Assembly (NCBI GenBank): GCA_024686575.1
Contig: GCA_024686575.1_4863.1
Length of the DNA stretch: 64,000 bases
Direction: 5' to 3' (one strand)
Source: a phage
In this document: piece after piece, positions 1 through 64,000 of the stretch
Layout: each line of letters begins with the position of its first letter
How positions within the stretch are numbered: position 1 is the stretch's first letter
The notes under the pieces: generated by a model
Database searches by the model: none
Seen by the model: only the letters and a program-made list of their open reading frames with translations
Told to the model about the DNA's origin: nothing
Translations under genes and position numbers: made by a program

Positions 1-176
1 TTACTCTTATTAGTCAGCAAAGCACTTACACGACCGTCTGGTTCCGGCGGACCATAACTCTCCACACGGATACGTTCTGTGGTCAGGGGCGTATAAACGG
101 TTTCAGCATTAAAAGCATTGACTAAATCGAGCAAGGTTTGACTGTGATGGTGGTTAAAGTCAATAACAAAAGACAT
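1..176 (-). CDS. hypothetical protein, 3-prime partial (runs off window start)
   Basis: ATG at 176-174 preceded by AGGAG Shine-Dalgarno; open frame continues to position 1 (MSFVIDFNHHHSQTLLDLVNAF...). Confidence 0.45.
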   Translation of the reverse strand, partial: MSFVIDFNHHHSQTLLDLVNAFNAETVYTPLTTERIRVESYGPPEPDGRVSALLTNKS

Positions 177-221
177 GCCTCGCTCCTGGTATTTGATTAA
201 GGGGGGTCATAATACTTCACA

Positions 222-259
222 GGAAAATAATAAACAGTATAGGGGCCGAAGCCCCTATA
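222..259 (-). terminator. rho-independent terminator (UUCG-loop hairpin plus U-run)
   Basis: Stem TATAGGGGC/GCCCCTATA with CGAA loop on plus (UUCG in minus-strand RNA), followed on the minus strand by a T-rich run. Confidence 0.6.
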
Positions 260-267
260 CGCTGTGT

Positions 268-657
268 TTAGTAATCGTACAAAGGATACCGCGCGGAAAT
301 TTCTTTACCTACCCAAAAAGTTAACCGTAGGTTATTAACTCTGCAGTGTGTTCGTACTGACGGGGCAATTGTCGCTTTAACATTCGACGAACACGTACCC
401 GCATCTATTGGCTGGTACGTCTTGCGCTTTGTGTTAACGAGATAAAAGCCACCACCTGGACACAGTTCAGAACGTCCGTAGTTAACCACAGCAAACTCAC
501 CATTTTCCACCGTCACGACTGGTTCATCTTTGTCGCTGAATTTCACAGGTGCGTCAGTTTCCCACATTGGTTTGTATTGCGGGAAGTCCTGAACAGTAAA
601 CGCGTATACTGACGTAGTAACGCAAATTATAAACACAGCTAATACAGCACGCATCAT
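268..657 (-). CDS. hypothetical secreted protein with N-terminal signal peptide
   Basis: 129 aa ORF; hydrophobic N-terminus MMRAVLAVFIICVTTSVYA resembles a cleavable signal peptide; hairpin terminator immediately downstream. Confidence 0.6.
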   Translation of the reverse strand: MMRAVLAVFIICVTTSVYAFTVQDFPQYKPMWETDAPVKFSDKDEPVVTVENGEFAVVNYGRSELCPGGGFYLVNTKRKTYQPIDAGTCSSNVKATIAPSVRTHCRVNNLRLTFWVGKEISARYPLYDY

Positions 658-659
658 AT

Positions 660-1136
660 CTAGTCCTCTTCCAGATAGGGTAGAAGCCAGTCCATTTTCT
701 CCAAACGGTGAATCATGTTGCGAGTGTTTGGCGATACCTGTAAGGCATCGTGGAACTGTTTTTTGAAGTGATGCCAGTGATAAGAGAAAGGTTTAGTTGG
801 ATAGCCCGCTTCCTTGAGAACCTCTTCCCATTCCAACTTCTGGATAAGGTGTTCGTCAACCAAAACCACAACTAAAGCCTTCCAGGCACTCCGACGAAAA
901 TGCCGGGACAACCGATGTTTTAAATCGGCATAACTTTTTCTTTTACTGGACCGTATTGCTGGTGAAGTCTTACTGTGATGAAAAGAACGTCTCGTAAGAT
1001 TCAGAATCTTAACAGGAGTACCCCTAAGCGAACTGTCTGCAATATTCAGTTCATGCTGAGGAACAAGCTCCACACGGCGGATGACGTTTATACGGGTTCC
1101 ATCCGTATCTCGTGTTTCGTAAGCAACACGTATCAT
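660..1136 (-). CDS. hypothetical basic protein
   Basis: 158 aa ORF tightly packed between neighbouring minus-strand genes; His/Lys/Arg rich; no recognisable motif. Confidence 0.55.
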   Translation of the reverse strand: MIRVAYETRDTDGTRINVIRRVELVPQHELNIADSSLRGTPVKILNLTRRSFHHSKTSPAIRSSKRKSYADLKHRLSRHFRRSAWKALVVVLVDEHLIQKLEWEEVLKEAGYPTKPFSYHWHHFKKQFHDALQVSPNTRNMIHRLEKMDWLLPYLEED

Positions 1137-1153
1137 TATACACTCTCGCTCGT

Positions 1154-1639
1154 TTAGACGAATTGACCTTCTGCCATCGAAAGAAAAATGGGAACGCTTT
1201 CAGCGTAATGAGTTAAAAGCTTTTCCTCCGGTGGCGTGTGTGACGAAATAACATTGTAGTTCGTCATACGAAAATACCGTTGGCCGTCAGCAGCAATATA
1301 CCATCGGTCAATCTGGAAGCCTTGTTGGTGAAAGAATCCCAGCGCGGGAATGTTGGTCGGGTGAACACGACAGCTGACGTGTTTACGATCGGAGTTCTGC
1401 TGAAGATACTTAAGCATAAATCTACCGACGCCGCCGCGTCGCGATTCCTCGGGCACAACCATATAGACCAAATGGCCAGGTTCCCATGCCATGATTCCCC
1501 GCACGATATCATCCTCAACAAACATCGTGAGTTTAATAGGCTCCTCACGAATACTGTTTAAGTCGCGTACCCATTCAACCAGTTCAGGATAAACGTTCGC
1601 AGGAATCTTATCCTCGACCACATTAATAACAAGCATCAC
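1154..1639 (-). CDS. putative GNAT-family N-acetyltransferase
   Basis: 161 aa; segment VVPEESRRGGVGRFMLKYL fits the acetyl-CoA binding motif (R/Q-x-x-G-x-G/A) and is followed by a GFF..GF segment typical of the GNAT fold. Confidence 0.5.
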   Translation of the reverse strand: MMLVINVVEDKIPANVYPELVEWVRDLNSIREEPIKLTMFVEDDIVRGIMAWEPGHLVYMVVPEESRRGGVGRFMLKYLQQNSDRKHVSCRVHPTNIPALGFFHQQGFQIDRWYIAADGQRYFRMTNYNVISSHTPPEEKLLTHYAESVPIFLSMAEGQFV

Positions 1640-2274
1640 TTCTCTCCACTAAGCAGGTATATGGCTTCTGCCAATGACAGGGACGGTTTTAACAGCATGT
1701 GTAGCGGCAGGATTGTTGAACGGTGAAACTGTGCCGGTGTTTTTGCCAGGTGTTCCAGATAGCGATTGACCGACATTTCTTGCCAATCGATAGTAGGACG
1801 AACCCAGCTTATCTGTAACCATTTCCCCAATGAGACGTCACGCTTACCGCGTGGCATAATTATACTTAACTTGTACCCGTGGTCGAACTGACGCGGTGAA
1901 TGACCTGGTTCCCAAGGAACTTCGGGACCTAGCGAGTCTGCAAGAAACCCTTCTTTAATTAACACATTTCTGACGGCAGCGAATATCCGTCCTCGTTGCG
2001 CGGTGATCTCTTTGACATGCGCCATGGCATTTAGTTTACGTTTGGTAATCGCAGCGGAAAGCGCGCTGACAAACTGCCCTTCAACATACGGGGCGTTTAA
2101 GCTGCTACGAAACGGCACTACGTAAAACGCCTCCCACAATACTTCTTCGACTGCCGCCAATAACAATGCTTCTTTCTCAGCTGCAGTAAAATCCACAGAC
2201 AGCATTTTGGTAAACGAACCTAATATAGCGCTAAACGGTAGTAGTACAGACCGTTGACGAAATTGTAATTGCAT
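1636..2274 (-). CDS. hypothetical protein
   Basis: 212 aa ORF; AAAGGAAT Shine-Dalgarno upstream of ATG at 2274; 4-nt overlap with downstream gene. Confidence 0.6.
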   Translation of the reverse strand: MQLQFRQRSVLLPFSAILGSFTKMLSVDFTAAEKEALLLAAVEEVLWEAFYVVPFRSSLNAPYVEGQFVSALSAAITKRKLNAMAHVKEITAQRGRIFAAVRNVLIKEGFLADSLGPEVPWEPGHSPRQFDHGYKLSIIMPRGKRDVSLGKWLQISWVRPTIDWQEMSVNRYLEHLAKTPAQFHRSTILPLHMLLKPSLSLAEAIYLLSGEK

Positions 2275-2314
2275 TTTTATATTCCTTTTGGGTCGTGCTT
2301 ACACAGTAATTTAC

Positions 2315-2365
2315 GTAGACGTAATAAAAAAATAAGAAGCCTCTTCTCCCGGAGGAGAAGAGGGC
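2315..2365 (-). terminator. rho-independent terminator
   Basis: 12-bp GC-rich stem GCCTCTTCTCC/GGAGAAGAGGGC followed on minus strand by TTATTTTTTTATT. Confidence 0.7.
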
Positions 2366-2369
2366 TTAA

Positions 2370-2942
2370 TTACACTTTAGGTGCGGTAGTCTGTTGCTTC
2401 GCGTTGCTCTTATTCAGCTTGTATTCAACAACTTTGGCACCAATGGCCATCGAGTTATAAGCAAGCGTCTTAATCGGCCATGTAAAGAACACGGCCTGAG
2501 CAAACAAAGGTAAGAGCGCCGCAATCAGCACATCCGTTAACTCTTGTGGATAATGCAGGTGTGTGTCCCAGGCCATCACGCCAGTAATCACCACAGTGGT
2601 CAGCACCAACAAAACGATAAGGACTTTCTGCGGACCTTTCAAATTTGGCCACAGAGTCAATAACGTTTCTTTGGCGAGCTTTTCATCCATGCTTTCTACT
2701 GCGGCTTTTGCTTGCGATTCAAACGTTTTCGCCATGTTCCCCACCTGCTCAAGGATGAGGGGGCGTAAAGAAGTAAGAATCACGTTAGCAGGTTTAGTGA
2801 CATCAATTTCAACATCACTTCCCAAAGCGGTCTGGGCGGCTGTTTTTAGTCGTTTACTCTCTTCCAGGCTTAATTTATTGGTGCCCGCCTGGATAAGAAC
2901 ATCCAACACATCCGTCGAGGCTTCTTGCAAAGACTGCGACAT
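2370..2942 (-). CDS. hypothetical membrane protein
   Basis: 190 aa; two hydrophobic helices near C-terminus (VLIVLLVLTTVVITGVMAW and LIAALLPLFAQAVFFTW); terminator hairpin downstream. Confidence 0.6.
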   Translation of the reverse strand: MSQSLQEASTDVLDVLIQAGTNKLSLEESKRLKTAAQTALGSDVEIDVTKPANVILTSLRPLILEQVGNMAKTFESQAKAAVESMDEKLAKETLLTLWPNLKGPQKVLIVLLVLTTVVITGVMAWDTHLHYPQELTDVLIAALLPLFAQAVFFTWPIKTLAYNSMAIGAKVVEYKLNKSNAKQQTTAPKV

Positions 2943-2944
2943 CG

Positions 2945-3595
2945 CTATTTCCTCCGGCGTCTTCCTTTCCGCTTACCGGCCTTAGCTTTAGGAACTTTAA
3001 CCTTGGGCGGAAGAAGACTATTTAGGTTTAATAAGTTGACCCTGACGAAGATATTGCCCACCGCCACGGCATCGATACTGTGTTCATCCAATACCGATAA
3101 GTCGCACCGGGTATGGTTAGCGTAGAGCTTGGTAACCGCTTGCTGCATATGCGATTTATCAGTACCCTTTGCTTCCACACCAACGTACGACTTCACAATA
3201 ATAGGATTAAACCCATGGAGATATTTTTCGGGAAACACGTCCCAAAGCGTTCGCCGCAACATCAGTTGCAACTCCACCCCAGACTCGTACGCTGAGAGCT
3301 TAGCTCTTCGCATGAATGGAGTTTCGGTAGCGACAAAAGTCGGCCTTGCCAGTTTTAAAAACTCGCGAAAGCGTTCTTCTAATTCCACCAAACGCGCATC
3401 ACGTTTCCCTACGCACTCGCCAAAGGCGCTATTGTGCGTAGGGTCCGCAACATGAGCCGTTCCCGCCCAGACAACTTCACCTTGAGGTTGGCCAAATTCC
3501 CAGTCGATAACCGCCATCCCAAGATGGGCGGTACCGGGGTCAACAGCCGCAATCCTCACCATACTGTCGGGTAACCTCGGCTCAGGAATCAGCAT
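2945..3595 (-). CDS. ruvC: RuvC-like Holliday junction resolvase
   Basis: IAAVDPGTAHLGMAVI, VATETPFM, KSYVGVEAKGTDKSHMQQAV and DAVAVG align with the four conserved RuvC segments including catalytic acidic residues; Lys/Arg-rich C-terminal tail. Confidence 0.75.
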   Translation of the reverse strand: MLIPEPRLPDSMVRIAAVDPGTAHLGMAVIDWEFGQPQGEVVWAGTAHVADPTHNSAFGECVGKRDARLVELEERFREFLKLARPTFVATETPFMRRAKLSAYESGVELQLMLRRTLWDVFPEKYLHGFNPIIVKSYVGVEAKGTDKSHMQQAVTKLYANHTRCDLSVLDEHSIDAVAVGNIFVRVNLLNLNSLLPPKVKVPKAKAGKRKGRRRRK

Positions 3596-4482
3596 CAGTT
3601 AGCTGTCCCTAAGAACCACGGTGCTGGCTGGCCGATACGGATGGTCAGTGACAGACGATCGTTGGTCTGTGCCAGGTTAGTGAACAGAGAGATGTAGTAC
3701 AACGCTTGCACACCGATAGCTTCGTCGTAGCTGAACTGTGAACCGGTAGCCGACTCACCCGTTTCAGGGGTATCAACGCCAGAGCACAGCGCAATTTCAG
3801 AGATAATCGAACTGCGCGGCGTGCCACGTAGAATCGCCGTCACGTTCATGTATTCCTGAACATCAAACTCAGTCCATGGAATCACCAGGTCTGCGCCCGA
3901 TTCAACATAACGACCGTCGGGGATCTCTACAGTGCCGTCATCGTCGTAATCGTAGTCTGGGAGTTCTTTCGGTACCGGGTTCAGTTCCGCATCGGTATAG
4001 ACGAAATCTTTGACGGTTTCAACACCGTTTTCGCGAGTGATATCCAGGTCAGTGGTCTTCACTGCGCGCATATCGATACGTTTCAGATAGTACGCCCAGT
4101 AATCCCGCGCGCCGATAGTTTCACGAGTACGGAAAGCGTACTGTTTACGTTGCTCATCAGATAAGTCATTATCCAATGTACGCAGTACCAATGGAACGCG
4201 CGAGAACATCCCTGACGTAATCGGGGATTTCGCGACAGGAACAACGTCTGCCACAACATCAGACTGATCAACAATGTGTCCGCGATTGCCTACGCACATG
4301 TATCCTAAATGCGGGCGTGTAGCGCCATCGGGCACTTTCGAGGTCATGAGTTTATAAAACTCGTTCATCGTGGATTTCTGTGGGTACTGCACGTCAGCGC
4401 CTGTCAATAACGCGGTCGTAAGTCGCATCGCGTTAAGAGTCACTGTTGACAGTTTACCATCGTAAACTTTGGTGTTAGCCAT
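3595..4482 (-). CDS. hypothetical protein
   Basis: 295 aa ORF; start overlaps stop of upstream gene; no recognisable motif. Confidence 0.65.
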   Translation of the reverse strand: MANTKVYDGKLSTVTLNAMRLTTALLTGADVQYPQKSTMNEFYKLMTSKVPDGATRPHLGYMCVGNRGHIVDQSDVVADVVPVAKSPITSGMFSRVPLVLRTLDNDLSDEQRKQYAFRTRETIGARDYWAYYLKRIDMRAVKTTDLDITRENGVETVKDFVYTDAELNPVPKELPDYDYDDDGTVEIPDGRYVESGADLVIPWTEFDVQEYMNVTAILRGTPRSSIISEIALCSGVDTPETGESATGSQFSYDEAIGVQALYYISLFTNLAQTNDRLSLTIRIGQPAPWFLGTAN

Positions 4483-5002
4483 TTAAAAATTCTCCTGGGC
4501 GAAACCCGTCGAGTGCCCGTTTAGTTACCAGCTGCGCCAGCTTACGGGGAGTTGGGTCAACAAAAGTAATCGCAATCGTGCCTTTGAAAGATAGATGGTG
4601 CGGGATTAAGCGCGCCTCATACGATTCCATTTCTGGGGTAATCGGTTCAACCATGATATCGTAGGTGTCGAGCTGGAGACCCAGCTCATCGACAATATAC
4701 GGAACTAATTCATGGCTCCATTCCACCGCACCTTTCGGGACTTCAACCGTTACGTCTTTAAGTAACTTGTTTAAGTCCGCACGAGTCAGGTAAAACTCTT
4801 GGGTGCCGTGTACTCCATTTACAAAGCGCGCCGCAACTTTAGACTCCACGCCTTTAGCGCGTCGCTCTGCTTGGGTCAGCGGCCACACCCCACGTGGGTT
4901 AAACTCGTAGTTATTTTCACTATACGATAACTTAAAAACGTAATTGATTCTCTCAACCAGAATCTGTTTCGGGGTTTTTGATAAATCTATACGGTATCCC
5001 AT
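4475..5002 (-). CDS. hypothetical protein
   Basis: 175 aa ORF in operon-like array with 8-nt overlap to downstream gene. Confidence 0.6.
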   Translation of the reverse strand: MGYRIDLSKTPKQILVERINYVFKLSYSENNYEFNPRGVWPLTQAERRAKGVESKVAARFVNGVHGTQEFYLTRADLNKLLKDVTVEVPKGAVEWSHELVPYIVDELGLQLDTYDIMVEPITPEMESYEARLIPHHLSFKGTIAITFVDPTPRKLAQLVTKRALDGFRPGEFLNG

Positions 5003-5009
5003 AAGTCTC

Positions 5010-7205
5010 TCACTTTGGTAATTGGTCTAGCCGGAAGCCATCCATGTCACGGTCGGCCACGCGCTCGGCAAGCGTCCACTCCTCAAATGACGTCCGCACA
5101 CGGACAACGTCGATAGGCGGCTGTACCATATCGACCACAACATCCTGCTCGACCTTCACACGGATACCAGGGTAGACATTCATCCGCAACTTAATACGTT
5201 GCGGGATTGCCATTTCCTTTATCACGGGAGCGACAGGGATGGGCTTATCCGTCGTCATGAATGAACTACGGCTCACACGCTGCACGTCTGTCAGAGGGTA
5301 AATGATATTTGTTGTATCGGCAGCCTCTGTGAGAATATCATCCAGAATCGGGATGACTGGGTCGGTGACATCGTAGGTGTCAGAACCCATACGTGCGGCA
5401 AAATGGACAGTATACGACGAGAGTTTCGTCATTAACCGCACCATCGCGCGTTGTATTTCAGCTTGTGAGACAGACGCACGTGTTTCCAGATTAGTGGCCA
5501 CGTTTAGAGCGTCGGTGGCGATGTCCTGCCAGGTTTCCGCGGAGACTAACTCGTAATCAAAACCAAACGTTTTAAAGAACTCGTCGTAATCGCGGTAAGG
5601 TAGGTCAAGATCGCACTTATAGTCACGGTAATGGTAGGTAAACAGCATTGTGCCGGCAGCACGGTCGGCTAGCTTGTGTCGATTATACGAGTAACGGTAA
5701 CGACGACGCTTCTGCACCATGATTTCGCTAATTTCATCGTACAACTCATCTGCAGACATCAAATTACCGATAACTTCATGATGCGTGTCCGTGTAATAGT
5801 TAATCAACGCATTAAAACGGCCGGGCCATGAGCTTGGCAGATGCTGTTCCATCTCATCAAAACCAACCCAGCGTTTGATTAGCACACCAAACACATTCCA
5901 CACCGGGATTTTATCCAGTGCTACGCCAGAATAACCTTTGAAGCTCGCATACAAGAACAGTGCCAGCAGCTCTTTTGAAGTGAGCTTTAGCGTGTCCCCG
6001 TTCGTTGGGTTAAGAATTTCGTGGTAAATGTTGTACTGTCCACGTGCCACGATATGCATCCACTCGTTGAACAAGCCATGCATAAATTCCCAACGTTCGA
6101 TGGCCTCTGGGTCAATCGCCGTTACCTCAACTAACTTCGTTGGTAGGTTCGGATACTGCGTCAAGCTCAAACGCCGATCGAGGTCTTCCTGATAGTCAGG
6201 TTCGTGCACTGGGTTATTGTACGCCAGATTGATTTCTTTCTGGATGATGTCAGTTGTGCTAACAATGTCCAGGTCACGGCCCGAGTCACGTTCAGTATAG
6301 TTAAGCGACGACTGGTAGCCGATCGGGAGTGGTGTCAGGTCATCGTCGCTGCCCGTCGTCGGGTCGTGAATCTGCTGGGCGACCTTATATCCAACAGCAG
6401 GCATACCCCAACCTGTCAGCAGGGTGTCAATCATCCAAGTAAAGATTTCTTCCTTACCAGAGTTACGTTCCCAGTAACGGATATTGCGATACAGTGTGAA
6501 TTTCTGCTTGAGGGTCAGGTACGGCATGAACTCGTGCAGTTCTTGGTGCGAAGCCAAGAACTCGGTCACGTAGTAGGAGTGCGTTTCGGTCGTAAACTGT
6601 AATCGTTTGCGGATGTACATGATAAGCCCCGGCCACACCGGGTACTGCTGCATGTAAAAGGCCAGTACGAAACAGTCGTTGTGAACTTTCCAGCCATCGG
6701 CCATGAAACGTACATGTGCCGCACGAATAAAGTTCTCAATATGTGTAATTAACGACGTCTCCTGCGGTTCAACTAAAGCAGGATCGTAATACAAAATTGA
6801 GCAGTCATCGACACGTATCGCGTATGCAACATCAATCGGATTGAAAGTACCGCGAATATATACTGCGTAGTCCGGATACTCGGCGATTAAGTCGTCGATA
6901 TACTCCGGGTTAGAACGATATACGTTTGAGGTCTTTTTATGACGGGAGAGGTTCTGCGTCGTTAACTCTATCTGCTCTTGCGTGTCGAGTGACGTAATGT
7001 ATATCGGCTTGTCGATTGCATGTCGTTTACCTGCTAAGTGTAGGTAATACCGCCACGTCTCACGGTTCTCGGAAACGAAACCGCCGTTTTTGGTTATTGC
7101 CAGGTTCATCTGTTGGGCGATGCTCTCTGATTTGACAATCAGGGATTTCGCTAACTGGATAGCCTGGTCACGAAAAATGTTAAATCTCTGCATCGGAGAC
7201 CCCAA
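5010..7205 (-). CDS. hypothetical large protein
   Basis: 731 aa ORF; track start at 7205 is a TTG, first ATG is 4 codons in at about 7193; divergent from the plus gene starting at 7205. Confidence 0.7.
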   Translation of the reverse strand: MGSPMQRFNIFRDQAIQLAKSLIVKSESIAQQMNLAITKNGGFVSENRETWRYYLHLAGKRHAIDKPIYITSLDTQEQIELTTQNLSRHKKTSNVYRSNPEYIDDLIAEYPDYAVYIRGTFNPIDVAYAIRVDDCSILYYDPALVEPQETSLITHIENFIRAAHVRFMADGWKVHNDCFVLAFYMQQYPVWPGLIMYIRKRLQFTTETHSYYVTEFLASHQELHEFMPYLTLKQKFTLYRNIRYWERNSGKEEIFTWMIDTLLTGWGMPAVGYKVAQQIHDPTTGSDDDLTPLPIGYQSSLNYTERDSGRDLDIVSTTDIIQKEINLAYNNPVHEPDYQEDLDRRLSLTQYPNLPTKLVEVTAIDPEAIERWEFMHGLFNEWMHIVARGQYNIYHEILNPTNGDTLKLTSKELLALFLYASFKGYSGVALDKIPVWNVFGVLIKRWVGFDEMEQHLPSSWPGRFNALINYYTDTHHEVIGNLMSADELYDEISEIMVQKRRRYRYSYNRHKLADRAAGTMLFTYHYRDYKCDLDLPYRDYDEFFKTFGFDYELVSAETWQDIATDALNVATNLETRASVSQAEIQRAMVRLMTKLSSYTVHFAARMGSDTYDVTDPVIPILDDILTEAADTTNIIYPLTDVQRVSRSSFMTTDKPIPVAPVIKEMAIPQRIKLRMNVYPGIRVKVEQDVVVDMVQPPIDVVRVRTSFEEWTLAERVADRDMDGFRLDQLPK

Positions 7206-9946
7206 TGGAAGATATTAGTAAATTAACGGGCGACCCCGCGGTAGCTGCCATACTGCGTAAGTCCACGAGCCCGTCGGCTCAGCAGCAACGCGGTAAGCGT
7301 GAAGATGGCGGTGTTACACCAACCCGTACAGAACTCACAGGTATCGCGAGTAGCCGCATTCGCACCGTTAAAAATGCCGAACGTATCTTTGATGCGCTCC
7401 CTGAGTTAGAGGTCATTGTTACCATCGCGACCTCCTCGCTCCTGTCCACAAAAGATTTGATTAACACCACGCTGATTTACGACAACGTGGCGGATATCCC
7501 GATCGACCTGCGTCAACAGTTGTTAGAACCCGTGCGTGATTTCCATGACCACACGCGCCAGTTGCCCAACAAACTGTATCAGTGGATTTACGATGCACTG
7601 AAATCCAAAGGTGCGAGCCCAGTGTTGCTGATTTCAGATACCGGATTCGATGAACTCTTCGGCTTAAAGCCGTCTGTTGCAACCGAATCACTGCGCCGGA
7701 GCCAATCTGACTTCTTTGAACGTCAGTTGGGTATTCTAGGCAAGATTGGCGGTGAGAACAAACCGAAGGTTGGTGTAGAAAGTATTCTGGGCCGTGCACG
7801 TGGCGCTGACAAGCCCACCAAGCCACAAACCATTAAACTTAACTTTGCATCAGCCCCTAACAGTCCGTTTAAAGCAGACGGTATGTTAGCTTCCCTGGAT
7901 ATCGTTATCACCGACAACCCGCGTATTACCCTGTTACCAGAGGCTTATCGCCGTGTGGCACAGGAGAATGCTCGTACCGGCCTGTTCGGGCAGTTAGAGC
8001 AGTACGCATATGAACAACCTTCTACACCGACAGGTGCGTCAGCGTATAACGCTGACCAGTTCACTGACAGCGAACAAGAGAAGGCAAAACTCGGTTTAAT
8101 CAACATTGGCGACCTCAACGAAGCGTACCAGAAAACGCCTGAGCAAAAGCTTTACGGCGAAGTACCGAAGATGAGTTTCTCCGATGCTAACAAAATCGAA
8201 TACACGGAACGATTACTGCCAGCAGAGTCCACACTCCCGCTCGTTATCGGCGACGATGTTCGTAACCCCATAGGTTATCTGGCCATCGTTGACGAAATGG
8301 GTAACTTCATTAACTCGCGCTCCACACTTTACGGTGATGCGAACTTCATGAACTACCTGAACAACGACGGTATGGTGGATTCAACAATCAACCGTGCAAA
8401 TCTGGGGATGGGCAACACAACCCGAATCACACCAGACATTGCTAACCGCTTAACAGCGCGTTATGGTGAGATTGCTGAAGATCAGCTGACAAAAGCGTTG
8501 GGTGAGGCGTTGGGGGGTGCTGAGATTAGCATGACGGTAACCGAAACGTTCAGCCGTATCATGTTAGCGCGCCATCTGGCAAAACGTCATACGCAGGTTA
8601 TTTATATTCCTGCGGAAAACCTTTGCTACTTCGCCACGGACTTTGATGAAGATGGCATCGGTGTATCTATTACCGAACGTTCGTTCGTTATCTCTACTGT
8701 CCGTATGGCACTGTTGTTCGCTACCATGAACTCTGCGGTGTTAAACTCTGCGCGTCACATGCAGTACGACATTGAGTTGGCACCAGATGACATGAACGGT
8801 CAGAAAACAATTGACCAGTTGAAAACAGACATCATGAACTCCTATAACCGTCGTCAACCGATGTGGGGGGACATGAACGACACCTGGGCAATGACGACAA
8901 ACGCAGGTATTGCGTTCAACGTTATCGGTAACGACTACTACGGTAGTACCAAAGTGTCTGTGTCGGATACCACGCCGGATTATAAATATCCGGATAAGGA
9001 TTTCGACGAAGGTCTGTTACGTCGTACTTGTCACATCGCTGGCGTTGACCCTGACCTGGTAATGACCCCAGAGAACATCGAATTCGCTTCACAGATTTTC
9101 TCTAAATCGTTGCTGGTCACGCAACAAGTTGTTAAGAAGCAAGAGATTCTCTCTAAGCCACTGACACGTTATGTAGTCAATGGGATGTTGGCCTCCCCGT
9201 CGTTACAATCGGCGATGATTAAAATCATTGCAGAGTATATCAATGCTAACGGCAAAGGGATGACTACTGACCAGATTACGAAAAAGGTCTCTGAGTATCT
9301 GGCTGCCTTCATCAACGGTATGAAAGTAACCTTACCACCGCCAGACACCTCAGCAGCAGCCTCGCAGATGGAGTTGTTCGATAAACGTACTGAGTTCTTT
9401 GAGAAGCTGGCTGATCTGGTTGTAACGGATGACATTGCTGCGCAACTTCAGCAGGAAGGCATCTCGATGGACCCGAACGATCTGAAGACGATGATCAAAT
9501 CCTTCTATACGCGCAACTGGCTGCGTAAACAAGGCATTGAAACCGACTTCTTCGATCTGGTTTACGACGATAAATCTCGTCAAGACAACATTACCATGAT
9601 GACTGATGAAGCGATGGCTGCTTCGAAGACGCTGATTCAACTGGCGAAACGCTTTACAGGTCGTCTGGAAACGTTGGCGAAAAATGCTGACCTTGATCCT
9701 AATGATGCTTCCGGCGGATTCAGTGGTGGTTTTGATGCGGGCGGTGACACCGGTGGCGGTGAAGGAGATCTCGGTGGTGGGGGTGACGATGATTTAGACC
9801 TCGATCTCGATACGGATGACGGAACCGACGGGGATAGTACAGGGGAAACGACTGAGTCGACCGAAACCACGGATACAACCACCGAGGGAACGGAAGGCAC
9901 AGAAGACGAAGGGACTACCGACGACAACCCAGACAACGCCCTCTAA
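7205..9946 (+). CDS. hypothetical large protein with acidic Gly/Asp/Thr-rich C-terminal tail
   Basis: 913 aa ORF; GGAG Shine-Dalgarno 5 nt before ATG; C-terminus is low complexity (GGFSGGFDAGGDTGGGEGDLGGGGDDDLDLDLD...); strong terminator after stop. Confidence 0.75.
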   Translation: MEDISKLTGDPAVAAILRKSTSPSAQQQRGKREDGGVTPTRTELTGIASSRIRTVKNAERIFDALPELEVIVTIATSSLLSTKDLINTTLIYDNVADIPIDLRQQLLEPVRDFHDHTRQLPNKLYQWIYDALKSKGASPVLLISDTGFDELFGLKPSVATESLRRSQSDFFERQLGILGKIGGENKPKVGVESILGRARGADKPTKPQTIKLNFASAPNSPFKADGMLASLDIVITDNPRITLLPEAYRRVAQENARTGLFGQLEQYAYEQPSTPTGASAYNADQFTDSEQEKAKLGLINIGDLNEAYQKTPEQKLYGEVPKMSFSDANKIEYTERLLPAESTLPLVIGDDVRNPIGYLAIVDEMGNFINSRSTLYGDANFMNYLNNDGMVDSTINRANLGMGNTTRITPDIANRLTARYGEIAEDQLTKALGEALGGAEISMTVTETFSRIMLARHLAKRHTQVIYIPAENLCYFATDFDEDGIGVSITERSFVISTVRMALLFATMNSAVLNSARHMQYDIELAPDDMNGQKTIDQLKTDIMNSYNRRQPMWGDMNDTWAMTTNAGIAFNVIGNDYYGSTKVSVSDTTPDYKYPDKDFDEGLLRRTCHIAGVDPDLVMTPENIEFASQIFSKSLLVTQQVVKKQEILSKPLTRYVVNGMLASPSLQSAMIKIIAEYINANGKGMTTDQITKKVSEYLAAFINGMKVTLPPPDTSAAASQMELFDKRTEFFEKLADLVVTDDIAAQLQQEGISMDPNDLKTMIKSFYTRNWLRKQGIETDFFDLVYDDKSRQDNITMMTDEAMAASKTLIQLAKRFTGRLETLAKNADLDPNDASGGFSGGFDAGGDTGGGEGDLGGGGDDDLDLDLDTDDGTDGDSTGETTESTETTDTTTEGTEGTEDEGTTDDNPDNAL

Positions 9947-10013
9947 ACAAAAAAAAAGAAAAAGAAATAAGGTTTACCTCTCCCTTCGGGGAGAGGTACC
10001 TTTTCTTTTTTAA
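9947..10013. terminator. bidirectional rho-independent terminator
   Basis: Stem TACCTCTCCC/GGGAGAGGTA with TTCG loop, A-run upstream and T-run downstream; sits between convergent genes. Confidence 0.8.
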
Positions 10014-10312
10014 TCTTCTGTAGCAGCTTTAGGTTTATTAACCAGTTCGTCGAGCATGATACCAATCGCCAGAGGGTCGTTCTGGAAAGGTTCTAGCTTT
10101 TCCAATACCTTTGTATCCTTTGCTGCTTTTAACGCCTTCAGGAGGCCTTTACGGGCGTTATAGAAGATTTGCCAGCGACGCCCATGACTGATCGCGGTTT
10201 TGGCTTTGTGGAAGTCGGCTAAGAAAGCTTCAGTCGCTTTGTTTTCAGGTAACTCAAAGCGAAAACGCACACTACGCTCAAAATCCATGTTGACAACAAT
10301 GAACTTTACCAT
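10010..10312 (-). CDS. hypothetical protein
   Basis: 100 aa ORF; GAGG upstream of ATG; perfect palindrome TATAGAG-CTA-CTCTATA lies just upstream. Confidence 0.6.
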   Translation of the reverse strand: MVKFIVVNMDFERSVRFRFELPENKATEAFLADFHKAKTAISHGRRWQIFYNARKGLLKALKAAKDTKVLEKLEPFQNDPLAIGIMLDELVNKPKAATED

Positions 10313-10325
10313 GCTCGAACCTCAT

Positions 10326-10342
10326 TATAGAGCTACTCTATA
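10326..10342. repeat. perfect palindrome TATAGAG-CTA-CTCTATA
   Basis: 17-bp element with 7-bp perfect inverted arms in the 34-bp spacer between two small minus-strand genes; operator-like. Confidence 0.5.
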
Positions 10343-10346
10343 ATAA

Positions 10347-10613
10347 TTACGCCAGTGTAATGTGGTACTTATCAATGTCAGGGAATCGCTCTTTGATCAT
10401 CCCGCAGAACATATCTAGCACCGGATCAGTTTTTGCGGCCTTCTCCATCTCAGGAAAAATACTACGCAGTGGCACGCCAGGGTACAGTCCTGCCGTTTTC
10501 TTAAGCTCTTCTTTATACTTTGCCAACAGAGATTTAACCCCAGCTGTCTTCGGGAAGCCGCACCCTGCGACCCCATCGTTTTCAAAATAGATTACTGCTT
10601 CAACACTAGACAT
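10347..10613 (-). CDS. hypothetical small protein
   Basis: Track ORF 10347-10631; the second in-frame ATG (at 10613) has an AAGGAG Shine-Dalgarno 8 nt upstream, so the shorter 88 aa form is preferred. Confidence 0.55.
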   Translation of the reverse strand: MSSVEAVIYFENDGVAGCGFPKTAGVKSLLAKYKEELKKTAGLYPGVPLRSIFPEMEKAAKTDPVLDMFCGMIKERFPDIDKYHITLA

Positions 10614-10631
10614 TTTAATACTCCTTTTCAT

Positions 10632-10671
10632 GATAAAATAAAAAATAATAATAGGAGACCCGAAGGTCTCC
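10632..10671 (-). terminator. rho-independent terminator
   Basis: Hairpin GGAGACC-CGAA-GGTCTCC followed on minus strand by a long T/A-rich run. Confidence 0.65.
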
Positions 10672-10678
10672 GTATTAC

Positions 10679-12355
10679 TTAGTACAACACTGGTGCAGTT
10701 TTCTCACCATTGCTCAGAAGCAAGTAAGTGTGCTGCGGCAGCTGCATCAATACAATTGCATGTGGCACGTTTTCCTGTACTGCTTCGTAGATAGACACAA
10801 CCGGGTCTGCGGTATTGCCCAGAGACGCTACCGTAACTACGTCGTGTTTATCAACAGAATGGTACATGCCTGGAATCACGATGGTGAACTGGCTCTGAAT
10901 CAGATTAACCACCTTGCCAGAATCGCTCAGCTTGATAGTCAGTTTGCGCAGAGAGTTTGCTACCATCAGGAACAGGTCACGGAACCAGTCTTCATATTCA
11001 CTTACGCCGTTGTCGCCAGCGGTTGCTGTGAACAGATCTTTTACGAAGAAATCAATATCGCTGATTTTCCGTTCGAAATCGATAGCTTTGAACTTCGGCA
11101 CATCTTTACCACGCTTAGTGCCCAGCGACAGCGCGTTGTGTACCAGGAAAGTGATATTCGCCAGGTACGCATTAGCAAAGCGAGAAATTTCACTGATAAC
11201 CACTTCTGCTTCGCTGCTGTTCGCAATCGCATATTCGTGCAGTTCTTTCGTGTTCTTACGCAGTTCATCGATCGTGCGTTTCACCTTAGCCATGATAGTT
11301 TCAACATCTTCTACCAACGCCAAGTTGTCGAGATCGGATTTCAGTGCGTCGTGCTTAGCAACGAATTGTTTCATGCGTTCGCACATGTCAGTGTTAACAC
11401 CGACCAGATACGCGCGATAGCTATCCCGTGCACGCACAATCAGGTCAGCCCCGTCGTAGAAAACAACCTCTTCATTACCGTTAAAGATATCTTGCAACGG
11501 TGTAGCCCAATCACGCGTTTCCGCGTAAACAGATTGCTTAATGCGACTGTTAGCTTCCTTCGCTGGAATCGACATTTTAAGCTCGGGGGTTTTCAGCTCG
11601 TGAAGTGCGTAGTCTTCCATCAAATCAATCTCCTGCAGAATGTTGTTAATTGGGCCATTGGTAGTGTCCTTCTCGGTTTCTTCTGTTGCGCCGAGTGGGG
11701 AAAGCACTGGGTTATTAACTGTAGCATTAGACACCGGCATTGGTTGTACAGGCACCTGTGCTGGTTCAGGCTGGGGCTGTTGTGCTGTGGCTGGGACTAC
11801 TTGCGCCGGTTGTGGGTTCAGGATAGGATCACTAACCAGGTTAAGACCTGCACCGCCAGCAATCACGGTTAGTGCCGCATCCGTGTTACCAATCTTAACA
11901 CCACCGGATGGCGCAGAAGACATGGTCAAGCCATCAGTAACACGCACACCGCCAGAACTGTTACCGCCCAGTAACCCGCCTGCGTTGCTACCACCACCTA
12001 AACCACCACTGCCACCCAAACCGCCGGACTGCTGAGAACGAATTTCGGCAAGAATCTTACCGACTTGTTCCCAAGCATTAACCAGTTTGGTGTGACGATC
12101 GTCGTTATACGCGTCGCCCGCGTTATGCACCTGCTGATAGGCAGCTGCTTTATACGCGTCGACCGCATATGCGATAACCTGTGCTTCACTACCCCCTTTG
12201 GATGCTGCCCATGCCGCAACATACGTCGCAATCTTTAACGCCTGATCTGGCGGAATGCTACGACTACGCATCACGTTATTCAACTGCGACAGTACCGCGT
12301 CCTGATCGAGGTGTTTAACGATGACGTTTTTGATTTGTTCAACAGTAATGCTCAT
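10679..12355 (-). CDS. hypothetical protein with central Gly-rich and Pro/Gln-rich linker
   Basis: 558 aa; AAGGAG Shine-Dalgarno; internal low-complexity stretch GGLGGSGGLGGGSNAGGLLGG followed by PQPAQVVPATAQQPQPEPAQVPVQP; terminator downstream. Confidence 0.7.
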   Translation of the reverse strand: MSITVEQIKNVIVKHLDQDAVLSQLNNVMRSRSIPPDQALKIATYVAAWAASKGGSEAQVIAYAVDAYKAAAYQQVHNAGDAYNDDRHTKLVNAWEQVGKILAEIRSQQSGGLGGSGGLGGGSNAGGLLGGNSSGGVRVTDGLTMSSAPSGGVKIGNTDAALTVIAGGAGLNLVSDPILNPQPAQVVPATAQQPQPEPAQVPVQPMPVSNATVNNPVLSPLGATEETEKDTTNGPINNILQEIDLMEDYALHELKTPELKMSIPAKEANSRIKQSVYAETRDWATPLQDIFNGNEEVVFYDGADLIVRARDSYRAYLVGVNTDMCERMKQFVAKHDALKSDLDNLALVEDVETIMAKVKRTIDELRKNTKELHEYAIANSSEAEVVISEISRFANAYLANITFLVHNALSLGTKRGKDVPKFKAIDFERKISDIDFFVKDLFTATAGDNGVSEYEDWFRDLFLMVANSLRKLTIKLSDSGKVVNLIQSQFTIVIPGMYHSVDKHDVVTVASLGNTADPVVSIYEAVQENVPHAIVLMQLPQHTYLLLSNGEKTAPVLY

Positions 12356-12386
12356 TGTAAATAATACTCCTTAAGAGATGTAATAA

Positions 12387-14165
12387 TTAGCGGCCGATTT
12401 TAGCAATGTCTTCTTCGGTCGGTCTGATGTACGGGTCCAGTTTAGGATTCCGCATCATTACCAAACTTGGGTTGGTCTTCATGTACGGGTTGAGGATGTT
12501 TGCCTTAAACGGTGCCGACTTAGGAATATAGTAGACGTTACCGCATTCCAGATGCGACGCGGATGCGTGCTTAGTACGGTCGTTCAAGTTAACGGTCTTG
12601 CCTCCTTTCTTCGAACGCTTAGCATCGGTTTCGGTTTGACCGATGGCGTGCGTAGACACTGCCAATACCATTGATTCTGTAGAGGCATTGAAGAAACTGA
12701 TACCGCCGTTGCTCGTAATGGTGCGCATCACCAGATTGAGCACGATCTGTTTGTTCAGTGCGTCTCGAATAGACTTCGCCGCTGTCTCTGGAGTCCGATG
12801 TTCCAACTGCCCCAGCTTCCAACGTATTTTCGAGATCGTTGTGGTAAAGCCACGTTGACCCAACAGTAGGTAATCGGTTACCGTGAGACGTTTTCCGTAC
12901 ATAGACGGAATATCATCTTGCTTGGTAAGTCGAGTGCGTACCATCAGCTGCGTGGTATACCAGAGGAAATCAAACATATCCAAATCATCAGGGATGGACG
13001 GATCGTTTGCCATCAGCTCACCACGGAAGGTGCTGTTGACATAGCGTTCACATTCCTGGAAGTGGCTGTCCATACTGCGACTCAGTTCGATATCCGAAGG
13101 CTTCAGTCCGCGAATACTGCGGCCCAACACTTCACGCCAAGACGCTGCAGAGTTGAGGTTTGCAATATCTTCGTCCATTGCCATTTCATTAATCTGTGTA
13201 AACAGCCCCGGTAATGTTGGCGCACGACCGTTCTTACTGTTCTGTTTACCTGCGTAGTAGTGCGCTGCTTTGAAGAATGCGGCAGTCGCTACCAGCAACA
13301 GATGTTCGTTTTGATCCCAACGCCCTGCATCGGTGTTAGGCATATCTTCACGTTTAACCAACAGCACGTACTGGATGGTCTTCGCGAGTTGTGGCTCACC
13401 GGATTGAATCACCACATACTTCGTTAAGTCCACATCACGTACTTTAATCGCTGGCCAAATCGCCACATCAACGCCCGCATAACGCTTCACGGCTTGTTTA
13501 AAGCCATAACGCCCAAAGAGCCAATACATCAGTGGCTTCTCATCTGTGTCGTGTCCAATCTGTCCAGTGGAGACAAACAGATTCGATGTACCCGGCAAGA
13601 ACAGCTGCTCAGGGCGACCATTCACCAGAATCTTCGTTGGTTTCTTACAGAACTTGATAGACACCTTGCGAGTGAAGTCAAAGTTAATAAAGATACCGCC
13701 GTGCTCACGACATATACCAGGTTGATGGATTACAGGTGCTACGTGGTACGTTGTACCATAGTAGTTCATTAAGCCGCCACGACGAATAAACGGCAGGCTC
13801 ATTGGTCGTTGCACCGGGCGAGGATCACCTGGAACTCGGAACGAGGCCATTACCATATACGTGTCAGTGGATGAGATGTTAATAATTGACCGGCCACGAT
13901 TATTTCGTGAATTGTTATCCGACTTCGATAACTTAAAGATAAAAGCTTCAAACGGCGACATTTGGCGACAACCTAATACCGTTAACCCTTCTGGTAATTT
14001 CGGGTTATCGATTTCATCATACGTCAACTCACGACGTAGAATGGTTGCCACACGATCATGTATCCCATCTTTAGCTTGTGTGTACCCAACTCCTTCTGCA
14101 ATTGCACGATTAAAAGGCACTATTTCGCCTGCCTCTTTAATCTTCCTAATCGCATCTTTAAACAC
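12387..14165 (-). CDS. hypothetical protein
   Basis: 592 aa ORF; no recognisable motif by eye. Confidence 0.7.
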   Translation of the reverse strand: MFKDAIRKIKEAGEIVPFNRAIAEGVGYTQAKDGIHDRVATILRRELTYDEIDNPKLPEGLTVLGCRQMSPFEAFIFKLSKSDNNSRNNRGRSIINISSTDTYMVMASFRVPGDPRPVQRPMSLPFIRRGGLMNYYGTTYHVAPVIHQPGICREHGGIFINFDFTRKVSIKFCKKPTKILVNGRPEQLFLPGTSNLFVSTGQIGHDTDEKPLMYWLFGRYGFKQAVKRYAGVDVAIWPAIKVRDVDLTKYVVIQSGEPQLAKTIQYVLLVKREDMPNTDAGRWDQNEHLLLVATAAFFKAAHYYAGKQNSKNGRAPTLPGLFTQINEMAMDEDIANLNSAASWREVLGRSIRGLKPSDIELSRSMDSHFQECERYVNSTFRGELMANDPSIPDDLDMFDFLWYTTQLMVRTRLTKQDDIPSMYGKRLTVTDYLLLGQRGFTTTISKIRWKLGQLEHRTPETAAKSIRDALNKQIVLNLVMRTITSNGGISFFNASTESMVLAVSTHAIGQTETDAKRSKKGGKTVNLNDRTKHASASHLECGNVYYIPKSAPFKANILNPYMKTNPSLVMMRNPKLDPYIRPTEEDIAKIGR

Positions 14166-14176
14166 ACCGGCCTCCC

Positions 14177-15181
14177 TCAGAGAATCATCCCAACGAGTGC
14201 TACCCCTGCAGCCAAATACGCGGGAATGGATTTCAAGAACTCCGAGCTATCTTTTCGCTGATAAGCTCGGGACTCGTATTGGTCTTTACGAACATCGGAA
14301 CGCAACTTAAGCTCATTCGTCTGGATTGCGTTAAGGGTGTTAATCCTCTCCTTCTCCAGCGCCAGATTATTAAGTTGCGTACGATAATCGAGGTCTTGCC
14401 GATTCTTTTTCTCATCGAGATCTTGCAACTTGGCCTGATACGTGGCTTCCAGCTTCGCACGAACATCTCGCAACTCTGGAATGTTATCGAGCCACCGATA
14501 ACGCCTCGCTTCATCTTCAGATGCAAACGCCCGGAACGGGGACATCGGGTCATCGAAAGCGTACATTATCATCTTACCCCCTTCGACACACTCCGCACCA
14601 CCGATTACCATGTAAATACCCTCGTCGTAATACTTCGATCGAATCGGTTCGACTTCCAACATCGTTGTATAGAACCTCAGCCACTTTAAAGGTGCTGGGT
14701 CTTCGTACTTCTGCACAACTACCACGCCCAAGGCAAATTCTTTACGATCCCCTCCTGGCTTACCAATAACCTCAGAATCGAGTTTTACTGGTTGAGTAGA
14801 GAAAGCCATTCCTAGCTTCTTCAACACCACCAAGTCGCCTCGCATTAACGCACCGATATCATCAACTACATACATCAGCGTTGTTTCGCCGTTCGTAGTT
14901 AATTCCTTACATATCTGCGCATACTGCTTTGGCGAATGTGCGTCGCGCAAACCAGATAGGTTAGCACCGTTCGCAAACACCGTATAGGTCACGTAAATCA
15001 CAATCCCAAATTCCGCCGCTGTGGTGGACGACGGGGCTAAAACAAAATGCCCGCCACTGAGTTCAGTGACGTAAATGGGAAACCCGGTATTATTTTCGTA
15101 CGTGATAGTCTTCGACACGGCACCACGGTGCATGGGCCGCTGGGTTAGCGTTGGCTGAACGTCTAAATCATAACGGTTCAT
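14177..15181 (-). CDS. hypothetical coiled-coil protein with C-terminal hydrophobic anchor
   Basis: Track ORF begins at a TTG (15205); first ATG at 15181 (MNRYDL...); C-terminal region rich in heptad-like K/E/L/Q repeats, ending in AAGVALVGMIL. Confidence 0.6.
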   Translation of the reverse strand: MNRYDLDVQPTLTQRPMHRGAVSKTITYENNTGFPIYVTELSGGHFVLAPSSTTAAEFGIVIYVTYTVFANGANLSGLRDAHSPKQYAQICKELTTNGETTLMYVVDDIGALMRGDLVVLKKLGMAFSTQPVKLDSEVIGKPGGDRKEFALGVVVVQKYEDPAPLKWLRFYTTMLEVEPIRSKYYDEGIYMVIGGAECVEGGKMIMYAFDDPMSPFRAFASEDEARRYRWLDNIPELRDVRAKLEATYQAKLQDLDEKKNRQDLDYRTQLNNLALEKERINTLNAIQTNELKLRSDVRKDQYESRAYQRKDSSEFLKSIPAYLAAGVALVGMIL

Positions 15182-15220
15182 TGAGCATCCCAGTAATAAT
15201 ACCAAAAGAATTATTCACGT

Positions 15221-15235
15221 AGATAATATCTATCT
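15221..15235 (-). promoter_or_regulatory. conserved motif 2 (plus AGATAATATCTATCT; inverted repeat AGATA-N5-TATCT)
   Basis: Exact 15-mer present four times in the window; here about 45 nt upstream of the ATG at 15181. Confidence 0.5.
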
Positions 15236-15286
15236 CAGATTACTTTGGGCACGGGTTCATACCCAGTGCCCGTAACGTAAAAAACT

Positions 15287-15985
15287 TTAGGGTATTAGGC
15301 GTTGGGCTATTTCGCGGAGTTGGTCGCGGGTTAAATCAGCCAACTTCTGGTCGCCGAAGCCCAACTTCAGACCCAGCTCGTACCCAGCTTGCGGATACGT
15401 GTTCGTGTTTGCTACTGAGAGGAGTGCATCGGCTATCTTTACCATCGTTAACTCGAGAGACGCATACGGGGCGGGGATCGGCTGATTCACGATTTGGTAA
15501 TTATAACGCACTGCGGCGTTATCGTAGTCAAACTCCATCCTTCTGCCGAGAACGTTAAACGACTCCGCAGAATAACTACCAAGTGGGTGATTGGCTTTTT
15601 CCCACAAATCTTTCCGTTCAGTAAACCCAGTCGCGAAGTTCTGACGTATGGTGTCGAATATTTGCGTTGCCTGGCTAGGGTGTATATTTTTCAGCTCATT
15701 GTAGTCGTAGTCGGCGATGGAATATAGAGTGAACACAACACCGTTTATATTTAACTGCGGATAATCCATCCGCAGACTGTCATCACCTTGTAAATGAAGT
15801 TCCCACATCCTTACCCACTGCAATATCGCGCTTACCGCATCGTGACTGAGATAAAAATTAGTAGGTTCTTCAGGATTTTCACGGAAGGGAACAGAGCATT
15901 CCGATACAAAAAAGCCGGCTGCCATAAATCCTCTGCCGTCGAACATAGGCGCAACTAATCTTGATTTTTCTAAATTGATTACCAT
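15287..15985 (-). CDS. hypothetical protein
   Basis: 232 aa; AAGGAG Shine-Dalgarno 8 nt upstream of ATG; preceded by the AGATAGATATTATCT motif and the terminator of the upstream gene. Confidence 0.7.
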   Translation of the reverse strand: MVINLEKSRLVAPMFDGRGFMAAGFFVSECSVPFRENPEEPTNFYLSHDAVSAILQWVRMWELHLQGDDSLRMDYPQLNINGVVFTLYSIADYDYNELKNIHPSQATQIFDTIRQNFATGFTERKDLWEKANHPLGSYSAESFNVLGRRMEFDYDNAAVRYNYQIVNQPIPAPYASLELTMVKIADALLSVANTNTYPQAGYELGLKLGFGDQKLADLTRDQLREIAQRLIP

Positions 15986-16025
15986 TACTGTCTCCTTAAG
16001 TTAAAACCGAACGACTCTCTCCCTA

Positions 16026-16040
16026 AGATAATATCTATCT
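16026..16040 (-). promoter_or_regulatory. conserved motif 2, copy downstream of the 766 aa gene terminator
   Basis: Exact 15-mer 41 nt upstream of the ATG at 15985, immediately after the terminator U-run. Confidence 0.5.
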
Positions 16041-16089
16041 ATAAATTTTTAGAAAAAAAGAAAAAGCTTACTCCCCGAAGGGAGTAAGC
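16041..16089 (-). terminator. rho-independent terminator after the highly expressed 766 aa gene
   Basis: Stem GCTTACTCC/GGAGTAAGC followed on minus strand by TTTTTCTTTTTTTC. Confidence 0.8.
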
Positions 16090-16120
16090 TAATCTTAGGC
16101 AACGTAATCCTTACGGATTA

Positions 16121-18421
16121 TTAGCCGCCAGCGCCTTCACCGCCAGTACCTGGCTGGGTAGCACCGCCGCCAACATCACCAGCATTACCACCGTCAGTAC
16201 CGCCGGTACCGTTGGAAGTAGTAGTGACGTTGAACGCCAGTTTCTCTTCCACGAACTTGGTGATACCTTTAATCCAGATCAGACCAGTGATCGGGCAGTG
16301 GCAGATGTGCGCGTTACGAGGCTGTACTGCCAGCTCTTTGCTGGTAGCGCCGTTACGCTGGATGTTGATGTTGGTTACCATGATCGGAGACCAGAAGTGG
16401 TTACCCCAGTTCAGAACACAGTAAGAACCATCATCAGCGGTTGGAACTTTCAGAACCCACTGCAGGCGGCGAGTCCAGCTGCCGTCAGCTTCGTTCTTCA
16501 CACGCCAGCGGTCATCGTTGGTGGTGATAACTTCGTACTCGTAGCGATCGCCCAGCAGACGCTGGTCACCCTGAACCAGCAGCAGCATTGCAGCAGTCGG
16601 TTCGTCAGTTGCGATAACAACTTTCGGCAGTGCGTTCGGGTCCGCAGTCAGCAGGCGCAGAGCCGGCATGAAGCGAGAGTCCTGGATAGCACGAGTTACC
16701 TGGTCACCGATACGCTGTACCAGACCCTGACGGGCGTTGATGAGCGCATCTTTGGTATCCAGAGACTGGATCACTTTGTCCACTTCGTAGTCGCTTTCGC
16801 TGTACCACGGAGCAACCCAGTGACGGCCCAGGCCGCGGATAGCAGGTTTGTCCCACGGAGTGATCATGGACGCAGCTGCGTTCTTAACCGCTTCGGTGTA
16901 AGACAGAGTCTGAGTGATAGCCAGCATTTCGTTACGGATGTTAACCGCAGAAACGAGGTCGTCCAGACGTTCGGTGTCGTCGTATTCAACGCCAACCGGA
17001 GATTTGGTCATGATCGGAGAACCGTACTGCAGTTTGTAGTTCTCTTGTTCCCAAATCGGGTCGAGCAGAAGGCCCTGGGTTCTCCGGTTCTCGTTGGTAC
17101 GAGTACCGTCGAAGCGCCAGCCCAGCAGCTCCAGTTTCAGGTTGTCGATGATGACTTTGCCGGTGCCGCTTTCGATATCAACAGCAGTACCAGTTGCGTC
17201 GTACAGACCTTCGATTTCCAGAGACGGTGCAGTCACGTCAACACGACCAGAGAACTGACCATTGGTGAACAGAGACATGCTGATGTTCATGGAATAACGA
17301 ATGGTGTAATCGTTCTGTGCCAGAGCGGCCAGTGCCGGGATTTCAGCACCTTTCCAGTCCAGAGACTTGGCGTTCAGGGAGAACACAGTGCGACGGAACT
17401 GCAGGACCAGCTCACGGCCATCACCTTCAGGAGGACGCTGGAAGGTAGCGAACTGCATGTCGCGTACGTTCAGTTTGATCAGCGCACCATCTTTCGCTTC
17501 TTCGGCCGGCTTACGCACAGACAGCAGCAGGCTACCCAGCGCTGCACCCGGTGCGATTTCGTCGGTTTCATCGTAACCTTCCTGCACGATACCCGGATGG
17601 GCAGACAGCTGGAACAGGTTCAGACGACGCTCAGAGAAGCTCAGGTAGTTGGTCGGATACGCCGGCACACGACCCAGCTGAACGTTTTCGTTTTCGATGA
17701 TGTCTTCGGATACGAAGAACTTCGCGTTCTCACCGGTTTCCATCACGTAAGGTACGATACGGATAGCATCGTCCTGCAGGACTTTGTGGTTAGACAGCGC
17801 GTTATGCAGCGGCTGACGGTTGTCTTCAACCACGTCTTTGGTCAGCAGGGCGTTCAGGATACCACGAGTTACAGTAGTAACTTTGGTACGAACGGTGATC
17901 CCGACGTCGTTGGTGTCCACAGTGATGGTCGGGAACAGGGTTTCTGCAAACTTGGATTGAGTTTCCAGAGCACGCACGTTCAGCGTCCAGGTCAGACCCA
18001 GGTTTTTGTCCAGGTCTTTGTTGGTGTAGTATTCGGTTGCGACCAGCGGAGTTTTACCGTAGTCAGCAGCCAGGGATGCTGCACCAGAAATAGCGATCGG
18101 CATATAGCTGGCGTATTCCGGCTTCGCGCTCTCAGCAGCAACACGGGTCATGAAGTCATCTTCGTGACCGGCAGCAGCCAGAATCATCGCAGAAGCAACC
18201 TGAGCAGCGTGGCTCATGGTTTTGCCAGGGTTTACAGCTTCGTAGTGCTGCTGAGCAGTGTCACGCAGGTTGGTGAAGCCGGCAGCATTTTTACGTACAG
18301 ATTCGCCAACGGCTACGGTTTGCCATACGTCATTAGCGGAAGAGCCTGCCTTGGCAGCAGCGACCAGAGCATTGCCCTGCTGAACCAGCTGGTCCAGACT
18401 AGCGATACGGGTATCTTTCAT
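16121..18421 (-). CDS. highly expressed structural protein, candidate major capsid protein
   Basis: 766 aa; strong preference for GGT/CTG/CGT/AAC/ACC codons unlike most neighbours; strong terminator directly downstream; Gly-rich C-terminal tail. Capsid role is a guess from size and expression. Confidence 0.75.
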   Translation of the reverse strand: MKDTRIASLDQLVQQGNALVAAAKAGSSANDVWQTVAVGESVRKNAAGFTNLRDTAQQHYEAVNPGKTMSHAAQVASAMILAAAGHEDDFMTRVAAESAKPEYASYMPIAISGAASLAADYGKTPLVATEYYTNKDLDKNLGLTWTLNVRALETQSKFAETLFPTITVDTNDVGITVRTKVTTVTRGILNALLTKDVVEDNRQPLHNALSNHKVLQDDAIRIVPYVMETGENAKFFVSEDIIENENVQLGRVPAYPTNYLSFSERRLNLFQLSAHPGIVQEGYDETDEIAPGAALGSLLLSVRKPAEEAKDGALIKLNVRDMQFATFQRPPEGDGRELVLQFRRTVFSLNAKSLDWKGAEIPALAALAQNDYTIRYSMNISMSLFTNGQFSGRVDVTAPSLEIEGLYDATGTAVDIESGTGKVIIDNLKLELLGWRFDGTRTNENRRTQGLLLDPIWEQENYKLQYGSPIMTKSPVGVEYDDTERLDDLVSAVNIRNEMLAITQTLSYTEAVKNAAASMITPWDKPAIRGLGRHWVAPWYSESDYEVDKVIQSLDTKDALINARQGLVQRIGDQVTRAIQDSRFMPALRLLTADPNALPKVVIATDEPTAAMLLLVQGDQRLLGDRYEYEVITTNDDRWRVKNEADGSWTRRLQWVLKVPTADDGSYCVLNWGNHFWSPIMVTNINIQRNGATSKELAVQPRNAHICHCPITGLIWIKGITKFVEEKLAFNVTTTSNGTGGTDGGNAGDVGGGATQPGTGGEGAGG

Positions 18422-18433
18422 TTCAAGTTTACC

Positions 18434-18958
18434 TTATTTAGATAAATGACATGCGTACAACTGCGTCAGCACTTCGTGCGCAGCAAACTGCGTCGACGTA
18501 CTGAACGTATCATCCACGACACGAGTCTTGGGACGCATATATTTAAAAAGTTCTGCGCAGAACATCTTTTTCGCAGCGTGGTCTTCACTTAAAGAAAAAC
18601 CCGGTCCGGATTTAGCTTCTGCAAAAGACGCCACAACAACATCGCCACGTTGTGAGAACACCCAACGTAAACGACCGTCGAATGATTCCCCATATAAATC
18701 AGCAAGGGTTTCATTCGTACCTTTCTCAACCAGGTTTAAGACCTGGTCATAATAAAGAGTCGGAAGTGCAGGTGGTGCCATAATCGATTTATAAATCGAA
18801 ATAGGGTCACTCACTGGCAGTATGATGGAACTAAAGCCCGACGAGCAGTCATATAACCAGTTAAAGAAGCTTGCTTGGAGTTCCTCCAACTTTTTAACGC
18901 CAGCCCCTTTATCTATGTTAGATTGAACTTCCCACGGTGGACTAAAACGAATTTGCAT
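18434..18958 (-). CDS. hypothetical protein
   Basis: Track ORF 18434-19012; internal ATG at 18958 avoids a 40-nt divergent overlap with the plus gene at 18973; stop lies 12 nt upstream of the 766 aa gene start. Confidence 0.5.
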   Translation of the reverse strand: MQIRFSPPWEVQSNIDKGAGVKKLEELQASFFNWLYDCSSGFSSIILPVSDPISIYKSIMAPPALPTLYYDQVLNLVEKGTNETLADLYGESFDGRLRWVFSQRGDVVVASFAEAKSGPGFSLSEDHAAKKMFCAELFKYMRPKTRVVDDTFSTSTQFAAHEVLTQLYACHLSK

Positions 18959-18972
18959 TTTAAGGATGCTCC

Positions 18973-20535
18973 ATGAATAGTAAAATGATGTTGATAACCG
19001 CCTTAGCCGCACTGTATACAGAATCTATGCTGACGGACCCTAGCAAGGATCATGATGTCATAAGAAAAGTTCTGATGCAGATCAAGCTTCCGGAATATGC
19101 GGAAGATGGCGAAGAGCGCTTTGCACTCATCGAGATCAAGGACATTATCACATCTATCATAGACGGCGGCATGGAATACGACCACGCGAGCGTTATGAAG
19201 CGCTTGAAGCTGGCCACCACTCAAGTACGTCCTCTATACGATACGATTACCAAATTCCTCGAAGACGATTTGCCCGAGGAAGAAGACAAACGTACCGAGC
19301 ATCTTAATCGACAACTGTCTCAATATTATTTCCAATTACGTCAATGTTTACAGAGCGTCGAACTCAAAACAAAAATGGGTCGCGCGTTCGGAGCATTGAA
19401 TGGAACTGAGACACGTGTTGATCTGAACACCGCAGTGCTCGAACTCAAAGAGGCGTTATCTACGTTCGGTGAACGCTCTCATAATAAGATTCCATCATTG
19501 GTCGGTGAGCTGGTTACAGATAATCGTGCTCCGTTTGTTAAAGTGTTCGACTCGATTAACAAGAAAGCTGCAGGTAATGGTTTGCAGACGGGCTGGAAAG
19601 CCATTAACCAAATGCTCGGTTGTAACAAAGGGATTACCGAAGAACTGTGGCTAATGCCAGCGTTACCTTTTAACTGTAAGTCTTTGTTCAGTCTCTTGCT
19701 GAGCCTATCGATTCCTATCTTCAACACGCCTGAGAAAGTAATGGCGGATGTGAAGGGCACACTGCAACCAATTATTCTTGACTTGAGTTTAGAAAACGAA
19801 CTCGACGTTAACTTAGCTTACGGCTATCAAGCTCTGTACGGTCATTTTGAAGGACAAGTTCCACAGATGACCATTTCACAGGATGCAACCGCTGAAGAGA
19901 AGTTAGCACACACAACAGCAATGTCTGATTACCTCTGTGGTAAGATTCGCGCAAACGGTTGGGACTACGTTTTCCAAAAGCACACCAACTCTGATTTTAA
20001 AGTGCACTACATCAACGACCTTATTCTCGACTTACGTCGTCGCGGTTATCATGTTGTTGGCATTCGCGCAGACTACTTAGGCACAATCAGCAAAGCAGGA
20101 CACGGCAACGGTATTGCCGGGAGTGATATCAAAGAAATTTATCGTATTGCTCGTAACATTCAAGTGGTGCGCAACCGTGGGTTCTTAATTGCCCCACACC
20201 AGATTTCCCCAGAAGGTAAGCGCTTAAAAGCGTTAGACCCGGTAGGCTTCTGTAAGAACTTACCTGGTCGTGGTCTTTACGATAGTTGTTCGAGCCTTGA
20301 TAACGAGGCCGATGGTGAAATGTATTTTAACAAGCGTGTGGTCAACGGCCATAGCTTCTTAGAAGTTCAACGCGGTAAACACCGCACCATTATCGATACT
20401 AAAGAATCTTATCACTACACAGTGATACCTTTCCAGGATGTAGGCATCCTGCCTTGGGATTGTGATAAAGAAGAAACCGTAACAGCGTCGTCTATCAACT
20501 TCTTCACCGGTGGAATGGGTGATGATTTGTTCTAA
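18973..20535 (+). CDS. hypothetical protein
   Basis: 520 aa ORF; AAGGA Shine-Dalgarno 7 nt before ATG; hairpin after stop. Confidence 0.7.
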   Translation: MNSKMMLITALAALYTESMLTDPSKDHDVIRKVLMQIKLPEYAEDGEERFALIEIKDIITSIIDGGMEYDHASVMKRLKLATTQVRPLYDTITKFLEDDLPEEEDKRTEHLNRQLSQYYFQLRQCLQSVELKTKMGRAFGALNGTETRVDLNTAVLELKEALSTFGERSHNKIPSLVGELVTDNRAPFVKVFDSINKKAAGNGLQTGWKAINQMLGCNKGITEELWLMPALPFNCKSLFSLLLSLSIPIFNTPEKVMADVKGTLQPIILDLSLENELDVNLAYGYQALYGHFEGQVPQMTISQDATAEEKLAHTTAMSDYLCGKIRANGWDYVFQKHTNSDFKVHYINDLILDLRRRGYHVVGIRADYLGTISKAGHGNGIAGSDIKEIYRIARNIQVVRNRGFLIAPHQISPEGKRLKALDPVGFCKNLPGRGLYDSCSSLDNEADGEMYFNKRVVNGHSFLEVQRGKHRTIIDTKESYHYTVIPFQDVGILPWDCDKEETVTASSINFFTGGMGDDLF

Positions 20536-20543
20536 CGAACACT

Positions 20544-20561
20544 GGGGAGCTTAGGCTCCCC
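20544..20561 (+). terminator. hairpin after plus gene (weak terminator candidate)
   Basis: Stem GGGGAGC/GCTCCCC with TTAG loop 9 nt after the stop of 18973-20535; no clear U-run. Confidence 0.3.
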
Positions 20562-20851
20562 TACGGGCAGTTTATGCGTCCTGCCGAGATCAAAAAAAAT
20601 ACGACGAACTATTTATATGCGTGGAATTACCCGAGTGCTAGAACACTCGGGTATAATTATTCCAGGCAAATATTCCTGTTATCTCTTGTTGAGTATTATC
20701 TCACCTCCTAGTCCTTTAATGGTACGGGTGGAAGTCTGCGGTTGGCGGGTAACCTCTTGCAGACGTTGTTGAAAAGCGACTTGTTTCAGCTGTTGCTGAC
20801 GCAGTTGTTGCATAAAGGTATTCATGTTAACCTCTAGGTGGATGTGAATAA

Positions 20852-20890
20852 GCTCTCTCCTTCGGGAGAGAGCACCTTTTATTTTCTTTT
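20852..20890 (+). terminator. rho-independent terminator (plus strand)
   Basis: Stem GCTCTCTCC/GGAGAGAGC with TTCG loop followed by CCTTTTATTTTCTTTT. Confidence 0.65.
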
Positions 20891-20932
20891 CGGAAAATAA
20901 ATATAAAGCCCTCTTACCCGAAGGTAAGAGGG
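20880..20932 (-). terminator. rho-independent terminator (minus strand)
   Basis: Stem CCCTCTTACC/GGTAAGAGGG, UUCG loop in minus-strand RNA, T-rich run on minus strand; directly downstream of gene 20939-21799. Confidence 0.7.
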
Positions 20933-20938
20933 GTACTA

Positions 20939-21799
20939 CTACGGTTTATAATCAACTTCGTTGATCTCACCGCAAGCCGGACAAGCAATGTTCATTGTCT
21001 GCGAAGTGTAGCGATGGGTTCTCGGTACTGTAGCGACATGGTTGCGGTTACAGCCGGAACACGTCCAACCGACCACTGGTGCCTTCGATTGTTTCGGGGC
21101 AGGAGTGTCTTCTTTTAACAATGCGACTACCGCGTGAAATTTACGAAGTTCTGCGTTAACATGCGCTTCCCAGTCGGCGTCCAAACGCGCCGTGAACCAA
21201 CGTTGAATCTTCTGGCCAAGGCCGTCTTGATTTTCTTCTTCATGGGACATCACAAACTTGAGATTTGCGCGACCCCACTGCACAACGTTCTCTACTTTAA
21301 TCCCGTCTACGGTGTCGCTGATTGGCGTATAGTTAAAAGTTGGATAGGTGAGATAACAAGCTTCAGCTGTTGCAAAGACCGTATTGCCTTCAAACAGCGC
21401 CATGGCCTCATCGCCCTTAGCATCCTTCTGTGCGGCTTCCAATCGTGGGCAATGGAAACCTTCAAGTTGCTGGATTTTGGTCGTTAGCGCATTGATACCC
21501 TGCAGCACAGCGATACGCTTTTTGCTGTCTGTAATGGTTGCCATTACCTTGCACAACGCGCGCGAGATAGCGCTATACATTGACGTTTTGCGGTTTTCAT
21601 CGAGGAAACGCTCTTGCTGCTCCAGGTCGTAAGAAGACAGGCCGTAGCTCTGCCCTTCGACCAACACGACGTAAGTACGACGTTTGTCGCGGTCCAGCTG
21701 GACAATGGCCGCATCGGTTAACGGATCGCTAGCCAATACTTCGTGGTCGGGAGGTAGGGGGAAATCTGAACTTTTGATGAAATCAGTAATGCTGTACAT
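20939..21799 (-). CDS. hypothetical protein with C-terminal Cys4 zinc ribbon
   Basis: 286 aa; C-terminus WTCSGCNRNH...NIACPACGEI (CxxC-N19-CxxC); terminator immediately downstream. Confidence 0.7.
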   Translation of the reverse strand: MYSITDFIKSSDFPLPPDHEVLASDPLTDAAIVQLDRDKRRTYVVLVEGQSYGLSSYDLEQQERFLDENRKTSMYSAISRALCKVMATITDSKKRIAVLQGINALTTKIQQLEGFHCPRLEAAQKDAKGDEAMALFEGNTVFATAEACYLTYPTFNYTPISDTVDGIKVENVVQWGRANLKFVMSHEEENQDGLGQKIQRWFTARLDADWEAHVNAELRKFHAVVALLKEDTPAPKQSKAPVVGWTCSGCNRNHVATVPRTHRYTSQTMNIACPACGEINEVDYKP

Positions 21800-21801
21800 T
21801 T

Positions 21802-22218
21802 TTAGTCCTTAAGAGAGTTAATAAAGTCATCTAAACTAATATCACGGAATGGGAAGTAAACACCTTCAAGCGGGATCGTGTAGTGTTCACTAATGGCACG
21901 TTGCCAATCCAGAACAGTTGCGGGGTAGTTCACAACCTCAAAGTTAGGATGCGTAATTGGCGGAATTGCGTTGTAAACATAGCCGTTGATATTTTTCGAT
22001 GGGAACGCTGCACGGAACTTCGGCTCCATGTAGAACATTTCCTCTTTTACTTCCTGGCCTTCCCAGAAACGATAACCGCCCTTACCGTCAGGAATATAAA
22101 TCGCCTTGTCACGGGGTATAGGGGAATCCTTGGATAGCGGAACAAATCGTCCGTACTGGTCAAGAACCATCCAGTCGGTGTCATTCTTTAAATACTTTTG
22201 GAGCTTCTCATTAATCAT
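21802..22218 (-). CDS. hypothetical protein
   Basis: 138 aa ORF; AAGGAA Shine-Dalgarno upstream of ATG at 22218. Confidence 0.65.
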   Translation of the reverse strand: MINEKLQKYLKNDTDWMVLDQYGRFVPLSKDSPIPRDKAIYIPDGKGGYRFWEGQEVKEEMFYMEPKFRAAFPSKNINGYVYNAIPPITHPNFEVVNYPATVLDWQRAISEHYTIPLEGVYFPFRDISLDDFINSLKD

Positions 22219-22228
22219 TTTTCACGTT

Positions 22229-22264
22229 CCTTAGGCAAAAAATAATACCACCCGTAGGTGGTAT
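22229..22264 (-). terminator. rho-independent terminator
   Basis: Stem ATACCACC/GGTGGTAT followed on minus strand by TATTTTTTG; ends the three-small-gene operon. Confidence 0.7.
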
Positions 22265-22277
22265 TAAATTATCTATA

Positions 22278-22466
22278 CTACTTCTTCCCGAGTTCCCCAC
22301 GGAACTTCGCCAGCTCTTCTTTCCAGTCCGGCTTCGGTAGTGCGCTTTTCGGCCCCACGATAAATGTGCGTTCTGAGGTTTGTGGATTCACCTCTACTGT
22401 TTCGTTATCTTCCACTTCACGAAGCATGATTCCGTTTTTACCATCGTAATTAACTAAAACGCCCAT
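22278..22466 (-). CDS. hypothetical small protein
   Basis: 62 aa; AGGAG Shine-Dalgarno 8 nt upstream; start overlaps the stop of the upstream small gene (TAATG); terminator downstream. Confidence 0.5.
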   Translation of the reverse strand: MGVLVNYDGKNGIMLREVEDNETVEVNPQTSERTFIVGPKSALPKPDWKEELAKFRGELGKK

Positions 22467-22648
22467 TAGTAAATCTCCTGCTGCATTGGAAATACATTAC
22501 CTGTCGGTGAGACAAGTAAAACTTGCGCGGTAACGTGAACGATTTCTTCTTCGTCCTGACGACGAACACCGTTAGTGAGATTATCCCACTCACGTTTAAA
22601 ACGCGGGTGAGATAAGAACTCGGCAAACTCCGTATCAGAAAAGTCCAT
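22466..22648 (-). CDS. hypothetical small acidic protein
   Basis: Track ORF 22466-22666; the ATG at 22648 (MDFSD...) overlaps the stop of the upstream 47 aa ORF as TAATG, suggesting translational coupling. Confidence 0.45.
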   Translation of the reverse strand: MDFSDTEFAEFLSHPRFKREWDNLTNGVRRQDEEEIVHVTAQVLLVSPTGNVFPMQQEIY

Positions 22649-22791
22649 TAGCCGCGACCTGTACACATGGCAACAGAGTTACCGTTATCGATGCACTTGT
22701 TGTAATCTTGAGTTACAGTGATGGACAGTACCGCGAAAGCAACAACAGCAACGATGGCAAAGATGGCACGTTTATGGTTACGAGTTAACAT
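22648..22791 (-). CDS. hypothetical small membrane protein (below ORF-track size cutoff)
   Basis: 47 aa hand-translated ORF MLTRNHKRAIFAIVAVVAFAVLSITVTQDYNKCIDNGNSVAMCTGRG; AAGGAG Shine-Dalgarno 8 nt upstream; conserved promoter-like motif about 55 nt upstream. Confidence 0.4.
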   Translation of the reverse strand: MLTRNHKRAIFAIVAVVAFAVLSITVTQDYNKCIDNGNSVAMCTGRG

Positions 22792-22842
22792 GGCAATACT
22801 CCTTTAGATTAATAGTCGATTGAGTTGATAGATTGTCTTCTA

Positions 22843-22868
22843 TCACCTAGGTAATATATATCTGAAAT
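22843..22868 (-). promoter_or_regulatory. conserved promoter-like motif 1 (minus-strand reading contains TATATATTACCTAGGTGA)
   Basis: 26-nt exact repeat TCACCTAGGTAATATATATCTGAAAT shared with 31344-31369; lies between a terminator and the first gene of a small-gene operon. Confidence 0.55.
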
Positions 22869-22984
22869 TATTTTTATTCAGAGTACACCCTCTATAACGC
22901 TCTCAAACGCGTTTTGAGAGCTTTTATCACTATAGAGGGCGTTCTACCGTTAGAGTGGCTTTAGAAGGTTGTGAGTGCGTTTAG
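22869..22984 (-). other. structured non-coding region with nested palindromes (regulatory element or small RNA candidate)
   Basis: CCCTCTATA...TATAGAGGG encloses the palindrome GCTCTCAAACGCGTTTTGAGAGC; followed by three TTAGAG-type repeats; sits between a terminator and promoter motif 1. Confidence 0.4.
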
Positions 22985-23025
22985 AGGGCTAAAATAAAGA
23001 GACCTGGTCTCACAAGGAGACCAGG
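22985..23025 (-). terminator. rho-independent terminator
   Basis: Stem CCTGGTCTC/GAGACCAGG followed on minus strand by TCTTTATTTTAG. Confidence 0.65.
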
Positions 23026-23032
23026 CACACAT

Positions 23033-23830
23033 TTACATCAAATCCAGGCTCTGTGAGACCGCAACTTCCGGTTCACTGATACCGCTGGTCACTGACAATG
23101 TAAAGCGACGATCGTTAATCACTTCAACTGCTTCGCTCGCACGCAGTGAATACTTGTCGGCGATTGGCAGTACACTGTTATCGTTCTGCGGCGGCAGAAT
23201 CTGTGCCGGGAACGGAATGTACGAGTTGAAAGTGATATACGGACCGACCTGCATCATCGGGAACACTTCGTTCACGTTATTTGACATCCCTTCATCCGAA
23301 GAGATAACGGAGTGACGCAGACAGGCACGCAGGCCAACGGTGTACTCCGGATCGCGCGATTCGCCGATCAGTGCGAAACGGAACACATTGAAATCGTAGT
23401 CGTCTGCAGCGAAGTGTTCTGGCAGGATACGCTGTACGTATTCAGGGTAAGTGGTCACGTCACCCGGAATAACATTCACGGCGAGTTTCTGTGCCAGGAA
23501 ATACGCATTCGCGAAACCATACTGACCCGCCAGCGCGGCTGAAATCGGTGCAGTGGTTACGCAGTGCAGGAACAAGTGATAACCCAGCCCGCCTTTATCT
23601 TCGATTGCCAGGTCCTTCTTACTCTGCACACCGTCAGCAGTATAAATAACTGCCACTGTCTTATCCAACGTCGACGCCATGACAAAATCCAACTGCACCT
23701 CACCGCTCTGCGGTAGTACCTTAACCAGACGATCCCAGAGCTTGGTCGGTTTGGTGAAGTTAGCGGCTTCGTACGCATCAATGTCGAGAACAGTTTGGCC
23801 GGTCATGCGAAAGGTGTGAATCGCTTTCAT
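23033..23830 (-). CDS. hypothetical protein
   Basis: 265 aa ORF; AAGGAA Shine-Dalgarno; terminator downstream. Confidence 0.7.
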   Translation of the reverse strand: MKAIHTFRMTGQTVLDIDAYEAANFTKPTKLWDRLVKVLPQSGEVQLDFVMASTLDKTVAVIYTADGVQSKKDLAIEDKGGLGYHLFLHCVTTAPISAALAGQYGFANAYFLAQKLAVNVIPGDVTTYPEYVQRILPEHFAADDYDFNVFRFALIGESRDPEYTVGLRACLRHSVISSDEGMSNNVNEVFPMMQVGPYITFNSYIPFPAQILPPQNDNSVLPIADKYSLRASEAVEVINDRRFTLSVTSGISEPEVAVSQSLDLM

Positions 23831-23873
23831 TGCAATATTTTCCTTAAGGTTACTTACGGGTCATACTAGATGA

Positions 23874-25187
23874 CTAAGCTGTAAATTTTTCATCTTTGAG
23901 CCAAAGACTCAGTTGTGATTGGGTGTTATAGCGTCCTGATGCCATCGTTTGACCATCGACAGCGGACTGGAACACTTCACCCACCAACGTGCCGTAGCGG
24001 GTATAGACCCCATACTCGTTGGCAAAAACGTATTTTACTGGCATACCGGGATATAGGATGCCGTGCGTTGAACGGTTCCAGGTTGTTTGCACAATCGTAC
24101 CCAGACCCATCTCCAGTTTAGACCGCTGCGGTTTATCGGTATCACTAAAGTGTTTATCAGGATCGATTGGTGCGTTAACCACGCCGCCTGGATACGCAGC
24201 AGGGTCGGCCTGCGCCACAAACTTATCAGGTGTGGTCATACTGATGTCGCCAGGCGTAAATGAACTACTACGCCCATCCAACACACGTACAGACCCTACC
24301 CTGTAACCCGTACCGTGGTTAAGCGCGGCCTGGTCACGGTATTCCAAACTACTGGTGTCGCCGCCACAAATCAGATAGATAACATTACCCGCGATATCGG
24401 TGGTGCGGTCAATGTGAGCAGCCTGTTCACGAGGCAGATTATAGATGACCAGTTTAGGCTTCGTTGTGTTATTAAACTTCAACGAGTCCCAGGGCCGATA
24501 CAGATACCAGCGCTGCAAGTATTGGAAGACCCCAATACCTTTGCTGTAAACACCGTAATGGTTCTGCAGATAATCAAACACGCTTAAGAAGTCTTCGGAG
24601 TCCGGTATAACGATATCACGATATGCCTGCTGTTCTTCCTCGTCGTATTCAATTCCTTTCAACTGCCCCTCTGCAGCCACCCCGTCCGGCAACGTATCCG
24701 CCAGTATCGAGCGTGCCACTGTTAACCCATCGGTTTCGTGGTAGATACCGCCCACTTGACGGTTACGCAGGAACCACATCGACTCATCCATCAGCTCCAA
24801 TGTTACCAAAGCGATAGATTTCTCATCAGACTGACTCAAGAACATCGTCGGTGTTTCCGCGTTGTGGTCGCGGTTATTTATCACGATGCCGCGGTAGTTA
24901 AAGACCCCCGCGATTTTCTGTCCACGACGCAATAACAGCTTTACCTTCAAATCCCCTTCTGCGGACGATGTGATCATTCGCATGTGGCTGTAGGGTATAG
25001 CCAAGGTGAGATGTGTCAATAAACAGATATCGCGCGTAAAGTGACCCGTGTGGATGATAGACAGCATCTTCAACACCGTCACTGGGGCACCGTGCACCGT
25101 GAGGAATATCCCGTAGTCGATAGCCGGTAACCCCCGAGCATTAGCGATGTGACCGTTCGCCATCTGTTGTAACCGACCAAACGACAT
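23874..25187 (-). CDS. hypothetical protein
   Basis: 437 aa ORF in tightly packed minus-strand array 23033-28561. Confidence 0.7.
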   Translation of the reverse strand: MSFGRLQQMANGHIANARGLPAIDYGIFLTVHGAPVTVLKMLSIIHTGHFTRDICLLTHLTLAIPYSHMRMITSSAEGDLKVKLLLRRGQKIAGVFNYRGIVINNRDHNAETPTMFLSQSDEKSIALVTLELMDESMWFLRNRQVGGIYHETDGLTVARSILADTLPDGVAAEGQLKGIEYDEEEQQAYRDIVIPDSEDFLSVFDYLQNHYGVYSKGIGVFQYLQRWYLYRPWDSLKFNNTTKPKLVIYNLPREQAAHIDRTTDIAGNVIYLICGGDTSSLEYRDQAALNHGTGYRVGSVRVLDGRSSSFTPGDISMTTPDKFVAQADPAAYPGGVVNAPIDPDKHFSDTDKPQRSKLEMGLGTIVQTTWNRSTHGILYPGMPVKYVFANEYGVYTRYGTLVGEVFQSAVDGQTMASGRYNTQSQLSLWLKDEKFTA

Positions 25188-25726
25188 TAGCGACCTCCTC
25201 GGGCTCTATAAGCGTACTCAATACGTTTCATAATCGTATCATTAAAACGGTGGAGTTTAGACTCCAGGCGGACCTGCCCAAATAACGACTGAACACAGTC
25301 CGCCATCGTTGCCGTGGGTTTCTTGAAATACCCGTAGCGGTTAGCCACAGGAAACAGTTTCGAAGCCAGCACATTGAACTGACGCAACCCTTCGATAGGG
25401 ACTTCCCGGTAAATCAGCGTCGGGTTCTCCAGATAGTTCAGCCAGTCCGCAAGGTGTTCCATAATCCACCCGTACACTTTAATCCCGTCATGCGGGTCGT
25501 GTACATCTAACGCACCACCGGTCGCTAAATACTCAGCAGCTTCTGAGGGGTGCAGATAGATAGGCTTCATGTTCAGTAACAACGCTTGTCGTTTCTTCGG
25601 GTCTTCTGGCAAGAACAATCCGTGTTCCTGACTGGCGTAGGTTGTGATGGTTGCGTATTCCGGTACCCGGAAGAACACCCACGCTTTAAACAGCATAAAT
25701 GCTGCACTGCGCTTCTTCTCCGACAT
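25187..25726 (-). CDS. hypothetical protein
   Basis: 179 aa ORF; start/stop overlap with neighbours. Confidence 0.65.
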   Translation of the reverse strand: MSEKKRSAAFMLFKAWVFFRVPEYATITTYASQEHGLFLPEDPKKRQALLLNMKPIYLHPSEAAEYLATGGALDVHDPHDGIKVYGWIMEHLADWLNYLENPTLIYREVPIEGLRQFNVLASKLFPVANRYGYFKKPTATMADCVQSLFGQVRLESKLHRFNDTIMKRIEYAYRARGGR

Positions 25727-25728
25727 TA

Positions 25729-27084
25729 CTACCTCGCGTATTTCAAAATCACGTAGACCATCGGGACGTAATAGAACTGACTGTCCTTCGGTAAAGCCAG
25801 CACCAATTCTGCTAAACGCGCAGCCACTTCACTAGGTACCGGTTGTTTGTTCAGATACAGGTACAAACAATGCTCCAGAACCGAGCTGTACGAGCCGCTA
25901 TAGAACGTTTCGCTTAACAGGTAGGGTTTATACGTCAACGGCAGAAAAGCCACCATATCCTCGCCTGCGTTGCCCTGATACTCAGGGAACATAACCGGTT
26001 CGAATGCTTCGAACTCTGGCCACTCCCCATCGTACGTTGCCAACTGACGAATCTGTGATGTAAAGAAGCGCGTTGAACTGAACTGTGACCACGCGATGGT
26101 GTTGCGGGTCTGCATCGTTCTGAAAGTGCGCGGGTTAACTGCGCTGCATTCTTTCTCGACGTACGGTAGTAGTCCTGGCTGTTGATTTAACAACACCGTG
26201 AACAGCGTTTCGATATCTTGCACAGGTTTCGGCGGGTGTGGGTAAATACGGATATCTTTACCAACGGTTCGAAGGCCGATAGCCTTCACAAACATCGCCA
26301 AGAAGACGTCGTAGTAGCCACCTGCCTTTAACCCGTCGAGTTTCCAGTCGCGTGGATAAGCAAGGGTTTCTAAACTGGTATCGTAGAAACGGCGAACAAA
26401 CGTCGTCTCAATGTCCTTAATGCGGTCTCCCAGCTCCAGGAACGTACGATACTCGTTGGGGGTCAGTAAGGTATCACCACCGGTCCACGCGCGCTCACGG
26501 ACGTAATGGAGCGTTCTCACAGTGCACAGACGAATCGTCTCTGCAATCTGCGGTGTAATCTCGTACAACATCGTGTAACGTATCTGGTACGTTGCAATTT
26601 TGTTGTTCGACATTCGGGTAACGGCAGTGATGTTAAACAGTCCGTGTCGATGGTCGCCTATCGGCGCAACAAAGAAGTCACCCTCGTTCGGTGTAATCGA
26701 TGCTACCAGGGTCGACGTCCCGGTCAGTTCGAAAGTCTTACGTTGTTCGTCCTGCGTACGGTCGAGCGGTGCGTTAACACGTAATGACAGATTAACAATC
26801 TTAAGCAGCTGTTGCGTAGGGCTGTCATTCTGAGTATCGAACATCGTCTTCGGATCGTTGCGACCCGACAACGCGTGATAAAAATCAACCGGCCATTCAG
26901 AACCTTCGTTGTATTGCAGGAGATACTGTTTCGGAATCCTGTCGAAGTCCGTTACCGTGGTGCGGGTTGGAATCGTTACCAAGTTGCTGGCTTCTTTTAC
27001 CCCGTCCTGCGGTTTATTGATAATCGGAATCTCAGGTTCAACAGGAACGAATTTAGTATCACCCCTCTTGTTCGCCTTGAGCAT
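25729..27084 (-). CDS. hypothetical protein
   Basis: 451 aa ORF; overlaps upstream gene by 26 nt. Confidence 0.7.
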   Translation of the reverse strand: MLKANKRGDTKFVPVEPEIPIINKPQDGVKEASNLVTIPTRTTVTDFDRIPKQYLLQYNEGSEWPVDFYHALSGRNDPKTMFDTQNDSPTQQLLKIVNLSLRVNAPLDRTQDEQRKTFELTGTSTLVASITPNEGDFFVAPIGDHRHGLFNITAVTRMSNNKIATYQIRYTMLYEITPQIAETIRLCTVRTLHYVRERAWTGGDTLLTPNEYRTFLELGDRIKDIETTFVRRFYDTSLETLAYPRDWKLDGLKAGGYYDVFLAMFVKAIGLRTVGKDIRIYPHPPKPVQDIETLFTVLLNQQPGLLPYVEKECSAVNPRTFRTMQTRNTIAWSQFSSTRFFTSQIRQLATYDGEWPEFEAFEPVMFPEYQGNAGEDMVAFLPLTYKPYLLSETFYSGSYSSVLEHCLYLYLNKQPVPSEVAARLAELVLALPKDSQFYYVPMVYVILKYAR

Positions 27085-28561
27085 TATCGGCTCCTCTGAT
27101 GGCTATAATCGTGGTATTAAATTGCGTCAACAGGACACGGCGATAGAACTTCGTGATTTCACCAATCACACTTGGTGGTAACACAGGTTTATCCCACCAC
27201 CAATCCGGGCAATCCCAATCTGGGAATAACCACTCAATAAGCACTTTTGCCGCTTTTGGATAAAGATGCAGTGGCCATAAGTCCATATTACGCCAGTCGT
27301 GTATTGCCGACTCTGTTAAGTAGTACGCTTTCTCGACATGAACTTCACGGTTACGTAGCGAGAAGACGCCGTTTTCCCAATGGTAGAAACGTGGTTCAAT
27401 GATTTGACCGTTCTCGAACAATTCCATACGGATAATGCCCGTCTGACCTGTCGGGTCTATCGTGCGACAGTGCTCGATATAAGGAACCACGTCGGCATTC
27501 CAGACATACGGTAAATCATCGATACTACAAACCTCAGGGTCGATCATGTTTTCTTCACCGAAGGCTACATCGGTGCCGAACACATGCAGAAGCTTTGCTT
27601 TTAGCGGCGAGTGTGTACGTTCGAACTGTTCTGTCGGTGACAGCAGATACGGTAGGCGTAAGAACTGGCGAGATTCATTAATCCACCAAGTGCCGTCGAG
27701 GTTCTTTTGCTGTTGGTGACGTTGCACACCCTCTTCATTACTCACAAACGGTGGGTCTATCTCAGGCCACCATTCATCGGGCAACGGTGTCTGGTTGATG
27801 ATGTACGGGTAGGTAATCACCACCTCTTCGGGTCGCTGATACGAGAAGCGTATAACGAAGCTGGTCTCGTAATGGTTTTCGTCGTTATCCCAGGTAGGAG
27901 AGATAACATCGTAAACCGTCTCGATACGGGTTGGTGCATAACGCACCGCTAAGACATTCTGGCCACCGGCGACATTGCCTGTGGTGAAAACGTCGGGTGT
28001 GAAATGTGCCTTTAGATAGGCTTTAAAGTCATCGTATTTCGGCACACGGGTCCCTGCGGCAATATAGCATTCGTTCAATAGCTTAAGCGCAGGCTTTGGA
28101 ATCAGGTAGTACGCTTCGGATTCCGTCATGGTCGAATAGCGACCCATGTCGATAAGTGAATCCAAGCGGTTTGCCCAACGTAACAATTCGTCACGCGATG
28201 GGCCGACACGCCGTAGCGTGATGGTCACGTTATACATTACGCGGACAGGAGCAGCGCGTACTTGGTCTTCGGGGTTATGGAAGAATGGAATCTCTGCCGC
28301 TAACCCAACTTGACGGTTAATGCGTGCACGTTCATCACGTTCTTCTTCCACTTCGACGTAGACACGGTTCGGTGCTGAATAGTCCACCGGTGTCTCATCG
28401 CCGAGCGTAGAGCCTGGCTGATGGGCGGTGTTGAAGCTATCCGTGAAAACAACACTGGCACGTTCAATACCAGATTCGTTTAGCACACGTTCTACGACGC
28501 CGTCGACCACAGCTTTGCGCATGGTCTTGTCCAACGATGGAATTTCAAAATACTGTTGCAT
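27059..28561 (-). CDS. hypothetical protein
   Basis: 500 aa ORF; GAGGGA Shine-Dalgarno upstream of ATG at 28561. Confidence 0.7.
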   Translation of the reverse strand: MQQYFEIPSLDKTMRKAVVDGVVERVLNESGIERASVVFTDSFNTAHQPGSTLGDETPVDYSAPNRVYVEVEEERDERARINRQVGLAAEIPFFHNPEDQVRAAPVRVMYNVTITLRRVGPSRDELLRWANRLDSLIDMGRYSTMTESEAYYLIPKPALKLLNECYIAAGTRVPKYDDFKAYLKAHFTPDVFTTGNVAGGQNVLAVRYAPTRIETVYDVISPTWDNDENHYETSFVIRFSYQRPEEVVITYPYIINQTPLPDEWWPEIDPPFVSNEEGVQRHQQQKNLDGTWWINESRQFLRLPYLLSPTEQFERTHSPLKAKLLHVFGTDVAFGEENMIDPEVCSIDDLPYVWNADVVPYIEHCRTIDPTGQTGIIRMELFENGQIIEPRFYHWENGVFSLRNREVHVEKAYYLTESAIHDWRNMDLWPLHLYPKAAKVLIEWLFPDWDCPDWWWDKPVLPPSVIGEITKFYRRVLLTQFNTTIIAIRGADNAQGEQEG

Positions 28562-28599
28562 TAGCTGTCCCTCGTTGTAGTCATATCACTGGCCTAAAA

Positions 28600-28630
28600 C
28601 GCAAAAAAAAGAAAGGGAGCCGAAACTCCC
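28600..28630 (-). terminator. rho-independent terminator
   Basis: Stem GGGAG/CTCCC with CCGAAA loop, followed on minus strand by TTTCTTTTTTTT. Confidence 0.65.
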
Positions 28631-28638
28631 TTCGTGTT

Positions 28639-28968
28639 TTAGTGGGCCAGCCAAGCCAGCTGCCACTTCTTACATTTTATTCCGCTGTGTCCAACCGGAT
28701 TGCGGATAATGTCCATCGTTTGCCCGACAACGAATTCAATCATCTTGTCTGATAACCTTTTACCCATCGCGATAGAGAGGGCTGTAATTTGATCAGGGTC
28801 ATCGATGTACGCATAGACCGGCTCATTACTGCCGAAGATAAGATAGAAGGAACCCTCGCACGCCACGATTGAGGTCAGTGGCACGATACACCCGGTATAC
28901 TCTCTCGCCAGTTCAGCCGCATTTGGGGTTACTTCCATTACGTAACCTTTAACAGATTTCTTTTCCAC
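28639..28968 (-). CDS. hypothetical protein
   Basis: 109 aa ORF immediately downstream of the DHFR gene; terminator after stop. Confidence 0.6.
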   Translation of the reverse strand: MEKKSVKGYVMEVTPNAAELAREYTGCIVPLTSIVACEGSFYLIFGSNEPVYAYIDDPDQITALSIAMGKRLSDKMIEFVVGQTMDIIRNPVGHSGIKCKKWQLAWLAH

Positions 28969-28969
28969 T

Positions 28970-29521
28970 TTAAACTCCAGCGATACGATTTAAAATTTGA
29001 TACGTCCAACGGTGCGTGTGTTTCTGGCCGTCGGGTAAATGAGTCATGGTGTAGTCGACTTGAAAAACATCTCTGTCGATTTCTGGGAAGAATGCATCTG
29101 CACCTTCAACAGCAATGTCAATACGCGATAGATAAATACGATCCGCACGAGCGAGGGTTTGTTGATAAACTGATGCGCCGCCAATAATCATCACCTCTTG
29201 CTCTTTTCCGGTATCTTTCTCGATACGTTCCAGAGCCTTGATGGCTAAATCAATACTCGTGTGAAACGTCACCAAACGCATGTCGGTGTGTTCTTCCCGG
29301 CCATTGATGTACCCTTCTGGGTTACGAGTAACAATTAAGTTACCGCGGTTAGGCAAAGGACGACAACCTAACGATTCCCAGGTCTTACTACCCATGATAA
29401 CGTTCTTCCCTGTGGTAATTGCCTTAAAGTTAGCCAGGTCGGCAGGCAGACGCCACGGCAGTTCATTGTTTTTACCGATGGCGTTGTTGCGGTCCATCGC
29501 GACGATAATAGAGAGTTTCAC
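28970..29521 (-). CDS. folA: dihydrofolate reductase
   Basis: 183 aa; aligns along full length with bacterial and T4 DHFR (IIVAMDRNNAIG, LPWRLPADLANFK, VIMGSKTWESLG, RPLPNRGN, MIIGGASVYQ, YLSRIDIAVEGADAFFP); GTG start. Confidence 0.85.
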   Translation of the reverse strand: MKLSIIVAMDRNNAIGKNNELPWRLPADLANFKAITTGKNVIMGSKTWESLGCRPLPNRGNLIVTRNPEGYINGREEHTDMRLVTFHTSIDLAIKALERIEKDTGKEQEVMIIGGASVYQQTLARADRIYLSRIDIAVEGADAFFPEIDRDVFQVDYTMTHLPDGQKHTHRWTYQILNRIAGV

Positions 29522-29892
29522 GGTTTGCTCCTACGGGCTTTAGATAATTCTTTCATTGCGTGGCGTAAATGGCGACTAAATTCAAGACGGCTATACGAGA
29601 ATGTCACCGGATAGTCCAGAATCACCGACAGTGATACCGTTCTGGCATCCACTTCGACCAACAGACTGTTCGTACAGCAACCTGCAAACATCCCACTACC
29701 AACCAACGGCCTCTTAAGCCTAATAGTTAGCGTACCAAGCCATTCCCTGTCGCCGAGCAGCAACAAGGCCTCTGCCAGGTCTTCTTCAACTACCGCTAGA
29801 CAGTATTCGTCATCTCGTACACGGAGGCGAATCTGCGGTTCTACGTTTGCGATTTCTGGCGTCATCTCAAATTTAAATTTATCGGTCATCAA
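29518..29892 (-). CDS. hypothetical protein
   Basis: 124 aa ORF; stop overlaps DHFR start; gene begins directly after a terminator hairpin. Confidence 0.6.
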   Translation of the reverse strand: MMTDKFKFEMTPEIANVEPQIRLRVRDDEYCLAVVEEDLAEALLLLGDREWLGTLTIRLKRPLVGSGMFAGCCTNSLLVEVDARTVSLSVILDYPVTFSYSRLEFSRHLRHAMKELSKARRSKP

Positions 29893-29928
29893 ACAATCCC
29901 AAAAAAGAAGGTGGCATGTTAGGCCACC
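29893..29928 (-). terminator. rho-independent terminator or attenuator
   Basis: Stem GGTGGC/GCCACC followed on minus strand by TTCTTTTTTGGG; next gene starts immediately after, so readthrough is likely needed. Confidence 0.6.
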
Positions 29929-29936
29929 TTATTAAA

Positions 29937-30482
29937 TCATTGAACCATACGCTGCGCGTCGTAAGACGGTGCGAGGTTCACAACACGACCATGTAGAGTT
30001 TGCTCTGCTTCGTCTAACAGGTCATCGCGTACGAGCGTCTGGCGAATGTAAAGCGTTGCACGTATCCCCTCAGCGCTGTAAGGCGCGGTGACCATTTTGG
30101 TCTGGTAACCATCAATCGTCACCGGAACACGCTCACCGTTACGACGAACAAAATGCTCCAACTTACCGTAATCGTGACTACAGACTTTAGACATGTCGGA
30201 CAATCCCGCATCGATTAAGTATTTCCAAAGACCGATGATGCTCTCCGAGCAATGTTTGTTAAGTTCACCTTCGACGACAAACTCGTACCCACCGTACGTT
30301 AGAATGTGCGTGCCTGCTGCACGACGATCACATTCTAAAATGAATACGCCCAGACCAATCATAACTGGACGCGGGATTGTCATGACACTGGTACTAAATT
30401 GCAGCGTAGTAACCTCATCCCAAAGGGGCGATGATTTATCGTTACTTACGCTAATAATATCTTTAAGATTGACACGTTTCAT
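29937..30482 (-). CDS. hypothetical protein
   Basis: 181 aa ORF; AAGGAG Shine-Dalgarno 9 nt upstream; terminator downstream. Confidence 0.65.
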   Translation of the reverse strand: MKRVNLKDIISVSNDKSSPLWDEVTTLQFSTSVMTIPRPVMIGLGVFILECDRRAAGTHILTYGGYEFVVEGELNKHCSESIIGLWKYLIDAGLSDMSKVCSHDYGKLEHFVRRNGERVPVTIDGYQTKMVTAPYSAEGIRATLYIRQTLVRDDLLDEAEQTLHGRVVNLAPSYDAQRMVQ

Positions 30483-30540
30483 TATAAATACTCCTTAAGA
30501 TTAATGGTCGATTACATACGGTTTCAGGCTAACGTAATAT

Positions 30541-31302
30541 TTACGCTGCTGGTTCTTCAGCGGTTTTCACTTCAACTGGTTTCATCAGCGAGTTCGCACA
30601 GTCGAAGATAGCATCCAGGAAACCACGGAACGGCTTCATGGCTTCACGCTGGGCGTTCTGACGTTCTTCTTCAATTGCTTCTTCTTGCGCCTGAATTTCT
30701 TCAGCAGTCAGCTCCGGGTGTTCCGTCATGCTTTCTGCCAGGGTCATCACTTTCGGCTGCGCATTCCGAATCGGAATACGGCGGATGACCTTGGTGATAT
30801 TCCCGAGCTTCATGCCACCCAGCGCGGTTTCGAACAGCGTACCGAAATCTTGCAGTGGGTCTTCGCTGATTTCCAGTACCGCCGGAGTCGCAACCAGACC
30901 AAAGGCAATGACCAATTCAACAGCAGTGTCGGTGACGTGCACAGCGAACGGGGTGTCTTCCATCTGCAGGTAATTGTTACCATTATAGGTCACCGGAATG
31001 AATTTGATTTCTTCCCCTTTCTTCAGGCGCAGTGTGTCGACTGCGGCTTTGTACTGAACTTCGTACAGTTCCGGTTTAACACCGTCAACGTTATCCAGTG
31101 TAAAGAGCAGGTCGCCAACCGCCATACGGCGCGGCAGTTTGCGTTTGTTGATTTCGCGCAGCCAGACTTGTAAGCCGGTGAATTGAATTGGGGACAGTAT
31201 AATTTTAAAGCCGTTGGTTGCTTGCAGGATAGCACCGTCGTCTTCGCTACGTTCGATAGAGCCATTAGCCAGAGTAAGCAGATTGATAGTTTTCATTTTC
31301 AT
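30541..31302 (-). CDS. hypothetical protein
   Basis: 253 aa ORF; AAGGAA Shine-Dalgarno; conserved promoter-like motif about 50 nt upstream of ATG. Confidence 0.7.
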   Translation of the reverse strand: MKMKTINLLTLANGSIERSEDDGAILQATNGFKIILSPIQFTGLQVWLREINKRKLPRRMAVGDLLFTLDNVDGVKPELYEVQYKAAVDTLRLKKGEEIKFIPVTYNGNNYLQMEDTPFAVHVTDTAVELVIAFGLVATPAVLEISEDPLQDFGTLFETALGGMKLGNITKVIRRIPIRNAQPKVMTLAESMTEHPELTAEEIQAQEEAIEEERQNAQREAMKPFRGFLDAIFDCANSLMKPVEVKTAEEPAA

Positions 31303-31343
31303 ATTCCTTAAGTGATAGTCGGTTAAAAGATTACCAATGCAAT

Positions 31344-31369
31344 CTCACCTAGGTAATATATATCTGAAA
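31344..31369 (-). promoter_or_regulatory. conserved promoter-like motif 1, second copy
   Basis: Identical 26-mer, with partial conservation of the next 15 nt; located after the paralog-1 terminator and about 50 nt upstream of the ATG at 31302. Confidence 0.55.
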
Positions 31370-31385
31370 TCTTTTCTAATCTGAG

Positions 31386-31426
31386 ACAAAAAAAGAAAGG
31401 GTAAATCCCCCACCGAAGTGGGGGAT
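31386..31426 (-). terminator. rho-independent terminator after paralog 1
   Basis: Stem ATCCCCCAC/GTGGGGGAT, UUCG loop in RNA, followed on minus strand by CTTTCTTTTTTT. Confidence 0.8.
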
Positions 31427-31438
31427 TCGCCAGTCTAA

Positions 31439-32698
31439 TTACTTAGACTTTTCGTACGCACCGATACCGGCGCTGATGTAGCCGTTAACGCCGGCGATCA
31501 GGTTTTTCTGGCCAGTTGCAACGCAACGTTCGGTCCAGGAGATGTACTGGTTCGCAACGGTGATTGCACGACGTGCAACACGGACGTTGGAAGTCAGTTC
31601 AGCGTTGTCGTCGATCTTCACGCCGTCGATACGTTTCAGCAGCGCCTCAATAGCCCGCTCGTACGATTCTTGAGCCTGGTTATTTTTGTGGTACGCTTTC
31701 ACGTTCTCTTCGACTGCTTTACCCAGCTGGTTGAAGAACGCAACCAGAGAAGACAGCGTCTGAGCAGACGGAGTAGAAACAGATTTTTCTACGCTGCCTT
31801 CAGCATCGATAACGGTGAAGGAAGCTTCCAGGTCATCCCCGTTCACTTTCACGTCAGCTTTACCGATCTGGTTACCCAGCAGTTGAACTTCGCCCGCTTT
31901 GCCTGCAGTGGCTTTGTTAACCGCTGCTGCGAAGCCGCTGTTCAGTTTCCCGCCTTCAACTGCGCTGACCATGCTGGTTGCAGCTTTGACCACTGCATCC
32001 TGCTCGCCGTAGATGCTGCCGATAGTAGACAGAACACCTTTCAGGACGTTGATGTCGTTACCGACGAACTTACCACCGGTGGTCAGGTTCTTAATGAACC
32101 CACCGCTAACGGTGTCTTTCTTCTGCTTGCCCAGACCACGCAGAGCCGCGTCATATTTCTTAGCGCGCGCCTGAATGGATTTACCCTGGTTGCTGAACTT
32201 GAGCCAGCGATCTTTGATTTTACGGCCTTGTTCTTTCAGCCAGTCGAAGATACGCTGCAGGAACGCTTTGATGTCGTCCCACAGTGATTCACGAGCAACC
32301 TGACGGCGTTTACGTGCGCCGTAAGATTCCTGCGCAACGCTTACGCGGTGATCGAATGCCCAACGTTTACGGATAGATTCCTGCGCAACGTCCAGCTGCT
32401 CAGCAGCTTCGTCAGGCATATCTTCTTCCACTTCCATTGGCTCTTCGCCATCTTCGCCTTCGCCGTCAGCAGCGGCTTCAGCAGCATCAACTGCATCCAG
32501 CTGTGCATCAGTTTCGTCACCGTCTTCTGCCAGCACGTCTGCTTCTGCGTCCAGCTGGTCGATCGGTTTGGTGTCGTGCTCGATGTCAGCCAGAGTACCT
32601 TCCACGGACTCAGCCGGCAGCTCGATGCCATCTGGAACGACAGTGCCTGCGCCTTCGACAGATTCACGAGCGAGTTTACTTTTTACAAAGTTAGCCAT
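31439..32698 (-). CDS. abundant protein, paralog 1 of tandem pair (candidate head or scaffold-like structural protein)
   Basis: 419 aa; strongly biased codon usage; N-terminus MANFVKSKLARESVE and C-terminus GAGIGAYEKSK shared with the adjacent gene; acidic N-terminal region; terminator downstream. Confidence 0.8.
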   Translation of the reverse strand: MANFVKSKLARESVEGAGTVVPDGIELPAESVEGTLADIEHDTKPIDQLDAEADVLAEDGDETDAQLDAVDAAEAAADGEGEDGEEPMEVEEDMPDEAAEQLDVAQESIRKRWAFDHRVSVAQESYGARKRRQVARESLWDDIKAFLQRIFDWLKEQGRKIKDRWLKFSNQGKSIQARAKKYDAALRGLGKQKKDTVSGGFIKNLTTGGKFVGNDINVLKGVLSTIGSIYGEQDAVVKAATSMVSAVEGGKLNSGFAAAVNKATAGKAGEVQLLGNQIGKADVKVNGDDLEASFTVIDAEGSVEKSVSTPSAQTLSSLVAFFNQLGKAVEENVKAYHKNNQAQESYERAIEALLKRIDGVKIDDNAELTSNVRVARRAITVANQYISWTERCVATGQKNLIAGVNGYISAGIGAYEKSK

Positions 32699-32714
32699 CT
32701 TTTTCTATCCTCTA

Positions 32715-32735
32715 GGCGGTACGCCGTGTACCGCC
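32715..32735 (-). other. intergenic hairpin between the tandem paralogs
   Basis: 8-bp stem GGCGGTAC/GTACCGCC with 5-nt loop and no U-run, between the stop of paralog 2 and the Shine-Dalgarno of paralog 1. Confidence 0.45.
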
Positions 32736-32775
32736 ATTAATGATTTGTCAACTGACGTTCAGTACGTAAAGCGGA

Positions 32776-34053
32776 TTATGCTTTAGACTTTTCGTACGCG
32801 CCAATACCAGCGCCGATGTAGCCGTTCAGGCCGCTGATAACAGTGTTACCAACGTGAGCCACAGCACGGTTCAGAGTCTGGTAGTTACGCACAGCCTGGT
32901 CAGCTGCAGTGCGTGCATTACGCAGCGCTTCCCACTCGCCTTCGTCGTTGGATTTTTTCAGAGCGGCAGCAGCTTTGGCAGCAGCCTCTTCCAGTTTCTC
33001 AACGTCAGCGTCGTAGCTGCGGAAGTCTTGCAGGACTTTCTCGAAGCCTTTACCGATAACGTCCAGGGCAGACGCAGCAGATGCCAGTGCAGAAATAGCC
33101 GGAGTAGCGATTTCTTTCGTTTCAGAAACGTCACCCGTCGACAGGAAGGCCACTGCGGTGAATTCCTGACCGCCTGCCAGAGTTTTGGTGCCGGTCTGTA
33201 CATAGGCGTTGCCTGGCAGTGCCAGAACTTTCTGACCGCCTTCGCCGTCTTCGAATTGCGGCAGTGCGCGCAGTTTCTTCGCAGCGGTACCAAACAGGGC
33301 AACGTCAACAGCGCCTTTAGCAGCGGTTGCGGTACCGTCTGAAGTTTTGGTGATCGCTACAGCAGAGTCAGCCGCCTGAGAGGACAGCTTGTTGATAGCA
33401 TCTTTCGCTTTACCGCCGGTCAGCTCTTTCGCGATAGCGATAGAGTTGGCCACATCGAATTCACCTTCGATAGACAGTTTGCTAATAAAGCCACCAGAAA
33501 TGTTTTCTTTCTTCTGTTTGCCGAGCTTACGCAGCATCTCCTGGTAAGCTTTCGCACGTTTCTGCGCGGACTTACCAACGTTGATGTACTTCAGTTTCAG
33601 CTCTTTCGCTTTCGCGATAACTGCTTTACACAGTTCAACGAAGCGTTCGAACAGATCTTTCAGGGTTTCTTTCCAGCCTTCCTGAGCTGCTTTGGTCATG
33701 CCACGGCCACGGCGATAAGATTCGCGTGCCAGTTTGGTACGATCGATAGCCCAACGCTTACGGATAGATTCCTGCGCCACCTCGGTGTGAGCGATGGCTT
33801 CTTCAGGCATCTCTTCACCGTTTTCGATTTTTTCGTCAGCAGCGTCGATAGCAGCTTCGGTACGCTCGGTATCAGCAGCCAGAGTTTCCTGGTCACCATC
33901 GAGCTGTTCCAGCTGACCGTCGATAGACGCAACTTCTGCCAGCTGAACGTCGATGTTCTCTTCTGCCGGTTCAACGTTGCTCAGACCGTCGATTACGTCG
34001 CCGGTAGCTTCAACGGACTCGCGGGCGAGTTTACTTTTTACAAAGTTTGCCAT
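32776..34053 (-). CDS. abundant protein, paralog 2 of tandem pair (candidate head or scaffold-like structural protein)
   Basis: 425 aa; same N-terminal 15 residues and C-terminal motif as paralog 1; biased codon usage; AAAGGAA Shine-Dalgarno. Confidence 0.8.
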   Translation of the reverse strand: MANFVKSKLARESVEATGDVIDGLSNVEPAEENIDVQLAEVASIDGQLEQLDGDQETLAADTERTEAAIDAADEKIENGEEMPEEAIAHTEVAQESIRKRWAIDRTKLARESYRRGRGMTKAAQEGWKETLKDLFERFVELCKAVIAKAKELKLKYINVGKSAQKRAKAYQEMLRKLGKQKKENISGGFISKLSIEGEFDVANSIAIAKELTGGKAKDAINKLSSQAADSAVAITKTSDGTATAAKGAVDVALFGTAAKKLRALPQFEDGEGGQKVLALPGNAYVQTGTKTLAGGQEFTAVAFLSTGDVSETKEIATPAISALASAASALDVIGKGFEKVLQDFRSYDADVEKLEEAAAKAAAALKKSNDEGEWEALRNARTAADQAVRNYQTLNRAVAHVGNTVISGLNGYIGAGIGAYEKSKA

Positions 34054-34109
34054 TTGTTTCGGTTCCTTTGGTTATAACCCAATTACACGCCCCTAGATAA
34101 GGGGCCCCC

Positions 34110-34667
34110 TTAGGGACGTGCGATTTTTAAAAACACTGCTAACGACGAGATCATATCGGATAACCCGTTCGGACGTGTCAACCAACGTGCCAGCAGTTCG
34201 TGGTCTGCATAAGATAATAGACGCCGGTCAGGCGTGTACGTCTGATGCGCAGTTCCCATTTGGCGAACTTGCCCACTACGGCCGTAAGCCGCAGCAAGAA
34301 GTCGTGAGCCCAGGGAACCGGTTCGCTCTACTTGCTTGGTAGAGTGGATATCGTTCATGTACGATACCAGAAGAACGGACCACTGTCCTGTTGACACTGT
34401 ACGGCGTTTACCGTCAAGTATGAACGATGCAGTTTCGTTATAGAACGTATTAAACGTAAAACCGACCTGCGGATATTCGTCATATAATACTTGTTGGACA
34501 GAGTCAGCGCCCATCATGCGGAAATACGGCAGCACGACGGCTGCAGCTTCCAGGGTTTCATGTATCAGTTCGTCGTCATGAACCAGCACGGGGTTTTGGG
34601 TCAGTTTCGCCATGTAGTTTTTAATCAACTTCTCGGCGAGGTTAAAATTCTGGTCATTGTCAAACAT
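34110..34667 (-). CDS. hypothetical protein
   Basis: 185 aa ORF upstream of the paralog pair; structured GC-rich hairpin just downstream of stop. Confidence 0.65.
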   Translation of the reverse strand: MFDNDQNFNLAEKLIKNYMAKLTQNPVLVHDDELIHETLEAAAVVLPYFRMMGADSVQQVLYDEYPQVGFTFNTFYNETASFILDGKRRTVSTGQWSVLLVSYMNDIHSTKQVERTGSLGSRLLAAAYGRSGQVRQMGTAHQTYTPDRRLLSYADHELLARWLTRPNGLSDMISSLAVFLKIARP

Positions 34668-34690
34668 GAGACTCTCCTGATAATACGGCC

Positions 34691-35668
34691 TTAAACCAGA
34701 CCGTATTTTTTCTCCAGACGTTCACGTTTGTACTTGAGTTCCATCAAGCGCTTTTCGTGCGCTTCGATGAGTTTCTCAATGTGCACGTCCCCTTCACCGG
34801 CAGCCAGTTGTTTCTTGTACAACAGAATACGCAGTTCAGTCGCTTTCGCGGCTTCCACGCACTCGTCATAACGATCCATTTGCCATTCTGCAATATTCAG
34901 ACGCACGCGGTAGACGATCGACAGCGGGAACGGGACGGAGGACATGCCCAGCGGGTCAGTGGTGTTCGAACCGAACTGCTGAACCAATTGGCTATATGTC
35001 TCTTCGTCAAACACCGCTTCGGGTATCTCAGCGTAGTCTGCTTTCAGTTTGGTAATGGGGGTTGCCAGGACGCGCACCGCAATACAGAAAGACGTCTTAC
35101 GAGTTTGCAGATACTGAAGGTCTTTCGGACCGATTCCCTTCACTGCAATGTTCGAGTCTTGTACAGCGGCAATCTCTTCGGCCGTGATGTAGTTAATCAG
35201 GGTGCTAGCGTAACCGACGAAGAATTCGATCATATCCAGCAACTGCAACACGGTTTGTTTGTTGAACGTTAGAGATGATGTCACCAACGTCTTCCCGATG
35301 TCACGGTCGATACACTGCTCCAGGAAAGGTCGCAGCGCCTGTACGTTCTGCATAGACGCGATGACGTACTCCAGCATACTTGCGTTACGTAACCCTTTAA
35401 CTTCCAAACCGGAGCTATGCAGGTACTTAACGATTTCAGTAGAAAGGTCTGCAACAGGCTTCGCTTTAAATGGCTTACCCTGGATACTTCCTACCAGTTC
35501 CTGGAGGTTCTGGAACTGTGGCTCTAACGCAGCAATCGAGTCGCAGTTAGATGACAGTTGATTTTTTAAGTTGGTGGCTTCGAAGCTCGGCAGCAACATC
35601 GCCAACATATTCGGAATCGGCATTCTTTTCCCCTTACAGTACCGGATTCGCGCCAGCGCGATAGGCAT
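34691..35668 (-). CDS. hypothetical protein
   Basis: 325 aa ORF; C-terminal coiled-coil-like region. Confidence 0.7.
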   Translation of the reverse strand: MPIALARIRYCKGKRMPIPNMLAMLLPSFEATNLKNQLSSNCDSIAALEPQFQNLQELVGSIQGKPFKAKPVADLSTEIVKYLHSSGLEVKGLRNASMLEYVIASMQNVQALRPFLEQCIDRDIGKTLVTSSLTFNKQTVLQLLDMIEFFVGYASTLINYITAEEIAAVQDSNIAVKGIGPKDLQYLQTRKTSFCIAVRVLATPITKLKADYAEIPEAVFDEETYSQLVQQFGSNTTDPLGMSSVPFPLSIVYRVRLNIAEWQMDRYDECVEAAKATELRILLYKKQLAAGEGDVHIEKLIEAHEKRLMELKYKRERLEKKYGLV

Positions 35669-36752
35669 CGATGATTTTGTTTACATCGCCGCTACCGGAC
35701 TTCGCCTTGCTAAAGTCTGATTTGTCGAGTTCTTGAGACCCGGTCTGACCACGCGTATAAATGGTTACACGGTTCCAGGTCTGGTCGACAACCACGTAGT
35801 AAACAGTCAGGGTGTCTTTGAACACACGCTGGCGGATATTGTAATCATCGAAGTCACCGCCCAGCTGAGCAGTCAGATCGTCGATAGTTTCTTGAGAAAC
35901 CACCATAACCGAAGACGCGTTGTTGATGGATGGGCTCAGTGTCAGCAGGCCAGACAGCCAGTTGGCGTTTTTCTTCTCCATCATCTTGCGGTAATAACCG
36001 GACTTATCACGGAAGCGGTTCTTACGGTATTCTTCGATAAGGTCATTACACAGCGCGATATCTTTCGCGTAGCTGAGAGAACCGACCTTCGCGCGCAGCA
36101 CACGTTCCCAGAAGGTTTTGGTTTGATCGCTGAACGCGATGAGCGTTTTCATTTCGTCGGTCGGCAGAGACTTCACATCAAGACGCAGACGCATCGGCAG
36201 CTCGACTTTATTACCGTCACGTTCGAAGGTAACAGAGAACACTTTACCGTTGGACAGACCTTCTTGATCATGCAGGAGCTTCAGCGTGTTGTTCGGCAGC
36301 ACAGAACCTGCGGACGATTCAGTCGCTACTTTGTTATCGGATTTCTGGCGACGGGATTCACCGACCGCAAGCCCGATTTTATCGTATGACGGCAGCGTGT
36401 GACGGGAGGACTCGCCGATTGCGAAAGACGCTAAGCGAGAACCCGAACGTGCAGCCGCGTCGAGGGCATTACGACGGGTGCTAACCTGGTCAAGCGTACC
36501 AAGGATATCAACCTCAGGAACACCTACCAGAATTGAGATGGCGGTAAGTTGGTTGCCCGCGAGCAGGATTTGGATTTTCTCCAGAATACCTGGCAGGTAA
36601 TCTAAGCCCAACAGACTTTGTTCAACCAGCGTGGTGTGCTCGTTGTACAGCACAGAGTTGAATTCTTCCGTCGATTCCGCCCGCTGGCGAAGCAGCATGG
36701 GAAACTTAGAAAGAAAGGAGACGAGCGATGTCTCAAATGTTTTTTCTGCCAT
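35634..36752 (-). CDS. hypothetical protein
   Basis: 372 aa ORF; divergent from plus gene 36775; 12-bp palindrome AACTCCGGAGTT between the two starts supplies GGAG on both strands. Confidence 0.7.
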   Translation of the reverse strand: MAEKTFETSLVSFLSKFPMLLRQRAESTEEFNSVLYNEHTTLVEQSLLGLDYLPGILEKIQILLAGNQLTAISILVGVPEVDILGTLDQVSTRRNALDAAARSGSRLASFAIGESSRHTLPSYDKIGLAVGESRRQKSDNKVATESSAGSVLPNNTLKLLHDQEGLSNGKVFSVTFERDGNKVELPMRLRLDVKSLPTDEMKTLIAFSDQTKTFWERVLRAKVGSLSYAKDIALCNDLIEEYRKNRFRDKSGYYRKMMEKKNANWLSGLLTLSPSINNASSVMVVSQETIDDLTAQLGGDFDDYNIRQRVFKDTLTVYYVVVDQTWNRVTIYTRGQTGSQELDKSDFSKAKSGSGDVNKIIDAYRAGANPVL

Positions 36753-36761
36753 TTTTAACTA

Positions 36762-36773
36762 AACTCCGGAGTT
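36762..36773. promoter_or_regulatory. palindromic shared ribosome-binding element AACTCCGGAGTT
   Basis: Perfect 12-bp palindrome centred between divergent start codons (36752 and 36775), giving GGAG on both strands. Confidence 0.45.
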
Positions 36774-36774
36774 A

Positions 36775-38037
36775 ATGATGAGTAACGAGACCGATAAGAA
36801 CGATCCGGGGTATGACCCGAATACCGACTACGACAATTCGTATCAAAACCCGAATAATATCGATGCAGTACCATCGGTCGCCGACTACTTTGACCGTCGA
36901 CTGTCCGATGCGAAACCCACCACGGCGTACAACGTTAATGATGAGTTATCGGGTTGGAATGACCGTATCCGTCTTACGTTAGGTTTGGGTCTGGCTGCGC
37001 AGCGTGTGACCAACCCCTACATGGGGTTCAACCATATGATGGCGTCGAACCCGACGCCTGTTAACCGTGAGTACGGTGGTCTAACCTTTATTACCCGCCC
37101 TGACTTCAACTTGTGCTTTGACAACATTGCCAACTCGCGCAAGATGTCGAACATGGCTTCTCAGCCGAAATCGTCACTCGACTATTCCATTCTGGCAGCG
37201 TTAGACCCAGATTTTGAATTGGGGTTCTCTGATTCACCGATGGAAGATGGGCGAAGAAAGAACCGTTTGGGCACGCCATTCATGAAGGACATTATGTTTG
37301 ACAATCTTCAGGCATTCATACCATTGCTGAGTACACAGATGCTGAGCCTCTCGGGGATGCCTGACCAGTCTGTCGATAACTGGATGTCTGAAGAAGGTTT
37401 GATGCGCGAACAGTGGGGTATGGTTGACTCCACACATGAAATCAATAACCAGTACAGCATGTCGATGTCGCTGAACAACCCATACGGCAACCCTATCATG
37501 CGAATGATGGGTGTGTGGCTGGAGTATATGTCCGGCATTAAAATGGGTAAGTTCAAACCGAAGATGCGTAACTCCATCCAACGTCGCATTGACTACCAGT
37601 CAAGGATGTACGGGTTTAAATACGACGCACTCGGAAACATTACCCGTTTCTGGACAGCGTGTGTTTGTTGGCCGATGAACGATAACGCCGGTCAAATGGC
37701 GAACGTCGATAACACCAAGCCTCAATTAAATGACGACACCACAATTAACCTCAACTGGCAATGCATCGGGGCGCGCTTCGATGACCCATTGTACATGGAG
37801 ATGTTCAACTTGACGGTGTCTATGTTTAACCCGGATATGATGCCGCAACCAGGGAGTGTTGCAGCGGGCAACTTTATCCCGATTGCCGAAGACCAGCTTG
37901 TGCCGATTGCACCACAGCTACTACCGCTGTTCAACTACTACGGCTATCCGCACATCGACTCCCTGCGTCGTAAGCTGACCTGGTATGTTTATCAGGCAGA
38001 TTACCAATTCATCCTTAAACGAGCGGGCTTACTGTAA
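36775..38037 (+). CDS. hypothetical protein
   Basis: 420 aa ORF; GGAG upstream; tandem ATG ATG start; stop overlaps start of next gene. Confidence 0.7.
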   Translation: MMSNETDKNDPGYDPNTDYDNSYQNPNNIDAVPSVADYFDRRLSDAKPTTAYNVNDELSGWNDRIRLTLGLGLAAQRVTNPYMGFNHMMASNPTPVNREYGGLTFITRPDFNLCFDNIANSRKMSNMASQPKSSLDYSILAALDPDFELGFSDSPMEDGRRKNRLGTPFMKDIMFDNLQAFIPLLSTQMLSLSGMPDQSVDNWMSEEGLMREQWGMVDSTHEINNQYSMSMSLNNPYGNPIMRMMGVWLEYMSGIKMGKFKPKMRNSIQRRIDYQSRMYGFKYDALGNITRFWTACVCWPMNDNAGQMANVDNTKPQLNDDTTINLNWQCIGARFDDPLYMEMFNLTVSMFNPDMMPQPGSVAAGNFIPIAEDQLVPIAPQLLPLFNYYGYPHIDSLRRKLTWYVYQADYQFILKRAGLL

Positions 38038-40997
38038 TGACTACGAAAACGTACGACGCATTATCGAAAGACTTGCTACTGATGGCACATAACCCATCAG
38101 CAATGCAGTCGTTAATGCTGAACCAGCTCCAAGACGTGCAGGACGCCGACGGGCAAATCCTGCTACGTGACCCGACCGACCCGGTGGTCTACATGACCGA
38201 AGTCGGAATTACGATGGGCCACACGATTATCCAGGGCGATCGGGACACCATTCCGAAAATGTTCCCCTCTATGGCACAAACTCACGATGATCTGTTCCGC
38301 CACATGTCTGACGTGGATTATGTCGATGTTTTTGCCCAGCCATCACAAGCGACCTTACTGCTGCTTCTAGATGTCGACTCTCTATTAGCGAAGGCGATGC
38401 CGTTAAACGTGGCAGGTATTCGTAAAGTAGTGATTCCGCGGGATACCGTCTTTACTGTTTCAGGTTACAACTTTGCCATTCAGTATCCCATCGAAATTCG
38501 AGTGCTGCCGTATGGTACTGTTGATAATCCAGCCTTCCAGGTCTTGTGGATTACCGAAACCCAGTCACCGATATCGCCCGTAACCACTAACGCGTTGGAC
38601 TGGGAACTGACAAGTGTTCCCAGCACACCGTCGCAGATACTGGCTATCCGTATTCCGGTGATGCAGTACAGTGTAAAGGACGAGAACGATACGTTGTTGG
38701 GGCAGAACACGTTTGTGATGACGCGCACGTTCACCAACAAGTTCTTCTACGCACGGGTGTGGAATAAACCGTCCAATTCAAACACCTGGACAGAAATCCA
38801 TCACACGCACAGTCGTGACGTTTACGATCCAAACACACCTACGGCGCTGATTCAAGTCGTTAACCAGTCCATTCGCTGTACGATACCGTCTATCTACATG
38901 GCGAAGAACCTGGTAAGTGGTGAAATCCGCATGGACGTATATACGACCATCGGGCCACTCGACCTCGACGTTTCTGCATTTCCGGCGGACGAGTACACCT
39001 TCTCATTGCGCGACTTGAACGGTGAATACGATGCGGGATACATCAACCCGTTGAAATCATTCTCCATCAAAATGCTGGTTGCTGAAGAAGGCAGTTACGC
39101 CACCGGGGGGCGTACACAACTTTCGTTTGATGAGTTGCGTGACCGTGTGGTAAATAACGCTGTGGGGATTCGCAAACTGCCTGTAACGGAAAAGCAGTTA
39201 GAAGCCACCGTATCGGATTACGGTCTAACGTTATCGAAGCCAAACGATTACGTAACTGGGCGTACTTACTTCCTGACTGCGCCGATGCCGGAGTCCACGT
39301 TATCTAAAGTGAGTTCCCCTATCGGAACCATCACCGCCCCGCTGTACTTTAGCTGGGATGAACTGGTGAAACTGCCGACGGTCCGTATTAACGGCAACCG
39401 TTTGACGATTGAGCCGGATACGCTGTATCGCTTTACGGATACCAGTCTGCAAATCGATGCGGAGATGACCATCCTTGCGAAGACCATGCGTAAAGAAGAT
39501 TTGGTTAACGCGGGTAACACTAACCGTTACCTGTTCACACCGTTCCATTACGTGGTGGACATTAACAACAAATCTTGCGATGTTCGTATTTACCAACTCG
39601 ATAAACCGCAGTTGAACTCAAAACGTTTCGTTAGCACCAACGTGACAACGGAGCTGAGTGTTGTCACTGCAGATTATCAGATTGAGAAAACGAGCGAAGG
39701 TTATATCCTGCGCACTGTGACTAAGTCAGAACCGCCATACCAGGCGTTAAGTGATGACCAAGTCTTTGCGCAGATTTCCTTCTCGCCACGCAACGCAGAC
39801 GGTAAGTTGGCGTACATCAACGGCACCTTAGTGGGTCGTCAAGGTTCGGAGCGTGTATGGGAATTCTTGTTGAAAACCAATCTCGATGTTGACCGTAACG
39901 ATGAGCTGATTATCAACAACACCCGAATCACCACCGAAGTGGATGTGGACACACCTGCACCGTTGTTAACCGAGTATAACGTGTTCTACGGCTGTACGGG
40001 TTACTACCCCGGTAATTACGAACGCGCTGAAATGGATACAATGATTGTACCGCCTGCGCGCGATGGTATTGGGATTACTCATGAGATTTTCAAAATCGAG
40101 CTGGGTAAAGCCATGTCCTATTACTGGCGAAAAGCACGTGCAGTAACGGACAGCATCAACTACGAATACTACCAGAAGGACGTTCTGGCGTATTGGGAAA
40201 AGGATGTTATTAAAACCAAAGAAGATGGTGTAACGCCTGAGTATACGTACGACCCTAATGCTGTTCCACCGTTGCAAATCACGTACCTGCATCGCAAAGG
40301 CGATCCGAAAATAGACCCGGTCACCGGTGAACAAGAAATCGCACACCACGTTGGGGAGCAAATCTTCGACGGGAACGGTCAGCCTATTATTGCGAAACCG
40401 CGCAGTATTAAGTTCCGTAGTGAAATGGCTGTCTTTGATGCCCGTTATAAGTTCGCAACCTCGAAAGCGGTTAAAACGTACCTTGATAGCGTAATTGACA
40501 ACATCATCAACTATGTTACGGTGGTACTGCCTAATCTGAAACCGCTGCTGTTGGAGCAAACTGAAGGCTTCTTTGTTCCTATCACCACGATGGGTTATAT
40601 CGACGTACGTACCGAAGACGGGGTTGTGTCACCGTTGCCTGCTGAAAACCAGTTCACTGTCAAATATTACCTCACGGCAGCGAACCGCGCAAACAGCGAG
40701 CTTCTGGCACAAATCCGGAAACGGACTTCGCAAGTCATTAACGATTATCTGTCAACACATCTGACCGTTTCAGCAACCGAGATTGGTAATGCGCTACGCA
40801 CCACGCTTAACGATGCCATTATCGGTGTTGAACTCGACGACATGGGGCCAGATAAAGACCTGCGACTGTTCACTGTCATTACCGAAGCGGCACGTGCCAC
40901 GATTGGTAAGAAGCTCGATATCGAAGCCAATGGCGACATCGGTTTGAAAGATGACATCGTACTGTCGTACAACCGTCACGATACCGAAAAAGAATAA
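38037..40997 (+). CDS. hypothetical large protein (possible virion component)
   Basis: 986 aa ORF; start overlaps upstream stop; strong bidirectional terminator after stop. Confidence 0.75.
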   Translation: MTTKTYDALSKDLLLMAHNPSAMQSLMLNQLQDVQDADGQILLRDPTDPVVYMTEVGITMGHTIIQGDRDTIPKMFPSMAQTHDDLFRHMSDVDYVDVFAQPSQATLLLLLDVDSLLAKAMPLNVAGIRKVVIPRDTVFTVSGYNFAIQYPIEIRVLPYGTVDNPAFQVLWITETQSPISPVTTNALDWELTSVPSTPSQILAIRIPVMQYSVKDENDTLLGQNTFVMTRTFTNKFFYARVWNKPSNSNTWTEIHHTHSRDVYDPNTPTALIQVVNQSIRCTIPSIYMAKNLVSGEIRMDVYTTIGPLDLDVSAFPADEYTFSLRDLNGEYDAGYINPLKSFSIKMLVAEEGSYATGGRTQLSFDELRDRVVNNAVGIRKLPVTEKQLEATVSDYGLTLSKPNDYVTGRTYFLTAPMPESTLSKVSSPIGTITAPLYFSWDELVKLPTVRINGNRLTIEPDTLYRFTDTSLQIDAEMTILAKTMRKEDLVNAGNTNRYLFTPFHYVVDINNKSCDVRIYQLDKPQLNSKRFVSTNVTTELSVVTADYQIEKTSEGYILRTVTKSEPPYQALSDDQVFAQISFSPRNADGKLAYINGTLVGRQGSERVWEFLLKTNLDVDRNDELIINNTRITTEVDVDTPAPLLTEYNVFYGCTGYYPGNYERAEMDTMIVPPARDGIGITHEIFKIELGKAMSYYWRKARAVTDSINYEYYQKDVLAYWEKDVIKTKEDGVTPEYTYDPNAVPPLQITYLHRKGDPKIDPVTGEQEIAHHVGEQIFDGNGQPIIAKPRSIKFRSEMAVFDARYKFATSKAVKTYLDSVIDNIINYVTVVLPNLKPLLLEQTEGFFVPITTMGYIDVRTEDGVVSPLPAENQFTVKYYLTAANRANSELLAQIRKRTSQVINDYLSTHLTVSATEIGNALRTTLNDAIIGVELDDMGPDKDLRLFTVITEAARATIGKKLDIEANGDIGLKDDIVLSYNRHDTEKE

Positions 40998-41043
40998 AAA
41001 GCACTACCCTCTCCCGAAGGAGAGGGTAGCCTTTTATTTTATT
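40985..41043. terminator. bidirectional rho-independent terminator
   Basis: 11-bp stem CTACCCTCTCC/GGAGAGGGTAG flanked by A-run upstream and TTTTATTTTATT downstream, between convergent genes. Confidence 0.8.
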
Positions 41044-42772
41044 CGCCGTCAAGCATATTTTTGCGATTATTGCCTTTCACCAACGGGTTACGTTTGGCCA
41101 GGTTCAGTATCGTCTGCAGTGTAGCGGCAGCACCGCAACAACGACGCACCAAAGACAGGTTACGTCGCAAGCCGACGAAGAGGTCTTCATCCCCGTCTGG
41201 GGAGAATAACACCATCGAGAGTTCACGACCGTCGGTACGCAGGCCAGAAGGCTGATTAAGCTCATTCATGATGACTTCGCTAATCAGGTTAACGTATTCA
41301 ACGTTATCCTTGGTTGCTTTCTGGAACTGCTCCAACACTTTAATCGTGTTGTTAACCGCCTTATCCAGTGCACTGTAACGATTCAGGTTAGTCGCAGCGG
41401 TGTCGTTGGTAAAGCCTTGTTTACCTAACGTTACCACTACAGCCAGCAACTCACGTTCGTCACCAACCGATAACGTGCCTGCCTGACGCATTTGCTCTAA
41501 ACACTCGCGTCCCAAGAACGCAGATGCTTGTGCGTTGACCAATACCTTACCAGGCACGAAGTCCACACCATCGTCATGACCCACCAAACCACGAACTTTG
41601 TTTTCTGGGATAACGACCAAAGGTGCAGTAGCGTATTCGAATCCTTTGCGGGAAACGTCGCTGATGATGAAGTTCATCGTGGTGTTCAGCTGCGCTAACG
41701 CCTGACCGAAAATAAGCGCGGTGTCGTGTGCTGCTTTGTTAACTTGCTTACCGTTGTGCGTGGTGGTTGAACCTTGCTGATTCTTAAAACCTTCGGCGAC
41801 GCTTGGGTCAATCATCGCTTTAAAGGCACTCTGGAGCGAGCCAAAGTAACCGATAAGTTCGCTGGCAACATTCGACATCTGATGGAAGTTCAACAGGTTC
41901 GGAATACGCACACCGGCTTCGCGAGCAGACTTCGGTAACGCCTGCCAGGCTTTCTTACCCACTTCAATCGGGTAGATACCGTACGTCACGTTGTGTTGTA
42001 ACAGGGTGTCTAACAGATCGTGAATAACCTGCTGGCTTGACTGACGTTTCTTAGTGTAGCCTTTGAACAACTCAGTGAACGGCGAACGACCCAGCGCGCT
42101 GCTCAAGTCGTTCAGATACTCTTCCGCGTTCATGTTCGTAAACACTTCGTCGGCCATCGCGATAGCCAAGTTCAGGTTTTCCAGATCACGACCTTTCAGA
42201 CCCTTAGAGGCTTCGATGTATGCATCTTTCACTGCGCTGATTTTCAACTGACCGATGATAGTGTTTTCGGTCTGGGAGAAACTCTCTGCTTTTTCGCCGA
42301 CTTTCTCAGCGTAACCTTCGCCGTCGAATTCGCCATTACCAGCAAACCCGTTACCGTTGCTGATAATCCAACCGATGATTTTGATAATCGCGGTCATGAT
42401 CAACACAACCAATCCCACTTTACCTGCATTTGCCCAGGATTCGAGCGCAACAATAGTCTCTTTCTGGTGCGTGCGGGTATAGTTCGAGGTCAGGATTTTG
42501 CGAACGGCTTCGGGAATTGTACCTGGGCGAGAAGATTCAACAGCGACAGCGACATCTTTCGACAGACCTGCGCGACGCACTTCGTCAAGAATCGCGTCAA
42601 TTTGCAGAATCAGTCGAGAGCCGTAGATTAAGTCAGCTTCGTTGCGTTGCATGTACAGATTGAGCTGGTTGACAGAATCAATACGCTCGGCCATACGTGA
42701 ACGCAGGACTTCACCGATCTCCCCCAAACGCCATTTGGGGTGGGTGGCGTTACCTGTCATTTCCATGCTCAT
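41039..42772 (-). CDS. hypothetical protein with one predicted transmembrane segment
   Basis: 577 aa; hydrophobic segment GKVGLVVLIMTAIIKIIGWII near residue 120-140. Confidence 0.7.
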   Translation of the reverse strand: MSMEMTGNATHPKWRLGEIGEVLRSRMAERIDSVNQLNLYMQRNEADLIYGSRLILQIDAILDEVRRAGLSKDVAVAVESSRPGTIPEAVRKILTSNYTRTHQKETIVALESWANAGKVGLVVLIMTAIIKIIGWIISNGNGFAGNGEFDGEGYAEKVGEKAESFSQTENTIIGQLKISAVKDAYIEASKGLKGRDLENLNLAIAMADEVFTNMNAEEYLNDLSSALGRSPFTELFKGYTKKRQSSQQVIHDLLDTLLQHNVTYGIYPIEVGKKAWQALPKSAREAGVRIPNLLNFHQMSNVASELIGYFGSLQSAFKAMIDPSVAEGFKNQQGSTTTHNGKQVNKAAHDTALIFGQALAQLNTTMNFIISDVSRKGFEYATAPLVVIPENKVRGLVGHDDGVDFVPGKVLVNAQASAFLGRECLEQMRQAGTLSVGDERELLAVVVTLGKQGFTNDTAATNLNRYSALDKAVNNTIKVLEQFQKATKDNVEYVNLISEVIMNELNQPSGLRTDGRELSMVLFSPDGDEDLFVGLRRNLSLVRRCCGAAATLQTILNLAKRNPLVKGNNRKNMLDGE

Positions 42773-43212
42773 GAAATTTGCCCTTTCAGTTCTGCCATGT
42801 AGAAACCAACCACTTCCATAAAGCGGCTAATCCACAGACCGACGGTTTCCCAGATATCTTCACCGAGCGCCTGGTTGAAGATTTCACGAACAGAGAAACT
42901 TTCCAGGGCTTTAGCGCCGCCATACACGTTGCAGTAACGATTGCAGTACAGACCCACGGTCATGTCCTCAATCACGCCCAAATCAACACAGTACAGCTCG
43001 TTAACGTCGGAGACGATATTACGCATTACCGGACGTAAAAACGTCCCAGCGGCCTCTGCAGCGCCATATTGGCCATTATCAGCCAGTACCGCGTTATACG
43101 CCAGTGAGAAAGCAACCAGACCAGTCAAAGCACGCTGGGCGTGTACGCCTTTCCCTTCGTTGGTACGTTTGAAATCCAGTACCAGGTTATTTAAAGAAAC
43201 TTTGTGCGTCAT
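42769..43212 (-). CDS. hypothetical protein
   Basis: 147 aa ORF; 4-nt overlap with downstream gene. Confidence 0.65.
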   Translation of the reverse strand: MTHKVSLNNLVLDFKRTNEGKGVHAQRALTGLVAFSLAYNAVLADNGQYGAAEAAGTFLRPVMRNIVSDVNELYCVDLGVIEDMTVGLYCNRYCNVYGGAKALESFSVREIFNQALGEDIWETVGLWISRFMEVVGFYMAELKGQIS

Positions 43213-43227
43213 GTTAAGTACCCTTAC

Positions 43228-44580
43228 TTAGGAAGAAGTCGCCTGACTAAGCTTCGCAGAAGCCACACGCAGGTCATTAGAAAGATAGCGCTCCATCGTA
43301 CGCTGATAATCCACCCCAGCACGCTCACGGCGACCGCCAGGGGTCAGCGTTTTCATGATGAAGCTAAAGACGTTGTCTTTGTCTTTCACGGTTTTCAGTA
43401 GTTCGTCGATAGACGCAATGCCCTGCAGAATACGTTTACGATGTTCGTTCGCTTCTTTCGTGGTGCTGCCTTTTAAGGTGTTCAGCTCCTCCACTAAGTT
43501 ACGGCGCATCGTCTCAAAACGTTCCTGCGGCGGATCGTAGATGGTGTTGCGTGGGTCGTTCACAATCAGGCCGAACGCGACTGAGATAGTCGTGAAGAAC
43601 AGACCAACTGGATTAGTCGAAGCCACAATCAGCAGCGAAACGTTAAGCATCTCCAGCATCAGATGCACACCGTAGTTCATGTACGACGCGTTCCGGCAGA
43701 GATAGAATTGGGACGTTTCGATTTTGTACAAGGCTGACGCCAGGTACGGGGCTGCACCAAAGCGAGCTGCGAAGTCATCTGCAGCACGTTCCCAGGTACG
43801 GTTAGCGAACCCTTCCGAACCGGTAACAAACGGACGCTCAAGCAGAATGTCTGTCACCAGATGCATGTAGATGTTCTCTTTAGACATCTCTTTGCAGATA
43901 GTTTCCGGCTGATTCACTTTGGTGTTCAGCATACGTTCAACGTCTTTTACGACTTTTAAACGCACTGTCGGGTCTTCTGTTTGCATCATGCGGTTCGCTG
44001 CAGCATCCGCAATCAGGTTCGTTACCACCGTACGCATCAAGGTACGGAAATAGTAATAGACGTGACCGACTTCATGTAGAATAATCGCCGCGACTTCTAA
44101 ATCCGTTAACTCGATACCTGTCAGTAGTTTCGGGGTCAGCCAAAGTGGGGACGGCACCTTGCTGAGTTCGCCTGAAAGCTTCGCATTTTTATCGTCGAAC
44201 TCGCCGTTCAGCTCGTTCTCTTTTAAGAACTTACTGTAGACATCCAGGTCGGTGTTACCCTGCACCATCTTGCGTTGCAGGTCGGCGATGATTGGGTTGT
44301 TCGCGTCGAGCTTCGGTGGCTCCACACCCGCAAACACAACGTCCGCCACACCTAAGTCGGACCCGTTACGAGGCAGGACTGTAATACCGTTGTTGTCAAA
44401 GACCCAGGCAGCAATACCAGAACTCTGATAACCCGCTGGCGAGAAGTCGCCCGCATCACGGAACTTACGTACCACTTCCGCCAAAGAGGCGAGTTTCTTT
44501 TTATCTTGGAATCCGATGGACTCCGAGGCCACGGCTTTCGCGTCGGCCAACGAGGTTATGTGCTTTTGCCAGTGTCCCAT
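43228..44580 (-). CDS. putative membrane-associated zinc metallopeptidase (HExxH, M48/M56-like)
   Basis: 450 aa; AAIILHEVGHVYY contains HExxH; downstream TWERAADDF resembles the E-x-x-A-D third-ligand motif; hydrophobic stretch LLIVASTNPVGLFFTTISVAFGLIV. Confidence 0.65.
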   Translation of the reverse strand: MGHWQKHITSLADAKAVASESIGFQDKKKLASLAEVVRKFRDAGDFSPAGYQSSGIAAWVFDNNGITVLPRNGSDLGVADVVFAGVEPPKLDANNPIIADLQRKMVQGNTDLDVYSKFLKENELNGEFDDKNAKLSGELSKVPSPLWLTPKLLTGIELTDLEVAAIILHEVGHVYYYFRTLMRTVVTNLIADAAANRMMQTEDPTVRLKVVKDVERMLNTKVNQPETICKEMSKENIYMHLVTDILLERPFVTGSEGFANRTWERAADDFAARFGAAPYLASALYKIETSQFYLCRNASYMNYGVHLMLEMLNVSLLIVASTNPVGLFFTTISVAFGLIVNDPRNTIYDPPQERFETMRRNLVEELNTLKGSTTKEANEHRKRILQGIASIDELLKTVKDKDNVFSFIMKTLTPGGRRERAGVDYQRTMERYLSNDLRVASAKLSQATSS

Positions 44581-44650
44581 TTAGACGTTCCTTTTAGAAA
44601 ATACGTTACCCACAAATCAGTATAGCAGACACCATATTTGAGAGTAGACC

Positions 44651-46435
44651 ATGGAAATCAATACCTATTACGCACCCGAGGATGTCATCGCTAAAGAGTG
44701 CAAGCACGTCGCTTATGCGACGGACGAAGAAAAAGAAAATGACTTTGTCCTCATCAAAGAGGTCATCCATACTAAGGATGGCAGGCTTATCCCGCGCTTG
44801 GTAATGCGTGAGAATTTAAAGCGTCCGGTGTACGTTACCCGTGAAGAATATCGTAACCACCAGGAGAAAAAGGAGTTCGAAGAAAAAGGAAAATGTCAAG
44901 AACTCTGGACTACTGATGCGCAGATGGCGAAGACGTTGCAGATGGGTTTAGGTGCACGTTTCCCTGACCCGAAAAAGAACCTGAGGCGTGTTTGTACTAG
45001 CCCGTACGTTTATTGGGCCGACTTACCGATTACCAGCTGGATTAAACAGAAATACTTAAAGCGTTGGCCAAACAACATCAGTCCTAACCGTCTTTGTGTA
45101 TACGACGTAGAGACCAACGAAATGGACGGCACGAAGGAACCGTGGATCGTGTCATTTATCTTAGACGACGAAATCCATTTCTTTGGTGCTAAGAACTACA
45201 TGGACCGCATCGGTAAAAACGCGGAAGAAGTCATTCTCAAAAAAGCGCAGGAACTCTTAAGCAAAATCGAATTCGATGAGAAAGACAAAAAGACTGGCGA
45301 AAAGGTGACAAAGACCAAAGACATTATCAGTGGTTATAAAATCTTCACCTATACCTGCGCTACAGCAGGGCAGTGCATCGTCAGGATGTTCGAAGAAATT
45401 CATCCGCGTCTTCCTGATTTGCTGGTCGCATGGAACCACCAGTTCGATATTTCACGCATGTTAGAAACCTTGCAGAAAGAAGGCATCGATCCACTGGGCG
45501 TCTTTAACCATCCGGATGTGCCGGAGAAATACCGTCGTCTGTGGTTTAAAGAAGACCAGGCGAACAAAAAGACAGAATCCAAGTCACTCACCAAAGCACC
45601 GTCACAACAGTGGCACGTACTCTACTGTACTGCGTCTTTCTACTGTGTGGATGCCATGGTGTTATTCCGTTCGTTGCGTGTCCACGAAGGCCAACGTCCT
45701 TCGTACAAGTTATCTGCCATACTGTACACCGAACTCGGTTTACACAAACTCGACATTCCTGGCCTGCCGTATGAAGATAACCTGCAATGGCACATAAAAG
45801 CACAACGGGACTACCCTGCCGAATACGCCGTATACAACATGATGGATAACTTGTTAATTGTGTTGTTGGATAAGAAGACGAACGACTTGTCTTCAGCAAT
45901 ATCCATTCTGGCAGGTTTCTCGATGTACGATATCTTCCCGTCGCTACCAAAACGTATCTGTGTGGCCTTTACCTATTATCTGTATGACAAAGGATACGTC
46001 ATCGGCTCCGTAGGATCTGCAATGCGTAACGATTACGATGAAGAGGTTATCGGTACAGACGGTTGGATTGTTACCCTGACAGCATGTATGAATGCTGAGA
46101 ACGGTCTGAATAACATTCTGGAGGAGATTGACGAATATTACTCTGCGTTCCGTGGTCAAACTGCGGATGCGGACTTAACCCAGGCCTACCCTTCGGCCAC
46201 AAACATGATGAACCAGTCTCGTGAGACCACACTCATTGAACTGCTGTCCATCAATGGGGTTAGTGAAGAGATTCGACGTCGCACGGGCGTCAACTTAACT
46301 GCTGGGCGAGTTAATGCCATGGAAATAGCGACAGACTTCTTCTGCTTACCGGACAAAGACACTGTCCTGTCTACGTTCTTACGTAAGCAAGGGGAAGTAG
46401 TGACAGAGCCTATGGAGTACATCTGCGGGTTCTAA
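44651..46435 (+). CDS. family-B DNA polymerase N-terminal fragment (3-5 exonuclease domain plus motif A)
   Basis: 594 aa; Exo I-like VYDVETNE, Exo II-like VAWNHQFD, Exo III-like YCVDAM, and polymerase motif A-like DLTQAYPS; motifs B and C (KxxxNSxYG, YGDTDS) not found, so the rest of the polymerase is encoded elsewhere. Confidence 0.65.
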   Translation: MEINTYYAPEDVIAKECKHVAYATDEEKENDFVLIKEVIHTKDGRLIPRLVMRENLKRPVYVTREEYRNHQEKKEFEEKGKCQELWTTDAQMAKTLQMGLGARFPDPKKNLRRVCTSPYVYWADLPITSWIKQKYLKRWPNNISPNRLCVYDVETNEMDGTKEPWIVSFILDDEIHFFGAKNYMDRIGKNAEEVILKKAQELLSKIEFDEKDKKTGEKVTKTKDIISGYKIFTYTCATAGQCIVRMFEEIHPRLPDLLVAWNHQFDISRMLETLQKEGIDPLGVFNHPDVPEKYRRLWFKEDQANKKTESKSLTKAPSQQWHVLYCTASFYCVDAMVLFRSLRVHEGQRPSYKLSAILYTELGLHKLDIPGLPYEDNLQWHIKAQRDYPAEYAVYNMMDNLLIVLLDKKTNDLSSAISILAGFSMYDIFPSLPKRICVAFTYYLYDKGYVIGSVGSAMRNDYDEEVIGTDGWIVTLTACMNAENGLNNILEEIDEYYSAFRGQTADADLTQAYPSATNMMNQSRETTLIELLSINGVSEEIRRRTGVNLTAGRVNAMEIATDFFCLPDKDTVLSTFLRKQGEVVTEPMEYICGF

Positions 46436-46490
46436 AACAAAAAAAGAAAGGCCTCTCTACCCTAGGGTAGAGAGGTACTTTTATTTAGCC
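46436..46490. terminator. bidirectional rho-independent terminator
   Basis: Palindromic stem CCTCTCTACCC/GGGTAGAGAGG flanked by A-run and T-run, between convergent genes. Confidence 0.8.
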
Positions 46491-46985
46491 GCCAAAGGCG
46501 TGCATAACCAGCGAACGGAGGTCCGGGTCGTTCAAGCGACGGGCCAGACGGTCAACATCGTTGGTATCACGGAAACGACCTTTATCGGCGCAGCGTGCGT
46601 AACGAATCAGCATGTTAATAAAGATAACGAAGACTTCACGCTCGTCACGATTCGGGAAGTTCTCACTGATACGGTTATTAGCAGCCGGTGCGTAGAAAAT
46701 ACCGTTACGGTGCTTATTAGCCGCTTCTACAAAGGCGTAGAAACCATCCAGGAAGGCCTGACCGCGCAGTTTAAACAGCTCACGGAAAGAGTGATGCAGC
46801 TTATTATACGCATCTTTCTCAGCCTGGGTACCAGATGCTTTACGTGGGCCGGCGTTGTTACCTGCTTCATCGAGCATCGTGGTGATCAGTTTAACACGAT
46901 ATTGGTCGTCGTTGCTGTAAGAAGCGCTATCACGGACCACGCCTTCTGTACGCGGGTCAAGGGTAGTAGTGTCTTTCTTAGTCAT
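46485..46985 (-). CDS. hypothetical protein
   Basis: Track ORF 46485-47060; internal ATG at 46985 has an AAGGA Shine-Dalgarno and avoids 62-nt overlap with the upstream gene. Confidence 0.55.
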   Translation of the reverse strand: MTKKDTTTLDPRTEGVVRDSASYSNDDQYRVKLITTMLDEAGNNAGPRKASGTQAEKDAYNKLHHSFRELFKLRGQAFLDGFYAFVEAANKHRNGIFYAPAANNRISENFPNRDEREVFVIFINMLIRYARCADKGRFRDTNDVDRLARRLNDPDLRSLVMHAFGG

Positions 46986-46998
46986 GAGGAAACAATCC

Positions 46999-48297
46999 TT
47001 AGGTGATGTGGAATTTAGGGATGTACTCTTTAACCACGGTTTCACGACCGTGCATCGCACCCATTGCAGTGGTCATAACGTTCGAGAAGCCGGATGAGAT
47101 ATCCGCAGCGATTGCCCGTGGCTCTTCTGCTTTGTGTGCAGAGGCGCACGCCGCACAACAGTCTACGTGACCTTGCTGACATAAGATGGGTCGGCGGAGT
47201 CGAACAACTTTACCGAATTGCGTTTTCAAATACTCTTCGGTGAGTTGGGTAACTTTACCGTTAATCATCGCGTTCATGCCAACATAACGCTTGTAGTTAT
47301 ACTGGTTAATTACAAGTGCATGAGTCAGTTTTGTCCCGCAATCTCCAGGCACGATTTTGTGGTTCTGGAAGATCATCTGGATGATACGTACCTGCTCACC
47401 ACCCTTAGCGGTTTCTGCACCACGCATGAAGGAACCTTCACGAGTGTCATTGAACTTCTCTACCAGGTACTTCATCCCGGTCTGATCAACTTCCATCAGA
47501 CTCGTTGGGATTAAGGTAAAATCTGCACCTTCTTTAAAAGCGGTCTGAATACCATACATCAGCATCAGCTTACGGCGACGCATACGCGCTTTAGGCGAGC
47601 TGTAGAACTCAACGGACTGGTCGCCACTCAACCACTCTTTATCAAGTTCGTCGAGAGCTTTTTCAATCATAACGATAACCGCAGGGTTATCCAGTTCGTC
47701 TTTGTGCTTCAACAGCAACGCATCACGTACCTTATACGCGTCAGGATGCGTTGTAAGGCTTCTAATTGTTCCTGTTGGGGCAATCCCACGACACAACGGA
47801 GCAAGCTCGTGTAGACCCCCTACAAAGCGTCCTATCATGTATGGCCGAATCGCGTCTTCGTTGTCTGGATCGGTGTCATCGTATTCCACACATCGTTCGT
47901 ACATCTCCTTACGGTAGGCTAGCGGGTCACGGGACTCTGCCAGATACGGGAGACGGGTACCGAATGCGTAATAGATAGCAATCCAGTTAAAGACATAGCG
48001 ACCCACGGTAGTCGGAATGGGACCAGCTAGACCTGGGTACATCTCAGGACGCAATTCAAACTGCTCTTCCGGCACGAACAGCTCTTCATCTTTTTTGCAC
48101 CCTTCAATCGGCACCCATTTAATTTCTTCGTTTTCCCAGTAGTGGGGCAAGCCGTCAATGTAGTTCAGGTCGTATTGCTCAGGTGGCTCACCTTTTTCAT
48201 TAAAGATTGCCACGTTGAAAACCGCAATACGCCACACCAGTCTACGCCAAGCTTCTGCTTTACACGCAGCGACCAGATAATCAATCTTGTTCATCAT
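46999..48297 (-). CDS. hypothetical protein with C-terminal cysteine cluster
   Basis: 432 aa ORF; C-terminal HVDCCAACASAH cluster; no confident family assignment. Confidence 0.7.
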   Translation of the reverse strand: MMNKIDYLVAACKAEAWRRLVWRIAVFNVAIFNEKGEPPEQYDLNYIDGLPHYWENEEIKWVPIEGCKKDEELFVPEEQFELRPEMYPGLAGPIPTTVGRYVFNWIAIYYAFGTRLPYLAESRDPLAYRKEMYERCVEYDDTDPDNEDAIRPYMIGRFVGGLHELAPLCRGIAPTGTIRSLTTHPDAYKVRDALLLKHKDELDNPAVIVMIEKALDELDKEWLSGDQSVEFYSSPKARMRRRKLMLMYGIQTAFKEGADFTLIPTSLMEVDQTGMKYLVEKFNDTREGSFMRGAETAKGGEQVRIIQMIFQNHKIVPGDCGTKLTHALVINQYNYKRYVGMNAMINGKVTQLTEEYLKTQFGKVVRLRRPILCQQGHVDCCAACASAHKAEEPRAIAADISSGFSNVMTTAMGAMHGRETVVKEYIPKFHIT

Positions 48298-49165
48298 CTA
48301 CCTCCGCGTCCCCACTAGCGTATATGACTTTCAACGCTTCCAATCCTTTCCGCAAGATTTCTCCAGGCGGGACGTTGTCGACGTTCAACAGGGCAAGGTT
48401 CTTTTCTAAGTCACCGTAAGCCCCATCAAACTCCGCATGAGGAATAATCGATAAGCCCACCGCATACATCGTCAGCAAATCAATTTCGCTAACATCTTCT
48501 ACGCGAAACTCTAACGACTGCTGCACCACCGTTAAGTCTGGCTCAGCAGGCAGATTCATAAAGACAAACGCTGACGGGTTCTCAGGGAACAACCGCAAGT
48601 AAGCGACGATACGCTCTTGGCGCTCATCGTCGCTGTTTCGTTTCTGGCTTTCCAACGACTCTGCTGCTAAGAAGTTTTCCATCACGGTAAGCACGCGTGG
48701 GCTGACAACAGTAATCAGGTCTTCGAAGTGCAGGTTTTCGTCACCGTAAACATAACGACACATGTTCTCCAGGATATACTCTGGTGTCTCACCAGAGGAG
48801 ACAATCCCGTAAAGGGCATCACTGTCTTCGAACTCCTCGAAGGCTTCCAACACACCGTGAAGGATACGTACGGTTTCTTTCGGTTTCTGGAAGACGATTT
48901 GTGGATTAAGTCCGATACCGAGGCGGTTGCCTAATCCAACCGCTACCTTCACGATAATGGATTCCAGACGGACAGTTTCGTCCGCGTGGTCAGACAACGG
49001 GTTGCTATAAACATCGGATAACGCCACATCGTAACCGTAATCCATACCGAGCGTCACTAAATCTAGCATCGGTGCTGCACGACCTTCGTGACGGTTGACT
49101 GTCAATACAGCCGCATAGTCGGTATAAATATCAATCATGGCTCTGTTCCATAGTGAAAAGGGCAT
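48281..49165 (-). CDS. hypothetical acidic protein
   Basis: 294 aa ORF; alternative ATG 9 codons in (about 49138). Confidence 0.6.
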   Translation of the reverse strand: MPFSLWNRAMIDIYTDYAAVLTVNRHEGRAAPMLDLVTLGMDYGYDVALSDVYSNPLSDHADETVRLESIIVKVAVGLGNRLGIGLNPQIVFQKPKETVRILHGVLEAFEEFEDSDALYGIVSSGETPEYILENMCRYVYGDENLHFEDLITVVSPRVLTVMENFLAAESLESQKRNSDDERQERIVAYLRLFPENPSAFVFMNLPAEPDLTVVQQSLEFRVEDVSEIDLLTMYAVGLSIIPHAEFDGAYGDLEKNLALLNVDNVPPGEILRKGLEALKVIYASGDAEVDDEQD

Positions 49166-49177
49166 TCATACCAAGGC

Positions 49178-49210
49178 GAATAAAAAAAAGAAAACGGGGC
49201 CGAAGCCCCG
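49178..49210 (-). terminator. rho-independent terminator
   Basis: Stem CGGGGC/GCCCCG with CGAA loop followed on minus strand by TTTTCTTTTTTTTATT. Confidence 0.7.
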
Positions 49211-49218
49211 AATTTCTA

Positions 49219-49590
49219 TTAATGTCCCGTCAGATCTTTCTCCAGCTCCTTTAACGCACGTTCACCTGCCACCTGCTCGCCGGCTTTGGCGATAATCGCT
49301 TTGCGACGACGGATATTGTCGAGCATCAGCAGTATCTGCCAGCGGGGGCGGTCGAGGAACTCGTCTATCGACATCCGGTAGTTTTCACCGACCTCTTCAC
49401 GTAAGTAAGTGGCGTACCAGATATCGTAAAGACTACCGTATACCGGGTTTTCAAAATCCGACAATCCTACCTGATGGTCGCCGGTATTAAGAGCCAGTGT
49501 ACGGTCATACGCTTCCAGAAGCTCGTTATGGGCTTCCTGATACGTAATAGGACGTGTGCTACGCTGCTTGAAGAGAGAGGTGGTATCCAT
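49219..49590 (-). CDS. hypothetical protein
   Basis: 123 aa ORF; terminator immediately downstream. Confidence 0.6.
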   Translation of the reverse strand: MDTTSLFKQRSTRPITYQEAHNELLEAYDRTLALNTGDHQVGLSDFENPVYGSLYDIWYATYLREEVGENYRMSIDEFLDRPRWQILLMLDNIRRRKAIIAKAGEQVAGERALKELEKDLTGH

Positions 49591-49634
49591 CTTGAGCGTT
49601 GTAATGATTTGCTCGGACGGAACGTCTTCCTGGT

Positions 49635-51605
49635 CTAGCCAATATCGGCGTATTGATCCAGCAAGAATTTCTGAATCTCGGACACCACTCGAGAGAGCAC
49701 GAAAAAAACCCTGTCCGGACTGATGGTAACAATACCGCGATACAGACCGTCTTTCTCGCCGTGTGTTTTACCACACGCCGGGCAGCGTTTACCCATGTAA
49801 CCGAATACCGCTAAACGTGTACGTTCGTTGTATTCAGCAATCGCGTTTTCAAACTGACCAACGTAGATACGGTCGGAAGACAGCTCTTCCAGCATCTCAA
49901 CGATTTTCGCTGTGTCGGTTTCAGTTTGTGGGATAACCTGCATTTCACCGTTTACTTCACGTTGCTCATTAACGGTGATAGATTTCACCATGTGAGCGTA
50001 ACGCGTTAAGCGACGGGCTTCTGCAGTTAAACGCATATGGGATTCACGTTCACGCTCGGTAGCAAATTCAGACAGCGCTGCCGTAGTTGACGCGTTAACG
50101 TCTTCAATCCACTTCTCGGTGGAGTCAAAGAAGCTACCCAGGGTAGAACGGCCAAATTCAACACGCACGTCGTGGTATTCAAATACCGAAGATGGGTCAA
50201 CCTGATGCGCTGCGATATATTCGCGCTGTTCTGCAATAGAAATCACTGGACGCTCAGTACCGCGTTGACGTGCCCACAGTTGTTTCTGCAGGTCGCTAAA
50301 CAGACCGGAACCGAAACGGATACAGCGTGCGATATTCAGCTTCACATCTTCCTGCTGGTTGCAGCCGTCTTCGCCACACATCAGCGTCCATGGAATACCA
50401 GACGGCCACTTCGCCTGCAACGGACCCAGAATAACCAGCCAGTAGTCAGCCAGATCAATGGTATCCAACAGCACCGTACGCAGATCGTTACCCGCACAAT
50501 CGATGGTTGCTTCGGTAACAAACTGAAGTGCGAATTCAACCATGTGGCGCATGTACACGCCAGAAGACGACGACAGCATCAAACCATAGGTCTGCATACC
50601 GATGGTCGCAGTTTCCAGCGTTAGACGCATGTCGAAGTCACAAAGGTCGCGTTCATGCGGTGCGCGGAAGCCCACGTAGATACCTGTGGCCGGCAACCAA
50701 ACCATGTTCGGAATACCCGACTTACGTACACGACGCAAAGCAGCCAGCGCGCCAGTGTGCATATTGTCACGCGGTGCAATAGCACCAGATGCCTTGCCGT
50801 CCGGCAACATCACGCGCTGTTCCCAAGCGGTATCACCACGATCCAGTGCACCAGCAAATGCCGGTACGCCGTCCTGTAGACGTGGCGGGGTCATGTTCAA
50901 AGCACGATAGATGTCGTCGTAAACCTGTTGCTGTTCAGGGCTTTCGAATAGCAGCCGACCGTCTTTCGGTGAACGTTTAATGTTACCGAGGAACTTTTGC
51001 AGGGAGTCTGCAATGATGTTAGGGTCTTGTTTCAGACCAATCAACATCTTCGACTGTGTCAGAATACGATCGGCTTCATCCTCACCCATTTCGGCGGTTT
51101 CAGCTAAATGGGTATTACCGAAGTCAATCTCACGCATCTGTTGTTGTTCCGGAACCTTCGGTGCAGCATCTTCCATTTCTTTTACAGCCGGCTGTGCCGG
51201 TGCAACCGCTTCCGGAGCTTTTGGCTGCGGAGCAGGTTCTACCACAGGCGCTTTCTCTACTACCGGTTCCGGGGCACGATGTAGGTGCTCCTGCACCTGT
51301 TCAGAGAAAGTCTGAGCTGCCGGTGGTACAGGCGCAGCAGGTTCAGGCAACGCCTCTTCTACAAACGTCGGACGCTCAAGCTTAGGCTCCGGACGATGAT
51401 AGTGTTGGTGATAAACTTCTTCTGCACGGGCAAAAGAAAAATCGGGATTGGCTTGTTTAATAGCCATGATGATTGCATCCGAGGTCGCGTCATCAGGCAC
51501 GGTCGGAAGAATCATCTCTTGTTGGGTAGCAGCCGCCACAGGGGCTGGCTGGTCGGGATTAGGGCGACGGGCATTACCCGGACGCTGATCTTGGATCTCA
51601 GACAT
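49635..51605 (-). CDS. hypothetical protein with Pro-rich N-terminal region and C-terminal CxxC pair
   Basis: 656 aa; residues about 60-140 are Pro/Ala/Glu/Val rich (PEPAAPVPPAAQ...PAPQPKAPEAVAPAQPA); C-terminal GKRCPACGKTHG. Confidence 0.7.
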   Translation of the reverse strand: MSEIQDQRPGNARRPNPDQPAPVAAATQQEMILPTVPDDATSDAIIMAIKQANPDFSFARAEEVYHQHYHRPEPKLERPTFVEEALPEPAAPVPPAAQTFSEQVQEHLHRAPEPVVEKAPVVEPAPQPKAPEAVAPAQPAVKEMEDAAPKVPEQQQMREIDFGNTHLAETAEMGEDEADRILTQSKMLIGLKQDPNIIADSLQKFLGNIKRSPKDGRLLFESPEQQQVYDDIYRALNMTPPRLQDGVPAFAGALDRGDTAWEQRVMLPDGKASGAIAPRDNMHTGALAALRRVRKSGIPNMVWLPATGIYVGFRAPHERDLCDFDMRLTLETATIGMQTYGLMLSSSSGVYMRHMVEFALQFVTEATIDCAGNDLRTVLLDTIDLADYWLVILGPLQAKWPSGIPWTLMCGEDGCNQQEDVKLNIARCIRFGSGLFSDLQKQLWARQRGTERPVISIAEQREYIAAHQVDPSSVFEYHDVRVEFGRSTLGSFFDSTEKWIEDVNASTTAALSEFATERERESHMRLTAEARRLTRYAHMVKSITVNEQREVNGEMQVIPQTETDTAKIVEMLEELSSDRIYVGQFENAIAEYNERTRLAVFGYMGKRCPACGKTHGEKDGLYRGIVTISPDRVFFVLSRVVSEIQKFLLDQYADIG

Positions 51606-52218
51606 TAGCCGCTTCCTCGGTTTCTACTACAACGTCATTGTGATCGACGATGGCGTTTTTAGGGAGTTCCTTCGAATTATTAGCCAGAGCTTCAGCCAAC
51701 AGAACTTCGGCTTGTTCCACGGTATGACCGTTATTCAGCGCCTGCTTCACGAACTTCACTTTCGCGTTATACGTGGAGAAGATTTCGATACTGGTGCCCT
51801 GAATATCCATCGCAAGCATGTTTGCCCGCTGGTCAATCAGGGACAGTTCGGTGTGGTCGACGTGGAACTGGTCTTTGATTTCTTTCCACGTTTTGCTGTT
51901 ATCGTTCAGCATGTCAAACACCGGCACAGCCTTAGCATCTGCCTCAACAATCAGTTTACCGAACAGCTCTTTGCCTTGCTGACACATGCCAAGGAAAGCC
52001 GCCTGTGCTTCATCCAGCGCTTTCAACGTAAAGGCTTTCAGCTCTTCGTGCGTAATGGCTTCAGTTACTTCACGCTCCCGATCAATTTTGCCTGACAGGA
52101 ATTCGGTACTTTCGATAAACACAGCTTGTTTTTTCAACACAGACTGCATCATCGCCTTGACGAAATCGCGGGCGTCTTTACGTGGGTTATAAGCGGGTTT
52201 CTTTTTGCGACGACTCAT
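51598..52218 (-). CDS. hypothetical protein with basic N-terminus
   Basis: Track ORF begins at a TTG (52260); ATG at 52218 (MSRRKKKPAYNPRK...) has an AAAGGA Shine-Dalgarno 9 nt upstream. Confidence 0.6.
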   Translation of the reverse strand: MSRRKKKPAYNPRKDARDFVKAMMQSVLKKQAVFIESTEFLSGKIDREREVTEAITHEELKAFTLKALDEAQAAFLGMCQQGKELFGKLIVEADAKAVPVFDMLNDNSKTWKEIKDQFHVDHTELSLIDQRANMLAMDIQGTSIEIFSTYNAKVKFVKQALNNGHTVEQAEVLLAEALANNSKELPKNAIVDHNDVVVETEEAANV

Positions 52219-52278
52219 CGTAATAATCCTTTTGAAATTAGGGGTTGGGTGTATACACAATATACACCCAAAACGTGA

Positions 52279-52662
52279 TTAACTTGCATCGTGTGGAACA
52301 GTCACCCAATCGTGCCATTTTTCAGAGTAAAGACGATAAGCCATCTTTGGATTCTGATCGACACTACCGGCCGGGTTCTCATTCCACAACACGTACGTAT
52401 ATAACTCGTACGACGAAGTGTTACGGATACTTGACGTGCGGGTGACGTAGTACGTCAACCCGCGTTGGTTAAGGAACAGGCCGCTGTAATGTTCAGTGAC
52501 CATGTAGTAGTGAAACGCCTGGTTGATAGTGGCGTCGGTACAGAGTTTCTTAGCGACGTCTTCTACGCCGGGATACGCCTTTAGAATGTTTTCGAGAAAA
52601 CTTGCTAAAGTCATTCCGATGTAGGGTGGCAGCGGCTCTGCTGGACGCGGCGGAGTGAGCAT
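52279..52662 (-). CDS. hypothetical protein
   Basis: 127 aa ORF with AAGGAA Shine-Dalgarno before ATG at 52662; overlaps the 3-prime end of the helicase ORF by about 113 nt in another frame. Confidence 0.5.
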   Translation of the reverse strand: MLTPPRPAEPLPPYIGMTLASFLENILKAYPGVEDVAKKLCTDATINQAFHYYMVTEHYSGLFLNQRGLTYYVTRTSSIRNTSSYELYTYVLWNENPAGSVDQNPKMAYRLYSEKWHDWVTVPHDAS

Positions 52663-55294
52663 GTGATTTCCTTACAACGTAGGGGGATGTCGCAATACGG
52701 AACGACAATACGACATCCTTGAGTGATTTCTGACGGGCATTCAGGTAATTGCAATGCTTCGGTACGTTATACGCATGGAATAACCACACCGTTGGGTCTA
52801 TTTCACCCCATTCGTTGTGGAGAATCTTACGTGGACGACCGGCCATCTGTTCGTTCAGTTGCTGGTCTTCTACCGGGGTTGAGATGTACATGTGTACCAA
52901 CCCAGGTTTATCGACCGCAGTCCCCGCTTTCCCCGGTGTGGAGATAGAGAAGTCTGCTTGGATAAAGTCGTCATACGAATCGCCTGCATTATATTTCGCC
53001 ACCATCAGTGGATGGAATACAGGGTCACGCGATAACTTATCTTTCACATACTCGGTAAAGAACTCACACATCGCTACCGTAGCAAAGAGTATCAAACATT
53101 TTTGGCCAGGCTGATACCGTTTAAGAAACGATTTCTCAACCACATCCCAGATCATGTTTGCGTATTCTAAATGCAAGTTCTCTTTAATCAGCTTCCCTTC
53201 GAAGAGCTTGTGGTTATACGGCGTCATCTTCGACGCCCACCACGCAAACTTCTTATCATCCAGTCGATAGTACAACGCCTTCACGTCAACCACCGGAATG
53301 ATTGGAATACTGATTCGGTACTCCATTGGGAAACGTTCTAAATACCGCTCCGCGATAAAGGCTTTACTGCTACCCGGCTTAAGAGTTGCAGACATCTCTA
53401 TCGATGCCGGCGGATTCAACATTATACCAGCCATGTAAACGAGGTGAAAATGCTCGTGCACCTCATCCATCGCCACCAGACCCACACCCAGAACATCATA
53501 AAACGTATCCAGGTCCACAGGGTTAGTCGCAGCAGTGTTAATGTACTCCTTCAGGAAACGCTGTAGAGAGACCGTGGGGAGGATTATTACCTTAATACCA
53601 CGACTATCTAGCTCTCCCGACTTACCCATCTCCAGTGCGTCGTAAATCGCCTGTACGCCTGTACAAACTAACACCTCGTCACGAAGTATACGAAGTCCTG
53701 TTTCATCATCACAGACGTCAAACAGCCATTTGGGAACGTACGACGGACGGTGAATCAATGCGGTACGGGTTCCCCGTTTAACCATCGACTTCATACAGGT
53801 CTTGGTGTTGTGCGTAACAATCCACTGTCCCAGAACGTACAGATGTTCATCGTTGTCGACAGTAATGCACGAACCATGACTCTTCCCAACATACACGATA
53901 GACTTAACACGGAGTTTCAGTGTATCGTTGTATTGACCGTTGTCGCGACACAGCGCTTTCTTACGCGGGAGGTTGAACAGCATTGAAGGTGTCTTGTGCC
54001 TAATGAACACCATATAAGCCAATTTACCTTCTCTACGTTCTCCTTTGTAAGTAAAGAACGGACGTTTTGTGGATATAGTTGCAATACCACCTAACGATCT
54101 CACCAACTCCTGGACGCCCAACGCCAGCGACTCGCTGGTGCTACAATACGACGGCTGCCCTCCATCTTTATTCACGGTTCCGTCCGTGTCCATTAAACCG
54201 CGCAGCAGCTCCCAGCGTTGCTCAATCGAGCCTTCAAAATATTCATCCGGAATATATTTTCTATCAGACCCTTTCCCTAGAAGACCGTGGTCCTGCAAAT
54301 AGAGCGGCCAGGACATCGGCACTTCACGTCTGCGACGACGCATTCTATACTGATAACGATCGGCGGGAACCATCTCGGTATCGTCAGGTAAATACTTCCT
54401 CACCAGCTCGACAGTTTCTGGATCGGCTGATGTGAAGCCTACCGCGCCATTTTCACAGGCGTGGCCGTTTCCCAAGAATGCCCCCATGAGATACGGATGT
54501 ATTTTAAAGCACTTTTCACTTGTCTCTTCCGGTTCAGGTAACGGAATGTAGACTCGCGGGTTCGGCATTGCAATCAGTCGCTGAATTTCTTCCGTACTTC
54601 TTACCTGCCACCGAGTGTTTGGTGTGGTATTGACGTAGTAGGATTGCCAGAGATGCTCTTTACCGACCACAGTCTTACGTCCGTCAGCAAAAGTTATCTC
54701 GTAAAAATCCCAATCTTCATGCGGGTACACCGCCGTCACATTCGTCGGCTTCCCATCCCTACCGATTACCACATCCCCGACTTCTAGCTCTCCATGTAAT
54801 TTCCACCCACCAGGAATCCTTACACGCTGATCCCATCTACAGACCTTTCCTCTTCCTGTTTGTATCGCGAAAACCGTTTGTGAACGCGATGGATCTGTTG
54901 CGGCGGCTACGACTTCATTCTGATAATAGAAACGCGACTCTGGGTCTGTTTCTTCCATCTTGAATCCGTAATTATCAAACGTGCACTTATAAGGTTCTGC
55001 ACGTTCAGGATGGTGCTCTGTTAGCTTGTACTGAAAAGCGTATTCAATTGCTGCTCGTTGGAGGATATGTTTAATCTTCTCAGCGAACACTTTATGGAAA
55101 ATGAACGTCCTTAAAGACGGAATGTGAGCGTAGTACGCGTCACCGCGTTCCGTAGTTATTCGTCCATGTTGCTTGCCCATCTTTGGGGCGTGCATATTCT
55201 CTTCGGCCCACGCGAGTATGGCCCTTTCAGCCTGGCGGATAGGGACTTCAACCCGTACCCCCATACTCGTGTAAGTCATTTGAATTTCTACCAT
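52550..55294 (-). CDS. DExH-box (SF2-type) helicase/ATPase interrupted by an intein
   Basis: 914 aa from ATG at 55294 (GAGG Shine-Dalgarno; track N-terminal extension rejected); Walker-A-like AIQTGRGKV, motif II AMDEVHEH, motif III SAT; about 345 aa intein inserted after GRGKV. Confidence 0.75.
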   Translation of the reverse strand: MVEIQMTYTSMGVRVEVPIRQAERAILAWAEENMHAPKMGKQHGRITTERGDAYYAHIPSLRTFIFHKVFAEKIKHILQRAAIEYAFQYKLTEHHPERAEPYKCTFDNYGFKMEETDPESRFYYQNEVVAAATDPSRSQTVFAIQTGRGKVCRWDQRVRIPGGWKLHGELEVGDVVIGRDGKPTNVTAVYPHEDWDFYEITFADGRKTVVGKEHLWQSYYVNTTPNTRWQVRSTEEIQRLIAMPNPRVYIPLPEPEETSEKCFKIHPYLMGAFLGNGHACENGAVGFTSADPETVELVRKYLPDDTEMVPADRYQYRMRRRRREVPMSWPLYLQDHGLLGKGSDRKYIPDEYFEGSIEQRWELLRGLMDTDGTVNKDGGQPSYCSTSESLALGVQELVRSLGGIATISTKRPFFTYKGERREGKLAYMVFIRHKTPSMLFNLPRKKALCRDNGQYNDTLKLRVKSIVYVGKSHGSCITVDNDEHLYVLGQWIVTHNTKTCMKSMVKRGTRTALIHRPSYVPKWLFDVCDDETGLRILRDEVLVCTGVQAIYDALEMGKSGELDSRGIKVIILPTVSLQRFLKEYINTAATNPVDLDTFYDVLGVGLVAMDEVHEHFHLVYMAGIMLNPPASIEMSATLKPGSSKAFIAERYLERFPMEYRISIPIIPVVDVKALYYRLDDKKFAWWASKMTPYNHKLFEGKLIKENLHLEYANMIWDVVEKSFLKRYQPGQKCLILFATVAMCEFFTEYVKDKLSRDPVFHPLMVAKYNAGDSYDDFIQADFSISTPGKAGTAVDKPGLVHMYISTPVEDQQLNEQMAGRPRKILHNEWGEIDPTVWLFHAYNVPKHCNYLNARQKSLKDVVLSFRIATSPYVVRKSHAHSAASSRAAATLHRNDFSKFSRKHSKGVSRRRRRR
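53807..54841 (-). mobile_element. intein with LAGLIDADG homing-endonuclease domain
   Basis: Starts with Cys after the P-loop and ends VLGQWIVTHN followed by Thr; LAGLIDADG-like motifs YLMGAFLGNGHA and LLRGLMDTDGTV; in frame within the helicase ORF. Confidence 0.7.
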
Positions 55295-55304
55295 GCTGCC
55301 CCTC

Positions 55305-55337
55305 TTCGCACAAAAAAAGAGGGGCGCAAGGCCCCTC
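55305..55337 (-). terminator. rho-independent terminator or attenuator between RNAP genes and helicase gene
   Basis: Stem GAGGGGC/GCCCCTC followed on minus strand by TTTTTTTGTG; helicase Shine-Dalgarno and ATG follow within about 12 nt. Confidence 0.65.
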
Positions 55338-55340
55338 GGT

Positions 55341-57446
55341 TTACAACTCAATTACCACAGCGGCTCCTAGGTCATCGTACAACGATGCCGGGATTTTGTA
55401 CTCGGTATAAAAACCAACGCGATCGATATTCCCCTGCTGTCCTTCAAACAACAACATCGGAATTGCCGAGCGCAAACTAATGAGCGTGTTGTGATCGACA
55501 AACCGTTTCCCTGTAGCGTTAGTAGAATCCTCACTGTCAAATCCTACTGCCGGGAACGGATTGGTTGGCGACTCTACACGAGATATCGCCAACATAATCG
55601 CAATGTGCGTCATCGGTATACCACTCAGCTTACGCTGGATATACTTAAACGTGTCCATCAACGCATAAGTACACTGTTTCTCTGTAGCACCACCCATTTC
55701 AACCAACGTCACCGGTTTCACACGACCTTGTTTCTTGTTCAGCTTCACAGTCGAGGCTGTGTTGATGATTTCCACAATGTCTTCGTTCTTATCGGCAGCA
55801 ATCGAACGGAGCTTGGTTTCTAAGCCGGCTACGAACTCCGCCATCGATTCAGAACGGTTGGTGTAGACCAGGACCGGGTGTTTCGGGTTCCATCCTTTTA
55901 AGGGGATTTCTACCGTCTTCTTCTCGATACGAATGTTCGCTCGTTGTTTCAAGAAGTAGTGCAGGAACGGTTTAGAGAAGTTCCCACAAACACCCATTCG
56001 CACATCGATAGAATCCGCAGCGATTATCTGCCCATCTTCTAAACGACGTTGGAAAGTTAAGTCGGTGATTTCTGGTAATGCCGTTTCATCAATTGCATCG
56101 AGATCTTCATGATACGCAATCTGGCTCAGCTCCGAATAAACTTTGTCGGTAACAACCAACTCGTATTCTGACCAATTCCCACGCTGTGGTTTTGGCAGCA
56201 AGCACAACCCTTTCAGAGAGTTATGTTTGTATTCGGTCATATACTCACGCATACGTGGGGTGAGTACCAGGTTGAGCAGATAACGCAAGAAGTCAAGGTG
56301 CTTGGTAGAGAGAATTCCCTGTGTACCCTTTTCCGAGATGGACGTGGATGCCAGGTGACCTGGTGACGTACCTTCAGAGAGGTTATAAATCAAATCCCCC
56401 ATACAGGTCGCACAGATGGACTGATTCGCCATCTCTTTACAGGTCATGGCACTACGGAAGACCAGCGGTTTGCCAACCAGGTCTGCGTATCCGCCTTTCT
56501 CAAATCGCAACCACGGACCATTATCGCCTTCTAAACGATAACGCATCCCCACCATCGCTTTATAGGCACGCTCATCCAGCTGCGTATCCTTAAACGTGTA
56601 GCGGTGTGCGTGTGTTGTACCGCAGTCGTCGTACGTGAAATACATCAGTACGTTTGCTGCCAGCTGCAGTTTACGTGAGGCGTATTCTGCTTCGGCAATC
56701 TTGTCAGTGTTGTACAGGTGGGAACGTGAAGTTGCACCAGATTCTTTCAAACGCGAAATAACCGAATGCATTCCGGTAAAGAAGCCTTCCCACACCTGAT
56801 TGGTGTATACACGTGAGTCAATTTCTGACGTTTTGCCGCGCACGAACGCTTGCAGTACCTGGTTCATCTTCACGGTACCGTCCAGTACCGACATTACGAC
56901 TGGGTTATACCGCAGCGCAGGGTCTTTGAAGATTTTCTCGATAAGCTTATACGCTTCTTCAACCATATCCTGACCATCTTCATCGTAGCCAGTAGGATAC
57001 TGCACTTCCCACTGACGGATGAGTTCGAAGTTCGGGTGGTCGTAGATCTCCATCATCGTATCAAAGTCGATTGTCGTACAATAGGACAGCAAGTTCTTCA
57101 CTGTCATGTTGAACGCATCGGCGTAGACATGTTGACTCAGGATATAACGCGTTTCAGCAAGGTCGACACCTGCTTTACGGGCCAGTACCGCTGCTTCCGA
57201 CATAAAGTCCAGATGCAGGTCATCTGTTGCTACCTGACCTGGACGATACGCCATGGTCGATGGAGTGGGCACCTGCGGATACAGACGCGACACACCCCAA
57301 TACGGCCAGCTGAGTTTGATGTGGCGACTAGACATTTCCAACGACTTACCATCGTCGAAAGTCACGTAATAACGCCCGCGTAGTTTCCACACCTGATCAG
57401 AGTTAAGCATACGCAAATCACGTACGTGTACAGAACGACCCGCCAT
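55341..57446 (-). CDS. multisubunit RNA polymerase beta-prime-like subunit, C-terminal part
   Basis: 701 aa; ASTSISEKGTQGILSTKH matches the beta-prime trigger-loop signature AAQSIGEPGTQLTMRTFH; preceded by a Cys cluster (C-x8-C-x2-C) as in the C-terminal Zn site of beta-prime. Confidence 0.7.
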   Translation of the reverse strand: MAGRSVHVRDLRMLNSDQVWKLRGRYYVTFDDGKSLEMSSRHIKLSWPYWGVSRLYPQVPTPSTMAYRPGQVATDDLHLDFMSEAAVLARKAGVDLAETRYILSQHVYADAFNMTVKNLLSYCTTIDFDTMMEIYDHPNFELIRQWEVQYPTGYDEDGQDMVEEAYKLIEKIFKDPALRYNPVVMSVLDGTVKMNQVLQAFVRGKTSEIDSRVYTNQVWEGFFTGMHSVISRLKESGATSRSHLYNTDKIAEAEYASRKLQLAANVLMYFTYDDCGTTHAHRYTFKDTQLDERAYKAMVGMRYRLEGDNGPWLRFEKGGYADLVGKPLVFRSAMTCKEMANQSICATCMGDLIYNLSEGTSPGHLASTSISEKGTQGILSTKHLDFLRYLLNLVLTPRMREYMTEYKHNSLKGLCLLPKPQRGNWSEYELVVTDKVYSELSQIAYHEDLDAIDETALPEITDLTFQRRLEDGQIIAADSIDVRMGVCGNFSKPFLHYFLKQRANIRIEKKTVEIPLKGWNPKHPVLVYTNRSESMAEFVAGLETKLRSIAADKNEDIVEIINTASTVKLNKKQGRVKPVTLVEMGGATEKQCTYALMDTFKYIQRKLSGIPMTHIAIMLAISRVESPTNPFPAVGFDSEDSTNATGKRFVDHNTLISLRSAIPMLLFEGQQGNIDRVGFYTEYKIPASLYDDLGAAVVIEL

Positions 57447-59683
57447 TATTTATCCTCCCGAATTGGACGCACTAATTCAAAACCTTCACAGCGATGGATG
57501 TTACGTATCATCCTGTCAATCTGCGAATCACCCATTGGCAGTTTCTTACGATCGACCAGCACCCCTGGATTGGTTGGTGTTGGCGAGTTATACAGCCCCG
57601 TTACGATCGCACGGTGTACCGCAGGGTTATTAGCGCGGTCATGAGTTTCGGGGAAGTTGCCCGGACCAAAGCCGTCGGTAAGACGCTGCTCGGAAGGACC
57701 ACCCCACTTCAACCCTTTCAGGTTAATCGGATATGAACCACGTCCTTGGTTGGATGCATCAATACAACCCAAATAGTTCGTGTACATCGACGAGATACTG
57801 GAGAACTCACGACCGGTTTTATCCAGGCGCAGAGTCTCTACCATGCCGACGTAAAACTGGTTCTTCGTCCACTCTTTCTCACCCTGATAGTTAGTAATCA
57901 GTAGCTTAGACTTGCGTGGTGCATACTCGCCTAGAGCACGGCAGATTTCTACCTGGGTAGCATTCAATTCGTGGGGAAGCCAGATACGAATCGTGAAGTC
58001 GTAAATCTCTTTAAAGAGTTCCAGACGTGACCCAGTATCCGGGTGACTGGCATTGAGATAGAATGTCCAGCGTGGGTTATAGCGATCGATATAGTCCATC
58101 AGGATTTCCCAGGCTTCATCAACCTGGTTGGCGGCAAGTAAAGGTTTCAACCGCATCTTCAACTGCTCGGATGCAGCAGACCAATACATGTGGAACAGCG
58201 CAGCATAAGTCGAACGACGAATTACGGCGTTCATGGAACGAATGACATGCACACGTTCTCCGAACTCGTTAATCGGCATTTCTTCATCAGGCCGCACTGC
58301 GCCCACGATACCTTTTGTACCTGAACGGTCGGTGATTTTCGATGAGACGGTAACTGGGATTGGATAACGTACCACGATGCGTATCGTGTAACTACCAATT
58401 GGGTCCCAGAGACCACGCTGAACCGGCTGCGCCAGTTTGTTTAACACGTTCTTATCAGCAGAACGGTTATACTCGCCTTTACGCATGGCTTCATCGTATT
58501 CACGACCAATCTCTTCACGGAAGTCGTTATAGACTTCATACGTCTCAGAACAGAACGCCTTGTCAAGAATCTCAAACGCTTTCGGTGACCAGACGATATT
58601 CTTGTCCTTGGACATCGCAAAATAGAACCGTACGATATCATTGTAAAAACGTTTCAAAGCGTTCGCGTAGTGATCTAACTCGCGTTTGTTCTCTTCGGTA
58701 CATGCGATATTGTTAACACCACGATCGCATTTGGTTTCGTCCCGCCATACCTGAATATCAACGACACGAGAACCGGTACGTTCCATCTTTTCAAAGTCGC
58801 CAGCCAGTCGCGCTTTGTAATGCTCAGGGTCGGCATCAACATACTCACAACGGTCGAAGTGCGGAGAGACATGTTGTGTTTCACCTACGTGCGAGTCAAT
58901 GGCTGCCCATAGCTTATCGAAACGGCGCGCGGCAATAACCAACCCATCATCACGAATTGCCTGTCCTTTATTGGGCAGGTACTGTGGTCGACGAACGCCA
59001 TCAATACCCGTTGTCCCATACGTATCAAGCAGGTACTCGTCGTCGCGCAAGGTAAAGTCGATTGCACGCAAACCATAAGCGTGCATCGCTTTCGCTGCAG
59101 TTTCGGAGATGGTGTACGAGTCCTCGATAATGTCCGGGTGCGACATCGTCACGGTGTGCAGGTTGACCCCATCGACAAACTCACCGTCTTTCTGTGCCGG
59201 CAGCACGGTAAGCATTTCATCTTTTTCCAGGTGCTGCGTCTGCCCGCGCAGCAACGCCTGAAGTTTCCCAGTAGCCTCTTTCTTAGACGAGAAAATGTTA
59301 TCGTGGTTGGTGTAATACTTAATATCGATTACATCAATCATCACTTTGCGCTGGTTGGTTAAATCTGCGCGCGTGAAGAAGATAACATGTTGGAGCGGTT
59401 CGTGATCCCCTTCACGACCATAGCGTGCAAAAACAGCTGCACGAGTAACACCTTCTTTGGTTGTGTAACTGCACACGGTACCACTGTCTTCCACGATATC
59501 GTTAAAACAATAATCGTGGTAGTTCACATCAGCGCCGGTAAAATGGATAGTCGGATCTGGATTGTCCAGTGGTACCGCCGACTTCATATGTCCACCCACC
59601 ATTGAGGCACGTGCCCCAGATACGCCAGTGATATTCACCTCACGGTCAGCAACGCTTGACATGAGTTCGACTGGTGTTTTCAT
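57446..59683 (-). CDS. multisubunit RNA polymerase beta-like subunit, C-terminal part
   Basis: 745 aa; ITDRSGTKGIVGAVRPDEEMP matches the beta signature [20 protein letters not shown]; C-terminal GGPSEQRLTDGFG resembles GGQRFGEMEVWA; stop overlaps the start of the beta-prime-like gene. Confidence 0.7.
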   Translation of the reverse strand: MKTPVELMSSVADREVNITGVSGARASMVGGHMKSAVPLDNPDPTIHFTGADVNYHDYCFNDIVEDSGTVCSYTTKEGVTRAAVFARYGREGDHEPLQHVIFFTRADLTNQRKVMIDVIDIKYYTNHDNIFSSKKEATGKLQALLRGQTQHLEKDEMLTVLPAQKDGEFVDGVNLHTVTMSHPDIIEDSYTISETAAKAMHAYGLRAIDFTLRDDEYLLDTYGTTGIDGVRRPQYLPNKGQAIRDDGLVIAARRFDKLWAAIDSHVGETQHVSPHFDRCEYVDADPEHYKARLAGDFEKMERTGSRVVDIQVWRDETKCDRGVNNIACTEENKRELDHYANALKRFYNDIVRFYFAMSKDKNIVWSPKAFEILDKAFCSETYEVYNDFREEIGREYDEAMRKGEYNRSADKNVLNKLAQPVQRGLWDPIGSYTIRIVVRYPIPVTVSSKITDRSGTKGIVGAVRPDEEMPINEFGERVHVIRSMNAVIRRSTYAALFHMYWSAASEQLKMRLKPLLAANQVDEAWEILMDYIDRYNPRWTFYLNASHPDTGSRLELFKEIYDFTIRIWLPHELNATQVEICRALGEYAPRKSKLLITNYQGEKEWTKNQFYVGMVETLRLDKTGREFSSISSMYTNYLGCIDASNQGRGSYPINLKGLKWGGPSEQRLTDGFGPGNFPETHDRANNPAVHRAIVTGLYNSPTPTNPGVLVDRKKLPMGDSQIDRMIRNIHRCEGFELVRPIREDK

Positions 59684-59713
59684 TCGTAAATGCTCCTTTT
59701 GGTTACCTCGGTA

Positions 59714-59728
59714 AGATAATATCTATCT
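59714..59728. promoter_or_regulatory. conserved motif 2 in divergent intergenic region
   Basis: Exact 15-mer between the RNAP beta-like gene start (59683) and the plus gene start (59750); could serve either or both. Confidence 0.5.
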
Positions 59729-59749
59729 GTTTTATTTTAAGGAGAGACG

Positions 59750-60073
59750 ATGCTAGATAAATTTGCTACCTTATCCGAAATAATACCTTCGCCTGATTCG
59801 ACCAAGTATAAGGTGTTGCATGACTATACAGACTTCCTTCGCAAACACCCAGATACTACAGAAGAAGTTGTTGACCCAAAATATGCCTACCCAGAGGTAC
59901 ACAGTTTCTACGCGTACTGTCGTCTCAAACAGTACGATAATAGTATTATTTATCCGATGATGTTAATGAACGGAATTTCTACTCCGTTCGATTTCACGCC
60001 AGAGATAAGAACCTTATTGGTTCCTAGTGTCGGTGTGGTAAGTAACATCTTATCGACTATCGTAGAATCTTGA
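59750..60073 (+). CDS. hypothetical protein
   Basis: 107 aa ORF; AAGGAGAG Shine-Dalgarno; the AGATAATATCTATCT motif lies 21 nt upstream; bidirectional terminator after stop. Confidence 0.65.
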   Translation: MLDKFATLSEIIPSPDSTKYKVLHDYTDFLRKHPDTTEEVVDPKYAYPEVHSFYAYCRLKQYDNSIIYPMMLMNGISTPFDFTPEIRTLLVPSVGVVSNILSTIVES

Positions 60074-60105
60074 AAAAAAGAAGGGACGCCCAGTCCCTTC
60101 TTTCT
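60072..60105. terminator. bidirectional terminator
   Basis: Stem GAAGGGAC/GTCCCTTC with A-run upstream and short T-run downstream, between convergent genes. Confidence 0.65.
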
Positions 60106-60110
60106 AACGC

Positions 60111-61478
60111 TTAACGTAAATTAGCTGATGAGAATGGTAGGTTGCCTAAACTGCTGCTACTTCCGCCACCTAAACCACCCAGACCACCTAACACGTCACT
60201 ACTCCCTCCTAAGAGGTTGGTGCTACCGCCGCCCAACTGCGTGCTACCCCCCAAGAGATTATTACTACTTCCCAGCAAACCAGAACCCAGACCACTTTCT
60301 TTCGTCACCGCATTACCACGCAGCGCTTCACCGAGAGACAGTTCTTTAATTGTCCCTTTCGGTAAATGGCCGTTGTTCTCACGCAGCGCTTCCTGAATCT
60401 TCGGTGCTAACGCATTGAAGCTATTAGCCGAAGACGCCTGTTGCGCTTTCTTCGCACGGAAATAGTTTACCGGATCATTGAGATCAAGATTTTCCTGCGG
60501 AGCTTGTTGAGAAGCTAAAGCAACGACCGGCTTTGTGCCGGCAGGTGTACGCCCGATACGGAAATCTGTTGCGGTGGTGTCTGTTGCCTGATCGTTACGT
60601 GGGCCGGTATTATACGGCAGAGTTTGGATAACGTTATCATAAACGCTCATGTTATCCAGTTGGCCAATCCATTCTTCTTCTAACGGACGCAGTGGAGTGT
60701 GGTCACGCAGACCACGAACCACTTGATTGTAGTTGGTCACGTATTGTGCCCAACCGCGTGCCAAAGAACCGAAGTACGGACGCGGATCGTTAGAACCAGT
60801 AACCGAAGGATACCAACCAAACACTGCAGTTAGCAGGTTAAAGATAATGACCTTATCCTGCTTACGCTGGAGCTTGGCACCGAAGAATGTTGCCGTACCA
60901 TCCAGTGACTCTTCTTCAAACATGTGTTTGTAGTTCGCCACGCGGATATATTTGATACCCTCAATGGTCATATCGCTGGAGATGAAGATACTGGTGATCT
61001 TTGTCTTTTTATCTTCTTCCAGCAAACCGTAAACATAGTTCTTCACCGCTTGCCAGCTCTGAACCAGTTTCTTATCCATCGTCGGATCTTTCAGGTCAGC
61101 ACAAACCACATCGCTTAAAAACTTCTTGTAAGCTGCCAGACGGATATTCTTTCCTTCGGCTGCTGTTTCCAAAATAGCATCGATTAGCTCGAAGCTTTTC
61201 AGGAAGAGGTTCGCGTTGATGGCTTTCTTCAGGAAGCGAATCGTTCCAGATTCGCCAGCCAGTACCGATTCACACAGTGGGTGGAACGCATGACACTCAC
61301 TACCTTCATCGTCTTCCAACCCACGCTTAATCATCGCTGCAGTTGGAAGCACCAAGCGGCGCTTCACTTTGTTGTAGGTGAACATTGCTGGATGACCATC
61401 ATCGATAGTCAGCATGTCACCTTCGAATCCGTATCCGAGAGAGGTCAGAAACGAACGGTAGAATTCAATCAATTTCAT
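60111..61478 (-). CDS. hypothetical protein with Gly/Leu/Ser-rich C-terminal tail
   Basis: 455 aa; C-terminus LGSGLLGSSNNLLGGSTQLGGGSTNLLGGSSDVLGGLGGLGGGSSSSLG; terminator downstream. Confidence 0.7.
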   Translation of the reverse strand: MKLIEFYRSFLTSLGYGFEGDMLTIDDGHPAMFTYNKVKRRLVLPTAAMIKRGLEDDEGSECHAFHPLCESVLAGESGTIRFLKKAINANLFLKSFELIDAILETAAEGKNIRLAAYKKFLSDVVCADLKDPTMDKKLVQSWQAVKNYVYGLLEEDKKTKITSIFISSDMTIEGIKYIRVANYKHMFEEESLDGTATFFGAKLQRKQDKVIIFNLLTAVFGWYPSVTGSNDPRPYFGSLARGWAQYVTNYNQVVRGLRDHTPLRPLEEEWIGQLDNMSVYDNVIQTLPYNTGPRNDQATDTTATDFRIGRTPAGTKPVVALASQQAPQENLDLNDPVNYFRAKKAQQASSANSFNALAPKIQEALRENNGHLPKGTIKELSLGEALRGNAVTKESGLGSGLLGSSNNLLGGSTQLGGGSTNLLGGSSDVLGGLGGLGGGSSSSLGNLPFSSANLR

Positions 61479-61490
61479 GGTTAATAATCC

Positions 61491-63191
61491 TTAATCAATG
61501 AGACCGTTGCCGAGTCCGTTTCCGCCTATACCGCCTAAGCCACCACCCAGGTCAAGACCTCCAAGAGGATCTAAGCCACCTGTGTTAGTTGGAATGTTAG
61601 ATAGCATTCGACCCCGGCCTTGGCCTTTCTCGAATTCTGTATAACCTTCTTCCACGGCTTTCAGCAGCGTTGCAGTGTTCTGTGCCAGCTCACCAACGTA
61701 TTTGAGATCGGTGGTGTTGCCGGTATGGAGACGGAATTGCATAAACGACGCGTAGGTGTAATATTCCAGCGGTTCGTCGTCGACACGGATTTCAATACGA
61801 GTAACGGTCCCCAACAATGCGGTGACCAGCATGTGACAGCGAATATGGTTATGTTTAGTAACCTGAACCATCGCTTCTTTCATGTTCTGCAAGAAACGAC
61901 GACCTAATGCAGCAGGTAACTGATGATGTGTGATGCTGCTGACTGAGTTAGGAATAACTTCCAACGTAGGCTCTATCATGATATCCGTGTTACGGTTATC
62001 AAAGACAAAGCTCACTTCGCCAATCAGGTTACGTGACATAATCGGCCCGATAGACATAGCCAGATCATACGCAACTAGACTACCCTGAGTAGAAAAGCCG
62101 TTACGTCCAATCCAGTGGTCGGTTTGGTTAACCAGCCCTGCACCCAACCCACGGCGACTTGCCAGCGCCAGCGATTCACGGATACATTCATCCAACCGCA
62201 TTGGGTTGACAATCGCATTACGCAAATCAGCCAAACGGAACGTCGCCTTACTGGTTGCTTTCCAACCGCCAGATACATCAGACATCCCGTTCTGGAGTGC
62301 TTGACGCATCGCAGCAATCAGTTCGTGGTTGCTGTAGTTACGGATAACACCACGCTGCTTCAATTCAGATTCAACGCCGATGGAGTTATTACCTGCAAAG
62401 AAGCTTTCCACGCTACCGAGTTCGGTATCTACCCCAGAGCTTGCCAGATACGCATTACTGATTGCAGATACGTAGTTTTCCGGACGCTGGAGTTGGGATA
62501 CCATCAACTGTGGTGCAGAGCTACTGGTTGCGGATAGCACAGAGTCGCTCGTTGGAACGAACTTCTCACCGCTATTCATTTCAATACGTTTTACCATATC
62601 CGCTGCTTTCGCGATCGAAATGATATCTACCGTACTTTCTGTTTGACCTTCAACAGACAGCGCTTTCGATAAAACGTAGTTATCCAGTAGACGGAATGAG
62701 TCTGGGTTCAATGTTTTGCCGCCCAGGGCATCGTGTGTATACGTTGCCTGTAAGCCGTAGATGTCGTTAATGTACAACACCATATCGTCCGGCAGCAGGC
62801 TACCCAGGCTGGTTTCTGCCTGACTGGTATAACCGGAGACGATGTATTGCGTTTCCTGAGTGCGTGTTGCATTCAGAGGTTTAGCAATAAACACCGCCAC
62901 GAAGTTAAAGATACCGGTATCACGTGATTCCCATTGGAACTGTACAGGACGATTGTCATCATCGGACACGTTGATGAATGGACGCTCAAAACCGTTCTGG
63001 GTGCCATCGAAGCCCACGATGGCAGATAATGCTTCTTGATACTGCTGTGTTCCCACAGCTTTTTCCCCGCCCAGTTCAACCGCTGCTGCTAAGTCATCCA
63101 GTGCACCCGTCGATGCGTTAAAGCCGATGCGGCGACGAACTTGCTCTGGAACATCGTAGACCGGATACATCAGTAGATTTACAAGCTGCAT
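61491..63191 (-). CDS. hypothetical protein with Gly/Leu-rich C-terminal tail
   Basis: 566 aa; AAGGAG Shine-Dalgarno 9 nt upstream; C-terminus GGLDPLGGLDLGGGLGGIGGNGLGNGLID. Confidence 0.7.
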   Translation of the reverse strand: MQLVNLLMYPVYDVPEQVRRRIGFNASTGALDDLAAAVELGGEKAVGTQQYQEALSAIVGFDGTQNGFERPFINVSDDDNRPVQFQWESRDTGIFNFVAVFIAKPLNATRTQETQYIVSGYTSQAETSLGSLLPDDMVLYINDIYGLQATYTHDALGGKTLNPDSFRLLDNYVLSKALSVEGQTESTVDIISIAKAADMVKRIEMNSGEKFVPTSDSVLSATSSSAPQLMVSQLQRPENYVSAISNAYLASSGVDTELGSVESFFAGNNSIGVESELKQRGVIRNYSNHELIAAMRQALQNGMSDVSGGWKATSKATFRLADLRNAIVNPMRLDECIRESLALASRRGLGAGLVNQTDHWIGRNGFSTQGSLVAYDLAMSIGPIMSRNLIGEVSFVFDNRNTDIMIEPTLEVIPNSVSSITHHQLPAALGRRFLQNMKEAMVQVTKHNHIRCHMLVTALLGTVTRIEIRVDDEPLEYYTYASFMQFRLHTGNTTDLKYVGELAQNTATLLKAVEEGYTEFEKGQGRGRMLSNIPTNTGGLDPLGGLDLGGGLGGIGGNGLGNGLID

Positions 63192-63203
63192 TTTAAATAC
63201 TCC

Positions 63204-64000
63204 TTAAGAATTAAACCATTCAACTTCTTCTAACTTGCGACGTGCATTCAACACCATAAACTCCGCCAGGCTATTGTGCAGTGACAAGTGAGGTATATAG
63301 TTTGGCTGATCCGTCTCACACTTCAGCAGCGCAGCTGCTTCTGGTGTAGCCCTGAGATGGAACAGATACGGGTTGATGTGATCCTTGTGTAACAAGGTCA
63401 GTGATTCCCGTGGTGTAGATTGCGGTTCGAGATTACGCGGGTTGCGATACTCCTGAAGATAATATCTATCTAAATCTGCTTTGAGTTCAGATCGAATTGG
63501 GTCGGCTGCATAACCGGCAGACATCTCAGAACGCACCATATTGCAACTTAACAGTTGCGCAACGTCATACATTCCATAATTGAGATAAGTTGCCTGTGCT
63601 AACGCCATGCCGTAGCGAAACGCTTCTGGTCCACATTCGGTATACGTCTTATAATGCGCGCTACGATGGAGTGCTAATGCGACTAACCATTCGTGGAGCG
63701 TATAGACAGGACCGTCGTGTGTTGCCAGTTGCGAATCAATCAATAACTTAACATCTGCTGGAGCGGCATTATCCAGGCGCATTGTTTTCAAGAAAGAGCG
63801 GTATTCTTTAAATACGTACTCGGTACGGACGTATTCTTTCATCTGGGCAGGAGAACGTGCCTGCACCAAATCCATGGCGTTTATCTTACCCTTTTCGCCA
63901 TTGAATATCACACTTTCTGGATGCGCTTTTAACAGCACCGGCTGGTTAGAGATTTTGTTTGCAAAACCTGTTTCAATCTCTTGTTTAACCAGAAAATACA
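63204..64000 (-). CDS. hypothetical protein, 5-prime partial (continues beyond window end)
   Basis: Track ORF starts at a GTG at 63938, but the frame stays open to the window end; contains an internal copy of the AGATAGATATTATCT motif. Confidence 0.55.
   Translation of the reverse strand, partial: YFLVKQEIETGFANKISNQPVLLKAHPESVIFNGEKGKINAMDLVQARSPAQMKEYVRTEYVFKEYRSFLKTMRLDNAAPADVKLLIDSQLATHDGPVYTLHEWLVALALHRSAHYKTYTECGPEAFRYGMALAQATYLNYGMYDVAQLLSCNMVRSEMSAGYAADPIRSELKADLDRYYLQEYRNPRNLEPQSTPRESLTLLHKDHINPYLFHLRATPEAAALLKCETDQPNYIPHLSLHNSLAEFMVLNARRKLEEVEWFNS
63457..63471 (-). promoter_or_regulatory. conserved motif 2, intragenic copy
   Basis: Exact 15-mer inside the coding sequence of 63204-64000 (encodes DRYYL), about 270 nt upstream of the next gene start at 63191. 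Confidence 0.35.

Follow-up and report, generated by a model that had tools for sequence, protein, structure and literature searches.

Tandem internal head protein genes gp53 and gp54 of an SPN3US-type phage: a common N-terminal tag, co-varying termini and conserved hairpins

How internal proteins are addressed to the prohead of a giant phage is a wider question, and two adjacent genes in the stretch of phage DNA analysed here (64,000 nucleotides; hereafter the window) bear on it: their products begin with the same short peptide and diverge thereafter. Why should such a start be kept in common? Two tandem open reading frames of 425 and 419 aa are found on the minus strand, exactly where a preliminary description of this DNA had placed them. 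The window is 99.2-99.6% identical in DNA to the Salmonella phages SPN3US and SEGD1, and the locus tags SPN3US_0053 and SPN3US_0054 were confirmed for the two frames. Their products are gp53 (32776..34053, minus strand, 425 aa), which differs from its SPN3US counterpart by one residue and is slightly nearer to that of SEGD1 (100% vs 99.8%), and its paralog gp54 (31439..32698, minus strand, 419 aa), which differs by two. Both match the Pfam family PF12699 of phiKZ-like internal head proteins over profile positions 2-387 of 387, with scores above the curated gathering score of 27 bits (gp53, 253.7 bits, E 4.5e-75; gp54, 193.2 bits, E 1.1e-56), and PHROG phrog_2497, annotated as 'internal head protein', is matched at E 5e-140 and 6e-150. 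The gene of a phiKZ gp91-like vertex protein neighbours the pair. A profile search of the PDB with a 19-sequence alignment returned no relative, the best match (E 0.09) being unrelated. Taken as a whole, the pair very probably encodes gp53 and gp54, the paralogous internal head (ejection) proteins of the SPN3US type, both high-abundance precursors.

Both proteins start with MANFVKSKLARESVE, identical at 15 of 15 residues as had been noticed before. At the other end a common GAGIGAYEKSK had been proposed, of which only AGIGAYEKSK is shared: gp53 ends in GAGIGAYEKSKA and gp54 in SAGIGAYEKSK, and gp53 carries one additional terminal Ala. Between the termini the sequences have diverged, but their homology is clear: BLASTP aligns the two proteins at 34% identity over their full length (E 1e-50), so that the likeness is not confined to the shared termini. 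The N-terminal peptide was also searched for elsewhere. Within the window it scores 70 at two places only, and the next best site, at 29, is at the level of shuffled sequence; therefore, the identical starts are not a matter of chance. Using tblastn at E<=10, two places only were found in the whole SPN3US genome, and the tag is thus confined to gp53 and gp54 in both searches. The identity of the genes, the shared start and the cleavage site within it are real but already published: the identical 15 residues, AXE-12 and SXE-15 were described by Ali et al. (2017; PMC5694885), and cleavage has since been confirmed by mass spectrometry, so the paired starts are not new.

In SPN3US, gp53 and gp54 are each present in >600 copies inside the head, which places them among the most abundant virion proteins, and they are near-equal in amount, with SC/M values of 21.0 and 20.2 (Ali et al., 2017; PMC5694885). 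They are found in tailless heads, and the inner shell of mottled capsids consists mainly of them (Heymann et al., 2020; PMC7552025). Together they account for most of the protein (>40 MDa) that this giant phage packages along with its DNA. High expression, earlier suggested by biased codon usage, is borne out by these published copy numbers. The bias itself is strong, gp53 and gp54 ranking second and third behind the major capsid protein among 45 genes of >=150 aa in the span (Fop 0.80 and 0.78; Nc 34.7 and 37.1, respectively), and is consistent with the high copy number inside the capsid. In SPN3US both proteins are made late, in very large amounts, and are built into the prohead, where most of the T=1 inner shell consists of them.

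The N-terminal regions, rightly called acidic before, correspond to propeptides. That of gp53 (residues 1-125; 33679..34053, minus strand) has a net charge of -15 and AXE sites at 12, 32, 74, 95, 111 and 125, and that of gp54 (residues 1-137; 32288..32698, minus strand) a net charge of -26 and AXE sites at 12, 74, 100, 107, 124 and 137. The mature parts are basic (+7 and +10). In SPN3US, cuts after A-X-E are made by the prohead protease gp245, and mass spectrometry located such cuts at ARE-12, AQE-95 and AQE-125 in gp53 and at AQE-124 and ARE-137 in gp54, giving full propeptides of 125 and 137 residues (2023, PMC10052503 Table 2). The published mature N-termini, (E)GWKETLKDLFER of gp53 and (E)SLWDDIK of gp54, are found in the present sequence after AQE-125 and ARE-137, respectively. 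The S/A/G-X-E motifs that bound the propeptide in PF12699 lie at the published positions, and A10, E12, A93, E95, S96, E111 and E125 are invariant across 19 homologs. The reading of the N-terminal A-R-E as a prohead protease site agrees with the published ARE-12 cut of gp53, detected in 3/3 wild-type replicates; this cut is documented for gp53 only and was seen in virions, not in purified heads (PMC10052503). The shared N-terminus had further been taken for a propeptide, and it does belong to one, but as only the first 12-15 of 125-137 residues. Published virion proteomics shows both proteins to be packaged and processed and so does not contradict the preliminary description, all main inferences of which are supported by experiments on the same proteins. 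A-Y-E near the C-terminus, considered as a C-terminal cleavage site, was rejected, its Glu varying among relatives. In SPN3US the acidic N-terminal third is chopped by gp245 into fragments that mostly exit the head, and the basic C-terminal two-thirds of these proteins, classed by the authors as ejection proteins, remain with the DNA.

The tag, MANFVKSKLARE, is encoded by codons 1-12 of gp53 (34018..34053, minus strand), where it ends at the ARE-12 protease site, and the same peptide by codons 1-12 of gp54 (32663..32698, minus strand). In all the lineages examined, which cover at least seven genus-level groups, both paralogs retain a frame of M(A)NF-x-basic-basic-x-ARES-[IVM]-E. The propeptide next to it, by contrast, is poorly conserved. 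Identity between the A and B paralogs over residues 1-15 is 0.90 within a phage vs 0.67 between phages, a value that 0 of 20000 permutations reach, while the remainder of the protein gives 0.267 within and 0.260 between phages; within-phage co-variation is seen only in residues 1-12 and in the ~12 residues at the C-terminus. As judged from these alignments, evolution is concerted between the two paralogs of each lineage at the N-terminal tag and, to a lesser degree, at the very end of the C-terminus. One short 5' gene-conversion tract seems visible in L028, a metagenome-assembled contig, where nucleotides 1-47 of gene B equal those of gene A; in L029 and L031, which are closely related to it, gene B departs from A at 13 of these 47 positions. 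In L029-L031 the tags of the two paralogs are unlike (10/15 identical), and identity of the tag is therefore not required.

It may then be asked whether the tag directs anything. ARE-12 could be just one of several sites at which the long acidic propeptide is chopped into pieces small enough to exit from the head, the tag having no targeting role and its identity being a by-product of gene conversion. This explanation, which we consider rather unlikely, draws on the fragment-exit idea of Ali et al. (2017; PMC5694885), the several AXE sites in each propeptide, the tract in L028 and the non-identical tags of L029-L031. Conversion alone, however, does not account for conservation between lineages, the tag frame being held in both paralogs of all those groups despite the poorly conserved propeptide beside it, and the extreme C-terminal tail co-varies within phages too. 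A second alternative, that the shared 5' sequence is kept mainly as RNA, either as an unstructured A/U-rich translation start or as the site of a common translational regulator, appears very improbable. Codons 2-9 do end in A/U against the strong bias of the remaining gene (CAA 32/36 and TTT 29/34, vs CAG 503/590 and TTC 353/382 elsewhere), and gp53 and gp54 share the DNA of codons 3-9 exactly but carry synonymous differences in every one of codons 10-14. Yet conservation within the tag is highest at ARES, whose synonymous sites are free to vary, so that it is the protein sequence that is kept; cleavage at ARE-12 is documented (PMC10052503); and A/U-rich starts are general in highly expressed genes, making a specific regulator unnecessary. 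The first ~9 codons may be constrained as RNA in addition, with A/U-ending codons favouring an efficient translation start.

A targeting role of the tag was proposed by Ali et al. (2017; PMC5694885) by analogy with the capsid-targeting sequence (CTS) of T4, and we infer that the 12-residue tag may be a targeting signal for the prohead core. Being the first piece removed, it would act as a CTS-like docking or targeting tag for core entry, and its identity would be kept by a common partner plus occasional short gene conversion between the 5' gene ends.

Besides the common start, the two genes are separated by a stem-loop (32715..32735, minus strand), reported earlier as a hairpin without a U-run. 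It folds as such, with 8 bp, a 5-nt loop and a free energy of -15.1 kcal/mol (z -4.2), and stops 1 nt short of AGAGGA (32708-32713), the Shine-Dalgarno sequence of gp54. In 17 related sequences, folded one by one, a hairpin of 7-10 bp (-13 to -20 kcal/mol) lies 0-1 nt before AGAGGA, with at least eight different stem sequences in a pair table that was drawn up from the stem base, MAFFT having left the arms out of register, and that is fitted to the structure and so leans towards it. On this comparison, the structure is conserved despite its changing stem sequence. Covariance models of Rfam 15 gave no match at E<=1 in 31200-34300. Could the hairpin be a partial terminator, or a 3'-end signal of the phage RNA polymerase, by which transcription of gp54 is lowered relative to gp53? 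The stem is stable, GC-rich and conserved, and in the related phage 201phi2-1, 80/132 mapped transcript 3' ends are not factor-independent terminators according to ARNold. Nevertheless, this is improbable: the stem is followed by UAGAGGAUAG and not by a U-run, the hairpin is absent from the terminator scan list, its position is locked to the downstream Shine-Dalgarno sequence (0-1 nt) and not to the upstream stop codon, and the near-equal SC/M values of the two proteins speak against it as well. Instead, the gp54 portion of the mRNA is probably stabilised or insulated by this stem-loop, which sits directly against the ribosome-binding site of gp54.

Upstream of gp53, the structured GC-rich hairpin that had been described there was located at 34085..34121 (minus strand), across the stop codon of the preceding gene, gp52. 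It is near-invariant across genera, its ten outer pairs being unvaried in 11 lineages, and one compensatory pair goes along with a change of the stop codon from TAA to TGA. A palindrome (34070..34079, minus strand) lies directly 5' of the gp53 Shine-Dalgarno sequence AGGA (34064-34067) and reads GGTTATAACC, the form present here, GGTTAACC or GGTTATATAACC in all lineages and in Vibrio phage pVa-21. As candidates for a repeated promoter, the hairpin has no further copies and the palindrome no second copy in the window. A scan for sigma-70 promoters showed no enrichment (3 found vs 2.8 expected), as is to be expected since the phage uses its own RNA polymerases, and inspection by eye of the ~100 nt preceding gp53 revealed no evident phiKZ-type late-promoter TATG. 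After gp54, a canonical intrinsic terminator is found (31390..31428, minus strand), with an 11-bp stem and then a T-run (z -3.3); its hairpin (31403-31428) combines a GC-rich stem-loop with a U-run, and a hairpin plus T-run follows gp54 in every related lineage, though with differing stems. It is likely that gp53 and gp54 are co-expressed between the conserved upstream hairpin and this terminator. No transcript map of SPN3US was found in the literature, so that the limits of the operon and the part played by the hairpin are putative. That the hairpins tune the relative expression of gp53 and gp54 is plausible, since both are evolutionarily conserved.

These observations can be tentatively combined, with somewhat less than even confidence, into one proposal: the ends of gp53 and gp54 would be address labels for a single prohead partner, matched by conversion, and the stem-loop before gp54 would set a near 1:1 output. 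The labels, residues 1-12 and the last few residues, would be lineage-specific and needed on both paralogs; the tandem genes would keep them matched through recurrent conversion of short tracts; and the covarying stem-loop, placed directly against the ribosome-binding site of gp54, would be a dedicated RNA element. Neither the address-label nor the stem-loop-output idea was found in the literature searched. The additions to the SPN3US papers are the apparent concerted evolution of the termini, the conserved intergenic hairpin and the near-invariant upstream hairpin. The natural tag swap between L028 and L029, together with the co-evolving termini, supplies concrete variants for judging the role of the tag, and the structurally conserved hairpin near the gp54 ribosome-binding site is a similar source of variants for judging expression control.

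Compared with known systems, the genes are effectively those of SPN3US gp53 and gp54, the 'paralog family A' of high-abundance E proteins (PMC5694885, PMC10052503, PMC7552025). The same 15 N-terminal residues, AXE sites, neighbour genes, hairpins and terminator are found there, with no difference of substance. In T4, the internal proteins IPI, IPII, IPIII and Alt likewise share a short N-terminal peptide, the CTS, ahead of diverged bodies. The prohead protease cleaves it off behind a Glu residue, and the proteins themselves are retained in the head and injected, which is similar to the present case. Recombination at the conserved CTS-coding ends also reshuffles IP loci of the T4 type, resembling the 5' conversion seen here. 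A short shared peptide removed after Glu is thus found in both systems, here common to exactly two proteins genome-wide; the two are not homologous in sequence, no T4 internal-protein family occurring among the Pfam matches at E<=0.1. They differ further in that the SPN3US tag makes up no more than the initial 12 residues of a propeptide of 125-137, and its targeting function is putative, drawn by analogy (PMC5694885), whereas that of the CTS has been demonstrated. The phiKZ inner-body proteins gp93, gp94, gp95, gp162 and gp163 belong to the same family, PF12699, a likeness seen by profile only, as tblastn of gp53 failed to reach Pseudomonas phages. Their genes, like gp53/gp54, adjoin that of the gp91-like vertex protein. 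N-terminal propeptides are likewise removed from the phiKZ internal head proteins by a homologous prohead protease after S/A/G-X-E; for instance, gp93 is cut near its N-terminus at SLE-13 (PMC5694885). The phiKZ set comprises five paralogs, each in fewer copies, that make up a spool-like inner body, whereas the two SPN3US paralogs, at >600 copies each, form a T=1 inner shell in a precursor.

The two adjacent minus-strand genes at 32776–34053 (gp53, 425 aa) and 31439–32698 (gp54, 419 aa) encode paralogous proteins that both begin with MANFVKSKLARESVE, as the preliminary description stated. The C-terminal sequence that it gave for both, GAGIGAYEKSK, is exact for gp53 (...NGYIGAGIGAYEKSKA) and inexact for gp54 (...NGYISAGIGAYEKSK). 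The middle parts have diverged as described, and BLASTP aligns the two proteins across their entire length (34% identity, E 1e-50), a similarity reaching beyond the termini. Long direct DNA repeats between the genes number only three, located at the 5' end (53 nt, 85%), in the block encoding VAQESIRKRWA (43 nt, 88%) and at the 3' end (56 nt, 86%). The N-terminal thirds are acidic, as had been proposed (net −15 in gp53 and −26 in gp54), and the remainders are basic (net +7 and +10). The window contains no further copy of the N-terminal peptide, the next best score being at shuffle level, and the complete SPN3US genome carries it in two places only, even at E ≤ 10. The DNA is 99.2–99.6% identical over 4 kb to Salmonella phages SPN3US and SEGD1, and the window belongs to a Seoulvirus. 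The two proteins correspond to SPN3US_0053 and SPN3US_0054, with one and two residue differences, respectively; both match PHROG 2497 and, far over threshold, Pfam PF12699 (phiKZ-like phage internal head proteins).

For essentially identical proteins, it has been published that gp53 and gp54 are synthesized late and very abundantly, that they are built into the prohead and cut after A-X-E at listed sites by the prohead protease gp245, that most propeptide fragments are lost and that the basic C-terminal parts stay with the DNA. Ali et al. (PMC5694885) noted the 34% identity, compared the shared N-terminal tag with T4 capsid-targeting sequences and put the copy number per capsid at above 600 for each of the two proteins. 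Mass spectrometry in 2023 located gp245 cleavages at ARE-12, AQE-95 and AQE-125 of gp53 and at AQE-124 and ARE-137 of gp54 (PMC10052503, Table 2), and recombinant gp245 cuts gp53 in vitro (PMC10052503). In a capsid intermediate, uncleaved gp53 and gp54 account for most of a T=1 inner shell (Heymann et al., 2020, PMC7552025). The window's proteins carry every published cleavage motif at the corresponding position, and the earlier proposal that A-R-E is a prohead protease site agrees with the cleavage at ARE-12. The observation and interpretation of the pair thus hold and are not new; specialists would find nothing surprising in them.

The strong codon bias suggested for the pair was also found. 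Among the span's 45 genes encoding 150 aa or more, gp53 and gp54 rank directly behind the major capsid protein gene (Fop 0.80 and 0.78 vs 0.83, relative to a hand-compiled list of E. coli optimal codons), and their Nc values are 34.7 and 37.1. The capsid gene gp75, placed at about 15254–17554 (minus strand) by coordinate mapping from SPN3US, has the strongest bias in the span (Nc 33.2) and coincides with a GC peak at 16001–18000. Codons 2–9 across the family favour A/U endings (CAA 32/36, TTT 29/34), whereas the rest of the gp53- and gp54-type genes shows the opposite (CAG 503/590, TTC 353/382). Such A/U-ending early codons usually mark highly expressed genes whose start region is unstructured, and the 5' codons here may be tuned to translation start.

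The locus was compared in at least 20 phage genomes and viral contigs from Seoulvirus, Erskinevirus, Wellingtonvirus, Machinavirus, Derbicusvirus and unclassified metagenomic lineages. Because the paralogs form two distinct orthologous groups in every one of them, the duplication is older than the sampled genera. Both paralogs keep the tag frame M(A)NF-x-x-basic-x-x-ARES-[IVM]-E everywhere; A10, E12, A93, E95, S96, E111 and E125 are invariant. Within a phage, the paralogs agree in the variable tag residues, for example VKSKL/VKSKL in the window, AQRKI/AQRKI in pEa_SNUABM_29 and STsAS, AQRKV/AQRKV in Caitlin and AQRNL/AQRNL in one metagenomic lineage. Over residues 1–15, identity between gp53-type and gp54-type proteins is 0.90 within a phage vs 0.67 across phages, a within-phage value reached by 0/20000 permutations, or by 1/5040 with one representative per genus-level lineage; for the rest of the protein it is 0.267 vs 0.260. 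In sliding windows the effect is seen only at residues 1–12 (+0.26) and, at +0.11, over the final twelve columns, where the tails KSK, KQK, KG, KK and KA co-vary. In the metagenomic contig L028, nucleotides 1–47 of the gp54-type gene (4349–4395) are identical to the gp53-type gene, whereas the close relatives L029 (4355–4401) and L031 have 13 mismatches to the gp53-type gene over this stretch; the L028 and L029 gp54-type genes are 98% identical over the next 60 nt. This segment is a short gene-conversion (or module-swap) tract in which gp53-type replaced gp54-type sequence; L028 is a metagenome assembly, yet a misassembly would have had to switch twice where hardly any sequence is shared. Our literature search found no papers on concerted evolution of the gp53/gp54 termini. 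Such concerted evolution, together with the natural tag swap and a covarying hairpin beside the ribosome-binding site, makes a modest, testable extension of the published work.

We infer that the tag would act as a docking signal, matched in both paralogs through a common partner and gene conversion. As the main rival, it may be no more than one further cleavage site that helps to clear the propeptide, with tag identity a by-product of conversion. The paralogs' tags are non-identical in L029–L031, and identity is thus not obligatory. In the window, codons 3–9 of the two genes are identical at the DNA level and codons 10–14 all differ synonymously, meaning that ARES is kept at the protein level.

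The hairpin without a U-run reported between the genes lies at 32715–32735 (minus strand; 8 bp, −15.1 kcal/mol, z −4.2). Lacking that run, it does not qualify as an intrinsic terminator. Seventeen related sequences have a hairpin of 7–10 bp (−13 to −20 kcal/mol) that stops 0–1 nt short of the AGAGGA Shine-Dalgarno of the downstream gene, and among them the stem takes at least eight different sequences. Since structure and position are conserved and sequence is not, it is probably a functional RNA element acting on the gp54 message. A role as 5' stabiliser or insulator of that message is favoured because the hairpin is in register with the ribosome-binding site and gp53 and gp54 are near-equal in abundance (PMC5694885). 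Attenuation may occur instead, given that many mapped transcript 3' ends of the related phage 201phi2-1 are without canonical terminator features; for SPN3US itself, the literature search turned up no transcript map. Beyond gp54 lies a canonical terminator (31390–31428, minus strand). In SPN3US (L024), a 9-bp stem-loop (−13.5 kcal/mol) over the gp51 stop codon, mapped to about 34682–34707 (minus strand) of the window, stops 3 nt short of the Shine-Dalgarno AGGAG of gp52, so hairpins just 5' of ribosome-binding sites recur in the gp50–gp54 late block.

The GC-rich hairpin described upstream was located at 34085–34121 (minus strand), where it covers the stop codon of gp52. Across 11 lineages the ten outer pairs of this hairpin stay the same; the one compensatory change coincides with a switch of the stop codon from TAA to TGA. 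The hairpin is followed, just before the gp53 ribosome-binding site, by the conserved palindrome GGTTATAACC (GGTTA(TA)ACC; 34070–34079, minus strand), whose core GGTTAACC is found even in Vibrio phage pVa-21. The window holds no second copy of either element, and their DNA is almost invariant across genera with proteins only ~56% identical. This invariance, unlike the covarying gp53–gp54 hairpin, suggests a sequence-specific site, e.g., a protein-binding or promoter-like element. Separately, AGATA[GT]ATATTA[CT] occurs six times in the window, each time on the minus strand, where 0.13 occurrences would be expected: at 31353–31365, right after the gp54 terminator and conserved in other genera; at 15223–15235; and, judging from coordinates mapped to the annotation of SPN3US, apparently within gp75 (16028–16040), gp65 (22851–22863), gp32 (59716–59728) and gp30 (63459–63471). 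According to reviews, every jumbo phage has an AT-rich early (virion RNA polymerase) promoter consensus, which this motif looks like.

Just upstream of gp53, gp52 (34110–34667, minus strand) matches the phiKZ gp91 vertex-binding family (Pfam PF25618, E 1.9e-8), despite which SPN3US records annotate it as hypothetical. By adjoining gp53 and gp54, gp52 reproduces here the gp91–gp93 neighbourhood of phiKZ.

Follow-up and report, generated by a model that had tools for sequence, protein, structure and literature searches.

Tight divergent gene junctions in an SPN3US-like jumbo phage and candidate TATG promoters within the opposing reading frames

The non-virion RNA polymerase (nvRNAP) of phage phiKZ requires a TATG element with transcription starting at the G, but a consensus further upstream has not been described (PMC4666361, PMC7598289, PMC7618050). 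That TATG alone does not explain nvRNAP promoter specificity is an acknowledged gap (PMC4666361, PMC7618050). The phiKZ late promoters (5'-T-3 A T G+1), with P119L as the model, are the closest described counterparts of the sites reported here. The same four-base motif is found in the phage analysed, which belongs to the same lineage and possesses homologous split β/β' RNA polymerases, and the sites likewise lie upstream of structural genes. In addition, phiKZ gp119–gp120, which are driven by P119L, are syntenic with the gp74–gp75 unit, and P119L has T at positions -6 and -7, in line with the 13 conserved sites described below, which have W-7 and T-6 in common and often A+2. The systems differ in that the present sites are only predicted and are found inside the coding sequence of the opposite gene, whereas P119L is located in a 211-bp intergenic gap. 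Moreover, the phiKZ promoters have no reported consensus in their flanks, while the sites studied here are embedded in invariant blocks of 7–15 nt.

The phiKZ junctions gp88/gp89, gp128/gp129 and helicase/gp119 show the same gene order and orientation as those analysed here. Their gaps of 39, 35 and 211 bp, respectively, are compressed in the SPN3US-like clade to 25, 11 and 14 bp, so that the 211-bp gap is reduced to only 14 bp, and phiKZ is devoid of the CTCCGGAG palindrome. Face-to-face promoters or overlapping 5' UTRs of divergent genes are also found in coliphage 186 (pR/pL) and in the Listeria "excludon". The likeness consists in predicted promoters that fire towards each other, with antisense overlap across both 5' ends. 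The differences are that the polymerases are phage-encoded here, the candidate promoters reside within ORFs and the overlap is only predicted.

Phage identity and comparison set

The window, i.e. the whole stretch of 64,000 nucleotides analysed, belongs to a Seoulvirus, an SPN3US-like and phiKZ-related jumbo phage with 98.8–99.2% identity to SPN3US and SEGD1, and it encodes multisubunit RNA polymerases. Gene annotation was transferred from SPN3US (JN641803; 99% identity). The window ORFs spanning 57446–59683 and 55341–57446 matched PHROG RNA polymerase β-subunit families (E = 4e-268 and 6e-241, respectively), and a homologous multisubunit RNA polymerase is thus encoded, as expected for late promoters of the phiKZ nvRNAP type. 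GenBank assigns the β and β' subunits to gp23, gp34, gp35 and gp42. Spacers, start codons, Shine-Dalgarno boxes and motifs were compared across 12 phages from five genera. Conservation was assessed through shared k-mers, BLAST projection and local alignments spanning 800 nt on each side of every junction, and larger-scale counts covered approximately 45 kb. A literature search found no transcription start map for SPN3US or its relatives. The features discussed are listed in Table 1.

Table 1. Coordinates of genes, spacers, candidate promoters and other elements in the window
Feature	Position	Strand	Remarks
gp50 CDS, head protein	35634..36752	-	JN641803 transfer; PHROG 3239 aligns from residue 2
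gp49 CDS, virion protein	36778..38037	+	conserved start ATG AGT AAC GAG, 6 nt after GGAG
gp50/gp49 divergent spacer, 25 bp	36753..36777	.	gp50 left, gp49 right
Perfect 12-bp palindrome AACTCCGGAGTT	36762..36773	.	core ACTCCGGAGT 36763-36772, invariant in 12 phages
gp74 CDS	18434..18958	-	directly upstream of major capsid gene gp75; positional counterpart of phiKZ gp119
gp73 CDS, DnaB-like helicase	18973..20535	+	
gp74/gp73 spacer TTTAAGGATGCTCC, 14 bp	18959..18972	.	AAGG-TGCTCC invariant in 12 phages
gp82 CDS, virion protein	5010..7193	-	positional counterpart of phiKZ gp128
gp81 CDS, portal protein	7205..9946	+	long N-terminal propeptide
gp82/gp81 spacer CGGAGACCCCA, 11 bp	7194..7204	.	
Candidate promoter, gp49-gp48	36380..36394	+	invariant block TATCGTATGACGG(CA) inside gp50; TATG 36385-36388; predicted start G 36388, 390 nt upstream of gp49 ATG
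Candidate promoter, gp50	37030..37036	-	inside gp49; CATA 37033-37036; predicted start 37033, 281 nt upstream of gp50 ATG
Second candidate promoter, gp50	37315..37325	-	invariant block AATGGTATGAA; CATA 37317-37320, 565 nt upstream of gp50 ATG
Candidate promoter, gp73	18914..18917	+	TATG inside gp74 on codons AAC ATA; G 56 nt upstream of gp73 ATG
Candidate promoter, gp74-gp75	19057..19066	-	invariant block TTCTTATGAC inside gp73; CATA 19059-19062; codons GTC ATA AGA; G 101 nt upstream of gp74 ATG
Second conserved site, gp74-gp75	19479-19493		522 nt upstream of gp74 ATG
Candidate promoter, gp81 (portal gene)	6938..6941	+	TATG inside gp82, 12/12 phages; G 264 nt upstream of gp81 ATG
Candidate promoter, gp45	44768..44771	-	inside gp44; TATG within invariant block TTAGTATGGA and 188 nt upstream of gp45 ATG
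Hairpin GAGACG-agcga-TGTCTC, then U-rich run	36718..36734	+	predicted gp49 leader, antisense to gp50 codons 7-12; weakly supported
Bidirectional intrinsic terminator, gp48/gp47 convergent junction	41003..41030	.	11-12 bp stem, U-runs on both strands

Mirror-image initiation regions in the spacers

Three oppositely oriented gene pairs have start codons that are only 11–25 bp apart, namely gp50/gp49, gp74/gp73 and gp82/gp81, and a fourth divergent junction, gp45/gp44, has a 70-bp spacer. The three tight junctions had been pointed out in the original prediction and were all borne out by the sequence and by conservation in the 12 phages, in which the spacers span 21–29, 11–14 and 11–15 bp, respectively. 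The minus-strand genes gp50, gp74 and gp82 start at CAT 36750–36752, 18956–18958 and 7191–7193, and the opposing ATGs are at 18973 for gp73 and at 7205 for gp81. For gp49, in-frame ATGs are found at 36775 and 36778. The former is present only in Seoulvirus members and lies 3 nt from the GGAG box, whereas the latter lies 6 nt from it, is the sole ATG in 10 of the 12 phages (...AAAG ATG AGT AAC GAG...) and is the start annotated in GenBank. The gp49 start is thus probably 36778 rather than 36775. Accordingly, the gap of 22 bp that had been proposed at 36752/36775 was correctly placed, but with the conserved start its length is likely 25 bp.

An ATG with a Shine-Dalgarno box 5–12 nt upstream was kept in all 12 phages for each of the six genes, and both genes of every pair start where annotated. 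At gp74/gp73, the gp73 box AAGGA (18962–18966) is accompanied by the gp74 box GGAG, which reads CTCC on the plus strand (18969–18972) and abuts the gp73 ATG. At gp82/gp81, the boxes are GGAG for gp81 (7195–7198) and GGGG for gp82, i.e. CCCC on the plus strand (7200–7203). At these two junctions the boxes are interdigitated and each adjoins the start codon of the other gene, which means that the 5' UTRs have to start within the opposing ORF. Each gap of 11–25 bp therefore consists of two mirror-image initiation regions, in each of which a short A-rich spacer separates the Shine-Dalgarno box from the ATG. They resemble ordinary initiation regions in the nature of the boxes (GGAG, AAGGA or GGGG), in their distance to the ATG and in their energies, which range from -5.6 to -6.6 kcal/mol and match the window median of -6.1 kcal/mol. 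They differ in that a single gap accommodates two of them, one per strand, with each spacer base constrained on both strands.

The perfect palindrome reported between the gp50 and gp49 starts was indeed found (Table 1). It is made up of the minus-strand gp50 box (CTCC, 36764–36767), which abuts the gp49 box (GGAG, 36768–36771), and of A/T-rich spacers, and such back-to-back boxes with A/T-rich spacers on either side give rise to a palindrome automatically. It provides GGAG to both mRNAs, as had been proposed, with one box per strand, but it is not a shared element in the strict sense because the adjacent boxes have no bases in common. Perfect palindromes of 12 bp occur 14 times in the window against 15.6 expected, and CTCCGGAG once against 0.7 expected. 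The palindrome is thus statistically unremarkable in a single genome, but its position and conservation exceed chance: in a 325-nt alignment of the 12 phages of five genera, the longest stretch without variation is ACTCCGGAGT, and it is present exactly once per 13–50-kb locus, always at the gp50/gp49 junction. At the other two junctions, spacers that are not palindromic show about the same degree of conservation, with CGGAGACCCC of the gp82/gp81 spacer invariant in the nine phages outside Derbicusvirus, so nothing specific to a palindrome is needed to account for the conservation.

Two alternative readings of the junctions were weighed against these observations. That one start codon per pair is mis-called and the true intergenic space is of normal size is highly improbable. 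Such a reading could draw on in-frame ATGs at codons 5–6 of gp73, on a PHROG profile that reaches gp49 only from residue 43 and on the removal of the gp50 and gp81 propeptides (127 residues in SPN3US gp50; PMC5694885), which renders virion proteomics blind to their N-termini. However, it is opposed by the start codons and boxes kept in all 12 phages, by three-base periodicity of conservation and in-frame indels right up to the starts, by family profiles beginning at residues 1–4 for five of the six proteins, and by gp74 homologues whose alignments begin at residue 1 even where identity is as low as 58%. In the other reading, the palindrome might serve as an operator to which a dimeric protein binds, or as a common target through which a single translational regulator couples gp49 to gp50. 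It yields the same RNA 10-mer in both mRNAs, the invariance of its core extends past the 4-nt GGAG boxes, and complementary A/T changes lengthen the palindrome to 14–18 bp in Kwan, Huxley and ChrisDB. We nonetheless regard this as quite unlikely, as there is one copy per locus and none elsewhere, the non-palindromic spacers are just as invariant, and the symmetry, including the T-rich and A-rich flanks, follows from two mirrored ribosome-binding sites with A-rich spacers. Furthermore, the RNA shows no stable fold (z-score -0.95), and an Rfam search of positions 35500–38000 returned no hits.

Conserved TATG elements and candidate promoters

Within 800 nt of the four divergent junctions, TATG pointing towards the junction was invariant in 8 of 15 instances, compared with 2.7% for 4-mers generally, and thus ranked first among all 4-mers (binomial p = 1.6e-9). 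The motif of the phiKZ nvRNAP late promoters is therefore invariant in the 12 phages at eight junction-crossing sites, while TATG pointing away from the junction was invariant in only 2 of 18 instances. Across the approximately 45 kb compared, CATA, which corresponds to TATG on the majority coding strand, was the most conserved 4-mer (10/38 vs. 5.8%). No conserved TATG contained an in-frame Met codon (0/24). In antisense orientation, 7 of 20 TATGs were conserved, against 1 of 43 AATGs and 5 of 77 GATGs, and each of the seven adjoins a divergent junction and points across it. Around the junctions, 14 blocks of at least 7 nt are invariant; seven of these contain the TATG motif and two more are the spacers themselves. 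The conserved sites are located inside the opposite ORF, 56–565 nt upstream of the start codons.

This signal emerged only when conservation and orientation were used, as the TATG count within 65 nt upstream of all genes (approximately 0.19 per gene) equalled chance. A scan for sigma-70 promoters around the junction was uninformative, with 12 matches against 13.4 expected, and a test of 9-mer context yielded nothing useful because it was too strict. Conservation at synonymous sites near the elements was 72% versus 10%, a comparison that is partly circular. In a fairer control, the flanks of TATG sites were 58% conserved versus 52% for the flanks of other invariant 4-mers, i.e. there was no excess, and synonymous-site constraint was consequently dropped as evidence for promoters.

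The assignment of the candidate promoters in Table 1 rests on motif conservation and on the analogy with phiKZ. The putative gp49–gp48 promoter coincides with the longest invariant block within 800 nt on each side of the gp50/gp49 junction. The virion proteins served by the candidates would be gp49, gp50, gp74–gp75, gp81 and gp45. The remaining one precedes the helicase gene gp73 and is itself preceded, at approximately 20–24 nt, by the conserved TTTTTAAC, which resembles the phiKZ middle-promoter motif. No well-conserved site turned up for gp82, whose best candidate (8004) occurs in 8 of the 12 phages, and a TATG 59 nt upstream of the gene was discarded because it is not conserved. The hairpin at 36718–36734 was likewise set aside. 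Its covariation is suggestive, with 81% of cells paired versus 35–52% in slid controls and one pair that takes GC, AU, CG and GU, but it is missing in one genus (Kwan and SNUABM_11), and its fold z-score of -0.95 is not thermodynamically unusual.

Strong bidirectional intrinsic terminators, with GC-rich stems of 11–12 bp flanked by A-runs and T-runs, were found at all five convergent junctions. Each unit consequently needs its own promoter, and read-through from upstream units is unlikely. The terminator at gp48/gp47 would close the gp49–gp48 unit and block read-through towards gp50.

Transcription of the divergent units

Our preferred explanation, to which we assign a probability of roughly 0.7 on the basis of sequence comparison and the phiKZ analogy, is that these loci are compact divergent units in which the TATG-type promoter of each gene is embedded in the opposite ORF. 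Transcription would start there at elements of the form W(-7)T(-6)NN-TATG(+1), a type that may be read by the non-virion multisubunit RNA polymerase which the phage itself encodes, and the gene that hosts these elements would accommodate them through its choice of synonymous codons (xxC ATA, CAT Axx, TCA TAC). Within each pair, the promoters would face each other, and the mRNA 5' leaders would be antisense to the 5' coding region of the neighbour, with predicted overlaps of approximately 140 nt at gp74/gp73 and 650 nt at gp50/gp49. Bidirectional terminators at the convergent ends would close each unit. Antisense overlap, if present, could entail transcriptional interference or double-stranded RNA effects. 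The placement of promoters inside the opposite gene, as put forward in the original prediction, thus gains indirect support from conserved TATGs pointing across the junctions, from the terminators and from spacers filled by ribosome-binding sites. The accompanying argument that there is no room for an intergenic promoter holds in that the spacers contain essentially nothing but ribosome-binding sites, but its premise assumes a promoter of sigma-70 size, whereas this phage lineage has its own RNA polymerases and a promoter element of 4–8 nt. A point against embedded promoters is that gp49 and gp50 mRNAs started at the nearest conserved sites would have leaders as long as 281–390 nt, and a late promoter at gp73 sits uneasily with a helicase, which is expected to be a middle rather than a late gene.

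Alternatively, there may be no dedicated promoters near the junctions: gp50, gp74 and gp82 would be expressed by long read-through that crosses the islands in antisense, the island genes would depend on distant promoters, and the TATG blocks would be conserved for some other reason. Transcription units of jumbo phages are highly interconnected with leaky terminators (PMC10914365), in phiKZ the TATG motif by itself does not suffice to make a promoter, and gp82 has no good site. The terminators at every convergent junction, the orientation bias of the invariant TATGs and the clustering of all seven conserved antisense TATGs beside divergent junctions speak against this scenario, which we deem unlikely. 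It is also rather improbable that the mature mRNAs begin near the Shine-Dalgarno boxes because RNase III or RNase E cuts long complementary leaders. Such processing was the other origin of the 5' ends named in the original prediction. In phiKZ, fragments of processed 5' UTRs occur commonly, and the 140–650 nt of perfectly complementary RNA that face-to-face promoters should produce would be a natural RNase III substrate, but such processing would add to embedded promoters and not replace them. A more far-reaching version of the embedded-promoter reading, which we consider speculative and fairly unlikely, is that the face-to-face promoters constitute a built-in antisense switch. Complementary leaders of 140–650 nt would then span the two ribosome-binding sites together with the palindromic 10-mer that both mRNAs share. 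By way of polymerase collision or double-stranded RNA, they could render the expression of neighbours mutually exclusive or temporally ordered, e.g. with the helicase ahead of the capsid genes, and the W-T-NN-TATG blocks would be the missing specificity determinants of jumbo-phage nvRNAP promoters.

The tight divergent pairs are a tidy example of known principles and not a new mechanism: the genes and their spacing are in GenBank, and promoters in neighbouring ORFs as well as overlapping divergent transcripts have been described. The analysis contributes comparative evidence that the enterobacterial SPN3US-like phages use a phiKZ-type TATG start-site element, and it yields approximately 13 precise candidate start sites. 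Since these elements are frozen in coding sequence across five genera, their constrained flanking positions bear on the gap in nvRNAP promoter specificity noted for phiKZ (PMC4666361, PMC7618050). In practical terms, synonymous recoding or gene deletion near the junctions could silence the neighbouring gene.

Start codons and spacers

The window was 98.8–99.2% identical to the Salmonella phages SPN3US and SEGD1 (Seoulvirus), which are phiKZ-related jumbo phages and whose GenBank records run the opposite way; gene names and annotation were carried over from SPN3US. RNA polymerase beta-like subunits are among the encoded proteins, and in relatives of this lineage transcription is carried out by the phages' own multisubunit polymerases (PMC7598289). 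The comparison set comprised the syntenic 44–47 kb of 11 more phages, from Seoulvirus, Erskinevirus, Machinavirus, Wellingtonvirus and Derbicusvirus, with nucleotide identities at the junction ranging from ~88% to <70%.

The sequence bore out the tight divergent starts originally noted at three junctions. At gp50/gp49 the gap is tight as claimed but, rather than the 22 bp proposed, more likely 25 bp, a one-codon correction that depends on which of two adjacent gp49 ATGs (36775 or 36778) is used. The 25-bp spacer is most likely because the second ATG is conserved (the sole one of the pair in 10/12 related phages), lies 6 nt downstream of GGAG and is the annotated start. All three junctions were retained in 11/11 relatives, with spacers of 21–29 bp (gp50/gp49), 11–14 bp (gp74/gp73) and 11–15 bp (gp82/gp81).

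Judged from the alignments, a mis-called start codon is unlikely, since both ATGs of each pair are conserved in the 12 phages, three-base periodicity of conservation and in-frame indels extend as far as the start codons, PHROG family profiles match gp50, gp73, gp74, gp81 and gp82 from residues 1–4, and alignments of gp74 homologues begin at residue 1 even with 58% identity. Virion proteomics would be uninformative for the gp50 and gp81 starts, because N-terminal propeptides of 127 and at least 161 residues, respectively, are cleaved off (PMC5694885).

The gp36 region (52550–55351) departs from SPN3US: its ORF spans 933 aa with a TTG start, the SPN3US counterpart has 568 aa, and alignment is limited to the 3' 1.1 kb (92% identity). 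No counterpart of SPN3US gp60 or gp72 was matched within the window. In SEGD1 (KU726251), the closest database relative, the portal gene (window 7205–9946) and the gp84 equivalent (3595–4482) are annotated as two or three fragments, which are probably frameshift sequencing errors of that record, as both ORFs are intact in the window and SPN3US.

Coordinates of junctions, candidate start sites and other motifs (window numbering; for start sites, G of TATG = +1)
Feature	Position (strand)	Spacer, or distance upstream of ATG	Location or sequence
gp50/gp49 junction	gp50 ATG 36752 (−); gp49 (+)		
gp74/gp73 junction	gp74 18958 (−); gp73, DnaB-like helicase, 18973 (+)	14 bp	TTTAAGGATGCTCC
gp82/gp81 junction	gp82 7193 (−); gp81, portal protein, 7205 (+)	11 bp	CGGAGACCCCA
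gp49-gp48 candidate	36388 (+)	390 nt	inside gp50; block TATCGTATGACGG
gp50 candidates	37033 (−), 37317 (−)	281, 565 nt	inside gp49
gp73 candidate	18917 (+)	56 nt	inside gp74
gp74-gp75 candidates	19059 (−), 19480 (−)	101, 522 nt	inside gp73
gp81 candidate	6941 (+)	264 nt	inside gp82
gp45 candidate	44768 (−)	188 nt	inside gp44
Conserved sense-strand TATG blocks	18691, 18748; 34208, 34481; 47180 (−)		gp74; gp52; gp42
Bidirectional terminators	9975–9998; 41003–41030; 46451–46476; about 20620–20660; about 60080–60105		
AT-rich motif, four copies	15219–15235, 16024–16040, 59712–59728, 63455–63471 (−)		AGATAGATATTATCTTA
AT-rich motif, two exact copies	22843–22858, 31345–31360 (−)		TATATTACCTAGGTGA

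Mirrored ribosome-binding sites

As originally claimed, AACTCCGGAGTT (36762–36773) in the gp50/gp49 spacer is a perfect 12-bp palindrome. Within one genome it is statistically ordinary: the window holds 14 perfect 12-bp palindromes where 15.6 would be expected, and CTCCGGAG appears a single time (0.7 expected). Each of the three spacers consists of a pair of mirror-image translation initiation regions. At gp50/gp49 the Shine-Dalgarno boxes stand back to back (CTCC, 36764–36767, for gp50; GGAG, 36768–36771, for gp49), 6–12 nt from their start codons across the 12 phages. At gp74/gp73 and gp82/gp81 they are interdigitated, each adjoining the start codon of the opposite gene; the gp74 GGAG box, for instance, directly abuts the gp73 ATG. 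Energies predicted for pairing with the 16S rRNA 3' end were −5.6 to −6.6 kcal/mol, compared with a genome median of −6.1.

The palindrome is a by-product of this geometry of two ribosome-binding sites in mirror image: abutting GGAG boxes yield CTCCGGAG, and, with A-rich spacers in both mRNAs, the plus strand is rich in T to the left and in A to the right, which extends the symmetry. In phage EarlPhillipIV the entire CAT...ATG segment is close to a single 27-bp palindrome. The core ACTCCGGAGT was invariant in 12/12 phages, formed the longest unchanged run of the 325-nt alignment and occurred once per locus in each phage. Dual-strand constraint accounts for this conservation without any function specific to the palindrome, because the non-palindromic spacers are equally invariant: AAGG-TGCTCC is kept at gp74/gp73 in 12/12 phages and CGGAGACCCC at gp82/gp81 in 9/9 phages outside Derbicusvirus. 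For the gp50/gp49 junction region, an Rfam search returned no match and RNA folding gave nothing unusual.

Conserved TATG sites facing the junctions

The phiKZ non-virion polymerase requires just 5'-T−3 A T G+1, overlapping the start site; this TATG is necessary, not sufficient, and has no known consensus upstream of it (PMC4666361, PMC7598289, PMC7618050). An unweighted TATG count upstream of window genes gave no excess over chance. When ~45 kb was projected onto the 11 relatives in a 4-mer conservation scan, CATA (TATG on the majority coding strand) was the most conserved 4-mer of all (10/38 against a 5.8% background). Conserved TATG sites as in-frame Met codons numbered 0/24. Antisense to the host gene, conservation was 7/20 for TATG, 1/43 for AATG and 5/77 for GATG, and all seven such TATG sites adjoin a divergent junction and are oriented across it.

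In MAFFT alignments of 800 nt on each side of four divergent junctions (including gp45/gp44) in the 12 phages, 8 of the 15 TATG sites directed towards the junction were invariant in 12/12, against a 4-mer background of 2.7%; the motif ranked top (binomial p = 1.6e-9), and 2/18 sites pointing away were invariant. Of the 14 invariant blocks ≥7 nt long near these junctions, seven carried the motif and another two were the spacers themselves. Synonymous constraint near TATG sites at first seemed elevated, but the excess vanished under a fair control.

The original placement of promoters within the opposite genes gains support from this comparative evidence and the lineage's known promoter type, and the table lists the candidates; for gp82, no well-conserved TATG site was found. 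The host codons bearing candidate sites include AAC ATA, GTC ATA AGA, TTC ATA, CAT Axx and TCA TAC, among them invariant ATA and AGA, which are rare codons in enterobacteria. Thirteen conserved sites, five of them sense-strand, showed A/T at −7 (13/13), T at −6 (12/13) and often A at +2; the experimentally defined phiKZ late promoter P119L (gctatattgcTATGtag) likewise has T at −6 and −7. A literature search found no mapped transcript 5' ends for SPN3US-like phages.

phiKZ shares this gene order at each of the three junctions, where its genes are separated by 39 bp (gp88/gp89), 35 bp (gp128/gp129) and 211 bp (helicase/gp119). P119L sits in the last of these gaps. In the SPN3US-like clade that gap has contracted to 14 bp, with the equivalent TATG now inside the helicase ORF. 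The junction system would belong to known kinds, namely overlapping divergent units and TATG promoters of the phiKZ type. If the candidates are promoters, the two of each pair face each other, and the mRNAs would overlap in antisense by ~140 nt (gp74/gp73) and ~650 nt (gp50/gp49), covering both ribosome-binding sites; such an overlap may have regulatory consequences through collision, double-stranded RNA or processing. The main value lies in start-site predictions precise enough to be tested and in a pointer to extended promoter determinants.

The predicted gp49 leader contains a hairpin (36718–36734, plus strand), antisense to gp50 codons 7–12 and 44–60 nt upstream of the gp49 ATG, which is kept in 10/12 phages and has a U-rich run after it. 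The G-U pairs of the hairpin are valid on the plus strand only, and one synonymous-site pair takes GC, AU, CG and GU, a covariation that is weak evidence; the hairpin could be a leader stem-loop or attenuator.

Terminators and other motifs

At each of the window's five convergent junctions there is a strong hairpin between A- and T-runs, that is, a bidirectional intrinsic terminator. With one at every convergent junction, neither the small islands on the opposite strand nor the genes after them are likely to depend on read-through. The terminator-flanking run ACAAAAAAAGAAA is also conserved among the 12 phages.

The sense-strand TATG blocks lie inside ORFs, 155–430 nt upstream of gp75 (major capsid protein), gp53 and gp43, and may be internal late promoters; gp75 and gp53 are abundant head proteins. 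The longest block near gp74/gp73 invariant in 12/12 phages was the 23-nt ATTTAAAAAGTTCTGCGCAGAAC (18541–18563, inside gp74), which includes a palindrome of 14 bp, GTTCTGCGCAGAAC. Read on the coding (minus) strand, the block looks like a hairpin with UUUUU after it, ~120 nt before the start of the major capsid gene at 18421, and could serve as an attenuator or a site of processing; a related sequence, AAGTTCTGCG, is found at 21146–21155.

The two AT-rich motifs, of which the four-copy one was expected 0.07 times, lie mostly upstream of genes and probably act as phage promoters of the early or middle class; the two-copy motif resembles the early TATATTAC of phiKZ. Of the four-copy motif, the occurrence at 59712 falls within the 66-bp spacer between the divergent gp34 and gp33, and its core, GATAnTATC, is close to a palindrome. 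In the 70-bp spacer (44581–44650) between gp45 and gp44, the DNA polymerase gene, all relatives conserve AAAAT(T)ACG..AC on the gp44 strand and, ~15 nt on, TATAG. The former resembles the phiKZ middle-promoter motif AAanTTACc; if it is one, this junction would pair a middle promoter lying between the genes with a TATG site, embedded in an ORF, for gp45.

Follow-up and report, generated by a model that had tools for sequence, protein, structure and literature searches.

The window (the whole stretch of 64,000 nucleotides that was analysed) can be assigned to the genome of a phage of the Salmonella phage SPN3US-like type. The DNA identity between the SPN3US locus and the window is 99.5% over 3.5 kb, and the three genes examined here are identified as gp45, gp46, and gp47; gp45 and SPN3US_0045 are the identical protein (tblastn, 100%). 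As described in the initial annotation, the three genes are co-directional and lie between a terminator and a divergent region (Table 1). The open reading frames of gp46 and gp47 share 4 nt (ATGA), and the spacing between gp45 and gp46 is 15 nt. The strong, GC-rich terminator hairpin sits between the convergent ends of gp47 and gp48, the latter being baseplate-wedge-like. On the other side, no sigma-70-like site was found in the gap between gp45 and gp44 (44581–44650), which is expected because the phage uses its own RNA polymerases. It is well supported that gp45, gp46, and gp47 form an operon of late head proteins in an SPN3US-like chimallivirus and that their counterpart in phiKZ is gp84-85-86.

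Table 1 Features of the gp45–gp46–gp47 locus (positions are those of the window)
Feature	Position	Strand	Description
gp45	43228..44580	-	450 aa; predicted M48-like zinc metallopeptidase, head protein; cg22 / phiKZ gp84 / Goslar gp067 orthologue
gp45 propeptide	44521..44580	-	residues 1-20, ending in A-S-E(20); prohead protease gp245 site
HEVGH	44062..44076	-	gp45 residues 169-173; two predicted zinc-ligand His and catalytic Glu
ERAAD	43777..43791	-	gp45 residues 264-268, part of NRTWERAADDFA; its Glu is the predicted third zinc ligand; M48-type (S/N)RxxExxAD
gp45 hydrophobic helical hairpin	43552..43674	-	residues 303-343; AF2 helices 303-320 and 324-340
YDxPxxR motif	43519..43539	-	gp45 residues 348-354; near-invariant; just after the hairpin
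gp46	42769..43212	-	147 aa; head protein; assigned to the phiKZ gp85 / Goslar gp66 family
gp47	41039..42772	-	577 aa; essential, processed head protein; assigned as divergent phiKZ gp86 / Goslar gp65 family member
gp47 propeptide	42440..42772	-	residues 1-111; sites AVE-79 and ALE-111 (mass spectrometry)
gp47 TM-grade helix	42356..42424	-	residues 117-139; KD maximum 2.58; start of mature protein
Bidirectional intrinsic terminator	41003..41030	.	12-bp stem, 7 GC pairs, T-runs on both strands
Divergent intergenic region, presumed promoter region	44581..44650	.	70 bp; gp45 vs polB-like gp44

gp45 falls in PHROG 2767, and its orthologue group is the Chimalliviridae core gene cg22 (phiKZ gp084 and Goslar gp067). 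The tblastn matches of gp45 are found in 224 phage records and extend to Moabite (9e-17), Goslar (1e-12), and phiKZ-like phages (2e-10), while the metagenomic relatives form 2,421 clusters at 50% identity. A membrane protease had been considered unusual in a jumbo phage, a view that does not agree with a core gene of this abundance. The initial annotation had also proposed a check on the conservation of the three-gene neighbourhood: the order gp45>gp46>gp47 was found to be kept in the phiKZ-like, Goslar, and Moabite genomes and, among 80 viral contigs, in about 70. In this context, cg22 has a divergent polB-like gene (cg21) upstream, gp85- and gp86-like genes downstream, and a convergent baseplate gene. 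In the literature, phiKZ gp84, Goslar gp067, and Erwinia RAY gp286 appear as "putative virion structural protein" only, and our search found no functional study on them there. The M48 similarity is noted in a few GenBank records only (Moabite, AH04, and Proteus phage 7), and independent annotators arrived at HtpX via HHpred.

Sequence and predicted structure of gp45

The HEVGH and ERAAD motifs pointed out previously in the 450-aa protein are present. The third-ligand motif reads NRTWERAAD, and its Glu is located 91 residues after HExxH, inside the span of about 60–95 residues looked for in M48 enzymes. In the Pfam scan, Peptidase_M48 (PF01435) was the sole peptidase family matched by gp45, with a score of 17.7 bits as compared with the gathering cut-off of 20.3. 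The same model matched 29 members among the 63 of the gp45 family (E ≤ 0.01; best 2e-5), Zincin_1 matched one other member, and NCBIfam HtpX gave E = 0.045 for gp45. When the family profile was compared with the PDB, ZMPSTE24 was matched at E = 3.9e-5 and was aligned on the zinc ligands: HEVGH corresponds to H335-E336-H339 of this enzyme, and E264 corresponds to E415. The significant sequence matches were to M48A enzymes only, and no phage chain matched. On the other hand, M56 (PF05569) was matched neither by gp45 at E ≤ 1 nor by the 63 homologues at E ≤ 0.01. Thus, of the M48/M56-type resemblance put forward in the initial annotation, the M48 part stands and the M56 part does not; the profile of ImmA/IrrE (M78, PF06114), also suggested there, gave no match for gp45 or the 63 homologues. 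Since the family profile aligns the motif residues with the zinc ligands of ZMPSTE24, gp45 is considered to be M48-like, rather than M56- or ImmA-like.

The Foldseek search with the gp45 model gave ZMPSTE24 and Ste24p as the best matches (probability up to 0.96), the fold scores against M48 being modest, and the AF2 model has strands directly N-terminal to the active-site helix. A clear contrast is seen between the catalytic residues and the rest of the protein: H169, E170, H173, E264, and D268 are unchanged in all of the 63 homologues (21–66% identity), while the mean column identity of the family alignment is 29%. These residues are also retained in the forms in which the peptidase is fused to a gp86 module. 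gp45 is apparently a divergent M48-like (gluzincin) zinc metallopeptidase, catalytically intact and active.

gp45 consists of a 20-residue cleavable N-terminal peptide, an alpha/beta domain of about 130 residues, a hydrophobic hairpin after the catalytic Glu, and a C-terminal helical domain of about 100 residues, which has its own invariant residues (R354 and E430). The hairpin is the long hydrophobic stretch recognized previously, and its 19-residue Kyte-Doolittle (KD) maximum is 1.64. With KD values of 1.55–1.64, the SPN3US hairpin ranks among the less hydrophobic ones in the family. In all of the 63 homologues, this segment holds the hydrophobicity maximum of the whole protein (median KD 2.27). 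The hydrophobicity is kept, while the sequence is not conserved, which suggests that the hairpin helices would face lipid rather than protein.

Operon products in the virion head

In published mass spectrometry on SPN3US, which covered virions, heads, and a mutant without tails, gp45, gp46, and gp47 were found to be head (capsid-internal) proteins (PMC5694885). The same approach revealed that gp45 is cut at ASE-20 by the prohead protease (PMC5694885, PMC10052503). In approximately 58–61 of the 63 homologues, the tripeptide aligned with this site has a small first residue (mostly S/G/A) and ends in E. The copy number of Goslar gp067 was estimated to be about 32–76 per virion, and the SC/M values of SPN3US gp45 (2.99) and gp47 (2.17) are similar. 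Tens of gp45 copies are packed into each capsid.

The other two proteins were related to the vertex-binding complex of the capsid. For gp46, the iterative HMM search collected 59 proteins from 59 syntenic loci, one match per locus, and reached phiKZ-like gp85 (6e-16) and Goslar gp066 (1e-24); hhalign against the gp85 family gave 95% and E = 3e-8. The gp46 profile made without phiKZ sequences matched gp85 in the PDB (8y6v_E) at E = 0.037, one of three matches at E ≤ 1 among 177,635 PDB sequences. For gp47, the profile–profile comparison with gp86/gp65 using disjoint sets gave 97.4% and E = 1.4e-11 over 364 columns, and the family profile without phiKZ or Goslar sequences matched gp65 (11fg; 3e-17) and gp86 (8y6v_G; 1.9e-6), with a noise floor of about 1e-4 in this search. 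The direct comparison of the single gp47 sequence with gp86 was negative, and the Foldseek search of the PDB with the gp47 model (pLDDT 82) gave a best probability of 0.11 and no 8Y6V chain. Judging from these profiles, gp46 is assigned to the gp85/gp66 family, the dimeric centre of the vertex-binding complex, and gp47 is assigned to the gp86/gp65 family of this complex as a divergent member; both are predicted to line the capsid corners from inside. This re-reading qualifies the published label of "ejection protein" for gp47, which Ali et al. (2017) had inferred. Within gp47, conservation is highest in the propeptide region, the invariant residues in the family alignment clustering at 36–135. 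The single TM segment that had been predicted in the 577-aa protein corresponds to the strongly hydrophobic helix at the N-terminus of the mature form, and an equivalent helix with KD ≥ 1.8 occurs in 54 of 81 family members.

The peptidase and the gp86-family protein are also connected in nature. Among the long members of the gp45 family, seven of nine are fusions of a gp86 module and the peptidase (metagenomic relatives); one was confirmed as a single open reading frame with an A-M-E protease site at the junction. Such polyprotein-like fusions argue for 1:1 co-packaging of the two proteins. In phiKZ, no disruptive transposon insertions were found in the 1,242 bp of orf84. Since orf85-86 is also free of insertions and yet deletable, the gap in orf84 could be a polar effect; the gp45 family protein may be essential.

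Possible sites and roles of gp45 action

Our best inference is that gp45 is stored at the capsid vertices, is delivered at infection, and acts at the inner membrane or the early-infection-vesicle membrane. The peptidase would be co-incorporated with the gp86-family protein and would lie inside the DNA-filled head, not icosahedrally ordered, with its hairpin shielded by protein. At infection, it would exit with the DNA, the hairpin would enter the inner membrane of the host or the early-phage-infection vesicle membrane, and at the surface of this membrane the enzyme might cut proteins of the host or co-injected ones, in the manner of the M48 enzymes HtpX, Ste24, and Oma1. This explanation as a whole (a head operon, a packaged M48-like gp45, and membrane action after ejection) is the one that we prefer, and it is held tentatively, as plausible but somewhat short of probable. 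One point against ejection is that the operon partners are capsid-bound structural proteins. Another, against membrane insertion, is the weak hydropathy of the SPN3US hairpin. The proteins shown so far to be injected are gp90, 92, 93, 95, 97, and 174 in phiKZ and gp58, 60, and 61 in Goslar, and gp45, gp84, and gp067 are not among them; the phiKZ head proteins gp89 and gp162 remain in the capsid.

A rather unlikely but possible alternative is that gp45 acts in the prohead only, as an intracapsid peptidase for maturation and clearance. Its hairpin would be docked to the vertex-binding complex (possibly to the gp47 helix), and it would degrade the long propeptides or scaffold fragments freed by gp245, the serine prohead protease, and thereby allow their exit from the head; it would never be ejected. 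The cleavage of gp45 by gp245 could reflect a zymogen-like cascade, and the SPN3US propeptides of 111–254 residues, which are present as smaller fragments, need clearing. The conserved operon, the natural fusions with the capsid-bound gp86 family, the similar SC/M values, and a gp067 copy estimate near the vertex-complex copy number of 55 are also in line with this alternative. However, every site mapped in SPN3US heads obeys the A-x-E rule of gp245, a second specificity not being reported. In addition, the peptidase is missing from the solved capsid models of both phiKZ and Goslar, no phage chain in the PDB was matched, and a hairpin with kept hydrophobicity and unkept sequence is atypical of a fixed protein interface. 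Finally, phiKZ orf85-86 is deletable, whereas orf84 tolerates no insertion, which indicates that the peptidase is not just an accessory of the vertex complex. If the action of gp45 is confined to the capsid, the head would have a second protease with a different mechanism, and none is described in the papers on these phages that were consulted.

A more specific form of the preferred reading, that of membrane action after ejection, concerns the vesicle. In the nucleus-forming jumbo phages, the DNA is guarded first by a lipid vesicle and then by a protein shell, and the formation of the vesicle and the phage proteins of its membrane are stated open questions. The cg22 product is a concrete candidate here: it is encoded by a core gene conserved in all of these phages, packaged in the virion, and tied genetically, even by fusion, to capsid vertex proteins, and it is very probably an active zinc peptidase of the membrane type with a lipid-grade hairpin. 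The gp45/gp84 family might be the membrane-active enzyme of the injected cargo, its hairpin residing in the vesicle membrane alongside those gp86-family forms that have a TM helix, and its proteolysis might be needed to build, maintain, or open the vesicle, for example, by cleavage of host membrane proteins or in genome release to the nascent phage nucleus. We regard this form as unlikely; if true, gp45 would be the first phage-encoded component to be named for the membrane of the early-phage-infection vesicle.

It is improbable that gp45 has a purely structural part in the head, its peptidase fold being vestigial, so that the zincin scaffold serves as a building block and catalysis is not needed. 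Most genomes annotate the orthologue just as "virion structural protein", and the scores against M48, for sequence as well as for fold, are modest, but the catalytic residues, which pseudo-enzymes lose, are invariant and are kept even in the fusions.

The initial annotation had proposed a membrane-associated module that could remodel the host envelope, process signals, or act in superinfection exclusion. Such a module would be expressed during infection and embedded in the host membrane, not in the virion, and its signal processing would be BlaR1- or ImmA-like. The hydrophobic segments in two of the three proteins and the M48-like peptidase agree with the membrane part of this proposal. A free-standing host-membrane module, however, is largely refuted by virion proteomics and is very improbable: all three proteins occur in virions and heads after purification, two of them undergo cleavage by the prohead protease, and gp46 and gp47 fall in solved capsid-protein families. 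Profile signals for M56 or M78 are also absent, as are a sensor domain in gp45 (the C-terminus is a helical domain in the AF2 model) and an adjoining HTH repressor gene; beyond the operon, the neighbours encode a subunit of DNA polymerase and a protein of the baseplate. Nothing in the evidence supports signal processing or superinfection exclusion. Once ejected, gp45 might act at a membrane of host origin. Finally, a chance HExxH in a non-protease helical protein, named at the outset as the refuting case, is hardly credible, since the expectation is 0.011 per 450 aa, the proteome of the window (about 19,900 aa) contains two HExxH with a downstream ExxAD in the gp45 copy only, and gp45 has a correctly spaced ExxAD, strands N-terminal to the active-site helix, invariant catalytic residues, and significant PDB matches to M48A enzymes only, on the zinc ligands.

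Comparison with known systems

As compared with the M48 enzymes (Ste24/ZMPSTE24 of M48A, HtpX of M48B, Oma1 of M48C, and BepA/YcaL/LoiP), gp45 has the same one-helix HExxH, the same (S/N)RxxExxAD with its distal Glu, beta-strands before the active-site helix, and hydrophobic membrane-type helices, and its best profile and fold matches are ZMPSTE24 and Ste24p. It differs in that the score is below the Pfam gathering score and the identity is about 15–20%; that there is a single hairpin, which follows the catalytic Glu instead of preceding or surrounding it; and that a cleavable N-terminal peptide and N-terminal alpha/beta and C-terminal helical domains are present. To our knowledge, packaging in a virus capsid has not been described for any M48 enzyme. 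The orthologues phiKZ gp84, Goslar gp067, and Erwinia RAY gp286 share the length, motifs, and gene position and are all virion-associated; the identity of the phiKZ and Goslar proteins to gp45 is about 23–25%.

The prohead maturation protease (SPN3US gp245, phiKZ gp175, and T4 gp21) is, like gp45, a head-resident protease, and gp45 is one of its substrates. However, it belongs to an unrelated, T4 gp21-like class, cuts after A/S/G-x-E, and has a known role in the literature, whereas gp45 is a predicted metallopeptidase. The family kin of gp46 and gp47 are found in the vertex-binding complexes of phiKZ (the gp85 dimer and gp86; PDB 8Y6V) and Goslar (gp66 and gp65; PDB 11FG). In both phiKZ gp86 and gp47, the cut by the prohead protease leaves a mature protein starting at the conserved helix. 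This helix is TM-grade in gp47, while it is merely amphipathic in phiKZ (KD 1.03) and Goslar (0.66), and gp47 is essential in SPN3US, while phiKZ orf85-86 is deletable.

The T7 proteins gp14/15/16 and the P22 proteins gp7/16/20 are capsid-internal, have hydrophobic segments, exit with the DNA, and insert in the host envelope; as far as we know, none of them is a metallopeptidase. gp45, for which ejection is a proposal, resembles these ejection proteins in being capsid-internal and in carrying hydrophobic segments.

Operon structure and gene order

The genes for gp45, gp46 and gp47 correspond to SPN3US_0045, 0046 and 0047, and the 3.5-kb locus is 99.5% identical to that of Salmonella phage SPN3US (Seoulvirus). 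The gp45 and gp46 genes are separated by 15 nt, and the gp46 and gp47 ORFs share an ATGA overlap. The initial annotation had described three ORFs, a terminator, a divergent region, the HEVGH and ERAAD motifs and hydrophobic stretches, and all of these were confirmed in the window. The flanking genes gp44 (DNA polymerase subunit) and gp48 (baseplate-wedge-like) are neighbors kept across the family. A sigma-70 promoter scan of the region was uninformative, as is expected because the phage encodes its own RNA polymerases. In PHROGs, all three products are listed as "unknown function".

Coordinates of the operon, its surroundings and related loci
Feature	Position	Strand	Remark
gp45 gene	44580..43228	minus	ORF, 450 aa
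gp46 gene	43212..42769	minus	ORF, 147 aa
gp47 gene	42772..41039	minus	ORF, 577 aa
gp47 residues 1-111	42440-42772		propeptide; conservation extends to residue ~135
Bidirectional terminator	41003-41030		12-bp stem; between operon and convergent 986-aa gene
Intergenic gap	44581-44650		70 bp; between operon and divergent 594-aa gene
DNA polymerase subunit gene	44651-46435	plus	polB/RNase-H-like; cg21, phiKZ gp082
Baseplate-wedge-like gene	38037-40997	plus	~970-986-aa virion protein; cg23, phiKZ gp087
914-aa ORF	52550-55294	minus	DEVHEHFHLVY at residue 613
Extra gene copy	L087:1462-1884		Salmonella phage SPFM16, LR535915.1 45161-45586
Extra gene copy	L009:8386-8829		Erwinia phage Wellington-like contig
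Goslar gp065	L004:8737-11541		two tandem gp86-family modules
Goslar gp064	L004:11601-14393		further gp86-family paralogue
Further gp86-family duplications	L032, L033, L063, L075, L076, L081

The same gene order was found in about 70 of the 80 IMG/VR contigs and in the phiKZ-like, Goslar and Moabite genomes: a divergent polB-like gene, the peptidase gene (404-497 aa in ORF calls, HExxH always present), a gene for a protein of ~130-170 aa, a gene for a protein of ~370-585 aa often carrying a hydrophobic helix at about residues 80-125, and a convergent gene for ~970 aa. In some close relatives (SPFM phages, SPLA phages and Wellington), an extra gene of 141-147 aa separates the homologues of gp45 and gp46. 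The two copies in the table are mutually homologous (1e-44); the extra gene has no Pfam match and no relation to the gp45, gp46 and gp47 families, is absent from the window, and looks like an accessory insertion within an otherwise fixed operon. In LR535901-LR535913 (SPFM1, 5, 6, 7, 8, 9, 10, 12, 14, 15, 20), the region was matched as 9-40 short pieces with 65-98% identity and broken ORFs, which suggests many indel/frameshift sequencing errors, not biology.

The gp45 peptidase family

In gp45, HEVGH occupies residues 169-173, ERAAD residues 264-268, and the hydrophobic stretch residues 303-343. As for the resemblance to zinc peptidases first proposed, Peptidase_M48 was the sole peptidase family matched in Pfam, at 17.7 bits, below the 20.3 cut-off, and neither M56 nor ImmA/IrrE was matched. 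NCBIfam gave an insignificant match to HtpX and nothing else.

The family provides more information than the single protein. It comprises 224 phage records across the chimalliviruses and, by an exhaustive profile search, 2,421 clusters at 50% identity, and its gene is the Chimalliviridae core gene cg22. Among 63 diverse members aligned (21-66% identity, mean column identity 29%), G137, H169, E170, G172, H173, E264, D268, R354 and E430 are invariant in all 63, and 29 of the 63 match Pfam M48 (best E-value, 2e-5). The family profile matches ZMPSTE24 with E=3.9e-5, placing the HExxH on H335/E336/H339 and E264 on the third zinc ligand, E415. Judged by sequence, gp45 is a gluzincin of M48-like type whose active site is intact; profile and fold scores place it at the borderline of M48 proper. 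We strongly infer that gp45 is catalytically active as a zinc peptidase. The window contains just one other HExxH, in the 914-aa ORF, and this copy lacks a downstream ExxAD; by chance alone, the window proteome would be expected to contain about 0.5 such motifs.

Two further features were found across the family. One is the processing site: the N-terminal 20 residues of gp45 are removed at ASE-20 (PMC5694885; PMC10052503), and at the positions aligned to A18-S19-E20, about 58-61 of the 63 members have a small first residue (mostly S, G or A) and a final E. Since this prohead-protease site is kept across the family, head targeting and processing are a family trait. Another is that the whole-protein hydrophobicity maximum falls, in all 63 members, within the segment aligned to residues 292-347, a hairpin followed by a near-invariant YDxPxxR motif. 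The Kyte-Doolittle (KD) value of this segment has a family median of 2.27, with SPN3US at the low end (1.55-1.64), and neither its sequence nor its length is conserved. Hydrophobicity kept without sequence conservation resembles lipid-facing helices, and the hairpin may be of this kind.

The partner proteins gp46 and gp47

The homology of gp46 and gp47 to the families solved in the capsid vertex complex of phiKZ (PDB 8Y6V) and Goslar (PDB 11FG) is visible only via intermediate sequences and disjoint deep profiles. No match was obtained when single gp46 or gp47 sequences were searched against PDB sequences, when SPN3US-clade profiles of either were compared by hhalign with single phiKZ-like sequences, or when the gp47 profile was compared with the single Goslar gp65 sequence. 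The iterative HMM search for gp46 converged on 59 proteins at 59 loci, including phiKZ-like gp85 (6e-16) and Goslar gp066 (1e-24), and hhalign of its profile with the Goslar clade gave 95%. A gp46-family profile built without phiKZ sequences matched gp85 (8y6v_E; E=0.037), one of only three matches at E<=1. For gp47, the strict iterative search (E<=1e-6) was confined to its own clade, and the next-best matches (9e-5 to 1e-3) were syntenic counterparts without exception. After this weaker first step, the later tests gave a stronger link: profiles from two non-overlapping sets (12 sequences of the SPN3US clade and 63 of other lineages) aligned over 364 columns (97.4%, E=1.4e-11), and a profile devoid of phiKZ and Goslar sequences matched Goslar gp65 (11fg; 3e-17) and phiKZ gp86 (8y6v_G; 1.9e-6), with a noise floor of ~1e-4. 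The fold-level test was negative: Foldseek with the gp47 model (pLDDT 82) gave no meaningful match, and the alpha-pore-forming toxins SmhA and AhlB and IpaD were rejected as noise (probability 0.03-0.05).

The prohead protease gp245 cleaves gp47 at AVE-79 and ALE-111, the first site being given as AVE-75 in Table 2 of PMC10052503. The hydrophobic helix of gp47 lies at ~117-139 (KD 2.58), and the helix opening mature gp47 is the counterpart of helix 1 in the deposited Goslar chain. At this mature start, 54 of 81 gp86-family members have a TM-grade helix, whereas the helix of both solved proteins is only amphipathic. In the gp47 clade, conservation is far stronger in the propeptide and the following helix, with invariant residues concentrated at 36-135, than in the mature body, where identity drops to ~33%. 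This pattern suggests that, as the particle assembles, the propeptide binds a partner that is itself conserved.

Members of the gp86 family tend to duplicate: Goslar gp65 consists of two tandem module copies and gp64 is a further paralogue, and several metagenomic lineages carry 2-4 tandem paralogues, some of them upstream of the peptidase gene. In PDB entry 36za, chains that carry the name "Inner-peripheral baseplate spoke(s) gp032/gp32" were matched by the profiles of the gp85 and gp86 families (142 aa in 110 chains and 801 aa in 55 chains); a residue-for-residue alignment pairs the 801-aa chain with Goslar gp65 lacking its first 133 residues. Such numbers of chains agree with the capsid vertex complex, and thus the molecule names look mislabelled.

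The peptidase and gp86 families are also linked by natural fusions. In seven of nine unusually long peptidase-family members, a single polypeptide carries one or two gp86-family modules on the N-terminal side of the peptidase. One such fusion, of 1,206 aa, was confirmed as a single ORF in an ENA contig and is followed by a gp85-like gene and another gp86-like gene; its junction reads A-M-E|AIDFQ, so that the prohead-protease site is retained. The fusion resembles a polyprotein from which cleavage within the prohead would release the two proteins, and such fusions argue for co-packaging of the two proteins in equal numbers. Copy-number data are consistent with this: mass spectrometry puts Goslar gp067 at an estimated ~32-76 copies per virion and gp65 at 55, and SPN3US spectral-count ratios give gp45 ~ gp47.

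Possible role of the peptidase in the virion

Mass spectrometry identified gp45, gp46 and gp47 as head proteins (Ali et al. 2017, PMC5694885; Weintraub et al. 2023, PMC10052503). These studies list gp45 as "Head, unknown function", and neither mentions a metalloprotease; they proposed phiKZ gp86 as the counterpart of gp47 on synteny alone. Our preferred, though tentative, reading is that gp45 would be stored close to the vertex complex, its hairpin shielded, exit the capsid together with the DNA, and insert into the inner membrane or that of the early-infection vesicle, where it would cleave host or co-injected proteins. The deposited capsid models contain no peptidase, and neither a functional study nor injection data were found in the literature on phiKZ gp84 (PHIKZ084).

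The main rival holds that gp45 is a second peptidase, anchored on the vertex complex and acting in maturation or clearance inside the capsid. The fusions and head processing fit this as well; we consider it somewhat less likely than our preferred reading. A pseudo-enzyme is improbable beside catalytic residues invariant in all 63 members. The non-virion membrane module of the initial annotation is very improbable beside the detection of all three proteins in heads. A chance HExxH is hardly credible for a motif invariant across the family.

The gp45-gp47 genes and their virion association were already known, and the M48 resemblance of the gp45 family was previously recorded in GenBank notes only. 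As far as we found, three points are absent from the literature: the family-wide invariance of the gp45 active site, protease site and lipid-grade hairpin; the assignment of SPN3US gp46 and gp47 to vertex-complex families; and the natural gp86::peptidase fusions.

Comparison with phiKZ shows two differences. One is that gp47 is essential in SPN3US, where amber-mutant particles look normal but are dead, from which an ejection protein with a TM helix was inferred (PMC5694885, PMC10052503), whereas phiKZ orf85-86 can be deleted, even though PHIKZ084, 085 and 086 received no disruptive insertions in a transposon screen. Another is that the TM-grade helix of SPN3US gp47 is absent from phiKZ gp86. 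Thus, the gp86 family may have diverged in function.

Follow-up and report, generated by a model that had tools for sequence, protein, structure and literature searches.

Split family B DNA polymerases

The split DNA polymerase of jumbo phages was reportedly first described by Cornelissen et al. in 2012, in phage OBP. Family B DNA polymerases (PolB) that are encoded by two genes, the products of which must combine, are also found in archaea, namely the two-subunit PolB1 of Methanothermobacter and the intein-split PolB of Nanoarchaeum. These archaeal enzymes belong to another lineage and are split at another site, and in Nanoarchaeum a split intein rejoins the halves.

In PhiKZ-like phages, a divergent polymerase was reported by Kazlauskas and Venclovas (2011), with the exonuclease residing on a separate open reading frame (ORF) (PMC3201878). 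That study assigned the two Asp residues of the active site, D229 and D398 in phage EL, to the polymerase chain (PMC3201878). Iyer et al. (2021) gave SPN3US gp18 as an example of this polymerase and termed the exonuclease a stand-alone protein (PMC7824862). The enzyme was referred to as a 'split subunit DNA polymerase', first identified in phage OBP, by Thomas et al. (2016) and Ali et al. (2017) (PMC5105663, PMC5694885), and gp18 and gp44 of SPN3US have been explicitly named as a split DNA polymerase (PMC5694885).

The closest system described at the structural level is that of PhiKZ, for which a 2.1 Å cryo-EM structure of gp82 (DNAP-N) and gp50 (DNAP-C) has been presented by Basu et al. (bioRxiv 2026, PMC13648687). 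The two proteins form a stable 1:1 heterodimer and the split falls within the palm domain (PMC13648687). Motif A, with D562, is located on DNAP-N; motif C, with D426, is located on DNAP-C, which also comprises the fingers, the thumb and the remaining palm (PMC13648687). The break falls within a helical 'palm insertion' that is built from DNAP-N 589-638, DNAP-C 1-98 and DNAP-C 221-419 (PMC13648687). The wild-type complex mainly degraded primers, a designed exonuclease-dead mutant (D151A/E153A) extended them, and addition of D562A to the exonuclease-dead mutant resulted in neither polymerisation nor degradation (PMC13648687). A third PhiKZ protein, Rhc (gp155), with RNase H and clamp-like parts, boosts synthesis (PMC13648687). 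PhiKZ gp82 also carries a 'little finger' insertion, which is restricted to some Pseudomonas chimalliviruses (PMC13648687).

Source genome and gene neighbourhood

The window, that is, the whole stretch of 64,000 nucleotides of phage DNA that was analysed, contains an ATG-start ORF of 594 aa at 44651-46435 on the plus strand. The DNA of this ORF is 99.1-99.2% identical to that of Salmonella phages SaP7, SEGD1, JN03 and SPN3US, and its product shows 100% amino acid identity to SPN3US YP_009153338.1, which is labelled 'DNA polymerase' in RefSeq and is numbered gp44 in publications on SPN3US. A 13.8-kb stretch around the ORF aligns end-to-end with SPN3US at 99.0% in reverse orientation. Near the ORF, a window position w corresponds approximately to SPN3US position 87659-w, and window position 64000 corresponds to SPN3US 24697. 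Because of this identity at the DNA and protein level, the window can be assigned to an SPN3US-type Seoulvirus, a PhiKZ-related jumbo phage. The split polymerase is therefore one that is already known, the window protein as SPN3US gp44 and its PhiKZ orthologue at atomic resolution. Both the gp44 protein sequence and its gene neighbourhood are the same in SPN3US (99% DNA identity), but the window genome differs elsewhere, for example by an in-frame insertion in the helicase gene. This insertion is of the LAGLIDADG type and resembles an intein.

The gene, hereafter the DNAP-N gene, is the orthologue of SPN3US gp44 and PhiKZ gp82, and is the sole plus-strand gene within a run of minus-strand genes. 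It was originally predicted to be flanked by a terminator and by convergent minus-strand genes, which holds true for the downstream side only. There, the gene at 46485-47060 (minus strand) is convergent across a gap of 49 bp, and a consensus scan together with a reading of the sequence revealed a palindromic GC-rich hairpin within the gap (46451-46476, both strands), with a perfect 11-bp stem and T-runs on both strands. The upstream neighbour at 43228-44580 (minus strand), 70 bp away, is divergent. Three terminator-like sites were found in the region against 2.4 expected from shuffled sequence; since this is no excess, it is only the position of the hairpin at 46451-46476 that is suggestive. 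Lying as it does between two convergent genes, it is likely to function as a bidirectional intrinsic terminator.

Family assignment and catalytic motifs

The 594-aa protein matched PHROG 3011 'DNA polymerase' with E=4e-251, residues 4-586 aligning to profile positions 1-574 of 576, and this end-to-end match identifies 44651-46435 as a real gene. A Pfam scan of the protein assigned it to no family, even at E<=10, and among its homologues a precomputed match to PF03104 exists in one (P0085). A single-sequence search of solved structures returned only a chance match, to granzyme M (E=2.7), so a profile was needed for a structure match. A search of 5.8 billion proteins gave 94 DNAP-N homologues, nearly all of them 550-640 aa long, and conservation was assessed in an alignment of 41 homologues reaching down to 22% identity.

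When the profile of these 41 homologues was compared with the PDB, it matched RB69 gp43 (E=1.7e-9) in three colinear stretches within residues 91-431. The first (RB69 91-231) holds Exo I 'FDIEV' and Exo II 'NVESFDIPY', the second (271-380) holds Exo III 'YNIID' and the third (404-431) holds motif A 'FDLTSLYPS'. A comparison with T4 gp43 by hhalign (97% probability) aligned residues 231-529 with T4 183-429 and stopped just past motif A. The same relationship was found at the level of the fold. The AF2 model of the protein has a mean pLDDT of 84.5, with values >90 for most of residues 11-460, and values of 40-70 from residue 460 to the C-terminus when the protein is modelled alone. In a Foldseek search of the PDB the top 20 matches were all RB69 gp43 (best E=2.4e-12, ~470 aligned columns), followed by Pol epsilon, T4 gp43 and archaeal PolB, the matches listed being B-family polymerases. 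These profile and fold searches bear out the original prediction of an N-terminal PolB fragment that carries Exo I-III and motif A.

The exonuclease motifs follow one another in the order seen in DEDDy exonucleases of the DNA_pol_B_exo1 type, with Exo I as DxE, Exo II as Nx2-3FD and Exo III as Yx3D. Exo I is VYDVETNE at residues 150-157 (45098-45121, plus strand), in which the catalytic D152 and E154 are invariant in the 41 homologues; it corresponds to RB69 'FDIEV' and to PhiKZ D151/E153. Exo II is VAWNHQFD at residues 259-266 (45425-45448, plus strand), corresponding to RB69 'GWNVESFDIPY', with W261 and D266 invariant in the 41 homologues, N262 conserved in at least 90% of them, and D266 mapping to PhiKZ D251. 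Exo III is YNMMD at residues 395-399 (45833-45847, plus strand), the counterpart of 'YNIID' in RB69 and T4; Y395 and D399 are invariant in the 41 homologues and D399 maps to PhiKZ D452. A different segment, YCVDAM (residues 331-336, 45641-45658), had at first been taken for Exo III. However, this segment aligns to RB69 'LDYIDLY' (271-277), and YNMMD is the true motif. Exo I, Exo II and motif A had each been named correctly, as all three align to the respective motifs of RB69 and T4 gp43.

Motif A of the PolB catalytic core (DxxSLYPS, including the catalytic Asp) is present as DLTQAYPS at residues 508-515, within DADLTQAYPS at 46166-46195 (plus strand). It constitutes the first palm strand, contains the catalytic D508 together with Y513, and corresponds to 'FDLTSLYPS' of RB69 and T4. 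D506, D508, Y513 and P514 are invariant in the 41 homologues, and a pairwise alignment places D508 on PhiKZ D562, the residue named there as the motif A active-site Asp. The protein is not an unrelated exonuclease without a palm segment, since the motif A palm strand is present, and for the same reason DNAP-N is not merely an exonuclease.

A regular-expression scan and the alignments agree with the prediction that the ORF ends without motifs B and C (KxxxNSxYG and YGDTDS). In SPN3US these two motifs sit in a separate partner protein, gp18, and the ORF alone does not represent a complete PolB. The window protein thus has the fold and the catalytic motifs of the NTD, the exonuclease and the beginning of the palm in common with RB69/T4 gp43, RB69 DLTSLYPS being the counterpart of DLTQAYPS. 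However, RB69 and T4 gp43 are single chains of ~900 aa, whereas the window chain stops ~85 residues past motif A, and in phages of this type another gene encodes what is left, with a large helical insertion in the palm.

Comparison with PhiKZ gp82

The protein was compared by pairwise alignment with gp82 (638 aa) of a Phikzvirus phiKZ isolate. The two are colinear over 95% of their length at ~33% identity, and the correspondence of active-site residues is exact, PhiKZ D151, E153, D251, D452 and D562 falling on D152, E154, D266, D399 and D508, respectively. In both, an NTD is followed by the exonuclease, the first segment of the palm, which bears motif A, and a C-terminal tail, and the partner family is also shared. 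The architectures are not identical, however. At 594 aa the window protein is shorter than gp82 (638 aa), the 'little finger' insertion (PhiKZ 350-415) is missing from it, and at approximately residues 205-230 it carries a short insertion that gp82 does not have. The absence of the little finger is as predicted for members of the group outside Pseudomonas (PMC13648687).

The C-terminal tail (approximately residues 535-594; 46253-46432, plus strand) would, by homology, be the first of three palm-insertion segments that interlock with the partner. From its position in the pairwise alignment with PhiKZ gp82, we infer that it belongs to the helical palm insertion. The cryo-EM structure of the PhiKZ orthologue exhibits the same split (PMC13648687), and the ORF had rightly been counted among the split replication enzymes of jumbo phages.

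The partner subunit

SPN3US possesses a second 'DNA polymerase' gene, encoding gp18 (YP_009153312.1, 759 aa; SPN3US 11544-13823, plus strand). Over its full length gp18 is a member of PF20286 'Divergent Family B DNA polymerase' (E=5e-284), and it also matches PF00136 weakly. Motif B (K157..N160-N161..S164-G165), motif C (S418-D419-T420-D421-S422) and KxY (K497/Y499) were all located in gp18 and are invariant in 35 homologues. The C-terminal part of the polymerase would thus be encoded elsewhere, as had been predicted, by a gp18-type gene with motifs B and C outside the window.

The gp18 profile aligns to a segment of Pol zeta that extends from the strands before the fingers to motif B. Alignment of the same profile by hhalign to T4 gp43 recovered the KKRY region only, at low probability, the target being a single T4 sequence, which limits this comparison and would be outperformed by a PolB profile. 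A single-sequence search of solved structures with gp18 gave chance matches only. The AF2 model of gp18 has a pLDDT of 84.3 and matches RB69 gp43 (E=1.5e-5); in this model the motif C region does not form a hairpin. From the PF00136, Pol zeta and T4 alignments it follows that the PolB homology of gp18 starts downstream of motif A. The only other invariant Asp of gp18, D288, is found after motif B and between helices of the long helical insertion. Because of this location and the wrong order, D288 cannot be motif A.

In SPN3US, the gp18 and gp44 genes are 27 kb apart and on opposite strands. A tblastn search of the window with gp18 gave nothing better than E=0.56, and regular expressions for motifs B and C produced only chance matches across the window, one of which ('LMDTDG') lies inside the LAGLIDADG insertion of the helicase gene. 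Synteny with the 99%-identical genomes suggests that the gp18-type gene of the source phage probably lies ~10 kb past the right end of the window. The window was also searched for Rhc with an approximate E. coli RnhA query, a crude probe, and the best match had E=0.21.

Constancy of the split across phages

Fusions of DNAP-N and DNAP-C were sought among the homologues of both subunits. None was found in the 94 DNAP-N homologues, nor in the 120 listed of 348 DNAP-C homologues. A profile search of 1.84 billion representative proteins (50% clustering) returned 751 matches at E<=1e-30, and the best 150 of these 751 representatives range from 463 to 894 aa. Moreover, tblastn detected the DNAP-N gene in 310 phage records, the hosts of which include Pseudomonas, Erwinia, Salmonella, Vibrio, Serratia, Aeromonas, Klebsiella, Ralstonia, Bacillus and others. 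Given that no fusion occurs among the listed homologues and that the host range is broad, the two-gene arrangement is ancestral to the whole group. The single long representative, of 894 aa (P0215), was considered as a candidate fused form and rejected, its extra 330 residues being an acidic low-complexity tail and not DNAP-C.

A probable two-chain polymerase with a composite active site

We are highly confident that the ORF at 44651-46435 encodes DNAP-N, one of the two chains, both obligatory, of the replicative PolB of PhiKZ-like (chimallivirus) jumbo phages, an enzyme split inside the palm insertion and possessing a composite active site. The present analysis established homology and motif content, as well as conservation of the split and the correspondence, residue for residue, with PhiKZ gp82. 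The heterodimer, its structure and its enzymatic activities were shown for PhiKZ only, and 33% identity together with colinearity over the full length suggests that they may be transferred to the window phage.

Under this arrangement, DNAP-N would supply the NTD and the complete 3'-5' proofreading exonuclease (D152, E154, D266, D399), followed by motif A (catalytic D508, Y513) on the first strand of the palm and by the C-terminal helical tail. The thumb, the fingers with K157 of motif B, and the remaining palm with D419/D421 of motif C would be contributed by DNAP-C, as represented by SPN3US gp18. The two polypeptides would come together without splicing as a non-covalent 1:1 heterodimer. The break would fall inside the lineage-specific helical palm insertion, pieces of both chains folding together, and the polymerase active site would be composite, with one metal-binding Asp from each chain. 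The low AF2 confidence for residues 460-594 of the protein alone fits a segment that would fold only with its partner. That motif C of gp18 is not modelled as a hairpin likewise fits a palm that would need both chains.

There is a slim chance that the genes, being unlinked, differ in expression such that the timing or amount of DNAP-N departs from that of DNAP-C, free exonuclease then also serving, by itself or with another partner, in recombination or repair in the phage nucleus, or that the Seoulvirus form, which lacks the little finger, makes an accessory contact other than that of PhiKZ. The disorder of the C-terminal 130 residues in the AF2 model of the protein alone argues that free DNAP-N would be partly unfolded.

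It is very unlikely that the ORF encodes a stand-alone 3'-5' exonuclease which loosely accompanies a self-sufficient polymerase, its motif-A-like sequence being a vestige. Earlier work does place the exonuclease and the polymerase in separate chains and, for phage EL, assigns the two active-site Asp residues to the polymerase chain (PMC3201878), and does call the exonuclease stand-alone (PMC7824862); the invariant D288 of gp18 could have been mistaken for motif A. However, D506, D508, Y513 and P514 of the window protein remain invariant down to 22% identity, and the motif they belong to aligns colinearly to motif A of RB69 and T4. Furthermore, the PolB homology of the partner starts past motif A, and D288 is in the wrong order. 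The conflict over the location of motif A is resolved in favour of the composite site by the cryo-EM structure and the invariant motif A.

Returning to the two-chain enzyme, its halves might be imagined to be joined by a split intein through protein trans-splicing, as in the PolB of Nanoarchaeum or of phage MIJ3, but this is extremely improbable. Pfam detects no intein, Hint or homing-endonuclease domain in either half, and Cys/Ser-start, TxxH and HN-Cys/Ser/Thr signatures are absent from the tail of DNAP-N and the N-terminus of DNAP-C. The C-terminus of DNAP-N also varies in length and sequence across the family. In PhiKZ, gp82 and gp50 purify and are resolved as separate chains, with DNAP-N 589-638 and DNAP-C 1-98 both visible (PMC13648687). 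These observations stand against the precedent of intein-split PolB genes in phages (PMC6892783) and the intein-like, in-frame LAGLIDADG insertion in the helicase gene of the same window.

Finally, it is scarcely conceivable that the ORF is a pseudogene left by truncation of a full-length polymerase gene, or that it reflects a frameshift or assembly error in such a gene, as frameshifted fragments of the DNAP-N gene in some SPFM-series database records might suggest. Hundreds of independent genomes and metagenomes maintain a length of ~550-640 aa, the stop codon precedes a terminator-like hairpin and a convergent gene, and the catalytic residues are invariant.

Significance and annotation

The split PolB is characteristic of jumbo phages that form a nucleus, and such phages are candidates for therapeutic use. 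A composite active site in which each chain contributes one catalytic Asp is an unusual solution among replicases, and descriptions of a stand-alone exonuclease understate the contribution of DNAP-N. For the window, the value of the result is in annotation, the gene product at 44651-46435 being best described as 'DNA polymerase, N-terminal subunit (exonuclease + motif A)'. Many database records presently label DNAP-N as 'hypothetical protein', 'T4-like DNA polymerase' or 'DNA polymerase II'.

Other replication and transcription genes in the window

Three RNA polymerase beta-type subunit genes of a split multisubunit enzyme, all on the minus strand, are found near the gene of the split DNA polymerase (44651-46435, plus strand), which encodes the N subunit (DNAP-N) of a family-B enzyme. 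The first, at 46999-48297, was assigned by PHROG 2962 (E=4e-175), and the other two, at 55341-57446 and 57446-59683, carry the annotation 'RNA polymerase beta subunit' in the Salmonella jumbo phage SPN3US. Several replication and transcription enzymes are thus encoded piecewise in the window. A 592-aa protein encoded at 12387-14165 (minus strand) is labelled only 'polymerase' in SPN3US (PHROG 2943) and has no match in Pfam. A match to chain E in the solved structure of the PhiKZ non-virion RNA polymerase (nvRNAP; PHIKZ123, PDB 7ogp, E=3e-20) identifies the protein as an nvRNAP subunit and rules out a DNA polymerase identity.

An SF2 'DNA helicase' gene at 52550-55294 (minus strand) contains an in-frame insertion of ~345 aa, at about 53750-54784, that is absent from its SPN3US counterpart (YP_009153330, 569 aa). 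The insertion point falls within helicase motif I (QTGRGK/V-C...THN/TKT, boundaries marked by slashes). A LAGLIDADG_3 domain (PF14528, E=1e-9) lies within the insertion, whose last two residues, His-Asn, precede a Thr. At its N-terminal edge an extra Val precedes the Cys, and so that splice junction is only approximate. The insertion looks like an intein that carries a homing endonuclease. Around it, the helicase sequence shares only 90-92% identity with SPN3US, compared with about 99% elsewhere, as expected if homing was accompanied by co-conversion. Phages JN03, SPLA3, SPLA5c, EC001 and Lh1B have related insertions in this gene, although these have diverged (82-84% identity, partial coverage). 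A second helicase gene, at 18973-20535 (plus strand), adjoins the major capsid gene. Its product is a replicative helicase of the divergent DnaB-like type (PF20307 divDNAB, E=1e-124), which accompanies this kind of DNA polymerase.

The upstream neighbour of DNAP-N and database records

The gene divergent from and upstream of DNAP-N (43228-44580, minus strand) carries the annotation 'putative virion structural protein 1'. Its product matches Peptidase_M48 below threshold (E=0.0034; 17.7 bits, where the cut-off is 20.3). The protein also has the sequence HEVGH, a candidate zinc-metalloprotease motif.

Several records of the Salmonella phage SPFM series (LR5359xx) carry frameshifted or fragmented genes for both polymerase subunits, DNAP-N and DNAP-C. 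Matches to the subunits in these records were of 520-680 aa at only 3-11% query coverage, or fell into several pieces. The broken genes probably reflect sequencing or assembly errors rather than biology.
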